The notes beneath the pieces were generated by a model that was not told the DNA's origin, ran no database searches, and saw nothing but the letters and a program-made list of their open reading frames with translations. The translations under genes were made by a program, and so were the position numbers. Below, piece by piece: positions 1-64,000 of a DNA stretch of 64,000 nucleotides (within the stretch, counting starts at the first letter, position 1; each line of letters begins with the position of its first letter). Source of the DNA: Ostreococcus lucimarinus (Eukaryota); the NCBI GenBank assembly GCA_000092065.1, contig CP000584.1; one strand, given 5' to 3'.

Positions 1-2
1 CT

Positions 3-926
3 CAAGGCAAGACGGTGACGCCTGTCGTGTTCGGTGCCGAGGGCAACACCATGCATTCTGCGGTCGTTCGAGAGATGGATCGTAACGCCGCATGCGGGGT
101 GAAGGTTATCAAGTTCCCGAACACTAATCCGCGGGTGTACAAGACCATCCCCATCCACTTGCCCAGCGACATGCGAAAGGATCTCAACTATAGCGCGCGC
201 ACGAAAGCCGGCGTCGCGTTGGAGTGCTTGCCGACAAAAGAAGGTCTTTTAATCGGTATCATGCTCGTGAAACCCGAAGATGAGGAAACGTGCGTCAAAT
301 TGAGCAACAAAGAATCTTTGAAGACGTTCTTCGACGAACATTTTCCGATGTTCGTGCCTTGGATCAAGGACGAAGATATCGAAAGCATGGCCAACAGCAA
401 GTTCTTCGGCTTGCCGTCGTTCGGGTACGTGGATAAGTCCCTTAATATGGGTGGTCAGGGCGCGCTTCTCGGGGATGCTATCCACACCGTGAAGCCGTAC
501 TTTGGCTTGGGTGTGAATTCGGCTTGGGAAGACGTAAAAGTGCTCGTCGAGGCTCTCGACGACGCCAACGGCGACACTTCTGTGGCGTTACCACACTACT
601 CTAAGAAGCGTGCGGCGGACGCCAAGGCGCTCGTCGATCTCTCTCGCAGCTTCGATGGAGGTTTCATGACCTTTGTCCTTCCTCTCATCGTCGATTCCAT
701 TTTCAACAAAGTCGCGCCTTGGCTCTTCATGCCCAACACGATTCAAATGCTGCAAAGGGAAGAGTGGTCTTTCAGCGCGATCGCCAAGCGCAAATGGCTC
801 GACCGTTTTATGCAAGGCACGGTCATTATGTCTTTTATGAGCGCTGTCGGGTACGCCGCGTTGCAACTGACGAGACAATACGTCTGGCCATTCGTCGCTC
901 GAGCGCTTTTGCGAGGCGGCGCGTAA
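3..926 (+). CDS. FAD-dependent monooxygenase, kynurenine 3-monooxygenase-like; C-terminal part only (5' end lies left of the window)
   Basis: Frame is open from nt 3; the listed ORF 15..926 starts at an internal GTG. GDAIHTVKPYFGLGVNSAWEDV fits the GDAAH..P..GQG.N...ED motif of flavoprotein hydroxylases. The downstream region is colinear with KMO, including a hydrophobic C-terminal anchor (IMSFMSAVGYAALQL). TAA at 924-926. Confidence 0.7.
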   Translation, partial: QGKTVTPVVFGAEGNTMHSAVVREMDRNAACGVKVIKFPNTNPRVYKTIPIHLPSDMRKDLNYSARTKAGVALECLPTKEGLLIGIMLVKPEDEETCVKLSNKESLKTFFDEHFPMFVPWIKDEDIESMANSKFFGLPSFGYVDKSLNMGGQGALLGDAIHTVKPYFGLGVNSAWEDVKVLVEALDDANGDTSVALPHYSKKRAADAKALVDLSRSFDGGFMTFVLPLIVDSIFNKVAPWLFMPNTIQMLQREEWSFSAIAKRKWLDRFMQGTVIMSFMSAVGYAALQLTRQYVWPFVARALLRGGA

Positions 927-1035
927 TTAAAACAGATGTGTCTTCTTTAATAATGCAAGTAATAAGCTGCTCGCGTAGAACGCACACACGCCTAAATCGA
1001 AAGAATGTCGTAAGAACTGTCCTACGAAGTAGAAT

Positions 1036-1731
1036 CTAGTAAATCCACGCTCCCCCCCCTATCGAGTTCATTGGCAGCGCGTAAGCCGCGCTCGCGAAGT
1101 ACTTTTCGAGCTGCGGAAGTGCCTTAAAGTTGGCGTGGTACCGCTTGAGCTCCGGAAACGTCTCCAACGGCGACTTCATACCGCGCCTGTTCGCGATGAT
1201 TTCGTGTTGATCCAGCATCTCGAACAGGTGAAAGTCGGCGCTCGACGGCGCGTCGCGAATCAAAAATTCCATCCCGCGTTGCTTCAGCAACGTCTCGAAT
1301 TTCGCGTAGAACTTACCCACCGTCGCGTTCATGTGATCATCGCAGTTCTTTTCGAACGCCTCCTTCGTCGTCGTCTTGCCGTTGAACGGATACACCACGC
1401 CCATCAACGCGTTCCGCAAGTCGTAGATTTCCGCCAGCGCCTGCGCGTTCGCCCATCTATGGTCCTCGCTCGCGAACGCGTCCACGCCCGTGACTTGACC
1501 CAAGAACTCGAGCACCACGCTCGAGTGCGTCACGACTTGACCGTCGCACTCGACGTACGGCAGGTTGATCAGCGCGTTCCCGCTCGCGAGCTCCGGTTTC
1601 TTCCCCGCGAACCACGATCCCGCGTCGGCGTAGTTCACGTCGGCGTAATCCGCGCCGGCGTACTCGCAGAGCATGCGCGCGGGCGCGCCGAGGCCGCGAA
1701 TCGGCCAGTATCCGAGCTCAATCTTCGGCAT
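1036..1731 (-). CDS. Glutathione S-transferase (mu/sigma-like)
   Basis: MPKIELGYWPIRGLGAPARMLCEYAG resembles the mu-class GST N-terminus (MP..LGYW.IRGL), followed by a C-terminal helical GST domain. I chose the ATG at 1731. The track extension to 1890 is Arg/Ala-rich and overlaps exon 1 of the divergent neighbour. Confidence 0.8.
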   Translation of the reverse strand: MPKIELGYWPIRGLGAPARMLCEYAGADYADVNYADAGSWFAGKKPELASGNALINLPYVECDGQVVTHSSVVLEFLGQVTGVDAFASEDHRWANAQALAEIYDLRNALMGVVYPFNGKTTTKEAFEKNCDDHMNATVGKFYAKFETLLKQRGMEFLIRDAPSSADFHLFEMLDQHEIIANRRGMKSPLETFPELKRYHANFKALPQLEKYFASAAYALPMNSIGGGAWIY

Positions 1732-1849
1732 CGCGCGCGCGGTGGCGTGCTTCGCGGGCGCGCGCGCGGCGTCGCGTTGTCGCGGTCGAGCGGGCGGCGG
1801 CGGCCTTCGGGACAACGCGACGCGCGACGGCGACGACGGCGCGCGAGAC

Positions 1850-2666
1850 ATGGCGAGCGTCGCGCCGCGCGCGCGATGCGGGACGATCAAGGTGCGCGAG
1901 TTCGCGCCTCGCGAGCTCGGACGGACGCGGCGTGGGCGCGCGCGGCGACGGCGCGCGACGACGTTTTGGATATCGGTTTAGATACGGCGCGAGTTCGAAC
2001 GAAGGATGCGCGCGCGTTTCGCGAACGGACGACTGACGAACGCGCCGAGCGCGCGCACAGACTATCGTGAACGCACCGACGAAGCGAGGCGCGCGAACGA
2101 CGACGCGCGCGAGTGGTAAGGGCGATGGGAAGGATCGGGTGTACATTGGCAAGGGACGTTACGTCGAAGACGACGCCAAGAAGTACGCTGGGCGCGATAA
2201 CTGGTTCACCGGCGGATGGCCGGGCGGAGAGAAGCAACTGAAGGAAGTTTTCATTCAAGAAGAAGCGGCTGCGGCCGCGCAGGCGGCGAAGGAGAGCGCG
2301 AAGAATGAGCTTCCAGAGTACGCCAAGGGCGACGATACTATTTACGTCGGCAAGGGTAAATACGTTAAAGGTGACGCGAAAAAGTTCGCAGGTCGCGATA
2401 ACTTGTTGACGGGCGGGTGGGCCGGTGGTGAGGTCGGACTGAAGGTTGGGGAGAAGCTGAAGATGAAGAAGGGTGATTTAGTCAAGGTGGCGGCGGGCGG
2501 CGGTTTCTTCGGCATGGGCGGTAAGCCCCAGCGCGTCGGCACCGTTCGCAAAGTGAACGTCAAGAAGAACGGCGATTGCACGATTGAAATCGCCGTGTTG
2601 CCGTTCGATCGCGTCGAAACCGTGGACAGTTCTCTGTGCACGCCGACCACACTGGAGGAAATGTAA
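1850..2666 (+). CDS. Conserved hypothetical protein with duplicated YxGKGxYV..DAKKxAGRDN..TGGWxGGE motif and C-terminal SH3/KOW-like segment (2 exons: 1850..1891, 2061..2666)
   Basis: Track ORF 2067..2666 starts at GTG and has no ATG. Exon 1 (ATG 1850, MASVAPRARCGTIK) ends before GTGCGCGAG and joins in phase 0 at CACAG|ACT (2061). The motif occurs twice (YIGKGRYVEDDAKKYAGRDNWFTGGWPGGE and YVGKGKYVKGDAKKFAGRDNLLTGGWAGGE). The N-terminus looks like a transit peptide. Confidence 0.7.
1892..2060 (+). other. Spliceosomal intron (GT-AG, 169 nt, phase 0)
   Basis: Donor is GTGCGCGAG at 1892. Branch-like GACGACTGACGAA lies about 24 nt before the CACAG acceptor ending at 2060. Splicing supplies the ATG that the downstream ORF lacks. 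Confidence 0.7.
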
Positions 2667-2760
2667 ACGCGTGAACGCTCGTTCTCGAATGACCGCGCCG
2701 CGACGACAGGAACCAGGGGTCTGACGCTCTCGTCCGAACTCGTCCTATCGCGAGTTTCGT

Positions 2761-2805
2761 TAATATTCAATACTTTAATATTCAATACTTTAATATTCAA
2801 TACAC
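2761..2805. repeat. AT-rich 15-bp tandem repeat x3 (TAATATTCAATACTT)
   Basis: The sequence reads taatattcaatactt taatattcaatactt taatattcaatacac. It is the only AT-rich microsatellite in the window and lies in the spacer between the 2666 stop and the 2889 ORF. Confidence 0.95.
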
Positions 2806-2888
2806 ACCGATACCGACACCACCGCGAACGATCGTACGCGTCGCCGCCGCAGCCGCCGCCTGCGCCGGTCCTCAGACGCCGGCGGTTC

Positions 2889-3266
2889 ATGCCCGCCGCC
2901 GCGCCACCGGCATCCCCTTCGACGCCGTCGGCGACGATATCTACCGCGCCCACGCACCCCGCCAACTGCTTGTGCTGCATCGGCGGCCCCGACCTGTCGT
3001 TCGAGCGCGCCGTCTTTTCCATCCTCGCATTGAAGTTGGGCTTTGAGTACGACACCGCGGCGAAGTTTATTCGTCTCTGCCGCGCCTCGCCTCGAATGGT
3101 GCTGAGTAAAGGCAAGTTTAAGGTCGCATCGAAGGTGCGAGGGAAAGATATCGACGCGCTGAGCGCGGAGGAGGTGCAGAGGGTGCAGGATGCGGTGCTA
3201 GGCGAGTACGCGGGGACGCTGGCGTTGGAAGAGAAGCAAAGAATCGACGCCGGTACGCGACGTTGA
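2889..3266 (+). CDS. Hypothetical 125-aa protein (no family recognised)
   Basis: ATG-initiated ORF. From residue 30 the composition is not Arg/Ala-biased (PDLSFERAVFSILALKLGFEYDTAAKFIRLCRASPRMVLSKGKFKV...LSAEEVQRVQDAVLGEY). The TGA lies 7 nt before the next gene's ATG. Coding status is unproven. Confidence 0.45.
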   Translation: MPAAAPPASPSTPSATISTAPTHPANCLCCIGGPDLSFERAVFSILALKLGFEYDTAAKFIRLCRASPRMVLSKGKFKVASKVRGKDIDALSAEEVQRVQDAVLGEYAGTLALEEKQRIDAGTRR

Positions 3267-3273
3267 CGTCGCG

Positions 3274-5865
3274 ATGGTGAACGCAGATGGACTACACACG
3301 GTGTGTGATTACGCACGATGGAGAGCGTGCGATCCCACGACGCGATTTCGCGAGGCGGTGCGATATTATGAAACGTTGAACGGCGCGCCGACGACGTTGC
3401 GCTTTGGCGAACTTGTCGACGAGGCGACGCGTTTGAGCGATTTTTTCGCGCCGTACGCGAAGTCAGCGGTACGTGACTCTCCGCCTTGTTGCGTGATCAC
3501 GCTTGAAGACGGCGTGGAAGTGTTCACATGCCAGTTGGCGGCGATGTTTGCAGGTATGGCGGTGTCACCGATGAGTACGCGAGATCCTGCAAAACGATTG
3601 GCGAGCGTCTTTGCAGACGCGGATGTCCGCATCGTGATCGTTCGTGATGGGGACGAGGCATTGAAGGTGGGCGAACTCACGAATGCGAAAGTTTTTACCG
3701 TCGAAGCGTTATTCAGGGCCCAACAACGATCAGCCACTGCGACCATCGCAGTAAAAGCCGACGACGCCTCGCACGTGTTTTTCACGAGTGGATCTACGGG
3801 GCGACCGAAGGGCTGCGTGGCTTCACACGCCGCGCTGTTGTCATACTGCGAAGCGAAGAACATTGCACATGAAATTGACGGTACAAGTGTTGTGTACTGT
3901 GCGAGCAGTCACATGTTTGACCCGCACTTTACGGATTTTTGCAGCGCCATCGTCGCCGGCTGTACGTTGACTTCAGCGTCGCGTGAAGTCACGTTCGCGC
4001 GACTCGGTGATGCTTTGCGAGTATCGAGCGCAACGCATTGTTTGACGACGCCTATTTTGCTCAGTTCGGTACGAGAAATTCCGAGTTTGAAATATTTGCG
4101 GCTCGTCGCGCTCGGCGGAGAAACGATGTCTAAATCGCTCGCGCAAGCTTGGCTCGATGCCGGCGTTCGAGTGGCAAACACATACGGCGTCACGGAATGT
4201 GTCGCGTATCAGACGTTCTGTGAGATAAAACAAGCGTCAAACGATGACTTGCGCACGTTGGGGGATCCACTTCCGGGTAATACATTCATATTTGCCGCCG
4301 ATCCCGGCGACGATCCGACGTTGACGGCGAAAGCGGGCGAGCTTGCAGAACTATGGATCGGCGGGCGCCAGGTCGGGAACGGATATTTGAACCGTCCTGA
4401 GCTCACATCGGCGCGTTTTAAAAATAATTTGTACCGAACGGGCGACATAGTTAAAGTTTCCTCCGACGGCCAGCACATTCTCGTCGGACGTCGCGACGAT
4501 CAAGTGAAGATAAGCGGTCAGCGCGTCGAGCTTGGAGAAGTTGAAGACGCGATTCGCCGTACGTGCAGCGCGTTCACACGTGAAGTGAAGTGTGTTCTGG
4601 CAAGTACAACAAAACAGCTCATCGCTTATTGCACTGGATCTTTCACGGACGTTGACACCGTGGTCACGGCGGCCATGCGATATGCCGTCGCCCGAGAGAT
4701 TCCTCAGCACATGGTTCCATCCATGTTTGTGTTTTTGGACGAGTTGCCGATGACGTCGACAGGAAAAGTTTCGCGCGCGGATTTGTCGCGGCGCGAAGTC
4801 GATGTGCGCGAGCAGGGATGCGCAATCAAGTTTGGTGAGTTTGGTGCGGATTTGGCACGAATATGGTCAGATGAGCTTGGTGTCGATGTAACGCACGGTG
4901 ATGCGGATTTCACAGCGAATGGTGGCGACTCGCTACGAGCGCTTAGAGTAGTTCAGCGAGTAAAAGCGCTCATCATAAAAGAAGACGTCGACGCTGGTGG
5001 TGGTACGTTCGGCGAAGCACTCGGGGCGTTTGCGCCCATCGAACTGTTACAGCGCTCACGGCTAAATGACTACGCGCGCTTTATTCGCGGCAGCGTCGAA
5101 GACTGGCCTTCAAGATATGCCACGGATTCAGACGCCGATGAAGCCGAGGCAACGCTCAGTGATATCGATATCGGCTTGCACGTATTGATTCGCGCATCAG
5201 CGGCAGGTCACGTGAGTTTGGTAAAGCTGCTCGTCGATGCAGGCGTTAGCGTCGATCCAAACTCACGCTCAACGCCGCTCCACGTGGCGTGCGCCAATGC
5301 GCGCGTCGAATGCGTGCGAGCGCTCCTTGATTCCGGTGCCTCCGTGAACGCGCTCGGTACTAGCAGAAGAACGCCGTTGATATTTGCCGTTTCTTCGCCG
5401 ATGTGTACATCTGAGCTCGTGAAGATTCTGTTGGGACGTGGCGCCGCGATTGGCGCAGTCGACGAGGACAAGCAAACTGTTTTGCACGCCGCGGCGCGGG
5501 TGGGCGCGGCGTCTTCGGTCATCGGCACCTTACTCGACGCGCAGTCTACTTCATCCGCGAAAGGTAAAGCGTCAAAAAAAGCGTTGATGTTGCACGTCAA
5601 CGCTCTCGATGTCTGGGGACGTACCGCCTTGCACTGGGCCTCGGTAAACGGCCATCGCAACGCGTGCAAATCGCTCCTCGAGCGAGACGTAGACGCATCG
5701 ATCAAAGATGTCAACGGCGAAACCGCGCGCGACATAGCCGAACGCCGCGCGCTGTGTAGCGCCCAGGAGCGCCCCAGAGGCGGTCGGCCGAGCACGTGGG
5801 GCGACATCGCCAACTTACTCGGCGGAAGCGGAGCTACGAAACACCTCAAAGCGTCTCTGGCGTAA
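3274..5865 (+). CDS. NRPS-like adenylation + thiolation (carrier) didomain protein with C-terminal ankyrin repeats
   Basis: AMP-binding core motifs are present: FTSGSTGRPKGC, TYGVTE, YRTGD and GKVSR. A phosphopantetheine-attachment motif (FTANGGDSLRALRV) follows. At least four ankyrin repeats come next (TPLHVACANARVECVRALLDSGASVN, RTPLIFA, QTVLHAAARVG, RTALHWASVNGHRNACKSLLERDVD). I saw no C, TE or R domain. Confidence 0.85.
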   Translation: MVNADGLHTVCDYARWRACDPTTRFREAVRYYETLNGAPTTLRFGELVDEATRLSDFFAPYAKSAVRDSPPCCVITLEDGVEVFTCQLAAMFAGMAVSPMSTRDPAKRLASVFADADVRIVIVRDGDEALKVGELTNAKVFTVEALFRAQQRSATATIAVKADDASHVFFTSGSTGRPKGCVASHAALLSYCEAKNIAHEIDGTSVVYCASSHMFDPHFTDFCSAIVAGCTLTSASREVTFARLGDALRVSSATHCLTTPILLSSVREIPSLKYLRLVALGGETMSKSLAQAWLDAGVRVANTYGVTECVAYQTFCEIKQASNDDLRTLGDPLPGNTFIFAADPGDDPTLTAKAGELAELWIGGRQVGNGYLNRPELTSARFKNNLYRTGDIVKVSSDGQHILVGRRDDQVKISGQRVELGEVEDAIRRTCSAFTREVKCVLASTTKQLIAYCTGSFTDVDTVVTAAMRYAVAREIPQHMVPSMFVFLDELPMTSTGKVSRADLSRREVDVREQGCAIKFGEFGADLARIWSDELGVDVTHGDADFTANGGDSLRALRVVQRVKALIIKEDVDAGGGTFGEALGAFAPIELLQRSRLNDYARFIRGSVEDWPSRYATDSDADEAEATLSDIDIGLHVLIRASAAGHVSLVKLLVDAGVSVDPNSRSTPLHVACANARVECVRALLDSGASVNALGTSRRTPLIFAVSSPMCTSELVKILLGRGAAIGAVDEDKQTVLHAAARVGAASSVIGTLLDAQSTSSAKGKASKKALMLHVNALDVWGRTALHWASVNGHRNACKSLLERDVDASIKDVNGETARDIAERRALCSAQERPRGGRPSTWGDIANLLGGSGATKHLKASLA

Positions 5866-5880
5866 ACGCGCCTCGCAGAG

Positions 5881-5885
5881 TTACA
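5881..5885 (-). promoter_or_regulatory. Candidate TGTAA polyadenylation signal
   Basis: TGTAA on the minus strand, about 40 nt downstream of the stop at 5925. UGUAA is the typical chlorophyte poly(A) signal. Confidence 0.35.
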
Positions 5886-5924
5886 TTGTACATTCTAGAT
5901 AATCCCTCACGCAACGAACGCGCG

Positions 5925-6383
5925 CTACCATAACATATCATCATCCGCATCGTCTTCACCGTCCTCGATCCCCTCGCTCGTCGTCATCGCTCCGATCGCC
6001 CTCGCCGCGTGTTCCGCCGTCTCCGCGTCCGCCCCGCTCGTCGCCGCGAAGTACGCCGCGTTCCTCTTCTTCACCTCCCGCTTCGCCGCCTCCCCCAGCG
6101 CCTCTCGCGGGGCGTCGTCACCACTTCGACGCATCGCTCGCTGTCTCGCGCGCACCGCCTGCTTGTTCATCCGCTTCACGTCCAGCGCGTGTTTATTATT
6201 CGTGCGCTTTTTCGCCTTTTTCGCACCCGCGCCGCCGCCGCCGCCGCCGTCGCCGCCGCCGCCGCGCCGCGCCGTCGCCGTTCCCGCCGCGCCGCTCCCG
6301 AGCGACTCCAACGCGCGCGCGAGTTGATCCTTGAGCAATCGCCGCGACATGTCGTCCCGCGTCGCGTCGCGATGTCGCGCCAT
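5925..6383 (-). CDS. Small basic protein with Gly-rich tract, Lys/Arg-rich centre and acidic C-terminus (hypothetical)
   Basis: ATG at 6383, with an alternative ATG at 6350 (MSRRLLKDQ). The sequence reads KKAKKRTNNKHALDVKRMNKQAVRARQRAMRR...EDGEDDADDDMLW. Composition looks nuclear or nucleolar. No family was assigned by eye. Confidence 0.5.
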   Translation of the reverse strand: MARHRDATRDDMSRRLLKDQLARALESLGSGAAGTATARRGGGGDGGGGGGAGAKKAKKRTNNKHALDVKRMNKQAVRARQRAMRRSGDDAPREALGEAAKREVKKRNAAYFAATSGADAETAEHAARAIGAMTTSEGIEDGEDDADDDMLW

Positions 6384-6400
6384 CGCGACGCGCGCGCGCG

Positions 6401-7189
6401 ATGTCGCGCGACGCCGACGCCGACGCGAGCGACGCCGACGCCGACGCGAGCGACGCCGACGACGCGCCGCGCGGCGAGGACCTGTACGCGATCCTCGGCC
6501 TGCGCAAGGAGGCGAATCCGTCGGCGAAGGACATCAAGCGCGCGTACCATCGCAAAGCGCTCGAACTTCATCCCGATAAAAACGTCGGCGACGCGAGCGC
6601 GGCGGGAAAGTTTCAGACGCTGCAGCGCGTGTACGGCGTGCTGAGCGACGAGACGAAGCGACGGACGTACGACGCGACGGGAAGGGTGGAGGACGCGGAG
6701 TTGGGAGGGGAGGCGTTTCAAAATCTGTACGAATATTACCGCGGGGCGTATAAGGAGGTGTCGACGGAGGATATCGAGGCGTTCGAGCGGGAGTATCGGG
6801 GAAGCGAGGCGGAAAAACGAGATGTGCTGGAGCGCTACGCGAAGTACGAGGGAGACATGACGCGGGTGTTCGCGTGGGTGATGTGTAGCGAGGAGGCGGA
6901 CGATTCGCATCGATTCGCCGACGTCGTGGACGAAGCCGTGAGGGATGGACGCGCGGAGTCGTACGCGGTGTACGAGGCGTGGGCGCGAGAGGTGAGGAAA
7001 CGAAAGGCGCCGAAAGATCCGCTGGGGGCGCGGAAGGTGAAAAAGGGGACTAAGAAGGGTGGCGGCGACGACGCGGATTTGTTTGCGCTCATTCAACGCA
7101 AGAACGCGATGCGAGCGGATCAGGCGGATGATATGTTCGCCGCGCTCGAGGCAAAGTACGCGCCGAAGAAAAGAACGAAGAAGAACTAG
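6401..7189 (+). CDS. J-domain protein, DNAJC9-like
   Basis: The J domain is DLYAILGL...AYHRKALELHPDKN...FQTLQRVYGVLSD..KRRTYD. The rest is colinear with DNAJC9 (EDIEAFEREYRGSEAEKRDVLERYAKYEGDM, Lys-rich tail ...MFAALEAKYAPKKRTKKN). Confidence 0.85.
   Translation: MSRDADADASDADADASDADDAPRGEDLYAILGLRKEANPSAKDIKRAYHRKALELHPDKNVGDASAAGKFQTLQRVYGVLSDETKRRTYDATGRVEDAELGGEAFQNLYEYYRGAYKEVSTEDIEAFEREYRGSEAEKRDVLERYAKYEGDMTRVFAWVMCSEEADDSHRFADVVDEAVRDGRAESYAVYEAWAREVRKRKAPKDPLGARKVKKGTKKGGGDDADLFALIQRKNAMRADQADDMFAALEAKYAPKKRTKKN
6410..6463 (+). repeat. Coding 21-bp tandem repeat (GACGCCGACGCCGACGCGAGC x2.6), encoding (DADADAS)n
   Basis: Two perfect copies lie at 6410..6430 and 6431..6451, followed by a partial third. 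The repeat sits in the N-terminal acidic extension of the J protein. Confidence 0.9.
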
Positions 7190-7221
7190 CTATTGTCAAT
7201 AATCTCAAGATGTGTGGACGC

Positions 7222-8922
7222 TCACAAGAAGAATCCTTTGCGAATGGGCGCGTTGGGAGGCTTGGCCTCGACGACGTTTGCGCCGAGCGCGTGCTTGCAA
7301 ATTTTGCCTTTCGCGTCGCCACTGTACAGCGCCTTACCATCGGTTGTTACCACAATGGCGTTCACGTCAGCGTCGTGAATAGTCGTTTTGAACATGAGTT
7401 CGCCATCCGTGACGCGCCAAACGCTTAATTCGCCGTCGCCGCGAATGATCGAATACGGTTTCGGCGCTTGCGCCGCTTTGGAACTTCCGATGACGATGAA
7501 AGGATCGTTCTTAATCGTACATAATGAGTTGACATATCCTTCCTGACCACCAACTGATCGCACCCATTGTAACGATAATTTGCCGCTCTTTCCTCGCACG
7601 TCGTGGATGCGCACGCTGCCATCCGCACCGGCGCAATAGAGCGTTCGACCGTCTTTCGCGATCGTCATCTCTCGCACCGCGGAAGTCATCTTCGTGGTCG
7701 AGTGAGGCTGCATCGGTGTGACTTTCGACTTCAAGTCCCATATCGCGATGTATGCATCGAGCGAACCACTCACGATGGCGCTGTTAACTCTCACCAACGA
7801 CGTGACGCAGTCGCTGTGAAATTCCAAATGTTTCACTGTTCCAATTTCTCTCTCACCCGCAGCAGCGCTCTCGAAACATCGATCATACGCATCAACGTCA
7901 TCGATGTCGTCGAGTTTGCTCGTATGCTTGAACGTGAGGTCCTCGCCACTGCTTCTTTCTTCGTTTGTAGGCGAAGACGTTAAATCCCACACATAAACTC
8001 TTCCATCTCGCAACAAGGGCGACGCCAGATAAATGATCGACAAGTCGTCGTTCGCCGCCATCGAACGACACTGTGGCGCGGTGTTTGTGTATTTGGACAG
8101 CTTTTTTACGTTGACGTATTTAAAAACATCGGCGAAATCGCTGTGCGGCGCGCTCCACGTCGTCGTCTCTCCGTTGTCCAGCGACACCTTACTCCATCCA
8201 CCATTTTCGTACCCGACGAGCGCTTCGCCGCTGGCTTTCGATATTTGCAACATCCGCACGGGTGTGTTTGCGTTGTTAAACTCGTCTCCGGTGGCGTTCA
8301 CCGGCGTTGGATAAAAGCTCCGCATCGCGCCAGCGCCAACGTCGCCGCTTGCTCGAATCTGCTTCACCACGCCGTTCGTCATCCCGACGTACACGCTCGC
8401 CCCATCCGGCGCGATCGTCATCACGCGCACACCCTCGCGCACGAACTCCCCCTCGCCTTCGCGCGAAACTGCCTCTGGAACGACGACGCGCTCGAACGCC
8501 GCGCGCGTCGTCTTCATCTTTTCCGCCCGCGCCGGCGCCGACGTCGCGGTCCCGCCCAAACTCAAAGTCGTCGTCGAAGACGACGACGACGACGCTCCAT
8601 CGACCGCGACCGCGTCGAGATCCACCATTTGCGGCGGTGTCTCCCGCGTCCGCGGTCGGCGATGCTTCGCGTACCGCCCCGCGACTTTCCTCGCCCTTCG
8701 CTCGCGATCGCCCTCCCCATCGAGCGTTTCTTCATCGACCACCTCCACTTCGCGTATCCGCACCATCGCCCGCGCCGCCCCGCCCCGCCTCGCCTTCGCC
8801 GCGCCGCGACGTCTCGTCGACCTTCCTCGTCGCGCCTCGCGCTCGCGCGCGCGCGCGTCGATCTCGCGCGCGTCCGACTGGTCAGAGACGCGTCGCCCTC
8901 CCGAGCGTTTTTTTTTAATCAT
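7222..8922 (-). CDS. WD40 / beta-propeller repeat protein
   Basis: WD-like blades are present (HSDCVTSLVRVNSAIVSGSLDAYIAIWDL, DGRTLYCAGADGSVRIHDV, GDGELSVWRV, GKALYSGDAKGKICKH). The first ATG in frame is 8922 (MIKKKRSGG). The track extension to 9279 is an Arg-rich shadow overlapping the divergent gene. Confidence 0.7.
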   Translation of the reverse strand: MIKKKRSGGRRVSDQSDAREIDARAREREARRGRSTRRRGAAKARRGGAARAMVRIREVEVVDEETLDGEGDRERRARKVAGRYAKHRRPRTRETPPQMVDLDAVAVDGASSSSSSTTTLSLGGTATSAPARAEKMKTTRAAFERVVVPEAVSREGEGEFVREGVRVMTIAPDGASVYVGMTNGVVKQIRASGDVGAGAMRSFYPTPVNATGDEFNNANTPVRMLQISKASGEALVGYENGGWSKVSLDNGETTTWSAPHSDFADVFKYVNVKKLSKYTNTAPQCRSMAANDDLSIIYLASPLLRDGRVYVWDLTSSPTNEERSSGEDLTFKHTSKLDDIDDVDAYDRCFESAAAGEREIGTVKHLEFHSDCVTSLVRVNSAIVSGSLDAYIAIWDLKSKVTPMQPHSTTKMTSAVREMTIAKDGRTLYCAGADGSVRIHDVRGKSGKLSLQWVRSVGGQEGYVNSLCTIKNDPFIVIGSSKAAQAPKPYSIIRGDGELSVWRVTDGELMFKTTIHDADVNAIVVTTDGKALYSGDAKGKICKHALGANVVEAKPPNAPIRKGFFL

Positions 8923-9081
8923 TCGACGACCGTTTGGCCGCGGGACGCGACGTCGCCGCCCGCGCGAGCCGCACGCGTCGACGCGCGCGTCGCGCACGCC
9001 GCGCGCGCGAACGCACGCGAAACGCGGACGCGCGCGCGATCGACGCGCTCGGACGCCCGTTCGGTGCGGCGCGCGCGCGCG

Positions 9082-12000
9082 ATGCGGCGCCGTTTCGACG
9101 ACGAAGCCGCGGGGTGCGCGCGAAGATGCGAACGCGCGCGCGGGCGAACGCGCGGCGCGCGGTGGTCGCGCGGCGCCGCGGTGGCGATGCTCGTCGTCGT
9201 CGCGCGCGTCGTCGTCGCGCAGCGCGTTGAACCGATGAAGGCGCCGACGGTGACGTGGTTGGAACCGCCCAAGGGGCACGTCGCGGGCGGGACGACGCTC
9301 GCGGTGTACGGCGGCGGTTTCCTAAACTCGGCGCGGTTGAAGGTGAGGTTCGCGAGGGGCGAGGAGACGACGGAAGCGTACGCGACGTATCACTCGTCGA
9401 CGATGATCACGGTTGTGACGCCCGCGCGCGTCGGCGCGGGATGGACGCAAGTCACGGTGGCGAACGACGGGGAGACGTGGAGCGGGACGCCGAACGTGTA
9501 CACAAAGGGATCTGGGACGTTTTTGGCGTACGTCTACGACGATTCGTTGGCTGGATTTTACGATGGCGTGCGACAAGGGGAGAATACGAACGCGTATCAC
9601 GAGTTGTGGAGCGCGAGTAACACGACGGGGCCGTACATCGGCGGTACCATCGTGCGCGTCTACGCGCGCAACTTGGATTTGGGCTCGAATACGTTGTCGT
9701 CAAGCGCTACGTACGTAGGCCCGACAGACGGCGCGGGGTCGCCGAATCCGAACTTTCCAGACCCTAATGCGGTGATGAATAGTCCGCCGGTGCATGGGAC
9801 GTTCTATCCGGGCTCGAAGTTGACGTGCAGGATGACGTGCAACATCGATGTAAATCAAGACTCCAGCATCGCTAGCGACGGGTCGGAAACCTTTGTCACG
9901 GCGCAACCAGCAATTTGGCATAGCTACACGTCGGTTGAGTGCGAAACACCACCGATGCCGGTGCCAGTGGGCGATCCGATTCCGTCGACGGCGTGCCACA
10001 TGCACATCTCCAACGATGGGATCAACTACGATTACGCCAACGTTACATTTACGTACGCGGATCCGTTGCCGACAGTGACTAGCATTAGCACGGCGCAGTC
10101 TTCGGTTTGGGGCGCTCGAGGCCCTTTTGATGGAAACACCGAAGTCATCGTCAAGGGAACGAACTTCCTTCCTAGCAAGTATCTCAAATGCAAATTTGGG
10201 GGTATACCGGAGAGCGGTAAAAATTTATGGGAAAGCGACGACGTGTCGCACGTCGTCGGCACGCCCGGCGGACGTGTTCGGTGGGTTTCGAGCACGGAAA
10301 TTCGTTGTATAACCCCGGAGTTCGGTCCTGCGTCACAACAACGTCAATATCCAGCTGGTTCGACGTTAGCGGCCTCCATCGGGTGTTGCGCCGTGCTAGA
10401 TGTCACCTTTGATGCCAACAACGGCATTTCGTCCACCGTCACCATAGTCGACGGCGGGCGAGGCTACGCCACCGCGCCGGTGCTGACAATAATCGGTGGT
10501 GGAGGAGGGGGTGCGACGGCGACAGCGACCATAGACTCGAGCGGAGTCGTCAACGCGGTGACGATCACGAACGCGGGGCACTCTTATAATCAGGGCTCTG
10601 GCGCCACCGCCACGGCGACGCTCGACGCCTCTGGTGGAACGTTGAGCGCGCTTACGCTCACGGCTGCGGGAAGCGGTTACACCGTGCCGCCTGACGTGAC
10701 GTTTTCGTGTAGCGGCGGGGGTGACTCGTGTCTGGGTACGCATATGCAGCACGCTCGTGCTGTGGCAACTCTAGGTCCCGCCGCCAATTGTTTCCCCGAG
10801 TATGGATGCTACGACAAAGTTGTCGTATCGCTGCGACTGACGTTCGTCGGTAATACGTACACTTCCGCGCCTGTGGTTACGATATCACCTCAAAAGCCGT
10901 ACGTCTTGGTGCAGGCGAATGAACTTTTCACATCGGCGAATGATCCCCCGTCGATTGGGGCGTACACCATGCAAGGGAAAGGGGAAACCGAGCTCGATCC
11001 GCAGCTCTCGCACGGCTCGTGGGTGGACGACGGAAGCGGAGGGCGAATTTACAACGTCACCGACGCGCCTTACGACGTTGTCGCGGTCTCGGGTGTACCA
11101 GGAGCGAATCCTGGGCGACGTCTGTACGCGGTCAATCAATATAGTCAGAATAGCCCGGAAGATCGCGGTGATCTTCTCGCACCGCTGGGCCAAGCGGGAA
11201 GCGATGGGTCGATTAAACCGGCGCACCAGGATCTCGTACAAGTGAGCAACAATTACAACAAGTTCGGCGTTCCTGTGATCGGTAACGCGGCTGCAACGCC
11301 CACGCACGTTGGATATCGCGACAACACCGCAGCGGTAAAGGGATATTGGATGTGGAGTCGCAGTACGGGCTCAGCGAGCGATTGCCAAGTTTCCAACAAT
11401 CCGCCGTTGAACTTTTATGATGGCACAACGCTTATGGGACATAACCTCGATAAAGGCACGGGGTGGGTCGTCGCTGGCTCCTCAAACGAGTACTTGGGCA
11501 TTCCTGGAAACTCCGACTTGGGTCATCCGTCGAAATCGTGCTTGTACTTTTTGTACGGCGACATTTACGTATCGCCGTCGGGGAGCGACGCAACCGGACA
11601 AGGCACCGCGGCAAGACCGTACGCCACGATTCAAAAGTGCATCGATTCGGCGTTGACAGACGTGCGTGATTATCACGTGAACGCCGTCGGTGAGTCAAAC
11701 CCGAGCGTGCCCGCGAGGATATCGACGCAAATCACTAAATTCAACGCTGGGCGCTCGCAAAAGCGCGATGGAGGCGGCGGCTACGCGTACACTGTGAATC
11801 GCGATCGTTGCATCCTGAAAGACGGCACGTACTTCGGCCCGGGCAATCGACAACTTCGTGCCAACGGTCGCGTCATCCAGCTATGGGCAGAAAACGAGGA
11901 GCGAGCCGTCATCGACTGCGAAGGCTTCCCCGTGGGCAAGCAAGTCTACGCCAAGCGCGAGCCGACGCGCGTGAGCGCGCCGGGTTCGATCGCCACCCAG

Positions 12001-12084
12001 GGCGTCGTGCTCAAGCGATGCGGATTCAAGATGCCTTACGCCGCGGCGGATAAATTATTTTACCCCGGTCGTCCGACGACGTGA
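9082..12084 (+). CDS. Large secreted protein with IPT/TIG domains, GxGY/GGGG repeats and a beta-helix N-cap-like C-terminal segment
   Basis: A hydrophobic leader (AAVAMLVVVARVVVA) is present; the alternative ATG is at 9187. IPT/TIG-like segments are PTVTWLEPPKGHVAGGTTLAVYGGGF and PTVTSISTA..TEVIVKGTNFLPSKYLKCKFGG. The GxGY repeat reads GGRGYATAPVLTIIGGGGGGATATA...AGSGYTVPPDVTFS. YVSPSGSDATGQGTAARPYATIQKCIDSA resembles the start of right-handed beta-helix proteins. The 5' 940 nt of track ORF 8143..12084 is shadow. Confidence 0.75.
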   Translation: MRRRFDDEAAGCARRCERARGRTRGARWSRGAAVAMLVVVARVVVAQRVEPMKAPTVTWLEPPKGHVAGGTTLAVYGGGFLNSARLKVRFARGEETTEAYATYHSSTMITVVTPARVGAGWTQVTVANDGETWSGTPNVYTKGSGTFLAYVYDDSLAGFYDGVRQGENTNAYHELWSASNTTGPYIGGTIVRVYARNLDLGSNTLSSSATYVGPTDGAGSPNPNFPDPNAVMNSPPVHGTFYPGSKLTCRMTCNIDVNQDSSIASDGSETFVTAQPAIWHSYTSVECETPPMPVPVGDPIPSTACHMHISNDGINYDYANVTFTYADPLPTVTSISTAQSSVWGARGPFDGNTEVIVKGTNFLPSKYLKCKFGGIPESGKNLWESDDVSHVVGTPGGRVRWVSSTEIRCITPEFGPASQQRQYPAGSTLAASIGCCAVLDVTFDANNGISSTVTIVDGGRGYATAPVLTIIGGGGGGATATATIDSSGVVNAVTITNAGHSYNQGSGATATATLDASGGTLSALTLTAAGSGYTVPPDVTFSCSGGGDSCLGTHMQHARAVATLGPAANCFPEYGCYDKVVVSLRLTFVGNTYTSAPVVTISPQKPYVLVQANELFTSANDPPSIGAYTMQGKGETELDPQLSHGSWVDDGSGGRIYNVTDAPYDVVAVSGVPGANPGRRLYAVNQYSQNSPEDRGDLLAPLGQAGSDGSIKPAHQDLVQVSNNYNKFGVPVIGNAAATPTHVGYRDNTAAVKGYWMWSRSTGSASDCQVSNNPPLNFYDGTTLMGHNLDKGTGWVVAGSSNEYLGIPGNSDLGHPSKSCLYFLYGDIYVSPSGSDATGQGTAARPYATIQKCIDSALTDVRDYHVNAVGESNPSVPARISTQITKFNAGRSQKRDGGGGYAYTVNRDRCILKDGTYFGPGNRQLRANGRVIQLWAENEERAVIDCEGFPVGKQVYAKREPTRVSAPGSIATQGVVLKRCGFKMPYAAADKLFYPGRPTT

Positions 12085-12198
12085 TCAAACGCGCGCGCAA
12101 CGCGATAAAACAATCATTTGAATTTGATATTACACCCGCCGTGTCAGTCAGCCGCCGCGCGAGGCGCCCTCGCTCGGCGCCGTCCTCGACGACCGCCT

Positions 12199-12429
12199 TC
12201 AACTCCCCATCGGCCCTTTCCCCCCCTTGCTCTGCTCAAACACGCTCTTCGACAAGTCCTGCGCCGCCTGTTGCGCCCGTCGCGCCATCTCCGCCGCGTC
12301 CGTCGCCGCCGCCTCCTTCATCAGCGCGTCCGACTTCACCGCGAAGCGCTGAAACGTCCTCGAGTTCGCCAGCGCGTTCACCATGAGTTCGTTGAACACG
12401 TACGAGAACAATCTATTGACGAAACTCAT
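12199..12429 (-). CDS. Small conserved-looking protein, 76 aa (hypothetical)
   Basis: ATG at 12429. MSFVNRLFSYVFNELMVNALANSRTFQRFAVKSDALMKEAA... has balanced, non-shadow composition. It is convergent with the IPT/TIG gene. Confidence 0.55.
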   Translation of the reverse strand: MSFVNRLFSYVFNELMVNALANSRTFQRFAVKSDALMKEAAATDAAEMARRAQQAAQDLSKSVFEQSKGGKGPMGS

Positions 12430-12619
12430 CGCGTCCGCGCGTCGCGCGCGTCGTCGAGCGTGCGCGTGCGCGAGTCACGCGTCGGCGCGCGCCGTCGAAT
12501 GACGTCGAAGGTTCGTCGGGTCGGGTCGATCGCACACTCGCGCGCGCGACGACGCGCACAGAAGGACGCGCGACGCGCGCGACGCACGGTAGTCGAGCGC
12601 ACTCGAGCGCGCGCGCGTC

Positions 12620-13228
12620 ATGATGCGCGGTGGACCGTTTAAACTCCAGAACGCCGACCCCGAGGCGGCGGCGACGGAGAAAATGAAGAAGGAAGCCATC
12701 GCGCGCGTGAAATCGTGGGTCGAGGCGCGCCTGCCGAGTGAACACCTGACGAATCGCGATGCGGTGGTGGACGTGAGCGAGGTGCAGTGCGGGGACCCGA
12801 ATTGCGCGCCGATCGACGCGGTGGTGAGGATCATTTACAGGGAGTCGTGCGGGACGATCTTCGGAATTCCGTGCGAAGTGCAAGACGTGGAGGAGGAAGA
12901 CATCGAATCGCAGATGCCGCCGCCGGGAGTGATCGAGGATTGGTATCTGGGGAAGCCGACGCCGTGGCCGCCGGAACCGGAACCGCAGGAGCCGGGACCG
13001 GTGCCGACGGACGCGTTGCGGTTCGCGGTGGGCGACCGCGTACGGTGCCGCATCGGACCGGGCGAAGATGGATGGGCCGCGGGGACGGTCGTCGCGCATT
13101 GGTATCGCGGAAGCACGTGGCCGACGGGACAGTACGCACCGTATCAAGTGCAGCTCGATCGTAAGGATATGGGCAGTGGTTTGATTTTCGCGCCGTACGA
13201 CAACGATCAGTGCGTGATGAAGGAATAA
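12620..13228 (+). CDS. Hypothetical protein, 202 aa
   Basis: ATG ATG at 12620. Codon usage looks coding. The C-terminal segment is RFAVGDRVRCRIGPGEDGWAAGTVVAHWYRGSTWPTGQYAPYQVQLD...LIFAPYDNDQCV. No family was named by eye. Confidence 0.6.
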   Translation: MMRGGPFKLQNADPEAAATEKMKKEAIARVKSWVEARLPSEHLTNRDAVVDVSEVQCGDPNCAPIDAVVRIIYRESCGTIFGIPCEVQDVEEEDIESQMPPPGVIEDWYLGKPTPWPPEPEPQEPGPVPTDALRFAVGDRVRCRIGPGEDGWAAGTVVAHWYRGSTWPTGQYAPYQVQLDRKDMGSGLIFAPYDNDQCVMKE

Positions 13229-14022
13229 GCACATCGACGGCGCCGCCTTCTCGATCGGCCATCGCCGAGGGTCTCGCGAACGAATAGCACGAGTATCACA
13301 ATCGAACCCTCGATAACACCAGTCAGAAGAAGCGAACGACCGAACGTATTGCCCCGCTAGTTTTAATCACACATCCGACTTTAACCAAGCGACGCGTCTT
13401 GTCAAGTCGAGCGCGCGAGAAAGCGCCCGCCGCAATGCGCGCCTCGACCCACGTCGCATGCTCACCAGCCTACATTGCATCGTCGATGCGGGTCGTTCAC
13501 ATCGCATCGCGCGCGCGCGCGACCGCGACTGCGTCGACCGCGGCGTTGCCACGCGCGTGAAATCGTTCCGAGGCGTTGCGAGACGAATCGTTTCGTCTGG
13601 CGAGCGCTTTTACGCGACCGAACGTTCCTTCAAGCGACCGCAACCGAGCCGTTTTGTGCTCCATCCCACGTCGGCGATCGTGTATGATCGTAAACTCGCG
13701 AAGAACGCGCGACTGACGCCGTGCGAGAAACGTCTCGACGACGTCAATGCCGCCGCGAATCTACTCCTCGCGGTATCGTGGTACAACGCGTCGCGATCGT
13801 ATGCGGAGTGGCGAGCGAGTGAGGCGGGCAAGACAAACTGAGTGCGACGTCGAGCGAATTGAGTGCGACGTCCATCGTTTTAGCGCACGCGCTTCGCCAT
13901 CGCCGAATCCAGACGAACGAAGTAGGGCGCCGCGCTAGCGAAATGTTGTGCCGAGAATACCAACAGACACTGCACGACGCACGACGCACAACGCACAACG
14001 CACGACATAACGCGACGCACCG

Positions 14023-15318
14023 ATGCTCGCCCGACCAATCGTCGTCACGGCGTCGCGAACACAAGCTAATACGCACGCTCATTCGCTGCGTGCTCGCGTT
14101 GCATTCCCGCGAAACTCGCGCGTCGTCAAGTTGAGAAAGCCTCCCCGCGGCGCCGCGCACGTCTGCACGAGTCCGGCGCGGCCGAGAGTGATGGTTGTCC
14201 ATGCGGATCCAGACGACGTGCGAACGACAGAACCCGAGGCAGAGGTCGAAGACGCCACGGACACTTCCGTCGAAGACGCGACGAAAGAAGTCGAAGCTGA
14301 GGTCGTCGAACCTCACCGAGTGATGACACCCGAGGCCATCGAGACGAAGAAGGCAGACGTGGACTCGGACGACGAAGCGCTGGCGGAAATGACGCGCGTG
14401 TTGCAAACTTCTTTGAGTCCGCGCGCCGCGGCGCTCATCGCGAAGGGCTTTGTTGATCTAGGAGTGGAGTCACCGAGAGATTTGCGCCGCGCTGTGGCGA
14501 AACGATCGAGCGCGATGATTGGCATCGAAGCGCTCGCAACGATCTTCAACGGATTGATGTGTTTCAGTTTGTTCTCGCTCGCAGCCGCGGCTCAGTTCTC
14601 CGACTTCTTCATACCGAGCTTCTGGAATTACGTCGTGACGTTGTTAGGCATGGTTGGTGCCGCAATCTTCGCAGTCGAGGCGGGCGCGCATCTCTTCATC
14701 ACCGCCGTCTACGTGTACAGCACGATTCGATTCGAGACGACTGATTTGAGAAAGTTCGTGCAATCCATGCAACGGATCGGCGATAACGATCACATCATCG
14801 GTGTCGTACCGCAATCGTCAACCATCAAGCGCGCGTCCACGCTCGTTCACGTCGTGAACGTGTTGAATAACCTTCGCGACGCGTTGCATTCCGAAGCCGA
14901 AATCATCACGCCGACGCACAAGAGCACTTTGCACAACTTGGCGGCGTACTTCGAGTACTCCAACGCTCAAGCGAAGCAAGGTTTCAAACCAGAGGACTAT
15001 GGGCTTGACTCGAAACAGTGCATGGCAATTGCCTCTCTGTTTTCTGAATGGGACACTGACGGAAGCGGAACGCTGCGCAGCGAGGAGCTCTCAAAGCTCC
15101 TTCGCTCGCTCGGCGACGACACGATCAATGACATGGACGTCAACATGGCCATGCGCATCCTCGACAAGAACGAGACCGGTGAGATCGACTTCGGTGAATT
15201 CGTCAAGTGGTACAAGGACGGCGTCAAGCTTCCCGATACGATGACTGCGAGCAAATCGGGCGCCGACGACCTCGAAGACATCGACCCCAACACGCGCATC
15301 GACGAAATCACCGGCTGA
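14023..15318 (+). CDS. EF-hand calcium-binding membrane protein with organelle-type N-terminal presequence
   Basis: The EF-hand pair is EWDTDGSGTLRSEELSKLL and LDKNETGEIDFGEFVKWY. Two hydrophobic spans are present (LMCFSLFSLAAAAQF, VVTLLGMVGAAIFAVEAGAHLFITAVYVY). The N-terminus is rich in S/T/R/A. Confidence 0.75.
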   Translation: MLARPIVVTASRTQANTHAHSLRARVAFPRNSRVVKLRKPPRGAAHVCTSPARPRVMVVHADPDDVRTTEPEAEVEDATDTSVEDATKEVEAEVVEPHRVMTPEAIETKKADVDSDDEALAEMTRVLQTSLSPRAAALIAKGFVDLGVESPRDLRRAVAKRSSAMIGIEALATIFNGLMCFSLFSLAAAAQFSDFFIPSFWNYVVTLLGMVGAAIFAVEAGAHLFITAVYVYSTIRFETTDLRKFVQSMQRIGDNDHIIGVVPQSSTIKRASTLVHVVNVLNNLRDALHSEAEIITPTHKSTLHNLAAYFEYSNAQAKQGFKPEDYGLDSKQCMAIASLFSEWDTDGSGTLRSEELSKLLRSLGDDTINDMDVNMAMRILDKNETGEIDFGEFVKWYKDGVKLPDTMTASKSGADDLEDIDPNTRIDEITG

Positions 15319-15587
15319 TTTGGACGCGAGCCGGCGACTTCGATTTCACCTTCTCTACCCACCTTTATCACGTTTACCGACACAGCGACGATTTTCAATA
15401 CTCTACGACCAACGACCTTTCCATCCGCCAACTGTCGCCTCGGCGTCTTCACAGAGATGGCCTCACACGGACGCTCGCTTCACCTCGCGCGGTCGCGCCG
15501 ACGTCGCACGACTTGAGCGACGTCGAGTAGTGTGTACTCGCGGACGAGCGCGCGTCCGTCGCTCCGCCGCGGCCGCGCGCGCGCGCG

Positions 15588-18500
15588 ATGAACTTTATTC
15601 GCCGTTTCGCCAACTCGAGTAATCCGACGCTCGACGCGCGCGACGCGACGCCACCATCGACGTCCGCGCCCGATGCGGCGGGCGCCCGCGTCGAGCTTCG
15701 ATCCGCCGAGACGATCGACGTCCCGCGCGTGATGAATTCGATGTTTGACGAGGGCAGGGACGGGGATTTGGTGTTTTCGTGGCAGTTGATGTCGGGCACC
15801 GCGAATGCGGGCGAAAGCAGCAGACGCGAAGCGACGAACGCGTTCTTCGACGCGTTTTCGGAGACGTACGCGCGGTGGGAACCGGCAAGGGCTAGGGGTG
15901 CAGATGAAGGGGACGATTCAGACGTCGGGTGCGCGGTCGCGCATCCTCGCGCGGTGACGCTCGCGGCGGTGGAGGACGCCGCGGGTCTGGGGGAACGGTT
16001 GGAGCGTGCGCTCACGGGCACTGTCGACGTCGGTGGAATCGAGCAGAGGATGGCGAGCATTGGTGTAGAAACCTTTCGAGCTCTGGAGATTATGTCGAGG
16101 TCGGCGCACAACAGAGTGTTCATGGAGCAGTGCGGGGCGAGTCGCGCGTTGGCAAACGCGTGCAAAACGTGCGCGCAGCGAATGTTGACGTTCAGCGCGG
16201 GGGCGGCGTCGGCTTCAAAAGAAAATTCAATCGAGGCTGGAGCGCTGTTGGAAGCGTTGCAGCACGTCGTGGAGCACGCGGTGAATGTGATTGATTCTTT
16301 CTTGGGCGACGCTTGGGCACTTCGTTCGTTCAACGAAAACGGCGCTTTGTTGGCTTTAATTGAAGTATTACGTGCGGAAAAAGTGGTCGTTGGTCGTGTC
16401 CACGGTGACGTCCGTAAGATGGCAATTTCAATAGAGCGAATGGCCATGCGCGCGATCGGGCGCGTCATGCACGGCGATGCCGCCGTACAAAAGAGCATAG
16501 CAGGAGCAGGAGGCTTGGATATTTTTTTTGAAGGCGTGTACCCAATCGAGGCTGACGTCAGCGTCGATATCGCGGGGTTCGAGACGTCGCTCATGAATCT
16601 CGAAATATCGCACACGCTACTTGCTGGTAATAAGTCCAACGTTGAGCGCGCTCAAGGCATTGGTTTGTTTACGCGAGTGGCCCGTCTGATGCGCGCGGCG
16701 AATGATTTGAGCGAAACACTCGTCTCAGATGAGGCGAGCACGTCAACGACGGAAGGCGAAGTCGCTGGTGTTCCATGGAGCGCGCAGCTCTTAGACGACT
16801 CCCTACGTTGTCATGAAGTCATCATCACGGACGGATATCCTAGTGAGGTGATTAAGAGACTGTTGAAATTCGTCCATCAAGACACCAGCGCCGCTGGCGG
16901 TTGGGCAAGTAAAGGAGCGAGGGAAATGATCTTAAAATGTCTCTTCGATTCGATTATTGAAGCGTGCTCGAGTTCAAAAGAGTCATTCAAGAGCGATTCA
17001 GAGTGTGTGAGATTTAGAGCACACGTGTTACGCTTTTTTAGTGACGCCATCGATATAGATCCCGCGGTCTTGCGCGTGATGCGTCAAGCACGCGCGTGGG
17101 ACATGTTGTTAGACGCCGATACGTACGGCGCAATTCCTTCAGTGGATCACAAAAATGAATATGAATCGGTGTCAGAGAGCACGACGTCGATCTTACGGCG
17201 TCGTGTACAAATTCAAACCGCGGCGTTACTTCTCAAAGCTTGTCAAATTGCCGCCGAATTGTCTGATTGTGTGGACGAATGCAACGTTCTGATCGGCACC
17301 ATCACGACGAGAGCAATACAGCCGTCGGTTGCGATTCGGCTTTGTCGCGTTCTAGAGCTTCTGCTAATCGATTCGTCGCACAGTGTGTGTAAAGCGTTAT
17401 CCGAGGTGGAAGCTCCAGGTCGACTTGCGGGGGCGTTGAACGCGCAATTGAAATGCTGGGGGTGTGACCAGGTAGCGTTCATCGGTGAAGTAGGAGCGAC
17501 AGCGAACTCCGCTGCTTTTGGTTCTACACTAAGCGCACTGAGGGCGTGTCTGAATGGTCCGGACGTGCTCGCGGCGTCGGCACTCAACAACGATGGTGTT
17601 TCTGACTTGATTTTCAACGAGCTTTTGTGGACAAACACGACTCGCGATTTAGCCATATCGGCCGTCGTATCTTTGGTGGGGTTGCGTCTGCACGCTCCAT
17701 CACCTCACGCCAGCGGCGCGCATCGTGAAGCATGGTCAAGCGTGGCGCGCCGATTCATCCAGGCCCTTCCCCGTGCACGAGGTACCGATATCACGTTGTT
17801 ATCGGCGATGCTTTCTGGGTTGCGTCAAATGTTGAACAATCCAAACGGCTCCGGAGACAGTCTGCGAGAATGGATATCGTCTGAAGACGGCGCAGAGTTT
17901 GTACAAATCGTTGCGCTTTGCGATGGTGACGCTGGTGAAGAGGTTGGGTTGGATGTCATAGCGACGTTACAGGCAGTGATCTCTAACTCGCATTCGTCAG
18001 CCTCAACGTTTGAGCGCTCAGTTGGATACGACACATTGATTGACGCCATACAGTGCGCTCGCGGCGCGGGTCCAGTATCCAAACCTCTGTTCGACGCCCT
18101 CATGAGCTTTGTTATTGATGACGACTATGGCACAGGGGGCGAGTCCAGCGGCATCGCTTTGCGGAACGCTAAGGCGCTACAAATGCTGCTCACTCTGATA
18201 GGAAACCTCGGCGCGTCTGACGAGTTAAAGGATGAGCTTCTCAAGGCTTTTAAGCAGATGTTGTCAGCGTCTGTGACGTCAAAAGCCACCGCAGATGCGG
18301 CTGGTGTTTTAGACTTCTGTCTTCAATGGTACGTGGATGCGAATCGCCGGCAAGCAGTACTCGAAGTCATCGCGCTTTGCAGCTCGTTTTCAATGTCCAC
18401 CAAGCACGTGCGTCAAATATTCCGTCTGTTGCAGGGCGACTCCATTTCAGCGGACGATCAATTGCAGCTGCTCCGGGTCCTACAGCACTCCGCAAAGCGA

Positions 18501-21500
18501 GTTGGTCCTTCTACATTTTTCGATTTCACTGGACCTGGTTGCGGGATTCACGTTAATAAACAACTAACTCTTCCAGTACGAAACGGCTACACCGTCTCGA
18601 TGTGGTTCCGCATCGAGCGGTTTCCGGAGTACGGCGGTCCAGTGCCGCTGTTTTCTTTACTATCGGGCGCTGGTAACGGCATTTTAGGAGAGTTACATGC
18701 GAACAAGCTCACGCTTGGCATTCGAGGATCCACGGGCACAGTTGATACCGCGTCGATCGACATCACAGTACGAGAGAACGAGTGGACTTTCTTAACGATT
18801 GTGCACCTTCCGGTGCGAATGTCGCAACCCCTGGTTCGTGTCTTCCTCGATGCTGGCATGGTTGGTCAGGCGAAGTTGCGTTACCCGATCAAGTCCACGG
18901 AAGCGATATCGTATTGTCGCATTGCTTCCGTGACGTTCGACGTTAGCCTAGAGAACGCGCACGTCAAGGTGTCACCGTTTTTCGGCCAACTGGGTTCGAC
19001 GCATATATTCGATGATGCCCTTTCGCAACCGGCGATTGCGATGATTCATGCACTCGGTGCAGATTATGTCGGACGTTTTAAGTCAACAGAATCGCAAACG
19101 GAAAGAATCCTTCAGGCAATCAGCGTGAACGCTGTCGAGGCTCGCGATACTCGCGAGTATCTCGCCGATCATCGACTGATTAGTATAAGCGCAGTCACCG
19201 TCGCCGGTCGAAGCGCTCAGTCGGAGGTGTACGACGTGAACGAATATGATTTGATCGGAGGGGCGAAAGTTTGCGTCACAAACTCAGTCAAAGACGTCGT
19301 GCACTGCCTCGGTGGTGTTCAAGTCGTTCTTCCAATCTTTTCTGACATCCTGCACGCCGCCGAGACGTCGAAACGGCGACAAATTGTTTGCGAAGGGGTT
19401 CATCTGCTCGTTGCTTTACTCGATGGAAGCAGACTCAATCAAGTTACGTTAACGTTGTGTGATGGGTACGCCTTGATTGCAAATCTTCTGCGAGAGAATG
19501 CAACGACTTTACTCTGTCCAGATTTACTCCCAGCACTCGACAGGCTTCGTCGTGCGGGCGGGATCGAGCACGAATCGGCATCGGCACGCATCGTCGTTGA
19601 TTTGCATCTTTGGTCCCTCGCCGATGACGCCACTCAAAAAGCGCATGGCGAGTACTTGTTGAGTTTGGCGACCAAACACTCGGATGGATTACGATTTCAT
19701 TTGCCAACAAGTGATCTCATCGATGCCCTCGATTTCACTCCAGGTGCGAGTGGAACGTCTCGTCGTCGAGTTTTGTTGGACGTGTTGAAGCAGCTTGTTA
19801 TCGACGCCCCGAATCAGATGATTGAGGAAACTGCGGAAACTATCGTTCACGTCATCGAAGAATGTGCCGACGAAGACACCGTTGGTGATGTTCTGCGCTG
19901 GCTAGTTAACTGCATGCAACCGGGTGAGGAAGTTCAGCCCACGCTCTACCAGGCTTTCACCAAGCTCGGCGGACCACTGCTGGCGCTATCGCCTTTGAGC
20001 AGGAGCTCCAGGCGAGTCCGCTCTTTCGCTCTTCTGTGGCTTGCAAACTTGATGCCTCCGCTCGAGGCTTCGAGCAAGAGTTCTGGGGGTGCCTCTCATA
20101 TATCTGCTGCTTTCGGCGCGGCCGCTGGTGCGCTGACTGCCACTCTCGGCGGCAAGTTCACGGCGACAGCGAGTCAGGATTTTGAAGTCGGCTTTTTCAC
20201 TGCAGTCGCGAACGCCCTCGAAAAATTCCCCCTCGATATCGCTGAATCCCGCTCGGCGCTCTTTGAGCTTTTACTTGGTGGCCAGGCGCTACCAGCGGAA
20301 AAAGTAGCCGAAAGGTTGAACAGGGAAAAGAATTCATCCGTGCGAGCTGCGGCTGGCAGGCTCTTTGCCAAAGTCACAGGCCACGGAAACGACGCGCAAA
20401 CCAAAGATAAGGAGTGTATTAGCGTTGGTGTACCCGGTATAGTCAATGCAGGCGCCGCTGGGGTGTTGCTTCGACTGATGAATTCAAGCGATAATGCGGA
20501 AATGCGTTTAAGCGTGCTCGAGCTGCTTCTCCAACTCGTGGAAGGTGCAAGCGTGAACGCACAGGCTGTGCTGGAGCAGCGAGGCTGGCAGACTTGGATC
20601 CTCCCCATCCTCAAAGACCACAGTGACGAAACGCAAAACGACGAGAAATCGATGGCTCGACGATTAATAACGGCACTTCTCTCGCACGCGGTGCTCAAGA
20701 CTGACGAAGGTCACCAGCACGTGTCGAACATGCTTGGCGTCATCGACATTCTCATCAAACGCGGCGTCTTAGCCGATGAGTCAGACTTAGCGCAGGAACT
20801 CCTTTCGGATTTGCTTGAGTGCATTCTCCCGACGCGAGCGTCTTCGTCCGAGCAAGACGAGTGGTCTGAAGTGCAAAATGTTGAGTCACCGATATGTCGT
20901 CGCAACCTTTCGAGACTTTTGCACATATTCGACTCAATCATTTCCGACACGTCCGCGACAGCGGCCGCGCTTGGAGTACCGAGTGCCTCCGATGCAAAGT
21001 CCAGCGTTAAGAAGATCTCTTGGAGATTTTACGACAACTTATGGAACCTATTAGATGCGATCTCTCCTCCTGGTCATCCCGTGGACGCGCCCGAAGAGAC
21101 GGCGGATGCCGTAAAATCCACAAACATGGCTCAAAAGCTGCACAGGCGAGCGAAGAGTATGATTCGTGATTTACCATTTTCGAGCAATAGCGAGAGCGAG
21201 TTTGATAGCGTCGAAGCCGTTGAGGCTCTGCGCAAGACTTGTCAGCGAATGGGATTCAGGTTGACCTTACTTTACGTGCGAGCGAGCGCGCTCGAAGAGT
21301 TGCAGACAGCACTGAATACGTGCATTGGACTTCTACCATCATTTTTGGCCCCAGTCTTGGTCGACAAGGATGGAAAAGCGATGGATACCGCGCCGCTAGG
21401 GAACAGAGCGCACTTGTTTATCGCGGATTTGATGCGTTACGTCGAGTTTGCTAAAAAGAGTGAAGATCCTGATGCGTCAACACGGTCGCAGCTCGTCGTA

Positions 21501-24500
21501 AATCTCGTTCGACTCGCATCTGAGGTTGGTAGACTTCTGCTTTCAGATTGCGCGAGCGTCGAGGAGTGCGCGCATTTGGACGGCCGTGATTTGATTTCTG
21601 AACAAAAGGTGGCAGCCGCCGCAGCGATCGAGGCCAAAGAGTCTAGGAAAGTCAAAGAGCTGCGCTCAAAAGTGAGTGAAAACTTTCTTTCCGAACGTAC
21701 GCGGCACGAGCAAAGGCAAGCGCAAGCCGAGACGGCACTGTTAGAGACTCATAAGTCTAAATTGGGTCCGGTAAGCGAGCGCGAGCGCGCACGTCGCGCG
21801 ATGCAGCGTCTGACGTTTGAAGAACGTTGCGATGTGCTCGCTCGTCGGTGGTCCGCGATGTTGCGCGACTTACAAGGTGAGCGAGGCGCGTGGGCGGCTG
21901 AAAACTGTGATGCAAAGGCGCACTGGAAACTCGACAAGTCTGAGGACTCATCGATGAGACGATCTCGTTTGAAGCGCGATTATAAGTTTGTGCAGTACGA
22001 AGACAATCAAAAAGGTGGCGAATCAACATTACAAAGCGATGTACAAGATATCCAAGCGGTTCGCCTCGTCGGCATGGGTCAAAAATGGAAGATGAATTCG
22101 GATAGCGACTACGTTGATGTCGATGATGTCGCAGACGAACTCGCAGAAAAACTCGCTGTGGACAAGGAGAACGCGATGCACAATAGGAGTAAAGTCGTGT
22201 TCAGCACGCCGGCATCACTCGTGACGCTCACGAGAACTGTACTGGGTAAGCTCAATGTCAGTCGTGATGCCGTTGTATTTGCCGCCGATCGTACGCATGA
22301 GAGTGCGAAAGATCATCGAAAACGTTTCTGGCGATGGAGCTTGAGTGAAATTGTCGAGGTACATCACATGCGATATCGCCTTCAGCACAAGGCTTTCGAG
22401 ATGCATTGCGCGGATCACACCAGTGCCTTTTTTGCGTTCGATACCAAGAAAACGGCGCGATACGCAGCTACGCGCGTGGCATCATCGGCGGGGGCGACTT
22501 TGATGAACAGACGTGCGAAAACTGAAGCAGCCGAACGCGCGAAGGAGCTCTGGCGCAGACAAAAACTGAGCACTTTCGATTATCTTATGGCCTTGAACGT
22601 CTTCGCCGGGCGAACGTTGCACGACTTGAGTCAATATCCCGTTTTCCCTTGGGTGTTGAAAGAATACGAAGCTGAAACAATAGATCTGGCCGACCCTTCG
22701 GTGTATCGAGATCTGAGAAAACCCGTTGGCGCGCTCAACGAAGAGCGTCTCAAGAACTTCGTTGAGAGATACAAGTCGCTGTTGGACGACCCTGACACGC
22801 CGCCTTTCCATTACGGCAGTCATTACTCATCGTCCCCGATCGTACTTTTCTTCTTGTTACGCCTGGAACCTTACACGAAACTCGCTCGAGCATTACAGGG
22901 CGACAGATTTGATCGAGCAGATCGCTTATTCCATTCGGTCGCGGAAACGTTCAAAGCTTGCGTAGAATCATCCGCTGATGTCAAGGAACTTATTCCAGAA
23001 TTTTACTACTCGTCCGAGTTCTTGACGAATACAAATGGACTAAAACTTGGGGTGCGACAGGACGGATCGACTATTGATGATGTAGTTCTCCCGCCTTGGG
23101 CCAAGGGTTCGAGGCACGAATTCACTCGAGTGATGCGGGAATCGCTAGAATCGGACTACGTAAGCGAAAATCTGCACCACTGGGTTGATTTGATTTTCGG
23201 GCACGCACAGCGAGGGGCCGCCGCGGTCGAGCGATGCAACGTGTTTTATTATCTCACATACGAAGGCGCCGTGGATATCGACACATTAGAAGATGATGAT
23301 CAACGGAACGCGATCGAGACACAAATCATCAACTTCGGTCAGACTCCCGCGCAAATTTTCAGGCGCGCGCACCCAGTTCGTCTGCCGCCCCAAGCGACAG
23401 AACACGTGGTTTCAATCTCTCCCGAATCGCTCAAACTCGCGACAGTTGTCTCATCCGAGTCTAACGGCCTACCGATGCGGGCGCAAGCGGTGGTGCACGC
23501 CACCGCGTACGATTCGCGTATTGCCGTGGTCACCGCTGGACGAATGGTTTCCATTCAGCGCTTACAACGTCCTGGAACGACATTCGGGCTGGGTGGCGTC
23601 GATCACTCAACCGCGTACGCGCTCGAACCAGAGACGACATCCCGGCTCATGCTCGAAATTGACGTCGACGCCGATTCGCTTGCGCATTCGCAATCCGTCA
23701 ATGTCGCTCTGAAAGGCAAAGTCTTGCTGAGTGTTGGCCATTGGGACAGAAGCATGCGTATTTTCGACATTGAGGAGGGGCGCGAGATGCAGCGTATCAG
23801 TGCACATCGAGATGTGACGACGTGTCTCGCGTTGTGCGAACTCGGGAGCTCGAGGAGCTGGGACGAGGCTTCGCACCAAATGGACCAAGTCATCGTGGTT
23901 ACGGGAAGTCGCGACACCACGCTCGCGATCTGGGAGATGGTGCTCCCTCAAGGAGGCTGGGGCTTTAGTAAAGGCACCAAAGTCCTGAGCGCCGAACCAA
24001 AAATGATCTGTTTCGGTCATGACGAAGCCATCACGTGCGTTGCTGTGAATTCATCGCTCAACTTGGTAGCGAGTGGCAGCATTGATGGCACCCTCATCCT
24101 GCACGACAGCCGGGATGGGCACATCGTTCGTGCATTGGAAAGCACCCCACCTGGGTGCATCCCATCGTCCATCGAATTGCTTCCAAAATCATCTCTCGTC
24201 GTGTGCGCGTGCGGCGTCGCCGGCGCGCTGTCCGTGCATGATGTCAACGGTGCCACACTCGCCAAATCGCTCAGTCGGCACGAAGCCTTTGACGCATTTT
24301 GCGTCACCCGCGACGAGCGACATATTCTCATCGGCAATCGTCGCGGAGACATCACTGTCCGCGCCGTGCATGATTTATCGATTCGTGCGCAAATCAACGT
24401 CGCCAACGCGGGCGTCGTCTCCATTTCACCCGTCGCGCGCGACGAGTGCCTCGTCGTCGGTCTTGCCGACGGTCGTGTGTGCCTCTGGGCGCCCGCGGCG

Positions 24501-24512
24501 CGTAGCCTTTAA
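15588..24512 (+). CDS. BEACH domain protein (neurobeachin/LRBA/LvsA-like), 2974 aa
   Basis: The BEACH core reads STFDYLMALNVFAGRTLHDLSQYPVFPWVL...LRKPVGALNEERL...PPFHYGSHYSSSPIVLFFLLRLEPYT...ELIPEFYY. An upstream ConA/LamG-like segment is present (GYTVSMWFRIERF...EWTFLTIVH). A PH-like region lies before BEACH and WD40 repeats follow at the C-terminus (VTGSRDTTLAIWE, ASGSIDGTLILHD). Confidence 0.95.
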   Translation: MNFIRRFANSSNPTLDARDATPPSTSAPDAAGARVELRSAETIDVPRVMNSMFDEGRDGDLVFSWQLMSGTANAGESSRREATNAFFDAFSETYARWEPARARGADEGDDSDVGCAVAHPRAVTLAAVEDAAGLGERLERALTGTVDVGGIEQRMASIGVETFRALEIMSRSAHNRVFMEQCGASRALANACKTCAQRMLTFSAGAASASKENSIEAGALLEALQHVVEHAVNVIDSFLGDAWALRSFNENGALLALIEVLRAEKVVVGRVHGDVRKMAISIERMAMRAIGRVMHGDAAVQKSIAGAGGLDIFFEGVYPIEADVSVDIAGFETSLMNLEISHTLLAGNKSNVERAQGIGLFTRVARLMRAANDLSETLVSDEASTSTTEGEVAGVPWSAQLLDDSLRCHEVIITDGYPSEVIKRLLKFVHQDTSAAGGWASKGAREMILKCLFDSIIEACSSSKESFKSDSECVRFRAHVLRFFSDAIDIDPAVLRVMRQARAWDMLLDADTYGAIPSVDHKNEYESVSESTTSILRRRVQIQTAALLLKACQIAAELSDCVDECNVLIGTITTRAIQPSVAIRLCRVLELLLIDSSHSVCKALSEVEAPGRLAGALNAQLKCWGCDQVAFIGEVGATANSAAFGSTLSALRACLNGPDVLAASALNNDGVSDLIFNELLWTNTTRDLAISAVVSLVGLRLHAPSPHASGAHREAWSSVARRFIQALPRARGTDITLLSAMLSGLRQMLNNPNGSGDSLREWISSEDGAEFVQIVALCDGDAGEEVGLDVIATLQAVISNSHSSASTFERSVGYDTLIDAIQCARGAGPVSKPLFDALMSFVIDDDYGTGGESSGIALRNAKALQMLLTLIGNLGASDELKDELLKAFKQMLSASVTSKATADAAGVLDFCLQWYVDANRRQAVLEVIALCSSFSMSTKHVRQIFRLLQGDSISADDQLQLLRVLQHSAKRVGPSTFFDFTGPGCGIHVNKQLTLPVRNGYTVSMWFRIERFPEYGGPVPLFSLLSGAGNGILGELHANKLTLGIRGSTGTVDTASIDITVRENEWTFLTIVHLPVRMSQPLVRVFLDAGMVGQAKLRYPIKSTEAISYCRIASVTFDVSLENAHVKVSPFFGQLGSTHIFDDALSQPAIAMIHALGADYVGRFKSTESQTERILQAISVNAVEARDTREYLADHRLISISAVTVAGRSAQSEVYDVNEYDLIGGAKVCVTNSVKDVVHCLGGVQVVLPIFSDILHAAETSKRRQIVCEGVHLLVALLDGSRLNQVTLTLCDGYALIANLLRENATTLLCPDLLPALDRLRRAGGIEHESASARIVVDLHLWSLADDATQKAHGEYLLSLATKHSDGLRFHLPTSDLIDALDFTPGASGTSRRRVLLDVLKQLVIDAPNQMIEETAETIVHVIEECADEDTVGDVLRWLVNCMQPGEEVQPTLYQAFTKLGGPLLALSPLSRSSRRVRSFALLWLANLMPPLEASSKSSGGASHISAAFGAAAGALTATLGGKFTATASQDFEVGFFTAVANALEKFPLDIAESRSALFELLLGGQALPAEKVAERLNREKNSSVRAAAGRLFAKVTGHGNDAQTKDKECISVGVPGIVNAGAAGVLLRLMNSSDNAEMRLSVLELLLQLVEGASVNAQAVLEQRGWQTWILPILKDHSDETQNDEKSMARRLITALLSHAVLKTDEGHQHVSNMLGVIDILIKRGVLADESDLAQELLSDLLECILPTRASSSEQDEWSEVQNVESPICRRNLSRLLHIFDSIISDTSATAAALGVPSASDAKSSVKKISWRFYDNLWNLLDAISPPGHPVDAPEETADAVKSTNMAQKLHRRAKSMIRDLPFSSNSESEFDSVEAVEALRKTCQRMGFRLTLLYVRASALEELQTALNTCIGLLPSFLAPVLVDKDGKAMDTAPLGNRAHLFIADLMRYVEFAKKSEDPDASTRSQLVVNLVRLASEVGRLLLSDCASVEECAHLDGRDLISEQKVAAAAAIEAKESRKVKELRSKVSENFLSERTRHEQRQAQAETALLETHKSKLGPVSERERARRAMQRLTFEERCDVLARRWSAMLRDLQGERGAWAAENCDAKAHWKLDKSEDSSMRRSRLKRDYKFVQYEDNQKGGESTLQSDVQDIQAVRLVGMGQKWKMNSDSDYVDVDDVADELAEKLAVDKENAMHNRSKVVFSTPASLVTLTRTVLGKLNVSRDAVVFAADRTHESAKDHRKRFWRWSLSEIVEVHHMRYRLQHKAFEMHCADHTSAFFAFDTKKTARYAATRVASSAGATLMNRRAKTEAAERAKELWRRQKLSTFDYLMALNVFAGRTLHDLSQYPVFPWVLKEYEAETIDLADPSVYRDLRKPVGALNEERLKNFVERYKSLLDDPDTPPFHYGSHYSSSPIVLFFLLRLEPYTKLARALQGDRFDRADRLFHSVAETFKACVESSADVKELIPEFYYSSEFLTNTNGLKLGVRQDGSTIDDVVLPPWAKGSRHEFTRVMRESLESDYVSENLHHWVDLIFGHAQRGAAAVERCNVFYYLTYEGAVDIDTLEDDDQRNAIETQIINFGQTPAQIFRRAHPVRLPPQATEHVVSISPESLKLATVVSSESNGLPMRAQAVVHATAYDSRIAVVTAGRMVSIQRLQRPGTTFGLGGVDHSTAYALEPETTSRLMLEIDVDADSLAHSQSVNVALKGKVLLSVGHWDRSMRIFDIEEGREMQRISAHRDVTTCLALCELGSSRSWDEASHQMDQVIVVTGSRDTTLAIWEMVLPQGGWGFSKGTKVLSAEPKMICFGHDEAITCVAVNSSLNLVASGSIDGTLILHDSRDGHIVRALESTPPGCIPSSIELLPKSSLVVCACGVAGALSVHDVNGATLAKSLSRHEAFDAFCVTRDERHILIGNRRGDITVRAVHDLSIRAQINVANAGVVSISPVARDECLVVGLADGRVCLWAPAARSL

Positions 24513-24518
24513 CTGCAT

Positions 24519-24523
24519 TGTAA
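24519..24523 (+). promoter_or_regulatory. Candidate TGTAA polyadenylation signal
   Basis: TGTAA 7 nt after the BEACH TAA stop (24510-24512). Confidence 0.4.
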
Positions 24524-24616
24524 AATAACTAGCTCAATCCGTTGATCCATCGTCGTCCTCGCGCGACATCGCATCTCGCGCCAGCCGCGCCAGTGACTGG
24601 CCAGTTGCGGCGCAAG

Positions 24617-25336
24617 ATGAACGCAATCCGAATCGCACGTCACTTGCGGCCGCATCGAACGCGCAGCATGACGAAGGCGAAGAAAACCAAGCCCGCGCAC
24701 AAGTCGAACAAGAAGAAGAAGGTCGCCCCCGCGAACCGCGCGACGACGCGCGCGGCGCTGCAGAAAACGCCGACGAGGGGAAAGACGGTGCCGGCGAAGT
24801 TGACGGAGAAAAATATGACGCCCAAGGCGCTGAGGACGCCAAAGACGCCGAAGATGACGTCTGCGGGCGTGGCGAAGAAGCCTCGGTCGAGCACAAAGTC
24901 GGACGGGCGGCGAACGACGCCGAAGAAACCTAAAAATACGACGTCGTATATCATGAATCAGCGCAAGTACGGTGCGCAACCGCCGACGCCAAGACCGTTG
25001 AGTGGGATGAAGAGCCCGAGATTGGAAACGCTGGCGACGGCAACGATGAAACCGCCAGCAAGTGGATTAGATATGTTCGGAAGCATGCTCGGGGCGTTGT
25101 CGCCGGCGGCGTTAGAGAGGGTCGAGGTCGAAGGTGAGGAGTCGACGTCGGAAGTTATCAAACTGTGTTCGATTATTACCGAGCAAGCGAAGACGATTCA
25201 GCGATTGGAGTCGGAGGTTAATCACCTGCGGGCGCAGTTACAGGCTCGAGCGGTCGCGCCAGTCCCAACGTTGCGTCGTGTACCGTCAACGACATCTGAG
25301 TTGGCGTCGCGCATTGCCGGTTTGTTCAAGCGATGA
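24617..25336 (+). CDS. Lys/Pro/Thr-rich basic protein with C-terminal coiled coil (hypothetical)
   Basis: The first ATG in frame is 24617; the alternative is 24668 (MTKAKKTKPAHKSNKKKK). The C-terminus SEVIKLCSIITEQAKTIQRLESEVNHLRAQLQ is heptad-like. The track start at 24542 is a TTG. Confidence 0.5.
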   Translation: MNAIRIARHLRPHRTRSMTKAKKTKPAHKSNKKKKVAPANRATTRAALQKTPTRGKTVPAKLTEKNMTPKALRTPKTPKMTSAGVAKKPRSSTKSDGRRTTPKKPKNTTSYIMNQRKYGAQPPTPRPLSGMKSPRLETLATATMKPPASGLDMFGSMLGALSPAALERVEVEGEESTSEVIKLCSIITEQAKTIQRLESEVNHLRAQLQARAVAPVPTLRRVPSTTSELASRIAGLFKR

Positions 25337-25351
25337 ACGTCGCTAATGATT

Positions 25352-25356
25352 TGTAA
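25352..25356 (+). promoter_or_regulatory. Candidate TGTAA polyadenylation signal
   Basis: TGTAA 16 nt after the TGA at 25334-25336. Confidence 0.4.
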
Positions 25357-25401
25357 TCTTCACATTGTACTACGTGCCGCAAGTCGGTTTCTTATCGGTG
25401 C

Positions 25402-27909
25402 CTAAACCGTCATATACTTTCGTAGAATCGCGCGCGCTAAGCCGTTTGCGTTCGAAGAACGATAGATGAGGGATAAGTTGTACGCCGCTTCGCGACGCAA
25501 ATCGTCCGCCTCGGAGCTCACCGGCATCTCCAGACAACGCTCATAAATCGGACGAGCGAGGTGCGGAAAGCCGAGATGTTGCAGGCCTCGGGCCAAGTTG
25601 TACATCCCTTCTTGTGGGCTTGTCGTGTTCAACTCCGCGGTACGTTCGAGCAGAACGACAGCTCGAAGCGCCAGTGCGTGACGCTGCTGCTCGTTTGAAT
25701 TTCTCGTTGCCATGTGCAAAAGAGAAATCGCCGCACATAAATTCACCTCGTGATCGTTCGGCGCGATCGTGAGAGCCGTGAGGAAATCGTGCATTGCTAT
25801 AGACCACTTTTTGTTCCACGTGTGAACGTACCCAGATGCCATCAAAGGTAGCAGACGTTCGCGTGAGGCATCGTCGAGGCTACTCGCGACGAGACGCTTG
25901 GCGAGCTTTGATGTTCCAACGCTGAGCGCTCGAGGATAATCGATAGCCATGTGCATCAGCATGTTCCAAACCGTTACCGAATTCGGGAATACCTCAAGAA
26001 CACTACGACAGCTTGCCGCAGACTCTTGCAAATCGCCCATCATGTACGCCACGAGCGACTTTAGGTATCGTAGCGAAGCCGTCTGCTCTCGCGTCAGCAC
26101 GCTCCCCGCGGAGAATGAAAGCGCATGATTCACGATGGTTCCCGCTTCTTCGTGTCGACCGAGCCGAATAGCGACCTCGGCACCGCTTATAATATTAGCA
26201 AACACATCATCATCTGATATCCGAACGTTATCGTCCACGAAATCATCGCTCCCCTGTCCCGCGCGTTGGAGCTTGCGTTGCGATCTTTTTTCGCTCAAGT
26301 CTTCCAAGAGCTTCAACGCAGCTGGAATGATGACAGTCAGTTCGGCTTCGCTCAAGAGCTTTCTTTGTAAAGCAGTCACGCGCAATAAAATGCCATATTT
26401 CTGTACCTCGACGTCATCTAAATTTGACACAAGTGACCTCGCCCGCCTCAACGATTCTTCGTCGTCTTGAAAACGCGAAAGCGAATCGGCTAGAGATACG
26501 GCGATGAATACGTCGCTCGGGTGCTTGTCATGGAGCATGTCGTAAAATTCGACTACCGCGCGCAAGCCCCTCGATTGCTGAACGCATCGCTCTACGCGCT
26601 GCCACATATCGACATTGTCGTACTCGTCGAGCGCGATTAAGTGCATGAACACCTCTTCCGCCTTCGACGCCAACCCAACCTCCATCAGAGTTTTTCCGCA
26701 GTCAAAGTACAAGTCATCAAACTCAGTCACCTTGTGCCGCAAGAGCTCTTCAATGCGCTCCATGCCTTCTTCCGTTTGTCCTTCGTAAAGCAAACATTGA
26801 CCTTGTTTTACGGAAATGTCCAAAGGCAGCTGTCCAGAGTCGACGTGCTCTAAAATATTCGCGCGCGAACGCTCGACAATTTCTAGTACCTCGGAATACT
26901 TGCGGAACTCAATCTTCAACTCAATCAAAATGTTCACCACTGTGGCGTCGATGTGCTGTGGATACGCTTTCAGCATGTGCTCTAGAGCATGCTCAGCCTT
27001 ATCTCGCATATCAGCACTATAATACAACTTGGCGAGCAAGACCACGGCGTCACGCAAAATAGCGCCGTCGAGCGGCGGCAAATCGTCCTTCAGCACCCAC
27101 TCAAGTTGCTCAATCGCCTTTTTCGCATCTCCAAGCTCCGAATACAACGTTGCTTGATCCATTTTATTCTCGTAATTGTGCGGGTCAGACCTCGCCGCCT
27201 TTGCTAAGCAATGTATGGCGTAATCTTTGTTGTTCACGTTTACCGCCAGCGACGCCATGCGATACCACATCGACGGGTCCACCCCACGCTTCACCGCCGT
27301 CGCCAAAGAGTAACTATCCAACGCCTTTTCTAAATCGTTCGTTTCCTCGTACACCAGCGCCAATTGCTCGTACGGTTCGCTCGAATGCGGGATTTTCACA
27401 ATCGCCGCGTGCAACTTACTCACCGCCTCGGCGTATTCGCCCCGCGCGTACAATATGGTCGCATCACTCATTAAATCGTTTGCCTCCATCGCTTGCTTCG
27501 ACCGCGCCGACTTCTTCTGTCGCCCCTTTCGCCGCCGTTTCCTACTCTCGTTCACGCCGCCCATGCGCAAAAACGCCGCCATGGTCGGGTTTCGTCGCGC
27601 CGTCGCCTCGTCGTCGTCGTCGTCACGCGCCGTACCTCCACCGCGTCCTCCCGACCCATCGCTCGTGCCCGCCAGCGTCGACCGCTCGTACGCGACGACT
27701 TTCTCCGCCAGTCTTCCCTCGCGCAGGAGCTCGAGTCCATCGAACGCTCGACCGTCGCGTTCGTTGTCGGAATCGGTTTCTTCGTCTTCGTTCGATTCTG
27801 ATTCGGATGCGTCGTCGCCGGCGCGCGCGTGGGGCTTGCCGTGCACTCGCAGACGCCTCGCGCACGAGGGCTCGTCTACATCGTCGATCGCGCGCCCGGG
27901 GAGGGACAT
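25402..27909 (-). CDS. TPR-repeat protein, general transcription factor IIIC subunit 3 (TFC4/GTF3C3)-like
   Basis: An acidic N-terminus is followed by a TPR array (ATILYARGEYAEAVSKLHAAIVKIPHSSEPYEQLALVYEETNDLEKALDSYSLA...DPHNYENKMDQATLYSELGDAKKAIEQLEWVL), colinear with the TFIIIC102 family. The first ATG is 27909 (MSLPGRAIDD); the track start at 27957 is a TTG. Confidence 0.7.
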   Translation of the reverse strand: MSLPGRAIDDVDEPSCARRLRVHGKPHARAGDDASESESNEDEETDSDNERDGRAFDGLELLREGRLAEKVVAYERSTLAGTSDGSGGRGGGTARDDDDDEATARRNPTMAAFLRMGGVNESRKRRRKGRQKKSARSKQAMEANDLMSDATILYARGEYAEAVSKLHAAIVKIPHSSEPYEQLALVYEETNDLEKALDSYSLATAVKRGVDPSMWYRMASLAVNVNNKDYAIHCLAKAARSDPHNYENKMDQATLYSELGDAKKAIEQLEWVLKDDLPPLDGAILRDAVVLLAKLYYSADMRDKAEHALEHMLKAYPQHIDATVVNILIELKIEFRKYSEVLEIVERSRANILEHVDSGQLPLDISVKQGQCLLYEGQTEEGMERIEELLRHKVTEFDDLYFDCGKTLMEVGLASKAEEVFMHLIALDEYDNVDMWQRVERCVQQSRGLRAVVEFYDMLHDKHPSDVFIAVSLADSLSRFQDDEESLRRARSLVSNLDDVEVQKYGILLRVTALQRKLLSEAELTVIIPAALKLLEDLSEKRSQRKLQRAGQGSDDFVDDNVRISDDDVFANIISGAEVAIRLGRHEEAGTIVNHALSFSAGSVLTREQTASLRYLKSLVAYMMGDLQESAASCRSVLEVFPNSVTVWNMLMHMAIDYPRALSVGTSKLAKRLVASSLDDASRERLLPLMASGYVHTWNKKWSIAMHDFLTALTIAPNDHEVNLCAAISLLHMATRNSNEQQRHALALRAVVLLERTAELNTTSPQEGMYNLARGLQHLGFPHLARPIYERCLEMPVSSEADDLRREAAYNLSLIYRSSNANGLARAILRKYMTV

Positions 27910-28012
27910 CGCGCGCGCGCGTCGCACGATGGCGTGCGACGGTTGTCTGTGCGCCAACTGAACTCGCTCGCGTCTCGCGCCTCGTTCGACTTGACTACTT
28001 TTGCTTTTTGTG

Positions 28013-28017
28013 TTACA
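28013..28017 (-). promoter_or_regulatory. Candidate TGTAA polyadenylation signal
   Basis: TGTAA on the minus strand, about 74 nt downstream of the HAC stop at 28091. Confidence 0.35.
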
Positions 28018-28090
28018 CGTGGTATTTCTAATGTGTGTGTTTGAATGTCGTTTGAATGTCGTTAATCGTGTTGTTCTGATCGTCGCGCGC

Positions 28091-31000
28091 TCATCGCGCG
28101 GCGTTCAGGTAAAGTCTGTATTGCTCGCGTCGGCGCTCTTCAATTTGTTCTTGACCGCGACGACGGTACTCTTTGAGATCGCGGCACCTGGGCACGGGGC
28201 AGTCGTCCTCCATGCATCCCTTAGAATGAATTTGCAACAGCGTCCACGTTTTACGGCAGAGCTGGCACCCGCCTGCTGATTTGACCGTGCAGCTCAAGGC
28301 GTGCTTGAGCAAGTGTTTGATTTTCGGGCAGTTGCTGTTTTCGCATCGTTCTTTGCGGCATTTGCACGCGTGGAGCAAGAGTTCCATGGTTCGCTCGATC
28401 TGCGCCGCGCGGTTCTCGCGCTCGGCTTGAGACAACGCCGTGCGATCTCCGGCGGTACGACCTTGTCGCATGAGGGGGTGCTGGTGACCAGTTCTGATGC
28501 GGCAGTTGTCGCAAATATCGAAATCGGGGCACGTCTCGCAGCGCCAACCCTTTCCGGGCTCGAGCTCGCGTGAACAAACGTTGCATGATGCGACGAATGC
28601 AGGCTCAGATGGATTGTTCAAGTGATACAGCACCATCATGGTCGTATGTTTGGCGCGACGAAGCGAGTCGAACTGGAAGTGATTGCCTTGGCACAAGGAC
28701 AGGAACGCTTGACGTGTGTCAAAGAATTCGCTCTCGAGCTTTTCCTCCTCGTCCTTCTGTTCCTTCGTCAGCGTGGGAATTTCCTCACACTTTTCGCACT
28801 CGAGCTTGCGGCCAGCGTAACGTTTTTCGTTCTCTGGCATCGCATCTTCAGTCTCCTTGCATTCTTCGCAAAGCACCAAGGGTGTGCCTTCCGTCGCGTA
28901 ATAGCGGTTGGCACCGGCGATGGTTCTGCGGCAGCACAAACATTGGTGCGCAAGATGGGCGAGCATGAAGTCGTTTCTCATGTTGCTGATCGTCGTCCCG
29001 AGCTTCTTCATTAGTTCTTTATTCAGTTCAGCGTCAGCGGCGATCGTGCCACTCTTTGCCTTGGCCGCCTTGCGCGCGCTGATCTTAACCGTGGACGACT
29101 TTGTCTTCGCCTCGATGTTCTTTGCCTCCTCGAGTTCCTTCATGATGGTCGGTATCCAATCTTCCGCAATGCCGGAGAAGTAATCACCATCGAAATACGG
29201 ATACTCAGTGGCGCATCGAATATCGTGATTTTGATTGCCGAGTCGGAATTCATCGTACACGTTCGAAGTTGAAATGACGATGCCATCCTTCTGCGCCGAG
29301 CGCAACATCTTGAGGTACCACTCACGAAGCTTGTCAGCCTTTGGCGTCTTTTGCACCTTGGGGTGACAGTACAGAATGTAATCGTCTCCTTGGAACGGCG
29401 GACACGCCCAAATAAAGCACGACGTGAAGCCGCGCTGTTTGACATAGTCCAGGTACGCAATCAGAATGTTGTGATAGACGTACGTGCGCAACGCGCAGTT
29501 TTCGCCCGTGGCCACGGTGACGTTGTCCGGTCGGAAGTACTTGACAGAGTCCAAATACGAGAGGTAAATTCTTCGCCGGTTCGGTTCAGGGCACTCGTCA
29601 TCATACTCTTGCACATAAATAGCCATCAAACACACATCGGTGGCCTCAAGCTTTTGGAACAGGAGGATGACGCGCGAACGGTAAGTAAAGTGCGCCGGAA
29701 TGCCCTGTTCTTTGAAGTGGGCGTAGTAGTGCGGCTTGGTGTCCATTTGTTTGAGTGTTTGAGACACAACACGAATGGTCAAGTTCTCAGCGGTCGGGAC
29801 GTTTTCTATGGGTACGCCCAACTGCTTCGCGCGCTCCACGCGTTCCGCCGAGAGCTTCGACGCGAGGCGTTCTTCCAAAAACGTCGACATCTTTGTCTTC
29901 GGTAACGAGCTCGCCGGCTGTTGTGAAGACGGACGTTCAGCAGTAACTTGACGTTCGTTCTTATCCAACTGCGATAAGATGCAGTTTGGACACGTGAATG
30001 GCGCTTCACCGCCTTCATTGCGTCTACCGTTGAAAAGAACGCAGAGTTGGTGATACCAATCCTCGCAGTAGTCGCATTGCACCCATGGCTCCTCGAGATC
30101 GTCGTCGTTCTTCTTCTTGATGAGCGTCGCTTTCGGAAACCGTTGACCCTCGACATCGACATACCCTTGGATGGCGTTGAAGCACGGGTTACACCACGCA
30201 TCTCTTCGAGTCTCGCCCCCGAGGCTAGGCATCTGGTGGAATACTTGTCCGCGCTTGATGCGACCGACGCAACTGTAGCAGTAAAGCGGCGGTGGTTCGA
30301 ACGTCAATCGTTCAACGCCGCATGCACGGCACGAACTTTCTGTCGCGTTGATCACCGCCCGCTCAGCTTCCTTCTGAAGCTGACGAGCGCTCGGTTGACC
30401 TTGACCTTGCACCTTTTCCTTGTCGGCGAGACGCAAGGCGGCGAGATGCGTACGGATTTCTTCCGGAGTGAAGCACTCCATTAACGACGTCCCTTCGCCA
30501 CCTGGCTTGCGATCCGTTTTCAAACCGCTCGTACCCTTCACCATGAGTTGACCACGATCGAGATCGTGATCGAGCTTCATTCTCTTGTTGCCGTGCGCCA
30601 TTTGCATTTGCGCCTGTTGACGCTGCTTGAGCATGGCGTTGCGCACGGGACCGCACACCGGACACCCAGCGTCCTTGCACGTCTGATGATGCTTCAACAA
30701 CTCACGCGACGCCAAACATCGAGGATAGTTGCACTGCGTCAGCGTACACTTCAACACGTGCTCCCACAACTGCTTCGCGACGTGACAGTGCGGCGTGTAG
30801 GGGCAGTGCCCGTGTCGCGCCTGACACTTGCTCGCGTGTCGAAGGAAGAGAAGCCATCGTTGCTGTTTCACGATGTACGCCTTTCGTAACTGCTCGTCAT
30901 TGATGTCTCGCCAATTAGCAACGACACCACCCCCACCACTACCCGGTTGCTGGCGCCCGCGCATCGCCGCCTGTTGCTGTTGGGCCATCTGTTGCTGTTG

Positions 31001-31940
31001 CGCGAGCTGCTTCGCCTGCGCCGCCTGCTGCGCCTTGGTGAGCTTTTTACCCTTCGGCGGCGCCTTAGCTCGTCCCTTGGGCGCCGCCGCCGTCGCTGCC
31101 TCAGGCATCATCGAACCCACACCCTGCGTCGGAATCATCGTCCCAGGTGGCACGCCGGCCATCATTTGCGAAGATCCTCCCGCGTATTGCGATCCTTGCG
31201 CCGCCGCCGCGCCGCGCAAAATCGGCGCCCCATTCGGTAACATACCGTTACCCCCCATCATCTGTCCCGCCGCGGGTTGCGCCATATTCCCCCCTAATCC
31301 CCCTGGGAACAACGCTCCCATCTGCTGACGCGAAGCCGCCGCAGCGCTCCCGCCTCCTCTTCCGCCCTGTTGCGCGCCTTGACGAGAAATCATGATGCGC
31401 GCGACGGCTTGAAGTCGCGCCTCCAACGTCGCCTTGTCGCAATACTCATCCTACGATCGCAAAAACACCCCCACAATCCAACCGTCAGTCCTCGAACGTC
31501 ATCACCCGCGCGCGCGCGCGCCTCAACCGCCTCGTTCGTCGCGCGCGCCGATCGAAACCGCGCACCTTGCTCCGCGCTCCGCGATACACCGCCTCCTCCA
31601 ATCGCAGCACAAAGTCCGGTAGCTTGTGTTTCCACTCGTTCGTCAATTCCGGTTTCCTTTGTTTAAACACTCGCAATCTGCGCACCGTTCGCGCGTCCAC
31701 GCCGTCGTCAGTCGTCCCTTCGCCTGAGCGCGCGTTCGCGCGCGTCTTCGCGACCTAAGCCTCGTCCGCGAGATCCGCGTTCGCGCCTCCCCCCCCCGCG
31801 TCGCCTCGCGCGCCGTTCGCCTTCGCGACGCACATGTGTTGAATCAGAATCTTCCTCTGCGGGATGTCGTCGTCCGATTGCCACGTGCGCCACGAGTGCT
31901 TCGCCCCCCCGCCGTCGCTCGCGCCGTTCGCGCCCGGCAT
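28091..31940 (-). CDS. HAC: Histone acetyltransferase of the CBP/p300 (plant HAC) family; 3 exons (31940..31834, 31677..31566, 31450..28091)
   Basis: TAZ1 is RWLLFLRHASKCQ...CPVCGPV and the PHD finger is WVQCDYCEDWYHQLCV...FTCPNC. The KAT11 core reads YLSYLDSVKYFRP...RTYVYHNILIAYLDYVKQRGFTSCFIWACPP.QGDDYILYCHP. Two ZZ fingers and TAZ2 (LLLHACKCRKERCENSNCPKIKHLLKHALSC) follow. Two 5' mini-exons, found by splice signals, encode a KIX-like domain. Confidence 0.9.
31451..31565 (-). other. Spliceosomal intron (GT-AG, 115 nt, phase 0), HAC intron 2
   Basis: Minus-strand donor ...AGC AAG|GTGCGCGGT (GT at 31565-31564). Branch-like GAGGACTGACGGT. Acceptor TCGTAG| (AG at 31452-31451). The junction joins ...YRGARSK to DEYCDKATLEARLQ. 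Confidence 0.75.
31678..31833 (-). other. Spliceosomal intron (GT-AG, 156 nt, phase 2), HAC intron 1
   Basis: Donor ...CAA CAC AT|GTGCGTCGC (GT at 31833-31832). Branch-like GACGACTGACGAC. Acceptor GTGCGCAG|A (AG at 31679-31678). AT+A makes an Ile codon, giving ...RKILIQH-I-LRVFKQRKPE. Confidence 0.7.
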
Positions 31941-32233
31941 TCGAACGCCCCGCGCCTTGTGCGGATTGACCTCGACCGACCGCGGTCGCGCGTGTGGGCA
32001 AACAGTCACGCGCGATCGTCGTCGCGCGTCCCGCGGGTCGCGATCGCGCGGCGCGCGCGCGTCGTCGCGCGTCCCGCGACCGCGCGTCGGCCCGTCGCGA
32101 TCGCGCGCGCGATGCGGCACGCGTTCGGCCGGCGCGCGCGCGCTCGCTCGAGGGCGTCGAGCGTCGCTCGCCGCTCTGACGCGGCGCGATCGCAGACGCG
32201 CGGGATTCGCGCGCGCGAATAGGGTCTAGGGCG

Positions 32234-33679
32234 ATGGCGCGCCGAACGCGACCGACCGAATGCGAATCGACGCGCGCACACGACGACGCGCGGCGCGCGC
32301 GCGACGCGCGACGACCGAGGGTCCGAGCGACGCTTTCGAGCGACGCGCGGCGCGCGCGCGACGCGCGACGGCGACGCGCGGCGATGGCGCGCGCGATGAC
32401 GACGCGGGGCGCGGTGGCGACGGGGCTCGACGGACGCCGCGGCGACGCGAAGACGCGCGCGCGTCGGCGCGGGGGGGGGCGAACGGCGACCGCGCGAGGC
32501 GGGACGGACGCGCGGACGCGCGAGGGGGCGGGAGGGACGCGGGCGCGAGGTTGGGAGGGGACGCGCGCGAGCGCGCGGGACGCGCGGACGGGCGAGGACG
32601 CGGCGCGACGGGCGAGGACGCGGGCGGTGATCGGGGCGCGCGAGCGGTGGGGCGATGGCGCGCGCGGGCGAGGGTGGGGCGCGCGCGTCGAGAGCGCGGC
32701 GTCGGACGCCGCGGTGGGCGAGGGCGAGCGAAAGCCGACGAAGGGGAAGGGGGTGTCGAATTTGTTGAAGCGAACCGTGAGCTCTCTCTTCATGGTCGCC
32801 GTGGGCGGGGTGGTGATCTTCGCCGGTGGGTGGCCATGGGCGCTGGCGATGGCGCTCTTCAACGGCGCGTCGTGCGTGGAATACTTTGGAATGGTGCGAG
32901 AGATGAATAAGGAGCTTCCGTATCCGCCGCCGGAGTGGTGCATTAATTTATGCGTCGCGGCGTGCGCTTCGTTACCAGTTCTCCTGCACGCCACGGGGGG
33001 TAAGATGACGTCCATCATCGTCGCCACGGTGATTTCGTTCACCGCGATCTGCGCCGCGCTCATCGTGAACGAAGAGTCCCACTTTAACGAGTTTACGTCG
33101 TCTCTGTTTGGCTTGATTTATTGCGGCTTCTTGCCGACGTTTTGGGTCAAGCTTCGCGGCATGAGCGGCGTCTCGCTAGCCACTCCGGACAGTTTGCTTC
33201 ATCACTGGCCCGCTTGGCTCGGTGGTCCGGGGATTTGGACCCTCGGCCTCGCGGCGACGATCACCATCGTGCTCTCCGTCGTGAGCGCGGACGTCGGGGC
33301 GTACGCGTTTGGCAAAAACTTTGGTAAAAACAAACTCACGGCGGTAAGCCCGAATAAGACGGTCGAAGGCGCGATCGGCGGGTTGTTGGCTTGCGCGGGG
33401 ACGTGCGCGGCTTTGTTTTCAGTCATGGGGTGGCCTGGAACCGCGTGGCAAGGCGCGTTTTTGGGCGTCACGGTGTTCTTCACCTCCGTCTTTGGCGATC
33501 TCCTCGAGAGCGTGATGAAGAGAAATGCGACGATGAAGGACAGTGGGAATCTGATTCCGGGTCACGGCGGCTTGCTCGATCGATTTGATTCGTACATTTT
33601 CACCGGGAGTGTGACGTACTTCTTTGTCATCGCCGTCCTCGGCGGTTTCCGAAGAGTCTTTTCGGTTGGATATTACTAA
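32234..33679 (+). CDS. Phosphatidate cytidylyltransferase (CDP-diacylglycerol synthase) with long Arg/Gly-rich N-terminal extension
   Basis: The C-terminal signature is FGDLLESVMKRNATMKDSGNLIPGHGGLLDRFDS (S..KR....KD.....PGHGG..DR.D). Multiple TM spans and KNKLTAVSPNKTVEGAIGG are present. The start is uncertain: ATG at 32234 or 32384 (MARAMTTRG). Confidence 0.85.
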   Translation: MARRTRPTECESTRAHDDARRARDARRPRVRATLSSDARRARDARRRRAAMARAMTTRGAVATGLDGRRGDAKTRARRRGGGRTATARGGTDARTREGAGGTRARGWEGTRASARDARTGEDAARRARTRAVIGARERWGDGARGRGWGARVESAASDAAVGEGERKPTKGKGVSNLLKRTVSSLFMVAVGGVVIFAGGWPWALAMALFNGASCVEYFGMVREMNKELPYPPPEWCINLCVAACASLPVLLHATGGKMTSIIVATVISFTAICAALIVNEESHFNEFTSSLFGLIYCGFLPTFWVKLRGMSGVSLATPDSLLHHWPAWLGGPGIWTLGLAATITIVLSVVSADVGAYAFGKNFGKNKLTAVSPNKTVEGAIGGLLACAGTCAALFSVMGWPGTAWQGAFLGVTVFFTSVFGDLLESVMKRNATMKDSGNLIPGHGGLLDRFDSYIFTGSVTYFFVIAVLGGFRRVFSVGYY

Positions 33680-33811
33680 AGCGCGGCAAATACATCAAAT
33701 ACATCATCCATGGCGGCGTCCGTCGCGCCCGTCGCGAAGATGTCACACATCTAGACTCGTACTAATAACCCTATTGTAGTTGTAACATCCGACTAATAAC
33801 GAAAAGGACTT

Positions 33812-34564
33812 CTATCCCTTTCGCGGCGTCGCCTCGATGACAAACGTGGTGCCGAGATGGTGCGTCGATTTTTCCACAATTTCCAACCCCGCGTCTTCGA
33901 TTAGCTTCAAAATGTCCCTATTCCAGTAACATCCCCATCGTCGCGCGTGTGCATCGGCGAAATGATCCAGAATATTACTCAACCAGCCGTACTCGCTTCG
34001 TCCGTGCTCGAGCAACAACACCCGACCGCCGTCTCGCTTAACGACGCGCTTCATCTCTCGCAACGCCCCCACCGCGTCCTCGTAACTGCACAACCCAAAC
34101 GTATCCACCACGGTATCCACGCTTCCCGTCTTCACATTCATCCTTTGCGCGTCTCCTCGCGTCACGATCGCCTCTCGCACCGTCGTCCCGCCGTCGCGCG
34201 TCCGCAGCTTCGCGCGCGCCTCCTCCACCATCCCATCGCACGCGTCCATCGCCAGCAGCGTGCGCACTTTTTTCGGGTCATAATACGAAAAGTTCCTTCC
34301 CGTACCGCACGCCACCTCCAACACGTCGCCGCGGGCGCCGTACGCGAGCGACGCGCGCATGTTTTCGATGCCGGACCAGTATTCACTGGACCTCACGGCG
34401 TCGTCAAAGGTTTTCGCCTCGCGATCGTACGCCGCGTCGCGCGCGCGCGCGTCGACGCGCTCGCAATCGCACGCGCGTCCACCGAGCGCGGCACCGTAGC
34501 CGACGACGACGCCCGCGCACGCGACGCCGGTCGCGAACGCGGAGGCGACGAGGCGAGGAAACAT
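33812..34564 (-). CDS. Class I SAM-dependent methyltransferase (Methyltransf_11 / UbiE-like)
   Basis: Motif I is VLEVACGTGRNFSYY and the post-I acidic residue is in LLAMDACDGM. Further matches are VDTVVDTFGLCS and GGRVLLLEHGRS. ATG at 34564 (MFPRLVASAFATGVACAGVVVGY) gives a hydrophobic N-terminal anchor. Upstream track sequence is Arg-rich shadow. Confidence 0.8.
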   Translation of the reverse strand: MFPRLVASAFATGVACAGVVVGYGAALGGRACDCERVDARARDAAYDREAKTFDDAVRSSEYWSGIENMRASLAYGARGDVLEVACGTGRNFSYYDPKKVRTLLAMDACDGMVEEARAKLRTRDGGTTVREAIVTRGDAQRMNVKTGSVDTVVDTFGLCSYEDAVGALREMKRVVKRDGGRVLLLEHGRSEYGWLSNILDHFADAHARRWGCYWNRDILKLIEDAGLEIVEKSTHHLGTTFVIEATPRKG

Positions 34565-34610
34565 CCGCGCGACGACGTGTGACGCCAGAGCGCCGCGCGG
34601 CGTCGACGCG

Positions 34611-34650
34611 ACGACGCGCGACGACGCGCGACGACGCGCGACGACGCGCG
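34611..34650. repeat. 10-bp tandem repeat (ACGACGCGCG x4)
   Basis: Four perfect copies in the GC-rich spacer between the methyltransferase ATG (34564) and TERT. Confidence 0.9.
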
Positions 34651-35026
34651 ACGCGCGATGTCGCGCAAGCGACCGCGCGCGACGCGCGATACGAGCGACG
34701 ACGACGCGCATCTCTCGACGGTGGTTCAAAAATCATCTTTGCAAACGGCGCGCGCGACGACGCGAAACGGCGCGAAGCGGGCGCGACGAGACGCGACGGG
34801 ACGAAAAGTGCGCGCGCGGGGGAAGTCGTCGACGGCGCCGTTGGCGCTGGCGGTGACGCACGATCGCGTGCGGACGCTGGAGGTGCGATGATTAGACGAT
34901 TGGGATGGGCGTTCGAGGCGACGGCGGCGCGCGGGTGCCCGGTTTGACGCGAGAGAACGCGCGCGCGCGAAGAGACTGACGAAGGCGCGCTGGCGTCGAG
35001 ATCGCGGACAGGAGCTAGTGGAGGAG

Positions 35027-38000
35027 ATGTGCGCGCGAAGCGGGCGACCGCAGCCGGTGTTGCGGAGGGTTGGGGACGAGGGCGCGTACGCGAACGCGCT
35101 GTTACGATCGACGTACGCGTTCGCGCCGGATTCTGCGCCAACGTTTTCGGGTAGAGGAGGCGAGCGTAGGGGTGGTGTGATGGATACCGTGCGCGCAGCG
35201 ATCGAGCATTCATTTCGCGCGTCGGCGAATCCGCGGAATGTGTTGTGTAAGGGGATGTGCCGACGCGTTGAGCGACGTGACGGCGGCGTTCGAGGCGCGC
35301 TTTTGAGCGGTTCGACAGAGGTGAGCGTGCGGTGCTCGACGAGCGCGTACGAGGCGTTCAAGTCACCGGTATGGGAAACATTTTGTGATAGAGTGGGAGA
35401 CGACATGTTTCTGCACATTTTATTGTACTGCAGCGTGTTTGTGAGAGTCGGTACGGACAGAGACACGCCGTTGTTGCAGATTTGTGGCTACCCGATGAAT
35501 GACTCCTCGCGCAAGCGGGCCATAACGACCGCGATGGCTACGAGTAAGACGCGAGCGGGAATTCGACGCGAACGGAGGGCGCGAAAGCGACGCCAAGATG
35601 AAGAGGCGGCAGAGAATTGCGCGTTGGAGACCGATTCCACCATGCTTGAGTCGAAGTGCATGTCCGAAAAGCCGCTCACCGCGAACCCATTCATTTCGCA
35701 CATCGACGTGAAGGAAGTCATTCGATTGAGCGACGTCTATCGTTGTTCACAAGATGTCTCAGTCGACGGGGATGGCGAGACTAGTGGACTGACGAGCGAG
35801 GAGGTGACTTTGTCGCCTGCCTCGACGGAATATCTGCAAACGTCGAGAAAGCGCTCGAAGTCGTACAGAAAGCCGAGTTGGCTTCGTAAGCGTGAAGCGC
35901 GGCTGAACTCAACGCATGCTCAGAGTTTGCGGACGCGAGAAGTGAAGCAAATGACCGCCGGCAACATCGTGAATCGACAAAAGAATGCGAGTTTGGGTAA
36001 CGAGGTGAAACTTGCTGACGAGGTCTTCGATCGAGGGGTGTTCATGTTTCGTTCAAGCTTCACGAAGAAACCAGGCTTGCCGGCGACGCATACTCTGCGA
36101 TCGATCGGCTTGGGCGTCCGCGCATCAAGGCGCCTTTACCTGACGATATTTAAGGCAAAAAAGCTTACGAAGGCTACATCGAAGCACAAGACAGATCGCG
36201 CTTTGCGGCAGGCAAAGAGTACGTATAGAATTCCGCAAAAGCACCGCGACACACTTTTACCGACGTTGCGGGCGATGTTGGACAAGGTTCGATGTTGCCC
36301 ATTCACGAACATCCTCAACAAGCACGCTCCCATGCCGCGTGAGCTAATGGTCTCCACGAAACGAGTCGGTGAATTGAGTCAAGCGTCGCTGTTATCTGCG
36401 TATACGGCACCACGAAGAGTAGCCGCCTTTGTTTGGGAAGTCATTGAGCGCCTCGTGCCCGTCGAACTCTTGGGGTCGGTCCAAACACGAAAAAGCCTGT
36501 ACGGTTGCATTCGCCGAATTGTGTCGTTGCGAAGATACGAGCGGTTTACTTTGCATGAAGTCATGCAAGGCATCCGAACGGCAGACTTCAAGTGTTTCAA
36601 GGCGAAAACGACCAATGCGAGTAACGCAGGACAGGTGGAGGCGAGTCAGCGGAGAATGGTCACCAAATGGATCAGCTGGCTCGTGCAAGAGATGGTCTTC
36701 CCAATCATACGATGTCATTTCTACGCCACGGATACGCAAACACACAAAAATAGGATATTCTTTTACCGGAAAGGGATTTGGTCTCGGCTCGTCACCGCCA
36801 CACTACAAAGCTTGGAAGAAACGTCGTTCAAGCGCCTCACGGCGAAGGAAGTGACAGCGATGATGGATAGATCGAATGCGTCCAACTTGGGGTTTTCGAA
36901 CATGCGATTTTTACCGAAAGGCTCGGGGTTACGACCTCTAGCGACGCTGAACAAACCGACGACCTTTGTCGTCAAGGGCGGCGGGAAGAATTCAATGCGG
37001 TGGTTGAAGAAATTCGATGCGATAAACAGACGGTTGAAAGACGTGCAGGATATTCTCCACCACGAGACAGTTCGAGATCCGAACGTCTTAGGCGCAGCCG
37101 TCGGAGATTATAAGGCGGCTCTTCTTCGTCTTGGACCGTGTCTACGCGCGATTCGTCGCCAAAAGTTACTTGGACGGCGTCCTCAGGCGTACATTCTCGC
37201 GACTGACATTAAAGGCGCTTTCGATAATCTTCCGCTCGAATCTCTCGAGCGCGTGGCCTTGGACCTAATCTCAAGCTCATCATATCAAACGCTTCATTAT
37301 GCCGTCGTGAAACAAAACGGTGAGGCAAAATATAAAAAGTTGGTGTCTTCCCTTCCGACCGCGGCGAAAGGCGAAAGAGTGCCGGGACCTCTCGTGACTG
37401 AAGCGCAGCGCGTTTCGAACACCGGCGGTGCGGCGATTCTTGGTAGAGAGAGCAGAAACTCGATCGTCATTGACGCAGGATTCGCTAAGGAAATTTCCGA
37501 TGAAAACATAGTGCCGTTATTGCGCGCACATCTACGAGAAAACATCATCTCTGCGCGCGGCAAGTTCTTGTTACAAACCGTCGGAATCCCGCAGGGTTCG
37601 ATTGTATCTCCGCTTTTGTGCAGCCTATTTTACGGCCACCTCGAACACGAGTATGGATTATTGAGCGGTTTCTGTGGCGAGCAATCAACCGTGTGTCGAT
37701 GGATGGACGACATGCTTCTCGTCACCACCGATCTTGATCGGGCCAAAGCGTTCGTCGACATGTGTAAGAAAGGTTTCGAGGCGCACGGCTGCACTCTAAA
37801 CACCACAAAAACGCTTTCAAACTTCGACCACGGAGAAGACGTACGACAAAGGACATTTGTGAACGCGGATGGGCGAAGTTACATCCCGTGGTGCGGTATA
37901 TTAATCGATTGCCTAACGCTAGAAATAATGGTGGACTACTCGAGGTACTCGGGAGAATTCGTTCGAGAGTCGATGAATCTACCGCTCGGGCGCAAGGCGT

Positions 38001-38497
38001 GGACGCGTCTACCCGAACGCATTTGTGGCTTTTTGAAGCCAAAATGTGCGGCTATATTTTTCGACGAGAGTATCAACAGCAAAGTCACCGTGCGCGTCAA
38101 CGTCTACCAGCTCTTCCTCATGGCGGCGATGAAAACACACAGCTACGTCGCTGCGACGAGCGCGATTCCGGGATGCGAGCAAATCTCATCGCTTGCACTT
38201 TATCGCGCGATCAAGCACGCCGTTCGTTTCGGACAAATATTGATACAGCGTCAGAGTAGCAGCGCGCGCGCGCACTGCAGTAGCGTCGGGAGACTGCCGG
38301 ACTCGCACGTTGAATTTCTCGCTATCCAAGCCTTCTTGAAAGTCCTTCAACAAAAGCAGACGCGATACAAGCGAGTAATTCAGCTATTGAACTCGCGACT
38401 CACCTCACAAGGCATGAAACGAACGTGCAGAAACGGTCTGCTCACACAAGCGATGGAACCATCGCGAAACACGATTTTCACACATATTAGATTTTAG
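35027..38497 (+). CDS. TERT: Telomerase reverse transcriptase
   Basis: The T motif is FYATDTQTHKNRIFFYRKGIWSRL. RT motifs are LRFLPKGSGLRPLA (1/2), ATDIKGAFDNLP (A), LLQTVGIPQGSIVSPLLCSLFY (B'), RWMDDMLLVTTD (C), GCTLNTTKT (D) and WCGILID (E). A long N-terminal TEN/TRBD-like region is present. ATG at 35027; the track start at 35018 is a GTG. Confidence 0.9.
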   Translation: MCARSGRPQPVLRRVGDEGAYANALLRSTYAFAPDSAPTFSGRGGERRGGVMDTVRAAIEHSFRASANPRNVLCKGMCRRVERRDGGVRGALLSGSTEVSVRCSTSAYEAFKSPVWETFCDRVGDDMFLHILLYCSVFVRVGTDRDTPLLQICGYPMNDSSRKRAITTAMATSKTRAGIRRERRARKRRQDEEAAENCALETDSTMLESKCMSEKPLTANPFISHIDVKEVIRLSDVYRCSQDVSVDGDGETSGLTSEEVTLSPASTEYLQTSRKRSKSYRKPSWLRKREARLNSTHAQSLRTREVKQMTAGNIVNRQKNASLGNEVKLADEVFDRGVFMFRSSFTKKPGLPATHTLRSIGLGVRASRRLYLTIFKAKKLTKATSKHKTDRALRQAKSTYRIPQKHRDTLLPTLRAMLDKVRCCPFTNILNKHAPMPRELMVSTKRVGELSQASLLSAYTAPRRVAAFVWEVIERLVPVELLGSVQTRKSLYGCIRRIVSLRRYERFTLHEVMQGIRTADFKCFKAKTTNASNAGQVEASQRRMVTKWISWLVQEMVFPIIRCHFYATDTQTHKNRIFFYRKGIWSRLVTATLQSLEETSFKRLTAKEVTAMMDRSNASNLGFSNMRFLPKGSGLRPLATLNKPTTFVVKGGGKNSMRWLKKFDAINRRLKDVQDILHHETVRDPNVLGAAVGDYKAALLRLGPCLRAIRRQKLLGRRPQAYILATDIKGAFDNLPLESLERVALDLISSSSYQTLHYAVVKQNGEAKYKKLVSSLPTAAKGERVPGPLVTEAQRVSNTGGAAILGRESRNSIVIDAGFAKEISDENIVPLLRAHLRENIISARGKFLLQTVGIPQGSIVSPLLCSLFYGHLEHEYGLLSGFCGEQSTVCRWMDDMLLVTTDLDRAKAFVDMCKKGFEAHGCTLNTTKTLSNFDHGEDVRQRTFVNADGRSYIPWCGILIDCLTLEIMVDYSRYSGEFVRESMNLPLGRKAWTRLPERICGFLKPKCAAIFFDESINSKVTVRVNVYQLFLMAAMKTHSYVAATSAIPGCEQISSLALYRAIKHAVRFGQILIQRQSSSARAHCSSVGRLPDSHVEFLAIQAFLKVLQQKQTRYKRVIQLLNSRLTSQGMKRTCRNGLLTQAMEPSRNTIFTHIRF

Positions 38498-38563
38498 GAA
38501 CTCTTTCATAGTCAAACAAACATCTCCTGTACTCATCCTTCTACTGTACTCAACAACAACAAA

Positions 38564-38568
38564 TGTAA
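38564..38568 (+). promoter_or_regulatory. Candidate TGTAA polyadenylation signal
   Basis: TGTAA 67 nt after the TERT TAG stop (38495-38497). Confidence 0.35.
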
Positions 38569-38664
38569 ACATCGTCGTAAATTTTGATTCGTGGTTCGTC
38601 GTAGTCGTCGTCGAATCGATCGACGGTAAAAAACATTGCGAAAGCGTGATTCGCGGTGAAGCGC

Positions 38665-39489
38665 CTAGTAGGCGCGTTGTTCGCCTTCGTGGGCGAATCG
38701 ACAAGACTCACCGCGGTCGCAGCGCCCCTTTTGCCAGTCGAAGCACACGCCACGCGGGCGATCACCACCGCGGTCGCCACCGTAGCCGCGATCACGATCG
38801 CCGCCCCAGCGATCGCCGCCGCGGTTGCCACCGTAGCCGCGATCGCCGCCGCCGCGGTACCCGCCGCCGCCGCCGCCGCCGTCTTCAGAGTGCGCGAAGC
38901 GGCACGAGTCGCCTCGATCGCATCGGTTTTCTCTCCAAGCGTAGCACACACCTCGCGGGCGGTCTTCGCGAGCGTACGGACGATCATCCCGTCGGTCGTA
39001 CCCGCCTCGGCGATCGCCGCCTCGGCGGTCGTCGTATCCGCCGCCGCCTCGCCCTCGCATCTCATCCGGGTTCTTTCTTCGCTCGTTCGCGATCTCGCAT
39101 CGAACTTCCCGTCCCATGATGTCCATTCCGGTCGCCTTTTCGACCGCATCGTCCGCCTCACCCTGAATCGCGTACTTCACGAACGCCAATCCTCGCTTGC
39201 GTCCCGTCTCGCGATCCTTCGGCATGTACACGTCGAGCACGTTTCCGTACGCCTGGAACTTATCCCGGATGTCGTCCTCGTGCGCGTCGAACGAGATGTT
39301 TCGCACGAGCACGGAGACTCCCGGCAAGTCGCGCGGGTTCGGCGGTTCGTCTCGGACCGGCGGCGGCGGTGCCCCGCGGTCGCCGTCCCCGTGATCGGCG
39401 GCGCCGCCCTCATCGGCGGCGGGTTCGTCGGCGACGCGACGAGGGTTATCCTCGTCGATCTCGCGCTGTTCGTTATCTTCGTCGGACAT
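38665..39489 (-). CDS. RNA-binding protein: SR-type RRM + RGG/RGY-rich linker + two CCCH zinc fingers
   Basis: The RRM is VLVRNISFDAHEDDIRDKFQAYGNVLDVYMPKDRETGRKRGLAFVKY...GREVRCEIA. The CCCH fingers are RGVCYAWRENRCDRGDSCRFAH and RGVCFDWQKGRCDRGESCRFAH. GGDRGYGG repeats are present. ATG at 39489 (MSDEDNEQ); the upstream track sequence is not coding-like. Confidence 0.85.
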   Translation of the reverse strand: MSDEDNEQREIDEDNPRRVADEPAADEGGAADHGDGDRGAPPPPVRDEPPNPRDLPGVSVLVRNISFDAHEDDIRDKFQAYGNVLDVYMPKDRETGRKRGLAFVKYAIQGEADDAVEKATGMDIMGREVRCEIANERRKNPDEMRGRGGGGYDDRRGGDRRGGYDRRDDRPYAREDRPRGVCYAWRENRCDRGDSCRFAHSEDGGGGGGGYRGGGDRGYGGNRGGDRWGGDRDRGYGGDRGGDRPRGVCFDWQKGRCDRGESCRFAHEGEQRAY

Positions 39490-39803
39490 CGTTCGGGCGT
39501 GCGCGGCGCGCGAGGTCGTGGGCGTCGGACGCGGGCGTCGACGTGTGCGGCGCGATCGGGGAATCGCGGCGGATTCGCGATTTTCGAGACGATTCAATTC
39601 TCCCGGATCGGATGAGTCGGGTCGGGTCGGGCGCTGCGGCGAGACTCGATCAATACGCAATACAACACTATCAGAGACTAAAAAAGAGAACCTACAGTAA
39701 ATAAATATGAATGAAGACGCCGTGAGTGGTGACGACGCGCGCGCTTGCAAAGGCGGAAGATTGCGAGAAGTAAGTCGCCGGCGCGCTGAAGGAGTCAACT
39801 CGG

Positions 39804-41300
39804 TCAGAGGTGCATGGCTGAAGAAAAGTGAGGCGCCCAGCGCGATTGCTTGGCGGCGAGCTTAAGGGTGCGGAAAACTTCCGCATTGGCGGCCCAGAAA
39901 CTGACGGAATGTAACCCTAGACCGTTGGCTTTGGCGTAAGGCTTGACGACGTCTTCGCGAAACGCGCGAAGCTTGTGTCGAGGTACGCGCGGGCACAGGT
40001 GGTGCTCGGTTTGAAACTGTAAACCACCGTGGAACCAGTCGAGCCAGCGCGGGCAGTCGATGTCCAACGTCCCAGCGAGTTGCATGTTCACCCACTCGTC
40101 GTTTTCAGGTCGCCCTTCGAAGACGTCGCGCGAAAAATGCGAGAGGCAAATTTGCACGTGGATGACGCCGGCGACGGCGTGCGAGAGGAAGAAGAACGGC
40201 ACTTTGTGACCCACGGGTAACTGAGCGATGAGCGTGGTGAGCCACGTGGCGAACACACCAAGTGTTAAAAACTCCATCGCTCGGCTCCGCACGCGCTTCG
40301 CCTTGATCAAGAAGATCAACGTCTGCAAGTATAAGTTGATGCGAGCGACGGCCATAATTGGATAGAACGTGTAGTGCTGGAATCGAACGAGCGTCCTGGC
40401 GAGACGGTCGTACGTCATGCGTCTGCGGTGATACAGAGAGTACACCGAGCCAAAATATTTGTTGGAGACCGCGAACACGGGCATGTGCTGGATGTCGGGG
40501 TCGCATTCCAACGAGTTGCACGCGCAGTGGTGGACGTTGTGCGTCGCCATCCACCACGCGATGCCGACGCCGTTGAAGAGGTTTCCAACGCACCACCCGA
40601 TCATGGCGTCTTTTTTGCGATCATAAGTGATCGATGTGTGCCCAGCATCGTGGCCGATGAACATACTTTGCTGCCAAAACAAACCGAGCAAGACGGCGCC
40701 GAACATGTGCGTCTTGAAACCGGCGCCCGACGACAACACGCACGCCAACACGCCGCCGAAAAGCACGACCAATCTCGCGATGATGAAGGCGTAATCCGTG
40801 AGATCGCTCTTCAACAACTTCTCACTACCCTCCATCGCGTCCCTCATCCGACGAAACGCCTTTAAATGCGTCGGCGGCGCCGCGCTCTCGTCCACCAAGC
40901 GCCCGATTCGAAGCGTCTCCAAGCGCGCCAGCGCGCGCCGCTCCCCCCCGTGATACGCCATGAACGCGTCCGTCGCGTCTCTCCCCGCGTACTGCTCCAG
41001 AATCGTGCTCCCCCCCGGATGTTTCTCGACCCAAGACGTCGCGTCGTACACCCCATCGCCCACGACGAGCCAACAATCGCTCCCGACGTCGTGCGAGCGC
41101 ACGTCGGCGCGCGCGTACGTCGCCTCGCCTCGCCGCGTCTCCCCCCCGACGCCCGTCCCGACGTCCCGCGCCGCGCTCGCGTCGCCGCGATTCGCCCGTC
41201 GCGCGCCCTCGCCCTCCCGCGCCGTCGCGCGCGTCGCGCTCGCGTCCCCGCGTCGTCGCGCGCGCGCGCGACGCGAGAGGTCCACGCCGTCCCGCGGCAT
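39804..41300 (-). CDS. Cytochrome b5-fused front-end desaturase, sphingolipid delta-8 (LCB) desaturase-like
   Basis: The cyt b5 heme motif is WVEKHPGGSTIL...ATDAFMAYH. His boxes are HDAGH, HNVHH and QTEHHL (the Q-for-H third box is typical of front-end desaturases). WWMATHNVHHCACNSLECDPDIQHMPVFAVS closely parallels plant SLD sequences. Confidence 0.85.
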   Translation of the reverse strand: MPRDGVDLSRRARARRRGDASATRATAREGEGARRANRGDASAARDVGTGVGGETRRGEATYARADVRSHDVGSDCWLVVGDGVYDATSWVEKHPGGSTILEQYAGRDATDAFMAYHGGERRALARLETLRIGRLVDESAAPPTHLKAFRRMRDAMEGSEKLLKSDLTDYAFIIARLVVLFGGVLACVLSSGAGFKTHMFGAVLLGLFWQQSMFIGHDAGHTSITYDRKKDAMIGWCVGNLFNGVGIAWWMATHNVHHCACNSLECDPDIQHMPVFAVSNKYFGSVYSLYHRRRMTYDRLARTLVRFQHYTFYPIMAVARINLYLQTLIFLIKAKRVRSRAMEFLTLGVFATWLTTLIAQLPVGHKVPFFFLSHAVAGVIHVQICLSHFSRDVFEGRPENDEWVNMQLAGTLDIDCPRWLDWFHGGLQFQTEHHLCPRVPRHKLRAFREDVVKPYAKANGLGLHSVSFWAANAEVFRTLKLAAKQSRWAPHFSSAMHL

Positions 41301-41771
41301 GTGCCTCGTCGACCCGTCTCGCGTCGCCGCGTCGCGCGTTTCCGACGCGAGACGGTTCGACGCGTTTCCGTCGCGCGTTTGCGAAGAATCCCGCGCCGTC
41401 GCCGCGTCGCGCTTTGTCGCGGTGCGACGCGCTTCCGGTCAACGCGCGTCGTCCGACCGCATCGTCGACGTCGCCCCCCTGGGGCCTCGCGACGAGATTT
41501 TTTCACCTTTTCTCGCCCCTGGGGCCCGCGAACAAAGGTGAAAAAATCTCGAGGCGCGCGCGCGAGTCCCGACTCGTCGACGGCGCGTGTAAACACTACT
41601 TATACCCCCCTGGTTTCGTTTCTTTCATTTACTTCACCGCATCTCTTAAATACGACGCATTCGAGCTTTTCGACGGCCACCCAGGACACGAAACCCCGTA
41701 CTCATACGAACACCACACCGCACGCGCGTGGACGCGCGCGCGCCGCACAATCAATCGCGCGCGCGCCCACC

Positions 41772-43161
41772 ATGCGCGCCTGCACGCCTCGCGCGTCGAG
41801 CGCGAACGCTCCAGGCGCGCAAAACGACGAACGACGCGCGACGCGCGCGAAGACGCACCGACGACCCGCGGTGGCGTCGCCGACGATCCTCGTTCAGGGC
41901 GGCAAGGATCCGGAGACGACCACGAATGGGCTGTCGAAGAAACGACGCGCGGTGATCGAGGACATGACGTCGTTCGCGGCGGGAGAACTGAGCGGACTGC
42001 TGAAGGACCCGGACACGAATTGGCAACCGCAAGATTGGCTGCCGAATCCGGAGTCGCCGGATTTCTTGGATCAGGTGCGAGGGCGAGGGGGGGCGAGGGG
42101 ACGCGCGCGAGGGATGGTTTATCCGCGCGAGGGCGGTCGAGGGCGTTCGAACGAGACGCGACGCGGGACGCGCGAGGCGAGGTCGAGGCGCGCGCGAGAT
42201 GGGCGAGGGGGTGGGTGGAGGCGTGCGCGCGCGCGAAAACGCGGTGACTGACGAGCGCGCGAACGCGTCGCGATCGCGATAGGTGGCGGAGATTCGTAAA
42301 CGCGCGGCGAACATCCCCGACGATCTCTTCGTCGTGCTCGTCGGCGATATGATCACCGAAGAGGCGTTGCCGACGTACATGAACATGTTGAACACGCTCG
42401 AAGGAACGAAGGATAACTCTGGCGCGGATGCTCACCCGTGGGCGGTGTGGACGCGCAAGTGGACGGCGGAGGAAAACCGTCACGGCGACCTCATGAACAA
42501 GTACTTGTGGATGACGGGTAAGGTGAACATGAAGCCGGTCGAGACCACGATCCAGAAGCTCATCGGCAGCGGCATGAACCCTAAGACGGACAACAACCCG
42601 TACCTCGGTTTCGTGTACACGTCTTTCCAAGAGCGCGCGACGAAAATTTCCCACGGGAACACGGCGCGCTTGGCCAAGGAGGCGGGCGATCCGGAGTTCG
42701 CGAAGATGTGCGGCATCATCGCCGCCGACGAAGGCCGCCACGAGATCGCGTACCAGCGCATCATCGATGAAGTATTGGCGCGCGATCCCGACGGTGCCGT
42801 CCTCGCGTACGCGGACATGATGGAGAAGCAAATCACCATGCCCGCGCACATGATGTGCGACGGCCAGCACAAGGCGCGAACCGGCCGCGACCTCTTCGTC
42901 GATTTCGCCGCCGTCGCGGAGCGCACGGGCGTGTACACCGGCCACGATTACGCCGATATCATGGATCACCTCAACAAGCGTTGGGACATCGCCAACATCA
43001 CGGGTTTGGGCGGCGAGGCGGCCGCCGCGCAAGAGTACTTGATGAAGCAACCCGCTCGCATCCGCAAGCTCGTCGCTTTCGCCGAGAAGAGGGCGGCGAA
43101 GAAGCCTCCGGCCAAGGAAACCTTCTCCTGGATTTACGATCGTCCCGTCGACATCAACTAA
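41772..43161 (+). CDS. Stearoyl-ACP delta-9 desaturase (soluble acyl-ACP desaturase), 2 exons (41772..42074, 42283..43161)
   Basis: Exon 2 reads [31 protein letters not shown]...[14 protein letters not shown]...[16 protein letters not shown]...[11 protein letters not shown] (di-iron EENRHG / DEGRHE motifs). Exon 1 supplies the transit peptide ([15 protein letters not shown]...) and [18 protein letters not shown]. The junction DFLDQ|[14 protein letters not shown] restores colinearity with plant SAD. Confidence 0.9.
42075..42282 (+). other. Spliceosomal intron (GT-AG, 208 nt, phase 0)
   Basis: Donor CAG|GTGCGAGGG at 42075. Branch-like GCGGTGACTGACGAG. Acceptor CGATAG| ending at 42282. The sense strand is G-rich with several G3-G7 runs. 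Confidence 0.85.
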
Positions 43162-43258
43162 ACAACCACCACCGTAGCGCGAGAAAGGCAATATAGCCTC
43201 CGCTTTTAGCTCTTGCCGTTGCGGCGTGTTGCTCGGTGCTCGACTATTCACGCTCAAA

Positions 43259-43263
43259 TGTAA
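43259..43263 (+). promoter_or_regulatory. Candidate TGTAA polyadenylation signal
   Basis: TGTAA 98 nt after the SAD TAA stop (43159-43161). Confidence 0.35.
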
Positions 43264-43404
43264 AAAGATTCAGATTCAATTCCCTACGCGATTCCCTGCG
43301 GCGCTTGATGGATGTGTATTATTATTGCACGCATCATTCCTCGAACCACGCGTCGAGCTCTACGCTAGAAACGACTCTGCGACTCGATCGCTCGTCGCGC
43401 ATCC

Positions 43405-44240
43405 TTAGTTTTCGCGCGTCGGCAAGACCGCCTCGATGGCCGTCCACACCTCGCTCATGTCCTTTGCCGCGTCGATTTTCGCGACGACGGGAGAGTAGTG
43501 CTCCAAAATGGGCTTCGTTTGCGAGTGGTACGCTTCGAGGCGCGTCACGAGCGCTTCTTTCGTGTCATCGCTGCGCTGCTCGAGCTGCTCGCCAGTCTCG
43601 TCGTCAAACATGCGCTTCGGCTTGGCTTGCTTACCCGGGCACGCCTTCAGGCTCTTCGGCGGGTTGAACGTGGCGTGATACGAGCGACCGCTCGCCTTGT
43701 GCACCCATCGGCCGCAGATGCGCTTCTCCAAAAGCGAGTCCGGGACCTCGAGCGAGACGACGACGTCCACCTTCTCGCCGCGCTTCGCCAGCATCTCATC
43801 CAGCTTCTTCGCCTGCTCGATCGTCCGCGGGAACCCATCCAAAATGAACCCACGCGCGCAATCCTTCGCCGCGATTCGATCGCGAATGATCGCCACGACG
43901 ATGTCGTCCGTCACCAATCCCCCCGAATCCATCGCCGCCTTCGCGCGTCTCCCGACATCCGTCCCCGCCGCCACCGCCGCGCGCAGCATGTCTCCCGTCG
44001 CGAGCTGCGGCACGCCGAGCTTCTCCGTGATCTTCGGCGCTTGCGTTCCTGCGTCGCGCGCGTCCGTCGCGTCCGTCAGTCACCGCGCGCGCGTCGTTCG
44101 CGTCGCGCGTCGATCGCCGTCGTCTCGCGTCGCCGACGCTCGCGTCTCTCGCGTCTCTCGCGCACCCTTGCCCGCGCCCGGCGGTCCGAAGATGACGATC
44201 ACCGATCGCGGCGCGCCGCGCTTGCTCTGCCCGCCGCCCA
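43405..44240 (-). CDS. Adenylate kinase, 2 exons (44240..44165, 44048..43405)
   Basis: Exon 1 is [26 protein letters not shown] (P-loop). Exon 2 is [25 protein letters not shown]...[10 protein letters not shown]...RSDD, with a long-type LID ([14 protein letters not shown]). The track ORF 43405..44013 lacks the P-loop. Exon 1 ends in ...AAG G and joins exon 2 GA ACG, making the Gly codon GGA. Confidence 0.9.
44049..44164 (-). other. Spliceosomal intron (GT-AG, 116 nt, phase 1)
   Basis: Donor AAG G|GTGCGCGAG (GT at 44164-44163). Branch-like GCGGTGACTGACGGA. Acceptor GACGCAG| (AG at 44050-44049). Confidence 0.85.
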
Positions 44241-44307
44241 TCGCGCGGCGTCGCGTTCCGCGGCGTGCCGACGTCTGCCGACGTCACTCGTCGACGCTGA
44301 TTACGCG

Positions 44308-45387
44308 ATGCGGCGCGCGCTGCACGTCGCGCGCGTCGCCAAGGCGAAGAACCGCGACGCCGGACGGTCGATGCACTGGCGCGTGGGTAAGGGGAGCGAG
44401 TCCGCGAACGGCGCGGGCGAGGCGACGGCGCGCGGCGGGAAAGGAAGCTCGAAGACGACGCGGTCGCAGCGGACGAACAAGAGCTACAAGGTGTACGTCA
44501 GCGGACGACCGACGATCGACGACGTCGAACGGGCGTCGAGGGGGGAGAAGACGAAGTCCATGGGCGTGGTCGAGCGCGAGGCGCCGTACAGGCTGACGCG
44601 AGACGAGCGAGAGGCGTGGGAGCGAGCGAAACGGCGAGGAGGGCTGGAGACGCGAAGCGCGAGTCGAGACGGGCTCGCGAGACGACGGTTTCCGTTGGTG
44701 AACACGCATCGGGCGTACTGCGATGCGGTGGGGATGGTGTTCGTGTGCACGGAACAAGACGTGGGGGGGGGGGAGGATTGCGTGGTGGTGGACGTGTCGA
44801 CGCTGCGGGCGAGCGAGGACGGCGACGCGCGCGCGCGGTTGAGCGAGTTGGCGATCGCGTTGGGGGCGAGCGCGGAGGATTTGTGCGGCGACGAGGAACC
44901 GCTGATGGCGCAGATGCGATACGTGGCGGCCATGGAGGGGGGGTTCGAGCGCACGGCGCTGGTGGAAGTGTTGGAGGGAGACGCCGAAGCCGAGCCGGCG
45001 CCGAGCGAGAGCGAAATCGCGGCGGCGAGAGACGCCGTCTCGGCCGCGGCGGATCGCGTGCGCGAAATGAAAGATTCAGGGAAATCGAACGCGGATGATG
45101 ACGTGAAAGCTGGCGTGCGATGCCTCCTCGAGGCGAAGGCGAAGCTGGGAGCGATGGAGGCCGCCGCGGAGAAGACGTCGGCGGCCGCGAACGAGGCCGC
45201 GGAAGTGGATCTGGAGGCTGAATTAAAACGAATCGAAGAAGCGGCTCGGAGATCACTCGTCGAGTTACCCATTCACGGTTTGCCCGAACGATATATGCGG
45301 TTCAAGTGTCCTGATCGTCCAACGGCGAAGGCGCTCTCGAAAGCCATCGCAAAGGAGGATCTCGCGCCTTTGTTGCTCGAAGTCTAG
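44308..45387 (+). CDS. Hypothetical protein with Ala/Glu-rich helical C-terminal half (possible WHEP-TRS-like helix-turn-helix)
   Basis: ATG at 44308. The upstream 810 nt of track ORF 43498..45387 is antisense to adenylate kinase. AARDAVSAAADRVREMKDSGKSNADDDVKAGVRCLLEAKAKLGAME loosely resembles WHEP repeats. The central region is YKVYVSGRPTIDDVERA...PLVNTHRAYCDAVGMVFVC. Confidence 0.5.
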   Translation: MRRALHVARVAKAKNRDAGRSMHWRVGKGSESANGAGEATARGGKGSSKTTRSQRTNKSYKVYVSGRPTIDDVERASRGEKTKSMGVVEREAPYRLTRDEREAWERAKRRGGLETRSASRDGLARRRFPLVNTHRAYCDAVGMVFVCTEQDVGGGEDCVVVDVSTLRASEDGDARARLSELAIALGASAEDLCGDEEPLMAQMRYVAAMEGGFERTALVEVLEGDAEAEPAPSESEIAAARDAVSAAADRVREMKDSGKSNADDDVKAGVRCLLEAKAKLGAMEAAAEKTSAAANEAAEVDLEAELKRIEEAARRSLVELPIHGLPERYMRFKCPDRPTAKALSKAIAKEDLAPLLLEV

Positions 45388-45450
45388 GCAGCATCACGGT
45401 TTAGTTGCGGTACGCGCTCTGCTTTGCTATGTACAATGTATTTATTTGCT

Positions 45451-48144
45451 TTACTGTATTCCTCGCGCGACTCGCTGAGGCGCGATGTCACCAGGACCGA
45501 CGCCCTTGGAGGCGTAGTACTCGCTGAAATCGAGGCGGAACAACAAGAATTGCGTGTCCACGTGCGTTTGGAGTGGCAAAAGGTTCAAGAAACCGTCCAA
45601 TGCACGCGCGTAGTCGTCGCGCAAATTTGCCAGTCGACTCTGCGCCACGGCGACCTCGTCCTTATCGATAAAATCGCTCGCATTCGACTCCTCGCCGACG
45701 TATGTCCCCCATTGCTTGTTCTTCTCGCGCTCGGCGATGCGCTCTCGCGTCGCCGCCTTCTTCGCGACGACGTCTGCCGCCATGTCGAAAAGATCAGCTG
45801 CGACTTCGCGGAACGACATCATCACCTCAAAAAGTGCGTAAAGGGTCTGCAGAACTAGCTGCGACTTTGACCCGAGCAAAGCCTTTTGAACGACGGCGTC
45901 GAGGAATACGTCGTGCGCCGCGATGATTTCATCCAAATCGGAATGCTTGGCAAACTTCTCCTCGAGCTCGACCCACGAGGTCTCCAGCACCTCGAACATG
46001 ACGTAGTACTGAAAGTTAGAAATAAAGCTGTGCATCTCCCCTCGCAATGAATGACAGCTGCGTAGCATGTCAGCCAACGCCGCGCCAGACGTGCCCCCGC
46101 CGGCGGTTTCGCTTGACAACAAATGCGCTACCGTCGGTTTCATCATCTGCCACGTCCCACAGAGCGAATGTTCCACTCGCTTCAGACGCCACAGAAAGTT
46201 GAACACGCGCAAATACTTGCTCATCGCGTGTTCGGTGAATATCGTCGTCAAAGGCTGATTTACGACGTACTCGAGCGTGAAGACATCCCATCCCACTTCT
46301 TCGTTCAAGTGCGCCATCAAACGCACGCGTAAGCGATCGAGAAAGTCTGGAGAATCCGACTGGGCGCTACTGCTGCGCACGGCTTGTTCGAGCATACCGC
46401 TGAGCTTGAAGACACTCAATGAATTCGCGGGCTGCTCCAAGCTCGGACCCATCAAGTCCATCAAGCACTCGTGCAAATCCCCCTGGCCGAGCAACAAATA
46501 GCGCTTGAGCGCTTGACAATGCTCTCCGAGCTTGAAGCGTTCGAAGAGTACGCGACGCACCGTTCCGTCCACACGCTTTGCTGTCTCGCTAATCAACGTC
46601 GTCAAACCATCTGGATTCTCAAAGTCTAGCCCTCCAGCCTTTTCCACCGCGTTCAAGACGTCCGCGCGTTCGGGCGTCCAGCTCGAGTCGTCGCAGCATC
46701 TGCGAAGAAAGTTTATGCTCTTGCCGAGGCGAAGTATAGTTTTCCCCTGTTCGCGCGTGATGAACGAGGGCAGCATGTCCTCATCGAACGCATACTTTCG
46801 GCGCCATAAATCTTTATCCGAAATCGAGTGATCAACGCTCACGAAGAACTCGCACAATGGGTCTTCGAGCTCGCCGCTCACCGTCCATCGATGCACCATG
46901 CCCAAATACGGCGTCGCGCTCGCGCTCAAAACTCTTCGTACCAACGCGGTGGATGACGGGTCGCCGTGTTGAGAGTAGTTGTACATGGCCGCCAAAGCAG
47001 CGCCTCCTCGCTTGCCGTGCGTCGCGTCGACCAAAACCGCTAGCGTCCGTAACATCTTGAGAGGATCGGCGAGCCACACGAAGAGTCGACGCAGGGTGAG
47101 GTAACTGTCGCCGCCCTTCGCCGCGCCGTCGCCTCGTTCGAGGTAAGCCACGATCGGAATCTGCGCTTGAGCTTCTAATACCGCGATCAACTTGTAGTAA
47201 CTCGCAAGCTCGCGCTGAATCGCCGCTCTGAACGCCTGCCGCGTGCTGCCGTCGCCGTCGTCGACGTCGACGCCCGCCGTCCTGCCGTCGCCGAGCGCCG
47301 CCGAAACCTTCTTAAATAACCACCCTACTTCGGTGAGGCACTTGATCAAATTTCGTCGCCCGGCCGAGACGTTCACGTTCGGTGCCAGCGCGAACGCTTG
47401 TTGGGCCGGAGAAAACTTGATGAACTCGCCGTCGATGCCTTGACACGCGTACAGCACGTCTCGCACCAATTCGCGTTCGTCGCACTCCCCGCTCGCCGCG
47501 CGTTCAATCTCCAAAGTCCTGTACGCATCCGCGCGCCGACCGACGGCGTGCAACCCGAGCGCCCCTTTCTCACCGCCCGCGAGCGCGCGCGCGGCCTCGC
47601 CATCATCCAACCGTCTCGTCGCCGCCGCCGTCGCCGCGCCCGCGCGTTCGTCTCGCGTCAACGCCTTCGCCGCCGCGTCCAAATCCAACCGCCGCATCCC
47701 TCGCGCGCTCGCGCCCACCCCCCCGCCCGCTCCCCACGCGCCCTCCGCGTCCTCCGAGATCGCCAACAGCGTCCTGAGCACTCCCGCGCGTCGCGTCGAC
47801 CCGCTCGCGTCGCGCCTTCGCGCGCGTTCGCACGCCTCCGCCGCGCGCGCCGCCGCGTCCTCCCCCCGCCTCTCTCGCACCCTTCGCACGATCGCCCGCG
47901 CCACCGCCTCGCCGTCGTCCATCGCGTCCCTCACGGCCGTTCCCTCGCCCAGCGTCGACGCGAGCACGCGCGTCGCGACCCGGCGTCCCGCGTCCGCGCG
48001 TCGCGTCGCCTCGCGATCGTCCGTCGGCATCGCGTGCGTCGGCGTCGCGTTCGTCGGCATCGCGTTCGCGAGCGTTCGCTCGACGAGCGCTCGAACGAGC
48101 GCGGCGACATCGCGCGCGTCGTCGCGCGCGCGCGCGTCGGCCAT
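45451..48144 (-). CDS. GCP2: Gamma-tubulin complex component 2 (GCP2 / Spc97 family)
   Basis: The sequence is colinear with GCP2: LVRDVLYACQGIDGEFIKF, LTEVGWLFKKV, ELASYYKLIAVLEAQ, LTLRRLFVWLADPLKMLRTLAVLVD, GGAALAAMYNYSQHGDP and WTVSGELEDPLCEFFV. The C-terminal GRIP2 region is also present (FNFLWRLKRVEHSL...). Confidence 0.9.
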   Translation of the reverse strand: MADARARDDARDVAALVRALVERTLANAMPTNATPTHAMPTDDREATRRADAGRRVATRVLASTLGEGTAVRDAMDDGEAVARAIVRRVRERRGEDAAARAAEACERARRRDASGSTRRAGVLRTLLAISEDAEGAWGAGGGVGASARGMRRLDLDAAAKALTRDERAGAATAAATRRLDDGEAARALAGGEKGALGLHAVGRRADAYRTLEIERAASGECDERELVRDVLYACQGIDGEFIKFSPAQQAFALAPNVNVSAGRRNLIKCLTEVGWLFKKVSAALGDGRTAGVDVDDGDGSTRQAFRAAIQRELASYYKLIAVLEAQAQIPIVAYLERGDGAAKGGDSYLTLRRLFVWLADPLKMLRTLAVLVDATHGKRGGAALAAMYNYSQHGDPSSTALVRRVLSASATPYLGMVHRWTVSGELEDPLCEFFVSVDHSISDKDLWRRKYAFDEDMLPSFITREQGKTILRLGKSINFLRRCCDDSSWTPERADVLNAVEKAGGLDFENPDGLTTLISETAKRVDGTVRRVLFERFKLGEHCQALKRYLLLGQGDLHECLMDLMGPSLEQPANSLSVFKLSGMLEQAVRSSSAQSDSPDFLDRLRVRLMAHLNEEVGWDVFTLEYVVNQPLTTIFTEHAMSKYLRVFNFLWRLKRVEHSLCGTWQMMKPTVAHLLSSETAGGGTSGAALADMLRSCHSLRGEMHSFISNFQYYVMFEVLETSWVELEEKFAKHSDLDEIIAAHDVFLDAVVQKALLGSKSQLVLQTLYALFEVMMSFREVAADLFDMAADVVAKKAATRERIAEREKNKQWGTYVGEESNASDFIDKDEVAVAQSRLANLRDDYARALDGFLNLLPLQTHVDTQFLLFRLDFSEYYASKGVGPGDIAPQRVARGIQ

Positions 48145-48424
48145 CGTCGCGCGCGCGGTCGTCTGTCGCCGCGCGCGGGCGTCCGCGGCCGTTGACGTCG
48201 TGTTTGGTCCGTGTTTGGTCCGTGTGTGTACGAGACCGACCGTCGCGAACTCTCGTAGAGCGGCGTCCGCGAGCGGTAGTACATAGCGACGAACCGCGCG
48301 ATAAAAGCGTCCGACGACGGAGCGTTTTCGTCGCGGCGCGAGCGTTACGCGACGGACGCCGCGGCGGGCGACGGCGGGCGACGCGCGACGACGCGCGGCA
48401 GACGCCAGCGCGAGGGCGCGTGCG

Positions 48425-50392
48425 ATGGACGGTCGGCGTCTCGCGCCGGCGGACGCGCGCGAGGCGCGCGAGACGGCGGACGCGCGCGAGACGGCGTGGA
48501 AGGTGGACGTGCGCGCGCTCGAGCGAGAGGCGCGTCGACGGCGCGCGACGGACGCGCGCGGAGGCGCGGACGCGGACGACGCGGACGCGGGCGACGACGG
48601 TGGGAAGGCGGGACGCGCGACGCCGTTGGCGGTGGTGTGTCAGGACGTGCGGTACGAGGTGAGGGATCGTAAGACGGGCGCGACGACGCGGTTGCTGGAC
48701 GACGTCAGCGCGGTGTTTCCTCCGGGGGGGGCGTCGGCGCTCATGGGTCCGTCGGGGGCGGGGAAGACGACGCTGCTGGACGTCATGAGCGGGAGGAAGA
48801 CGCAGGGACGCTTGCGCGGGCGCGTCGTCGTCGGTGCCGAGCCGGCGACGAAGGCGGCGTTGAAGACGTGCGCGGCGTACGTCGAGCAGTTTGATTGCTT
48901 GCTCGCGTCGTTGACGGTGCGAGAAACGTTGATGTATCAAGCCGAGTTAAAGCGAGGCGCGGAAGGTTTCGACGCCAAGGCGCGCGAGGAGCAAGTGAAT
49001 CGATTGATCGAAGACTTGCAGTTGGAAAAGTGCGCCGACGTCGTCGTCGGCAGCGCTTTGTCGCGAGGGATTTCCGGCGGGCAAGCAAAGCGCACGAACA
49101 TCGGCATAAGTTTGGTCACTCGTCCTCGTATTTTGTTCTTGGACGAGCCCACGAGCGGATTGGATTCGAAAACTTCGTACGATTTGATGCGAGTCATTCG
49201 AAAATTTTGCGACACCGCCGGAGTCACGGTCATCGCCACCATTCACTCGCCGAGCTCGGAGGCGTTTCGTCAATTCGATCGTCTGTTGATGCTGAAGAAT
49301 GGCAAAGTCACCTACGCGGGTCCATTATTCGGCGAAGAGGGCGCAGAGACGTACTTTTATTCGCTCGGGTTTTACTTTGATCCGAACGATAACTTTGCGG
49401 ATTTCTTAATCGCCACCGCGGGCGACGATTCGACGGATTTTGCCAGAGAGTTTACGGCGAGTTTTCATCACAAGCGTAATCGCGACGAAGTGCGCAAGTA
49501 CGTGCGAGAAGTGGTGAATCGGCGGGAAGCAGGCGACACGCGATCTCTGCTGCTCGCAAACGCCCCAAAACCTGTCGGTTTTGCGAGCGCCGTGCGCACG
49601 CTGTTAAAGTACCGCACGTCTCGAAATTACCGCGACGCGCAATTCGTCGGCGCGCGCTGCGCCGGGCACCTCATATTCGCCGCCGTCATGGCGACCATGT
49701 ACGCGGGCCAAGGAAAGGTCATGTCACTCGACGCCCAAATCAACGTCTCTAACATGCTGTTTATGAACAACGTCCTCCCCGCGTTCGCTGCGAGTGGATA
49801 CTTGCCTTCAATCTTGATGGAACGCCCACTTCTGTACCGCGAGCTCGACGACGGATGTTACCCACTCTTGGCGTACATCGCGTACAAAATCATCGAAGAA
49901 GCACTCGTGGCGCTCATTGTCTCACTCGTTGCGACTGCGATCTTATACAACGCCGCAGGTCTGCGAGGCAACTTCTTCGTCGATTGGCTCGCGTACTTTG
50001 GCATGCAACAATGCGGCGGCGCCGTCGCCTACCTCTGCGCCGCCGTCGCCCGCGACGTCGACGCCGCCAACGCCATCTTACCCGTGTACAACGTCCTTCA
50101 GGTCCTTTTCGCCGGTGTTTTACTCAACATCAACGACGTCCCGCGCGCTTGGACCTGGTGGCCACCGACGTTATTCGTTCGATACGGCTGGAAGGCGCAA
50201 ATGCTCAACCACTTCGCTCGCGTCGAGCCTCCCGTCTTTCTCGCCGACGACGGCTCCCTCGTCGGCGTCACCTCGTATTACGACGTCACCGGCACGACGT
50301 CGTCTAATCTCGGTTTCGTGTACTTGCTCTGGGCGTGTTGGCTCGTCGTCGCCGCCGTCTGCACCGCGAGCGTGCGCCACCAAAATCGTTAG
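48425..50392 (+). CDS. ABC transporter, G subfamily half-transporter (NBD-TMD, white/brown-complex type)
   Basis: Walker A is LMGPSGAGKTTLLDVMSG, the signature is ISGGQAKRTNIG and Walker B is ILFLDEPTSGLD. An H-loop (ATIHSPS) and a C-terminal ABC-2 type membrane domain follow. Confidence 0.9.
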   Translation: MDGRRLAPADAREARETADARETAWKVDVRALEREARRRRATDARGGADADDADAGDDGGKAGRATPLAVVCQDVRYEVRDRKTGATTRLLDDVSAVFPPGGASALMGPSGAGKTTLLDVMSGRKTQGRLRGRVVVGAEPATKAALKTCAAYVEQFDCLLASLTVRETLMYQAELKRGAEGFDAKAREEQVNRLIEDLQLEKCADVVVGSALSRGISGGQAKRTNIGISLVTRPRILFLDEPTSGLDSKTSYDLMRVIRKFCDTAGVTVIATIHSPSSEAFRQFDRLLMLKNGKVTYAGPLFGEEGAETYFYSLGFYFDPNDNFADFLIATAGDDSTDFAREFTASFHHKRNRDEVRKYVREVVNRREAGDTRSLLLANAPKPVGFASAVRTLLKYRTSRNYRDAQFVGARCAGHLIFAAVMATMYAGQGKVMSLDAQINVSNMLFMNNVLPAFAASGYLPSILMERPLLYRELDDGCYPLLAYIAYKIIEEALVALIVSLVATAILYNAAGLRGNFFVDWLAYFGMQQCGGAVAYLCAAVARDVDAANAILPVYNVLQVLFAGVLLNINDVPRAWTWWPPTLFVRYGWKAQMLNHFARVEPPVFLADDGSLVGVTSYYDVTGTTSSNLGFVYLLWACWLVVAAVCTASVRHQNR

Positions 50393-50398
50393 CGCCAA

Positions 50399-52369
50399 AT
50401 GCAAAGCCAAGTTGTCCCCAGTCCTCACCTCGCGAACATGCGATCGCGCGCGTCGCCGTCGTCGCGCGTCGCCGCACCGCGCGCGTCGGCGAAGCGCCAC
50501 CGCGACGTTCGACGCACCGACGCGCGCGCGTCGCGCGCGTCGGCGCCGGCGCCGCGCGACGACGATGAAGACGTCGACGCGTCGACGTTCGATGCGTCGA
50601 CGTTCGACGCGTCGCGTCGCGCGCTGCTCGCGCTCGCCGCGTCGACGACGACGGTGATGGTCGGTGCGGACGTCGCGCGCGCGTCGCCCGTGCGGGCGTC
50701 GATGCGGATGGCGGATCGAGGGCCGGTGGCGCGCGCGGCGCCGCGACCGCCGTGCGGGCCGGGATACGCGACGCTGCGCGACGCGGGAACGTATCGAGGA
50801 TTGGCCACGGTCGATCGCGAGGGACGCGGTCTGCGAGGGTTGTTGCCACCGAACGTCGTCGAGGACGACGTGGAGGTGCGCCGGGCGAGGGAAGCGCTCG
50901 GGCAGTGCGACGGCGCGTTCGAGTCGTACAAGCAGTTGGTGGCGCTGCAGACGACGGACGAGCGGACTTTTTATAAATTGTTGCGATCGGACACCGAGCG
51001 GTTGCTGCCGCTGTTGTACACGCCCACGGTCGGCGAGGCGTGTCTGAGATTCGGGACGCTGATACAACGACCGATGGGGGTGTGGGTAAGCTCGGACGAC
51101 GCGGGGAACGTGCGGGAATTGATGCGCAATTGGCCGCGCGACGACGTGAAAATCGCCGTGATCACGGATGGGGAGAGAATTTTAGGGCTCGGAGATCAAG
51201 GAGCGAACGGGATGGGAATTAGCGCGGGAAAGAGCATGGTGTACGCCGCATGTGGAGTGCCGCCGAGTGCGCTGTTGCCGATTCAGATTGACACCGGTAC
51301 AAACAACAAGACGTTGCTCGACGATCCGTTGTACATCGGGCTCAAACGCGAGCGCGACCGCTCCCAGGCCTACGACGCGCTCTTGGATGAAGTCGTCGTT
51401 TCGATTCGCGAGCGATTCGGTCCGAACACGATCATACACTGGGAAGACTTCGCGCCGAGGAACGCGTTCAGGGTATTGAAAAAGTATTACTCCGCGCCCG
51501 ATGTCGTGACGTACAATGACGACATCCAAGGCACCGCAGCGGTTACGGTGAGCGGGATATTGGCGTCGGTGCGAGCGCTAGAGAGAGGTGGTGACGTCAC
51601 TCAGCAGCGCGTATTGTTCTTTGGCGCTGGACAGGCGAATATCGGCGCCGCTGAACTCTTCGTCCTCGCGTTGACGAAGCGCGGCGTCGCGGAAGCCGAC
51701 GCTAGGAAACGGGTGTGGCTGTTTGATTCAAAAGGCCTCGTCGTGCGCTCGCGCGCGTCGCAGCTGAGTGATGACAAATTGCCTTTTGCACAAGACGCGA
51801 GGGAGGAAACTGACCTCGCATCAGCGATCGAAAGCATCAAGCCGACGGTGTTGGTCGGCGCCGCCGCGGTGCCCGGGGCGTTTACTCAAAAAGTCGTCAA
51901 GTCGATGAGCAAACTCAACGACCAACCGATCATTTTCGCGCTCTCCAACCCGACGTCCAAGGCTGAGTGCACCGCCGAGCAGGCGTACGCGTGGAGCAAC
52001 GGCCGAGCGATATTCGCGAGCGGCACCCGATTTCCGCCGGTGCGATTCTCGGCTGAAAAGACGTTCGCCCCCGGATTCGCCAACAACGCCTTCATCTTCC
52101 CACCCATCGCCCTCGCCACCATCGTCAGCGGCGCGAAACAAGTCACTCCAGACATGTTTCTCACCGCCGCCGAAGCCTTGGCCGAATCCGTCGACGCCAA
52201 CCTCTTCGCCGTCGGCGCCGTCTACCCGCCCGTCGATCGCATCGCCTCCTCCGCCGTCGCCGTCGCCGCGCGCGTCGCTCGCGCCGTCGACCCATCCATC
52301 GATCTCGACACCTGGCGCGCCCGCGTCCAGGACTACATCGCATCCAACGATTTATTCGATAGCCTGTAA
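50399..52369 (+). CDS. NAD(P)-dependent malic enzyme with ~110-aa N-terminal extension
   Basis: Malic enzyme core: LLYTPTVGEACLRFG, AVITDGERILGLGDQGANGMGISAGK and the NAD(P)-binding FFGAGQANIGAAEL. ATG at 50399, with alternatives at 50438 (MRSRAS) and about 50704 (MRMADRG). The gene starts 6 nt after the ABCG stop. Confidence 0.9.
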   Translation: MQSQVVPSPHLANMRSRASPSSRVAAPRASAKRHRDVRRTDARASRASAPAPRDDDEDVDASTFDASTFDASRRALLALAASTTTVMVGADVARASPVRASMRMADRGPVARAAPRPPCGPGYATLRDAGTYRGLATVDREGRGLRGLLPPNVVEDDVEVRRAREALGQCDGAFESYKQLVALQTTDERTFYKLLRSDTERLLPLLYTPTVGEACLRFGTLIQRPMGVWVSSDDAGNVRELMRNWPRDDVKIAVITDGERILGLGDQGANGMGISAGKSMVYAACGVPPSALLPIQIDTGTNNKTLLDDPLYIGLKRERDRSQAYDALLDEVVVSIRERFGPNTIIHWEDFAPRNAFRVLKKYYSAPDVVTYNDDIQGTAAVTVSGILASVRALERGGDVTQQRVLFFGAGQANIGAAELFVLALTKRGVAEADARKRVWLFDSKGLVVRSRASQLSDDKLPFAQDAREETDLASAIESIKPTVLVGAAAVPGAFTQKVVKSMSKLNDQPIIFALSNPTSKAECTAEQAYAWSNGRAIFASGTRFPPVRFSAEKTFAPGFANNAFIFPPIALATIVSGAKQVTPDMFLTAAEALAESVDANLFAVGAVYPPVDRIASSAVAVAARVARAVDPSIDLDTWRARVQDYIASNDLFDSL

Positions 52370-52522
52370 TCGTGCTTTCGCGCTCGCGTTCTCCCCTCGC
52401 CCTTCGTCGACGCGCGTCCCGTCCCGCTCGCGGGTTATCCACTCACTCCGGTCGCCATCGACGTCGCGTCCAAGCCGCGTCGCGCCGCACTTCACCGCGC
52501 GTTCGCGACCGGCGCGGCGACG

Positions 52523-52545
52523 ATGCGCGCGGGACCGCGCGCGAC

Positions 52546-52584
<39 letters not shown>

Positions 52585-54169
52585 GCGGCGTCGGCGCGCG
52601 CGCGTCGACGCGACGCCGAGCCCGCGCGGCGACGTCGACGCGAGCTCGAGCGCGCGCGAGCGCGCGACGGCGCGCGACGACGGCGTCGTGCGCACGCGCG
52701 TCGTGCGCGAGCGAGGGAGCGAGACGCCGAGAGAGGCGCGCGCGAGCGCGAGCGCGGAGGGGAGGAGGACGACGAATCGCGAGGCGCCGCGCGGCGCGAC
52801 GGGCGGCGGCGCGCGAGCGCGACGACGACGCGCGACGACGACGAAGGAGACGCGCGATGGCGTCGTCGACGCGACGATGACGACAGAAGGCGCGCCAGGG
52901 AGCGAACGCGGCGCTGGAGGGAGGGATCGACAGACGAAGAAGGAACGCGCGAGGACGCGCTGGGCGGACGCGCGGTCGCGAGCGAGAGGGACGTCGATGG
53001 GTCAAGATGAACGTATGAGCGTCGAGGACGAGCGAAATCTCGGGCGGGCGATACAGGCGTTGTTGCGAATCGAGCGCGAGGCGGAGATTTTGCGAGATGA
53101 GGCGGCGGCGACGAGGATTCAAGCGACGGAGGCGCTGGGCGCGGTCGAGGCGTTGGCGCTGCGAGAGAAAGCGGCCAAGCAGTCCAAGCGTCTGTTCGAA
53201 GACACGCTCGCGTTGCGATTAGAGTACGACAGCCCGGCGGCGATGAGAGCTGCGGAGCGCGAGGGGAAGATGGCGCGGAAGAGGCTCGTGACGGCGAACA
53301 TGGCCTTTGCAGCGAGCATCGCGCGAAAGCTGTACGATAGAATTCCCGCCATGGAAAAGGCGGGGATGAGTAGGCAAGACATGGTTCACGAGGGCGCCAC
53401 CGGTCTCGTTCGCGCGAGTGAGCTATTCGATCCTTCAAAAGGATTCAGATTCACGACGTACGCTCACGCATGGGTTCGTCAGGCCATCGTACGCGGCGTG
53501 CACGCCAACGGCAGAACGATTCGCGTCCCTTCGCACGCTCACGTTCTCAAGAAGGCGGCTTACGAAAAGCAGCTCGAGATGCAAAGCGAACTCGGTCGCA
53601 GCGCGACGAAAGAAGAAATTGCCGACTCTTCGTCGCGCTTCACCGTGGAGATGCTGGAGAAGTTCAAGGATTTGAGCATGGATCCTCTCAGCCTGGACGC
53701 GAACGCCTCGCAGGAAACGGACGAACTCGATCTCGCAAGCCCCGACGACGCCGCCGAACTCGGTCCATCCGATGCCGTGGCGCGGGAGATTGAGAGGGAT
53801 TTCCTTCGAAACGAGATCAGAGCGAGTTTGGACCGACTACCCGCGCCGCAAGCGTACGTCCTCCGACGCCGTTTCGGTCTCATCGGCGACGGTCCGATGA
53901 CGCTCGCCGAAATCGGCGCCGCGCTCAACAAGACCGGTGAAGGTGTCCGCTACCTCGAGAAGAAAGCGCTCGAAAACCTCAAACGACAAGATGGTATCAC
54001 TGTCGATGGCGTCACCGTCTCGCTCGCACAGCATTTGGATACGTCCAACGACGCGAGGGCGTCGATGGCGACGGCGCCCGCGAAACCAAAACGCAGACGC
54101 GCCAAGACCAAGACCACGACGATCGCGCCGTCCGCGCTCGATCTCGTGCGCTCGATCGATTTAGCATAG
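52523..54169 (+). CDS. Sigma-70 family RNA polymerase sigma factor (nuclear-encoded plastid sigma factor)
   Basis: Region 2 is LVTANMAFAASIARKLY...MSRQDMVHEGATGLVRASELFDPSKGFRFTTYAHAWVRQAIVRGV. Region 3 and region 4 (PMTLAEIGAALNKTGEGVRYLEKKALENLK) are present. The Arg-rich N-terminal extension is plausibly a transit peptide. Confidence 0.85.
52548..52582 (+). repeat. Coding hexanucleotide microsatellite (CGTCGG x5 plus partial), encoding (GV)5
   Basis: cgtcgg is repeated at 52548-52577, then cgtcgc. It translates as VGVGVGVGVGV in the sigma factor N-terminus. Confidence 0.9.
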
Positions 54170-54314
54170 CATAGATGGTCTCGCTCGGAGCGCTTCGAGC
54201 TGAGACGCGCAACACATAGTCCATTTTTTTAACGCATTCTTCGCAGAGCCGCGCGCGCTCGCAAAACAACCGACGAGTGGATAACAACCTCCTCATTCCC
54301 ACACACGCGTTCCC

Positions 54315-54866
54315 ATGCGCGTCCTCGCCGTCGCGCCCGCGGTCGGGCCCGCGCGCGCGACGAAGGCGTCCGCGCCGACGCGCCGCGCCGCGCTCGCGAT
54401 GTTCCTCGCCCCCTCGCTCACCGTCGTCGCTCGAAACGACGCCGCGATGGCGAAGACTGATTACGAAACCGACGCCAAAGCCGTGCTCGACGCGCAGCGC
54501 AAGCTTCTGCGCGACGGCAAGGGCGACGCGTACGCGACGTACCGCAAAGCCGCGGACGAGTTTTTCGCGACGTACAAGTTTGATCACAAAGGACACACGA
54601 ATTCGTTTTCGCAGACGACGAACCTGGACGTCATCGTCGAGACGCAGCGCGAATATTTAGACGCGAAGGGATTGAAGTGGGATAAAACGCAAGTACCACC
54701 GTCGAGCAGTAACAAAGGAGCGATGCTCGATGCGTATCTGGCGAACGGAGAGCGATGCTTGGTGAAGGAGGCGTACCCGCCTTTTGGCGAGATTCGCAAA
54801 GACGAGTCGATGCTCGCTGAATGGAAGGCGATCGAGTGCACGCAAGGTTTGGTGAAGCCGAAGTAG
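54315..54866 (+). CDS. Predicted thylakoid-lumen-type protein with bipartite presequence carrying a twin-arginine motif (function unknown)
   Basis: MRVLAVAPAVGPARATKASAPTRRAALAMFLAPSLTVVARNDAAMA|KTDY has an S/T/A-rich start, then an RR motif, a hydrophobic core and an A-x-A site. The mature part is about 135 aa, helical and Lys/Asp-rich. No family was recognised by eye. Confidence 0.6.
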   Translation: MRVLAVAPAVGPARATKASAPTRRAALAMFLAPSLTVVARNDAAMAKTDYETDAKAVLDAQRKLLRDGKGDAYATYRKAADEFFATYKFDHKGHTNSFSQTTNLDVIVETQREYLDAKGLKWDKTQVPPSSSNKGAMLDAYLANGERCLVKEAYPPFGEIRKDESMLAEWKAIECTQGLVKPK

Positions 54867-54919
54867 GAAAAAGACACATGTTTGTTATCGTACATAGTTT
54901 GTGTCGATCTATATCATCG

Positions 54920-55876
54920 TCACACGTGACGCTTGTCACCCTTGCTCGCCGCGGACTTTTTCGCGTTCTCCGCGTTGTACACCGGGAGGCGGATGTCGTA
55001 CGTGTCCGCCGCCACGCGAAGACCGATACCTGCGCTTACGCCCGCGATGATCCGCAAAGACGGCGGCGCACCGGCTTGACGCGCGATGATGTACGCCAAC
55101 GCCCCGGTGGCGGCGGTCGTGGCGTAGATATCGGCGTACGAGTGAAAGATTCTCGTTGGCCGTTGAACTAAAATATCGCGCACGATGCCCCCAAACGTAG
55201 CCGTCATAATTCCGCACAACACCTGCGCAATCATAGGTACGCCCGCGCGTATGCCATTTTGCGTGCCGATGACGCAAAAAGCCCCGACTCCCAACGCATC
55301 GCTCGCCTCGATCCAATAATCATCATCGGTAAATCCAAACTGTTTCTTCGCGCTCTCCCAGCCGCAAAACGTCGCCAACGCCGTGCCCGCCGCGATCCAC
55401 AAGTACTCCTGCTCCTCCATCCAAAACGCCCGCCGTCCTTGACCGAGCAAAATATCTCTCACCGTACCCCCGCCCACCGCGGTGATGGTGCCGACCGCGG
55501 TGCATCCGAACGCGTCCATCCCGCTCGCCGCCGCGAGCAGGCTCCCCGTCATCGCGAACGAGCTCGTGCCAAAGTAATCCGCCAACCGTAGCGCGCCTGG
55601 GACGGTGAAGTTCGGATAGCGAGGCATACCGTCTGGATGTACCGTAGGGGCGCCCACCTGCGCATCCGCGGCGAACGAGCGCGCGTGCGCGCGCGTCCGC
55701 GGTCGTGTGTTCGCGAGCGATGACTTCACGCGTCCCGACGCGTCGAAAGATTTGCACGCGCCCGTGTTGAGCGACGCGCGCGCCGTGGACACCGCCGACG
55801 CGGAAGCAGATGACGCGAACGATGCGCGAGCGAATCCCGCGGACGCGAGGTCAGCGAGACGCTTGCGAGTGGACAT
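54920..55876 (-). CDS. UPF0126 / YadS-type (glycine-transporter, TRIC-like) membrane protein with N-terminal presequence
   Basis: The UPF0126 half-domains are duplicated, each with a GGG..RD motif (TAVGGGTVRDILLG and TATFGGIVRDILVQ). There are seven hydrophobic spans. ATG at 55876. Confidence 0.8.
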   Translation of the reverse strand: MSTRKRLADLASAGFARASFASSASASAVSTARASLNTGACKSFDASGRVKSSLANTRPRTRAHARSFAADAQVGAPTVHPDGMPRYPNFTVPGALRLADYFGTSSFAMTGSLLAAASGMDAFGCTAVGTITAVGGGTVRDILLGQGRRAFWMEEQEYLWIAAGTALATFCGWESAKKQFGFTDDDYWIEASDALGVGAFCVIGTQNGIRAGVPMIAQVLCGIMTATFGGIVRDILVQRPTRIFHSYADIYATTAATGALAYIIARQAGAPPSLRIIAGVSAGIGLRVAADTYDIRLPVYNAENAKKSAASKGDKRHV

Positions 55877-56047
55877 GACGAGCGGCGCTGTGCGGGCGGG
55901 ACGGGGCCAGCGCGAACGAACGACGCGAACGCGATCGGATTCGACAAGGCAAGATGCGCGCTATGGCGGTGATTAAATCAATTCTAGCGAAATAAATGTC
56001 AACGGTCGTGCGCACGCAGCGGCGAGAATCGAGCCTCGCGATTCAAT

Positions 56048-56077
56048 AGGCGTGAAACGTTATTACGTTTCACGCCT
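56048..56077. other. Perfect 12-bp inverted repeat (hairpin) spanning the FKBP stop codon
   Basis: The sequence is aggcgtgaaacg-ttatta-cgtttcacgcct. The arms (56048-56059 and 56066-56077) are exact reverse complements. The minus-strand TGA stop (56072-56070) lies in the right arm. Confidence 0.8.
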
Positions 56078-56777
56078 CGTCCACGTTGACGCCGAGCAAG
56101 GTCACCTTGAAGAACACGTCCGCTCCCGCGAAGGGGTGATTGGCGTCCAAAACAACTTTCTCGGCGTCCATCGCGCGCACCACCGCGGGTTGCCCGTTGA
56201 CGAGAGTCACCGTCAATCCTTCGACCAAACCTCCCTTATCCGACCACTCGGCGCGCAAGCGCGCGATTTCCTCGTGATTCGCCGGCACGCTAAATAACAA
56301 GTTCGGATCGTAATCACCCCCGCTCGCGCTCACCACCGCACTATTTCCAACGTTCAGCTTCCGCACCGCCTCATCGAACGCCTTAAACAGCGGATTTCCC
56401 ATGACGTCGCTCGCGCCGACCTCAAACGTCACCGCCTCCGTCGCCGCCGCGTCTTGCAAAACCTCCCCTTCCCCAGTCTCCACGCCGAACTGAATCTTCA
56501 CGATGTCACCGGTCACGGGAAACCCTTCGCTCGCGTCCGCGCGCGCGTCTTCGTGCACGCTCATGCGCGTGGCGAAGCCCTTTTGACCTTTTCGCACGTC
56601 TTGGAGAATGGTGCCGATGAAATCGACGTCAGGCATCTCAAACGTCTCGTCCTCCGCGCTCGCGCGACGCCGCGCCGCGCGCCCGCGCGCCGACGCCGCG
56701 CGCATCGAGCGCTTCCCCGTCGTCGTCGCGCGCGGCGCCCGGACGCGCGCGGCGCTCGACGTCGTCGTCGCGAACAT
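56070..56777 (-). CDS. FKBP-type peptidyl-prolyl isomerase, SlyD-like (with insert-in-flap domain) and transit-peptide-like N-terminus
   Basis: The sequence reads GDIVKIQFGVETGEGEVL...VTFEVGASDVMGNPLFKAFDEAVRKLNVG...VVLDANHPFAGADVFFKVTLLGV (the SlyD hallmark is D.NHPLAG..L.F.V). ATG at 56777 (MFATTTSSAARVRAP). The track extension to 57170 is antisense to GLTP. Confidence 0.8.
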   Translation of the reverse strand: MFATTTSSAARVRAPRATTTGKRSMRAASARGRAARRRASAEDETFEMPDVDFIGTILQDVRKGQKGFATRMSVHEDARADASEGFPVTGDIVKIQFGVETGEGEVLQDAAATEAVTFEVGASDVMGNPLFKAFDEAVRKLNVGNSAVVSASGGDYDPNLLFSVPANHEEIARLRAEWSDKGGLVEGLTVTLVNGQPAVVRAMDAEKVVLDANHPFAGADVFFKVTLLGVNVDEA

Positions 56778-57423
56778 GCCGAGCGTCGAGCAGTGCGGCC
56801 TCGCGCGGCAGAGCGCGCCTCGCGGCGGCATGCCGTCGCGCGTGGCGCGCGTCATCGACGCGCTCGACGCGCTCGACGCCGACGTCGAGTTCACGCGCCC
56901 CGGGGACGTGGACGCCGCGCGGTTTTGCGACGTCATGGATGCCATGCTCGAAGTCATCGCCGCGCTCGGCTTCGCGTTCGAGCTCGCGAAGGCGGACGTA
57001 TCGAAGAACGTGCGACGGATTCGAGACGTGGTTCGGGCGCGCGGCGAGGCGCGGGCGTCGCTGTTCGAGGCGATCGCGCGCGACCGCGAGGCGGGCGGAC
57101 GGGTCTGGGTGCCGGCGCTCTGGTTGCGGCGGTTCGGCGGCTTCGTCGTGGGTTTGCTCGGGGAACTCACGCGAGACGCGAGCTTGGATCTCCGGACGTG
57201 CGGGGCGAGGTCGTACGAGCGCGCGCTGAAGCCGTATCACGGGTTCGCGTTGCGAGGGGTTTTCGCGGCGGCGTTGGCGATGCCGCCGAGCAGAGCGCAG
57301 TTCTGCGCTGTGGCTGGGAGCGAGGAGGAGATGCGCGCGTGTGTGGCGAAGTTTGCGCCCGTCATGGACGCGCTCGACGGATTCTTAACGGCGGAAGGGT
57401 TGAACGACCCGACTCCGGTGTAA
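56776..57423 (+). CDS. Glycolipid transfer protein (GLTP / ACD11-like) domain protein
   Basis: The GLTP fold pattern is FCDVMDAMLEVIAALGFAFELAKADVSKNVRRI, GGRVWVPALWLRRFGGFVVGLLGEL and YERALKPYHGFALRGVFAAALAMPPSRAQF. ATG at 56776, or 56830 (MPSRVARV). Confidence 0.8.
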   Translation: MPSVEQCGLARQSAPRGGMPSRVARVIDALDALDADVEFTRPGDVDAARFCDVMDAMLEVIAALGFAFELAKADVSKNVRRIRDVVRARGEARASLFEAIARDREAGGRVWVPALWLRRFGGFVVGLLGELTRDASLDLRTCGARSYERALKPYHGFALRGVFAAALAMPPSRAQFCAVAGSEEEMRACVAKFAPVMDALDGFLTAEGLNDPTPV

Positions 57424-57497
57424 AATATTTGCGCTCAAAGCGCGTTAGAGTAGAAGTGTATTTGAAGAGCGGAACGTTTGGTTCGATTGCAAGGATT

Positions 57498-58999
57498 TTA
57501 ATCATCCATAGTGTTGTACATGGAGAAGTCTGGCATCGATGCCGATGATACCAGACCCTTCTTCATTTTTCGCATAGATGGCGGCGCGCGCAAGCCCTTG
57601 TCAAGGCCAAGCTCAGCGATTTTATCGCGTTCTTCTTCGGCTTCGCGTGCGTCGTCGTCGTCCGACTGGCCCGCGGCTTCTCGAATCTTTGATAAATCCG
57701 GCACAGAGCTAACCTTGACGAACTTGCCCTTGACTCGCGGGCGGTTGTCAGCGCATGCTTTGCGCGATTGATACCGAATCACCTTGTTGAAGTTTCGATT
57801 CTTCCTCTTTTCCTTCCATCGTTTCAATCGCTCGAGACGCGTCTGCGGCTGCGGTAACCCGGCGTACGTATCCGATCCCGAAGGTGGGCCTTCTGGAATC
57901 GAGCGTAACGCGTCAGCCATCGCAGAATGTCCATTCGCATCCCCTGCGCCGCTCGATGCGACCGTCTGATTGTCCAAATCGCTCTCGGGTTCGCGTTTGA
58001 CAGCCACCGCGCTCAGCTTCCCCGCGAGAGATTCAAAACCCATATCGCTAGACTCAGGCGATGGCGAGCCGAACGCGCCGTACGATGGATTCAATTCTAA
58101 AAACCGCACCGCAGAATCGTCCAAAATTGGACCTAAAAAGCCGCTCGACGAGGCATACTCGCCGACCCGACGTAACGCCTCGATTTCGCTCTTCGACATC
58201 CCCACCGAGTCGCTATACTTGCTTCCCGATCGCTCCCCGTCGATTTCTCGATTCACCACCCCATCCTTCGCCGCATCTTCATCATCGAGCGGGTCCCTCA
58301 AGAAGCTCTCCGGATCGATCCCATCAGCGTCAAGCTCGCCCAAATTCTCGTCCCAAAACGCTCCGTCCAACGTTTCCACCGGAAACGACGACGACGGCAT
58401 CATGGGATTACTCAAATACTCATCGCATATCCCGATCACATCATCCGTCGTCACCTCAACGTCATCGCCGTCGCCGTACGCATCGCTCATCCGTCTCGAA
58501 TCCGCATCCTCCGCGCCGTGCGCGCCGACCCCTCGCCCGTTCGTCCCGAGCGCCGTGCGCTCGTGCTTACTCGCGATCGCGTTCGCCGCGTGCACGCGCG
58601 CATCGCACGCATCGCACAGGTACGCCTGCGTCACCGTCGTTCGCACCACCGTCAGTCGTCGCGCGCGTCTTCGCGCGCGCTTTCGTCGCCGCGCGTCGTC
58701 CGAACGTCCCCGTTCGTCGTCGTCGTCTTATCGTTATCCGAAGCGCCATCCTCTCCGACCGCGCCTCGCCGCCGCGCGTCGCGCGCGCGCGTCCCGCGCG
58801 TCGTCGACGCGTCGCGAGCGCGTCGTCTCCCGGTCACCGCGCGCGCCGTCGCGCGCACCTCGTCCTGCGCGCAGTACCAACTCGCCGCGCGCCGCGCGCC
58901 TTCGGGACACGATTCGCACGCGGCGCCCGTCGCGTCGCGCGTCGCGTCCTCGGCGCGCGCGCGATCGGACGCGCTCGCGCGCGCGTCGCTCGGCGCCAT
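57498..58999 (-). CDS. CONSTANS-like B-box / CCT-domain protein, 2 exons (58999..58859, 58625..57498)
   Basis: The CCT motif is RLERLKRWKEKRKNRNFNKVIRYQSRKACADNRPRVKGKFVK. The B-box is restored only after splicing: CESCPEGARRAASWYCAQDE|AYLCDACDARVHAANAIASKHER. The track shows it as two separate ORFs (58652..58999 and 57498..58649). Confidence 0.9.
58626..58858 (-). other. Spliceosomal intron (GT-AG, 233 nt, phase 0)
   Basis: Donor GAC GAG|GTGCGCGCG (GT at 58858-58857). Branch-like GACGACTGACGGT. Acceptor GACGCAG| (AG at 58627-58626). Confidence 0.85.
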
Positions 59000-59329
59000 G
59001 CGTCGCGCGAGCGCCGTGCGCGCGCGTGTGCGCGGCGCGCGCGGCGCGCGCGCGCGTAACGACTCGAGACCCGGGAGTCGGGCATCGGCGCGCGGTCCGA
59101 CCGACCGCCGAGCCGAGTCATCAACTCAATCCATCGCGGCGAACCAGGATGCGCCGCCTGCACTCGTCGCCGCGCGCGCCGACGCCGACGAAGCGTAGCG
59201 AACGTCGTGAACGTCGTTAACGTCGCGCTCCGCGCCCCCGCGCGCCGTCGTCGCGGCCCCGGTTCGACGTCGCGACGCGCGACGCGCGCGAACAGTTGAC
59301 GGTTAAGAAAAAGTCGCGCTTTGGCGGCG

Positions 59330-62300
59330 ATGCGCGCCCGGTTCGCGCGCGGCGCGTCGATGTCGGCGCTTCTGCTCGCGCTGTGCGCTTTGGCGTCGCT
59401 CTTAGGCGTCGCTCGGGGCGGTGGTTCGCCGTCGCCGTCCCCCGTGCACTGTTCGGCGAGGTGGATCGACGTCAACAAAGGGGGCTGCCCAAGCTGCGGA
59501 CCAGGCACGTATAGTAAGCGATACCAAATCGATCGCGATCCCGCGTACGATGGACGACGGTGTCCTCATGTCAACGGGCATGTGTCTTATGGACATGATT
59601 GCGAGGCACCGCCATGTCCGCCGCCGCCGCCATCGCCGCCGCCGCCGTCGCCACCGCCGCCGCCGCCGGGACAGTTTGTTCCCGTGCAGGTATCCATCAA
59701 CGATCCCGTGCCGAGAGTGTCAGATGCGTACGACTTTCACATTCTCACCTCACATCCTTCGTGCGATTCACAAAACGATTGTTTTGAGAGTCACATCGAG
59801 ACGGACGTGAGCGAGCATCACGTCGGACTCAGGTGCGACGTCACCGTGCAAAAGAAGGACCAAGTTTGTGCGACATTCGGTCGTCACATGCCTTGCAGGC
59901 TGTGGAATGACTTTTATCCAACAACTTTAACCCTCACGGATGAGCATGGTGACATCGTCGAAGGCGATTACGTCATTGAGTATGAATGCTACTTTGAACT
60001 CGCAAACGGCGAGCTCGTACCTGAGCCGACCAAGGTGAAGAAGACGCTGCACGAGTTCAGCGTATCCAAAGGGTGCGATTTGAAAATGAATTTGAATCGA
60101 GATTCCAAAGCAGAGCTCGCGGCGTATCTCCTCAGTGGCGCCGATGAATTCAATATCGCTGACTGCTCGAGTTTGAAGAGTATTTACGCCGCGAAGGAGG
60201 CCGTGTTCCGTATTTTCGATTCAAACCCGACAGATGGCCGACTCGATCACGAAGAAATCCTCATCGGTGTTGAGGCACACAGCATGGATACACAGATAGT
60301 GAATCATTGGAAGGACATCGTCGACGCTGAGGGTGGCGATGGACTGTTCCTCACACTTTCGAACTTCATGTCGGCAGACATCGCGCCTCGCGGTTGTCAA
60401 TCCGGCGCCGGTGACGTCGTGACGTTCACGGAGGCGACGTATCCAACGAGTGATCCTGGACGTGAAACGGGATCCAGGCAATGCGGAGAGATGGCGGGAT
60501 CTATGAAGACCACGTGGTCGTTTCCTCGATCAATGCAACTCGGCGATTGGTCGTGCGTATACATCGACGGGCTTTTGTACAGTCAATTGCTCGCCCAAAC
60601 GAGCCGAAACGCCGTATCGATGCAGAACAGCGTGACAGATATTCGCCCTGTCATTGGCTCTTTTCATGATGCAGAGCAATCTCTCGCTGCGCATTTCACG
60701 TTCGCAGGCGTGTCAAACGCAAGGCTGATTTCTTCAGAATCGCCGCGGGCGGATGGCCAAGAAGTGGTTCCAACCCTCTCCATCGATGATACGTATACAG
60801 GTAGTCTGCGAGTCTTCACGGCTTCTCAACACGGTAAACACGGGGCGTGCCTGAACAGCTGCCAAGGTTGTACCTTCCATTCGTACAAGTACATTGGGGA
60901 ACCGTTCAAGAATGATTTTGCCGTGTCGATGCAAATATTCATTCCTACACAGCTTTCGAGCAATTCTGGCTTTCGGAAGAAGTCGGAACCTCTCATGAGC
61001 TTCACTTCAGATGCATCTGGTAGTATGCAGCACAGCATCAAGTTACGATTGGGCACGGCACTCTCGAAGTTTTCACTTCAATTTATACATGAAAAAGTAA
61101 ACAGCGTGACGGGTCATCGAGATGAGCTATCAGAGCCCATTCCTCTGGGTGCGTTTGGACGCTGGACGTCAATTGGATTTTCTTTCCACCCAAAAGATGG
61201 TCTCACGTTGTACAGGTTCAGCGTTGAGGGAGGTAGGGTAACACATGAAATCAAGGTGCCGAGCAATAACGATGAGTGGAAATCGAGACTGCGAGACACG
61301 TTGCATTTGATGCACCGTCGTGAATTTTTCAAAGAGAACCGAATAGAATACGACGATCTTCGCGTGTACACTGGCCGAGTAAAGAACAACACATTCATAG
61401 ACGCGTATAAGTGCGACGCGTTGGGTGCTCAGTGTGCACCTCGAGCACACGCAACGCCAAACTCACGTCGCGTCGTATGTGTCATGCTGGATGTCCACGA
61501 CAGTAGTGGAGGAGACGCCCGTGCGCCGTATTCCTGCACCGGTGCCCTGTACTACGACGGCGGCGCCATTGAAGTGCGCGCGAAAATGGATCTCACTGGA
61601 GTCGCATTCGAATTCCGCGACACGGCTTGGCACGAATCATCTTTTGAAATCTTGCGACGCACGCACGATCCAAGTGGCGATAACGCGTTTGATACAGTCG
61701 TACTCGTTGACGGTGGTTTGAACGGCTGTGCGTCGATGTTTTCGTCGATTACGTATCTCGACCGAGAGGCTGGTCAGCAGCCCAACTCTCGCTGGCAGTA
61801 CAAGATCAAAACAAAGACGGACGATGTCGATGTAAGCTTTTTGTCGCTCACTACTCATTTTAAAACGCCTTGGATTGGTCAAATTGTGGGCGAAGTGATG
61901 GCCGGTAAGTCGGTTGTTCCTGTTGGCGAAGTCCGCATTTGCGCAGACTTCGTGAAGCCCAACGGTACTTTTCTGATGTATCGCAGTCACAATCACTCTA
62001 ATCTGGCTTTGCACATGCCCGTCGTTCACACATCTAATCTCACTATCTCAGCAGAACAACAGGCGCATCGAGCTACGGACGGCTTACACTTGAAGCCTGA
62101 CTCGATTCGTGTCGCAAGAGGACAGTATTTGCGCGTCAACCTCGACTATTGGAGCGCAATACAAGAGGTCGAAGTGTGCACCGCAACCGGAGAGAACAAT
62201 TTCAGAACTTTCGTGCGGGAGTTCGATCCGGGATACTCTGTGAATCACGGTCACGAGTGCAAATTACGAGAAACTAACGCAACCCAAACTTTCAGCGCAT

Positions 62301-64000
62301 CGCGCGTGACTTGCTTCTTCTTCACCTGTCGGGGCTCAAAGCTTACGACATTGCATGGTCAGTTCGTAACCGCAGCCGTCGAAGAAGGCGACGACGTGAG
62401 AATGACGCAAATTCGTGTTGTTGGTCAGCGTGGCAGATGCACGTTCACGGCGATAAGTGATGACGATGGGCGCTATGCAATCGATGTACTCGATCGCTCC
62501 GGGAACGTCCCCGTCAAGGCGAATATGCTCATCGGCGCGTATAAGGAAGAAGTTTTTGGTGAAGAATTCGAAGTTCCCCTCCTGGATACGAGCGATTCAG
62601 ATGGCGATGATGATTCGCTAAACGTTCCGACGCGAGTGTTACTCGTACTTCGTCGAAAGAACAGTTCGCTTGCGGCGCGTCTCGGGCATGAAGTCCCGGA
62701 TTACAGCAGCTCCTACTACGACGGCGAAACGCATCAGTATCTGGATCAACATGGATATAGTCCACCGTATGGCAGCTCCTACTACGACGGCGAAACGCAT
62801 CAGTATCCGGATCAACATGGATACAGTCCACCGTTCGGCAACACGCCATATGTGCACACTATTTACGATAACGCCTACGATTCAGGCGTTCCTGCCGCCA
62901 AAGTAGAGTTCCAAAGTTTGACGAATTTACGTCTGGAAAACACAACTCTTATGAAGAAAGATGGAGTTGCTGATGGTTGGAATGCAGGGGGGTCCTCGAA
63001 TCAGTCAATGTTTAATGTCACGGGTCGTTTTACTGGAATGGACGCGGTTGAGGGTATCAGGGTCGAATGCTCCTGCGATGATGGCGAATATGTCGTTGGT
63101 TTGAGCTACGCAGAGCACATAGCTAACTTTTCCAAAGCAGCGACCGAATTTGCCATTCACTGTCGTGGTAAAGGCTATGAGCCAGCCATCATTTCAGGTG
63201 GTCGCTCTTACGCAAATTCAAATAACTATCGGATGGCCATGGAGACGAGACCATCGCATCACATGACGGATCTATACGATGTGTACCAGTCAACTGACAT
63301 CACATCTTCGCCACCCATCTCCACGGCGAATGATTTCTCATATGCAGCAGCGCAGAGGCGACTACTGGCTCCAACGAGTTCGTACCCTGCAAGAAGCCCG
63401 ACGTCAAACGAGTATCCAACGACGAGCCCGACGCCAAGCAGTCAATTATTGAACTCTTATCCTCAGTCGTATGATGCGCAAACGAATGAGTATCCTCAGT
63501 CGTATGATGCGACGACGTCTACTTATTTTCCACCCTACCACATCGATGACTATCTCGATCGAGGCTATCGTTCAAACATGTGTATGAAGAAGACATTCAC
63601 CATTAAACTTACACGCAGTGGGCGTGTTTTGTTTTATGAAACGCAAGGCCATTGGCTGTACGATCATCCGGTGCAGCATGAAAATTTTCACCATACTCAG
63701 ACGTGGCAAACTGGTGGACAGTCGCCGCCGTACGGCTACACGGAGCAAACGCCACCGTACGGCTACGCGGAGCAAACGCCGCCGTACTCTGCGCGCGACA
63801 AGTCTTCCCTGGGCGCACATGCCGACGTTTCGCACACGGGCCAAGCTTTGCATGAGTACCATGAACCTGCTCAACTCATAGTACCGGTCGCGTACGCAGA
63901 AAGAGCACACAGCCCCTTGTTTGTGCGAATGGTGGTAATTTCACAAAATGTGACGCTGAGCGACGCCGACATACGTTGGACAGTGCCGACTCCCTCACCG
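59330..64000 (+). CDS. Giant secreted multidomain protein, 5' 1557 codons (3' end beyond the window); NOT in the supplied ORF track
   Basis: I translated frame 2 codon by codon. There is no stop from the TGA at 59297-59299 to nt 64000, and the ATG is at 59330. The signal peptide is MRARFARGASMSALLLALCALASLLGVARG. A Cys-rich TSP1-like module follows (CSARW...CPSCGPGTYSKRY...CP...CEAPPCP), then a PPPPPSPPPPSPPPPPP hinge and a LamG/ConA-like segment. The last 1.3 kb carries Tyr/Pro-rich tandem repeats. Confidence 0.85.
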   Translation, partial: MRARFARGASMSALLLALCALASLLGVARGGGSPSPSPVHCSARWIDVNKGGCPSCGPGTYSKRYQIDRDPAYDGRRCPHVNGHVSYGHDCEAPPCPPPPPSPPPPSPPPPPPGQFVPVQVSINDPVPRVSDAYDFHILTSHPSCDSQNDCFESHIETDVSEHHVGLRCDVTVQKKDQVCATFGRHMPCRLWNDFYPTTLTLTDEHGDIVEGDYVIEYECYFELANGELVPEPTKVKKTLHEFSVSKGCDLKMNLNRDSKAELAAYLLSGADEFNIADCSSLKSIYAAKEAVFRIFDSNPTDGRLDHEEILIGVEAHSMDTQIVNHWKDIVDAEGGDGLFLTLSNFMSADIAPRGCQSGAGDVVTFTEATYPTSDPGRETGSRQCGEMAGSMKTTWSFPRSMQLGDWSCVYIDGLLYSQLLAQTSRNAVSMQNSVTDIRPVIGSFHDAEQSLAAHFTFAGVSNARLISSESPRADGQEVVPTLSIDDTYTGSLRVFTASQHGKHGACLNSCQGCTFHSYKYIGEPFKNDFAVSMQIFIPTQLSSNSGFRKKSEPLMSFTSDASGSMQHSIKLRLGTALSKFSLQFIHEKVNSVTGHRDELSEPIPLGAFGRWTSIGFSFHPKDGLTLYRFSVEGGRVTHEIKVPSNNDEWKSRLRDTLHLMHRREFFKENRIEYDDLRVYTGRVKNNTFIDAYKCDALGAQCAPRAHATPNSRRVVCVMLDVHDSSGGDARAPYSCTGALYYDGGAIEVRAKMDLTGVAFEFRDTAWHESSFEILRRTHDPSGDNAFDTVVLVDGGLNGCASMFSSITYLDREAGQQPNSRWQYKIKTKTDDVDVSFLSLTTHFKTPWIGQIVGEVMAGKSVVPVGEVRICADFVKPNGTFLMYRSHNHSNLALHMPVVHTSNLTISAEQQAHRATDGLHLKPDSIRVARGQYLRVNLDYWSAIQEVEVCTATGENNFRTFVREFDPGYSVNHGHECKLRETNATQTFSASRVTCFFFTCRGSKLTTLHGQFVTAAVEEGDDVRMTQIRVVGQRGRCTFTAISDDDGRYAIDVLDRSGNVPVKANMLIGAYKEEVFGEEFEVPLLDTSDSDGDDDSLNVPTRVLLVLRRKNSSLAARLGHEVPDYSSSYYDGETHQYLDQHGYSPPYGSSYYDGETHQYPDQHGYSPPFGNTPYVHTIYDNAYDSGVPAAKVEFQSLTNLRLENTTLMKKDGVADGWNAGGSSNQSMFNVTGRFTGMDAVEGIRVECSCDDGEYVVGLSYAEHIANFSKAATEFAIHCRGKGYEPAIISGGRSYANSNNYRMAMETRPSHHMTDLYDVYQSTDITSSPPISTANDFSYAAAQRRLLAPTSSYPARSPTSNEYPTTSPTPSSQLLNSYPQSYDAQTNEYPQSYDATTSTYFPPYHIDDYLDRGYRSNMCMKKTFTIKLTRSGRVLFYETQGHWLYDHPVQHENFHHTQTWQTGGQSPPYGYTEQTPPYGYAEQTPPYSARDKSSLGAHADVSHTGQALHEYHEPAQLIVPVAYAERAHSPLFVRMVVISQNVTLSDADIRWTVPTPSP
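62708..62839 (+). repeat. In-frame 66-bp tandem duplication (SSYYDGETHQY[L/P]DQHGYSPP[Y/F]G x2)
   Basis: Copies at 62708-62773 and 62774-62839 differ at 4 positions (ctg/ccg, tat/tac, tat/ttc). The mirrored peptides in track ORFs 62529..62849(-) and 62670..62906(+) reflect the same repeat. Confidence 0.95.
63458..63511 (+). repeat. 21-bp motif repeated at 33-bp period (TATCCTCAGTCGTATGATGCG; YPQSYDA x2)
   Basis: Exact copies at 63458-63478 and 63491-63511 within the giant ORF. Confidence 0.9.
63725..63787 (+). repeat. 27-bp in-frame tandem repeat (PPYGY[T/A]EQT x2 plus partial)
   Basis: The sequence is ccgccgtacggctacacggagcaaacg / ccaccgtacggctacgcggagcaaacg / ccgccgtac. It generates reiterated PPY (PPxY-like) motifs. 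Confidence 0.9.

Follow-up and report, generated by a model that had tools for sequence, protein, structure and literature searches.

What is encoded by the 4.67-kb stop-free frame that ends a 64,000-nucleotide stretch of the Ostreococcus lucimarinus genome (contig CP000584.1; hereafter, the window) and is missing from the list of open reading frames compiled for it? Retranslation of positions 59297-64000 yields 1,557 sense codons on the plus strand from the ATG at 59330, with an in-frame TGA upstream, as the preliminary description of this DNA had it; the frame is absent from the list because it runs off the window, the explanation already offered there. Only one open stretch in the window is longer than that at 59300-64000; the remaining five frames over the same 4.67 kb contain 48, 73, 38, 65 and 66 stops and, given the approximately 3.7% stops per codon estimated from the stop counts, the probability of an open run of this length arising by chance is about 1e-25. 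The frame is also unbroken over at least 3,219-3,223 codons in four independent metagenome alleles. Comparison with the ortholog on contig L016 (77% amino acid identity) gives dN/dS = 0.36 at a dS of 0.32, with the lowest value, 0.09, in the sub-domain at aa ~700-875, so the gene is under purifying selection. Judging from these comparisons, the open frame is a real gene, not a chance ORF. It seems to have been missed by annotation: neither of its protein clusters includes an NCBI or UniRef model, although the neighboring genes have them.

The window includes the 5' 39% of this gene. Syntenic marine metagenome contigs show a 12.06-kb single-exon nuclear gene with a product of 4,018 aa, the full length being assembled from alleles, with L011 contributing aa 1-3223 and P0078 the C-terminus, and the window copy itself being read to nt 64000; the 3' end, which the preliminary description had proposed to seek beyond the window, was thus reached in these alleles. 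The neighboring genes are ordinary nuclear genes, and the ABCG neighbor is identical to XP_001417300.1 of O. lucimarinus CCE9901. The full-length protein has just two hydrophobic segments, namely, aa 8-31 and aa 3965-3995, the second being followed by KKR. With one signal peptide and one C-terminal transmembrane (TM) helix, the product is therefore, by its predicted topology, a 4,018-aa type I membrane-anchored surface protein with an ectodomain of ~3,935 aa and a cytosolic tail of ~30 aa that ends in YGSSL. The N-terminal part consists of the signal peptide, a six-Cys module, a Pro/Ser hinge and a ~1,000-aa Cys-rich head that contains a conserved EF-like loop and a predicted ConA/laminin-G-like jelly roll; these are followed by Tyr/Pro/Ser linkers with two further Pro/Ser hinges, an EF-hand loop, a ~1,900-aa core, the TM helix and the tail. 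The S-P(3-8) runs of the hinges occupy aa 97-113, 1557-1611 and 1784-1812 and are 17, 55-56 and 29 residues long, respectively. Accordingly, the Tyr/Pro/Ser-rich "tail" of the preliminary description is an internal linker, the protein extending 2,460 aa further to the TM anchor; by contrast, the view that a naked picoalga here encodes a large protein, either secreted or at the cell surface, with a signal peptide and outside any Pfam family, is borne out. The protein contains 24 N-x-S/T sites, and codon bias in the gene is weak (GC3 0.56). No internal repeats were detected by self-BLAST at 1e-3, and the apparent similarity of aa 1190-1556 to aa 1612-1783, considered as a diverged repeat, was not significant (z=1.9).

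Table. Features of the giant surface protein gene and its surroundings in the window
Feature	Position	Strand	Basis
GAGTCA, 6-bp direct repeat at both edges of the 12.4-kb segment	59115..59120	+	window, L010 and L015 junctions compared
In-window part of the ~12.4-kb present/absent segment: gene plus 209 nt of upstream DNA	59121..64000	+	L010 alignment
In-frame TGA, 5' of the ORF	59297..59299	+	translation
Stop-free ORF, aa 1-1557 of the 4,018-aa protein; gene runs off the window	59330..64000	+	translation; full length from L011 + P0078; dN/dS 0.36 vs L016
Signal peptide (aa 1-30) with an Arg-rich n-region and the hydrophobic core SALLLALCALASLLGV, followed by ARG|GG	59330..59419	+	one of two hydrophobic segments
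Module with six Cys (aa 41-96), a probable divergent thrombospondin type 1 repeat	59450..59617	+	sub-threshold TSP1_spondin
Pro/Ser hinge 1, aa 97-113, PPPPSPPPPSPPPPPPP, extensin-like	59618..59668	+	TRF (CCG)17
Head module N1, aa 134-458, common to Bathycoccus CAL6314626.1 (33% identity)	59729..60703	+	BLASTP; conserved Cys, motifs
EF-hand-like loop DSNPTDGRLDHEE, aa 297-309	60218..60256	+	family-conserved motif
Predicted ConA-like/laminin-G-like beta-sandwich, ~aa 510-690	60857..61399	+	predicted fold
Indel hotspot within the ConA-like region, aa ~540-552	60947..60983	+	allele comparison
Conserved Cys-containing sub-domain, aa ~700-875, CAPRAHATPNSRRVVC...FRDTAW.ESSFE...YLDREAG	61427..61954	+	profile matches
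Head module N3, aa 928-1077, common to P0083 and other giants	62111..62560	+	homolog comparison
66-nt x2 tandem repeat, SSYYDGETHQY.DQHGYSPP.G, in the Tyr/Pro/Ser-rich internal linker	62706..62834	+	TRF
27-nt x2.4 tandem repeat (EQTPPYGY)	63723..63787	+	TRF
Start of Pro/Ser hinge 2, cut at the window edge (full-length alleles have 55-56 residues)	63986..64000	+	translation

The signal peptide of the preliminary description corresponds to the only N-terminal hydrophobic segment, with a putative cleavage site placed by the -3/-1 rule; of the two candidate starts, ATG 59330 and M11 (ATG 59360), the latter gives a more conventional signal peptide. The six-Cys module contains CPSCGPG and a single Trp (ARWIDV); the relatives have GSWGSY, GEWGDW and GEWSGW, and W-x-x-W and C-x2-CG motifs are found in them where the window protein has this module. 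With the TSP1_spondin model, aa 31-97 of the window protein score 16.9 bits (E=0.008; cut-off 41), and the matches in the relatives are also below the cut-off (16.2 bits for P0002 and, with TSP_1, 16.2 vs 21.6 for P0149; E ~0.008-0.013 overall); none of the thrombospondin type 1 repeat models (PF00090, PF19028, PF19030) scored above its curated cut-off, and the whole-protein scan was empty. Thus, the six cysteines and the conserved motifs behind the original TSP1-like assignment stand but the Pfam scores remain sub-threshold, and the motif pattern suggests that the module is probably a divergent thrombospondin type 1 repeat. The TSR-bearing type I adhesins (thrombospondin, spondin, ADAMTS and the apicomplexan TRAP/MIC2) share with the O. 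lucimarinus protein an N-terminal six-Cys module with the C-x2-CG-x-G...R/K spacing, the W-x-x-W motif in the case of its relatives, and the type I layout with a short tail, whereas all its TSP1 scores and those of its relatives (16-17 bits) fall below the cut-offs of 21.6-41, and the window protein itself retains only one Trp. The adjacent (P/S)n hinge reported previously is real, being encoded by a (CCG)17 tract, and varies between 17 and 18 residues among alleles; the number of copies of the 66-nt repeat further downstream also appears to vary.

In the head, 19 cysteines recur in seven or more of the nine family members compared, in line with the many Cys-containing modules seen originally, and the sub-domain at aa ~700-875 recurs in other architectures, many proteins matching positions 565-725 of the head profile, which correspond to aa 709-~860 of the window protein. 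The whole window protein has no Pfam or PDB sequence match above threshold; the Pfam scan suggested in the preliminary description (TSP_1, Laminin_G_3 and EF-hand models) gave nothing above the curated cut-offs but did produce sub-threshold TSP1 and EF-hand matches. The EF-like loop DSNPTDGRLDHEE follows the pattern D-x-N-P-x-D-G-x-L-x3-E and consists of 13 residues, one more than the canonical form; the surrounding signature KE..FR..D..P.DG.L...E is retained by no fewer than seven of nine members, and helices flank the loop in the structural model (H168-181 and H193-202 of the modelled segment, at pLDDT <50). The Pfam EF-hand models (PF00036, PF13405, PF13499) did not reach the cut-off on this loop (E 0.13-0.19, in one member), so the EF-hand-like call holds as a family-conserved motif but not as a canonical EF-hand. 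A second EF-hand loop, DDDGDGVLSEIE, located beyond the window at aa ~1859-1882, appears canonical by eye although EF-hand_7 gives it 16.9 bits against a cut-off of 30; in paralogs, precomputed PF00036/PF13405 records fall on this second EF-hand.

For aa 510-690, structure prediction combined with a fold search yields a curved two-sheet jelly roll of ~150-200 residues, the call resting on one region of ~150 residues with pLDDT 56-79 for which the fold search did not report the aligned query residues; the two AlphaFold models, of the head and the core, are poor overall (mean pLDDT 40 and 42, respectively). At the sequence level, the laminin G Pfam models found nothing at E<=10 in five head homologs, hhalign against the Laminin_G_3 domain of the BEACH protein encoded in the window gave a probability of 4.7% over 27 columns, and a PDB profile search retrieved nothing relevant. 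Hence the LamG/ConA-type lectin fold proposed earlier is recovered as a jelly roll but not as a sequence match, and the model suggests that aa ~510-690 adopt a ConA-like/laminin-G-like fold. The O. lucimarinus protein does not belong, at the sequence level, with the laminin-G/LNS receptors (neurexins, perlecan, laminin LG), the pentraxins or CBM40 and, unlike the laminin-G/LNS receptors, it lacks EGF modules, the remainder of the protein being unrelated to theirs.

An exhaustive HMMER search with the head profile produced matches in 161 clusters at E<=1e-3. P0148, P0149, P0150 and P0152 span the entire head profile, and the best stretch of P0153 covers approximately the second half; the relatives include giants of 2,846-3,847 aa that share the layout and whose tails end in YG[AS][TSV][VL]. 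Poly-proline matches dominated a word-based search for homologs, and its repetition with a hinge-free alignment added only two further fragments, P0085 and P0086. The ~1,900-aa core, encoded beyond the window edge and known here from alleles L011 and P0078, has homologs of 1,885-2,310 aa, including Bathycoccus CAL6314626.1; in an alignment of seven sequences, it contains 17 invariant cysteines, with 31-40% identity to the first sequence, and is marked by the motifs WATVP.DGLVY.VVHDPPG, GDVILGGG, RFGTP.F..GGRS.CPGE and YEVRVKNFC. As the most conserved part of the protein, the core is presumably central to the function. It has no fold or sequence match: the model has a pLDDT of 41.6, and Foldseek returned nothing at E<=1e-3, its only hits being weak, Ig-like ones. 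A short tail ending in YG[AS][TSV][VLI] is present in P0078-P0084 and P0148-P0153.

The closest known proteins are true homologs, namely, the Bathycoccus prasinos entries CAL6314626.1 and CAL6313423.1 (2,310 aa, recorded as 'unnamed protein product') and, from metagenomes, P0079-P0083 and P0148-P0153, which are likewise unnamed. These proteins are 33% identical to the O. lucimarinus protein in head module N1 and 27-35% identical in the core, and share with it the Pro/Ser hinge, the EF-like loop, the motifs WATVP.DGLVYTVVHDPPGG, RFGTP.F..GGRS.CPGE and YEVRVKNFC, the single TM helix and a tail ending in YG..[VLI]. They differ in their N-terminal modules and are shorter, without the ~750-aa O. 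lucimarinus-specific insert at aa ~1100-1812 that consists of Tyr/Pro/Ser linkers, two long hinges and one extra module. The O. lucimarinus protein thus shows the core, the signal peptide, TM helix and tail, and the head of the CAL6314626.1-like family, and these sequence features place it in an uncharacterized family of giant surface proteins from picoalgae of the Mamiellophyceae type. The earlier statement that the protein could not be placed in any family is correct insofar as the family is unnamed and has no Pfam entry, but the protein is not unique given the 161 clusters and the Bathycoccus entry at NCBI. We found no paper describing the CAL6314626.1-like family. Paralogy with the giant ORF at 15588-24512 of the window was also considered and rejected: the latter is a BEACH/neurobeachin protein without significant similarity.

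The gene comes as part of a segment that is present or absent as a unit and that extends 157 nt downstream of the gene. The empty contig L010 aligns with the window up to 59120 and resumes 157 nt past the stop codon of the gene in L015; the GAGTCA repeat at the edges would represent microhomology or a target-site duplication. Of at least 13 contigs, a single one carries the empty allele, and it belongs to a lineage that is ~1.4% divergent; the three relevant contigs in the JGI metagenomes are all filled. Because one lineage lacks the gene, it is dispensable in nature, not essential. In the ortholog L016, homology starts at ~59151 and the upstream flank is unrelated. Within the gene, the indel hotspot shows three length variants that stay in frame and, in L012, a 1-nt deletion, and five metagenome scaffolds have N gaps there; gene calls of 3,460, 3,461 and 2,841 aa, considered as frameshifted pseudogene alleles, were traced to such gaps, and the only real 1-nt deletion is that in L012 (gene calls of 3,297 and 369 aa). 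The within-population pN/pS is high, at 0.4-1.3 (14 synonymous and 41 non-synonymous polymorphic codons), which could reflect relaxed constraint, and nucleotide diversity in the gene is only slightly greater than in the flanks. The dispensable cassettes of Bathycoccus (PMC5128809) resemble this segment in that they are present or absent on a regular chromosome, their borders are fixed, their GC is below that of the surroundings and they lack Pfam domains; however, the cassette genes tend to be short and have been discussed as de novo-like, whereas the O. lucimarinus segment carries one 12-kb gene of an old conserved family under purifying selection.

Taken together, we consider it probable that the gene encodes a giant type I surface protein, from an uncharacterized picoalgal family, that serves as an adhesion or recognition receptor. 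The function, as far as it can be inferred, is most likely that of a Ca2+/lectin-type adhesion or recognition molecule. The conserved core and the TM helix would anchor the molecule on the wall-less cell, and the proline-rich segments would act as stiff spacers, probably hydroxylated and O-glycosylated as in the hydroxyproline-rich glycoproteins (HRGPs) of the green lineage. The variable head, held off the membrane, would bind a carbohydrate or protein ligand in a Ca2+-dependent manner, by analogy with the LG/LNS, pentraxin and CBM40 domains, with the conserved EF-like loop and the EF-hand at aa ~1859-1882 as candidate Ca2+ sites; the protein would then be an adhesion or recognition receptor.

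Among the alternatives, a non-specific structural coat, that is, a glycocalyx glycoprotein with a mechanical, anti-grazing or anti-fouling role and no particular ligand, seems unlikely. The very large ectodomain, the extensin-like hinges, the 24 N-x-S/T sites and the Tyr-rich linkers that could cross-link would suit such a role, as would the weak codon bias, the moderate constraint and the dispensability of the gene. Nevertheless, the predicted ligand-binding fold type and the EF-like loops are conserved, 36 Cys positions have been retained throughout a divergent family, and the ~1,900-aa core is strongly conserved; a specific structure and function, not filler, is therefore indicated.

Another reading, to which we would assign somewhat less credence still, holds that the protein is a prasinovirus attachment receptor, or a decoy or shield, with virus-driven selection maintaining the present/absent polymorphism and the elevated non-synonymous diversity. 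An exposed giant protein with a predicted lectin-like head would fit, as would the clean loss of the 12.4-kb gene segment from one natural lineage and the allelic variation in pN/pS, in-frame indels and repeats. Moreover, the prasinovirus receptor of Ostreococcus is still unidentified (PMC5082852), and the low-GC, Pfam-less dispensable cassettes of Bathycoccus have been discussed in the context of a virus arms race (Vannier et al. 2016, PMC5128809). However, the gene resides on a regular chromosome among housekeeping genes, off the 'immunity' outlier chromosome, and the single empty allele, from a divergent lineage, does not demonstrate a balanced polymorphism; nucleotide diversity is only slightly greater than in the flanks.

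Improbable to a greater degree is a role in sexual recognition, whereby the protein would mediate gamete adhesion as a functional analog of the Chlamydomonas agglutinins SAG1/SAD1, which are reportedly giant hydroxyproline-rich glycoproteins. SAG1/SAD1, HRGPs and extensins would share with the 4,018-aa protein the giant size (>3,400 aa), the S-P(n) segments, which by analogy should adopt the shape of stiff glycosylated rods, and the display of globular heads at the surface of a green alga, and the head modules vary between family members; we know of no sequence similarity between SAG1/SAD1 and the O. lucimarinus protein. In contrast to the O. lucimarinus protein, which is TM-anchored and has short hinges (17, 56 and 29 residues), the agglutinins are extrinsic and have a long continuous PPSPX shaft. 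The genomic context is also ordinary, away from the low-GC stretch of the big outlier chromosome that is said to harbor the candidate mating-type locus. To our knowledge, a sexual cycle has never been observed in the Ostreococcus lineage, and a search of the literature retrieved no paper that treats this topic in the Mamiellophyceae.

With regard to origin, the recent acquisition of a foreign or mobile cassette, viral or bacterial, in place of an old nuclear gene is very improbable. GC does drop from ~0.65 to ~0.51 at the gene, the indel is clean, including the gene's own flanks with the 6-bp direct repeat on either side, and the ortholog L016 has an unrelated upstream context. Yet long nuclear genes elsewhere in the window (BEACH 0.58, TERT 0.61) and paralogs at different loci have a GC3 about as low as the 0.56 of this gene, so the low GC is no evidence of foreign origin. 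Furthermore, no relatives were detected in IMG/VR viral contigs or in 185,579 prokaryotic genomes, family members are found among nuclear genes, one of them in Bathycoccus, and there are no terminal inverted repeats and no transposase. Finally, a spurious ORF or decaying pseudogene, as might be suggested by the lack of NCBI/UniRef models in the gene's clusters, the frameshift in L012 and the pN/pS of ~1 in some allele pairs, is effectively refuted by the negligible chance probability of the frame, the several alleles that keep the 12-kb frame intact, the overall and segmental dN/dS, the conservation of homologs down to 29% identity, and the tracing of most apparent interruptions to scaffold gaps.

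Ostreococcus, the genome of which is ~13 Mb in size and the genes of which average little more than 1 kb, is the smallest free-living eukaryote known, so a 12-kb single-exon gene is a large investment. ORF and gene tracks that drop run-off genes or very long, low-GC3 genes can miss some of the largest genes of compact algal genomes. The surface of the wall-less cell must be the site of prasinovirus attachment, grazer recognition and mating, and we know of no receptor for any of these processes in wall-less picoalgae; with a variable lectin-like head, a conserved anchored core, ~160 clusters and at least one natural null allele, the family described here offers concrete, testable receptor candidates. 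Conceivably, although we regard this as a long shot, the family is the main recognition layer of the wall-less Mamiellophyceae, and its O. lucimarinus member is the target of prasinovirus attachment or a gamete agglutinin. If so, the 12.4-kb polymorphism, the indel hotspot in the lectin-like domain and the high pN/pS would be the footprints of an ongoing surface arms race that plays out not on the known 'immunity' chromosome but on an ordinary one.

Translation of 59297-64000 of the window shows a TGA at 59297, an ATG at 59330 and, from there to the last base, 1,557 sense codons, in agreement with the 4.67-kb stop-free frame reported in the preliminary description; the frame was missing from the ORF listing for the reason proposed there, namely, that the listing skips frames that leave the window without a stop. 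This is the second-longest open stretch of the window (59300-64000), and because the five other frames of the same 4.67 kb contain 48, 73, 38, 65 and 66 stops, the probability of its arising by chance, estimated from these stop counts, is ~1e-25. On syntenic marine metagenome contigs, the frame continues past the window edge, with called products of 4,018, 4,010 and 4,009 aa, and is open over at least 3,219 codons in four independent alleles. The 3' end of the gene could be located by joining aa 1-3223, present in a single open frame on contig L011, with the protein cluster P0078 (99% identical), which completes the C-terminal part; the product comprises about 4,018 aa, possibly one residue off owing to an indel between the alleles, and the first 39% of it is encoded in the window. 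Shorter gene calls of 3,460, 3,461 and 2,841 aa are artefacts of N runs at one polymorphic site, and the only genuine frameshift, a 1-nt deletion, is that of contig L012 (called as 3,297+369 aa).

Comparison of the target with its ortholog on contig L016 (77% amino acid identity) yielded dS = 0.32 and dN = 0.12, that is, dN/dS = 0.36, running from 0.09 to 0.56 along the protein, which indicates purifying selection of the strength commonly seen in extracellular proteins that evolve fast. Polymorphism within the population gives a higher pN/pS, 0.4-1.3, on small counts (14 synonymous and 41 non-synonymous polymorphic codons). Since alleles agree at 99.4-99.7% of nucleotides in the gene compared to 99.7-99.8% in the flanks, the gene is somewhat more diverse than its surroundings but not hypervariable. 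An indel hotspot at window 60947-60983, within the lectin-like domain, shows one frameshift alongside three or more length variants that preserve the frame, including IPTQLSSNSGFRKK, IPNPKQLSSNSGFWEK and IPKQLSSN--; 5 of 11 metagenome scaffolds break into N gaps exactly at this site, where assemblers appear to have been defeated by population heterogeneity. The last ~117 nt of L016 (3125-3241) diverge from the window and the ORF ends early (…VVLVEYLVVV*); either the copy is truncated or the end of the contig is chimeric. Taken together, these observations identify a real, intact and constrained gene that was apparently missed by annotation, which adds to its interest.

The complete protein contains only two hydrophobic segments, the already recognised signal peptide (aa 8-31) and aa 3965-3995, the latter followed by KKR. 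Its topology is accordingly that of a type I membrane protein, in which the ectodomain measures about 3,935 aa and the cytosolic tail, ending in YGSSL, about 30 aa. The architecture originally proposed was largely right: the extensin-like Pro/Ser hinge was recovered, and so were the additional Cys modules, with 19 cysteines of the head shared by 7 or more of 9 family members. The Tyr/Pro/Ser-rich "repetitive tail", however, is an internal linker, beyond which the protein continues to the membrane helix. In this linker (window 62706-62834), the copy number of a 22-aa repeat with the motif YYDGETHQY seems to vary among alleles (4 exact motif copies in contig L007, 2 in the window), although gaps in the scaffolds and point differences may contribute to these counts.

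Features of the window (nt) and of the target protein (aa)
Feature	Position	Strand	Remarks
AMP-binding/ankyrin protein, TIG-domain protein, TPR protein	window		
BEACH/neurobeachin protein	nt 15588-24512	+	2,974 aa; Beach, PH_BEACH, DUF4704, Laminin_G_3, WD40 propeller
CBP/p300-type histone acetyltransferase	nt 28091-31426	-	KAT11, TAZ, ZZ, PHD
Telomerase reverse transcriptase (TERT)	nt 35018-38497	+	
Desaturases, adenylate kinase, gamma-tubulin complex protein	window		
Malic enzyme, sigma-70-type factor, CCT-domain protein	window		
Six-Cys module	aa 41-96		
Pro/Ser hinge 1	aa 97-113		
Cys-rich head	aa ~134-1080		
Tyr/Pro/Ser-rich linkers	aa ~1100-1556		66-nt and 27-nt tandem repeats, small globular islands between
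Pro/Ser hinge 2			55-56 residues; followed by ~170-aa module
Pro/Ser hinge 3	after ~170-aa module		29 residues
Canonical EF-hand loop	between hinge 3 and core		DDDGDGVLSEIE
Conserved core	aa ~2063-3820		
Tandem beta-sandwich-like domains	core's C-terminal end and further, to aa ~3,920		
TM helix and tail	after core		

The 1,556 residues encoded within the window have no Pfam match at E<=1 and the next 1,667 only sub-threshold EF-hand matches, and sequence searches of the PDB returned proline-run noise only. The N-terminal six-Cys module, previously likened to thrombospondin type 1, matches TSP1_spondin with E=0.008 (16.9 bits, below the cut-off of 41); the related clusters P0002 and P0149 give comparable sub-threshold TSP1 matches, in the case of P0149 to all three TSP1 models, and relatives display clear W-x-x-W and C-x2-CG signatures at this position. 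The module is probably a divergent TSR, although by score its membership stays sub-threshold. The in-window EF-hand-like loop DSNPTDGRLDHEE belongs to a motif, KE..FR..D..P.DG.L...E, that is kept in at least 7 of 9 family members, but it is one residue longer than the canonical loop and gives no significant Pfam score. The suggested LamG/ConA-type region found no support in sequence tests of the head but holds at the fold level. AlphaFold modelled aa 115-1100 poorly on the whole (mean pLDDT 40); the sole region of usable confidence, aa ~524-674 (pLDDT 56-79), is folded as a multi-strand beta-sandwich, and almost all Foldseek matches with probability >=0.9 are ConA-like jelly rolls, including clostridial toxin Hc, GH16, congerin, calreticulin and CBM40, so the model places a ConA/LG-like fold in the head. 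The model of the core (pLDDT 41.6) is too poor to use and produced no significant structural match. The protein is part known extracellular fold types and part a large core without detectable relatives.

A word-based homolog search, dominated by poly-proline words, recovered hardly any relatives. For the post-window part, homologs of 1,885-2,310 aa were detected at 29-40% identity, among them Bathycoccus prasinos CAL6314626.1 ("unnamed protein product"), and when a head profile without the hinges was searched exhaustively with HMMER, it retrieved 161 clusters at E<=1e-3 (36 at E<=1e-30), including giants of 2,846-3,847 aa in which all or much of the head is covered. The target, described as belonging to no recognised family, is accordingly not a lone orphan; the members read carry no functional name, and the three giants scanned (P0148, P0149, P0152) no Pfam domain at 1e-3. 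The giants read share a layout of signal peptide, Cys/W-x-x-W module, head, usually an EF-hand, core and TM helix; family tails end in YG[AS][TSV][VL], and the core alignment contains 17 invariant cysteines and the invariant motifs WATVP.DGLVY.VVHDPPG, GDVILGGG, RFGTP.F..GGRS.CPGE and YEVRVKNFC. Proteins with different architectures also contain the sub-domain at aa ~700-875; their Pfam signals are limited to weak CarboxypepD_reg and ephrin-receptor/TNFR-like Cys repeats, extracellular types. A long run of Cys-rich repeats of the latter kind is also discernible by eye in P0153 (3,847 aa), in the C-terminal ~700 aa between the core and the membrane anchor, and on contig L017 a gene with faint Ephrin_rec_like matches adjoins the family member P0083. 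The paralogs are situated among nuclear genes, and searches of IMG/VR viral contigs and of 185,579 prokaryotic species (one genome each) yielded no relatives. Judging from the alignments, the O. lucimarinus protein looks like the family core with an added head and a lineage-specific linker/hinge region of ~750 aa, and we assign it to a sizeable, wholly uncharacterised family of giant, putative surface proteins of picoalgae. A further very long gene (L018 10604-15810, at least 2,028 aa), with a weak PAN-domain match only, is located about 4.8 kb downstream of the paralog P0079; genes for giant putative surface proteins may be clustered.

The rest of the window consists of ordinary nuclear genes: the ABCG transporter (48425-50389) is identical to XP_001417300.1 of Ostreococcus lucimarinus CCE9901, the adjoining malic enzyme is also an NCBI entry, and the gene order repeats on numerous contigs from marine metagenomes, with 241 indexed blocks for the malic enzyme alone. 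The longest ORF, that of the BEACH/neurobeachin protein, is unrelated to the target. At the target ORF, GC drops from about 0.65 to about 0.51, and GC3 is 0.56 versus 0.75-0.79 in the highly biased neighbours. Low GC is not evidence of a foreign origin here, because long nuclear genes (BEACH, 0.58; AMP-binding protein, 0.60; TERT, 0.61) and paralogs elsewhere (0.52-0.62) have similar GC3. Most simply, the drop reflects the weak codon bias of long, probably weakly expressed nuclear genes; the rule that long genes have weak codon bias is supported in this genome by the acetyltransferase (GC3 = 0.66) and TERT.

The gene is naturally dispensable. On contig L010, with flanks 98.6% identical, the match to the window ends at nt 59120 and resumes 157 nt past the stop codon of the gene, next to its usual downstream neighbour, a NosD-like beta-helix gene; the absent segment of ~12.4 kb comprises the gene with 209 nt upstream and 157 nt downstream, and its edges carry a 6-bp direct repeat, GAGTCA. 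L010 is the sole contig found to lack the gene, which is present on at least 13, and a JGI scan with the shared left-junction 20-mer yielded three relevant contigs, all three filled. A 10-mer that extends the repeat, CCCGGGAGTC, occurs at window 59071-59080, about 40 nt left of the left edge, and at 6116-6125 of contig L015, exactly at the right edge, and might bear on the loss or gain of the segment. On L016, similarity to the window starts at about 59151, roughly 30 nt inside the left boundary, and the flank upstream of it (257 nt) has a low GC content and bears no relation to the window. Near the locus, some contigs show another structural variant: between a 183-aa ORF and a 318-aa Gly_transporter gene (corresponding to window ~54.7-54.9 kb), they carry an additional Gly_transporter gene of 367 aa (L020 10456-11559, L022 6817-7920). 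In Bathycoccus, low-GC, Pfam-less "dispensable cassettes" with fixed borders have been described (PMC5128809); the target segment resembles them in all three respects but, unlike them, is one very long, old, constrained gene.

The modular layout and the family membership of the protein are established, and its function can be approached by analogy. Pro/Ser runs serve as stiff glycosylated spacers in extensins and Chlamydomonas HRGPs, and LG/LNS, pentraxin and CBM40 domains bind glycan or protein ligands with the help of Ca2+. The Pro/Ser runs of the target would act likewise, as in green-lineage HRGPs, and the head, like those domains, would bind a glycan or protein with the aid of Ca2+; such spacers with such a head would make the protein a receptor for adhesion or recognition at the surface of a cell that has no wall, the candidate ligands being another cell, a gamete, a particle, a grazer or a virus. 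The last of these is attractive because no prasinovirus receptor has yet been identified in Ostreococcus (PMC5082852), but what speaks for a virus receptor is circumstantial, namely, population features only. Rather than a new kind of system, the protein described here is a candidate surface-recognition molecule.
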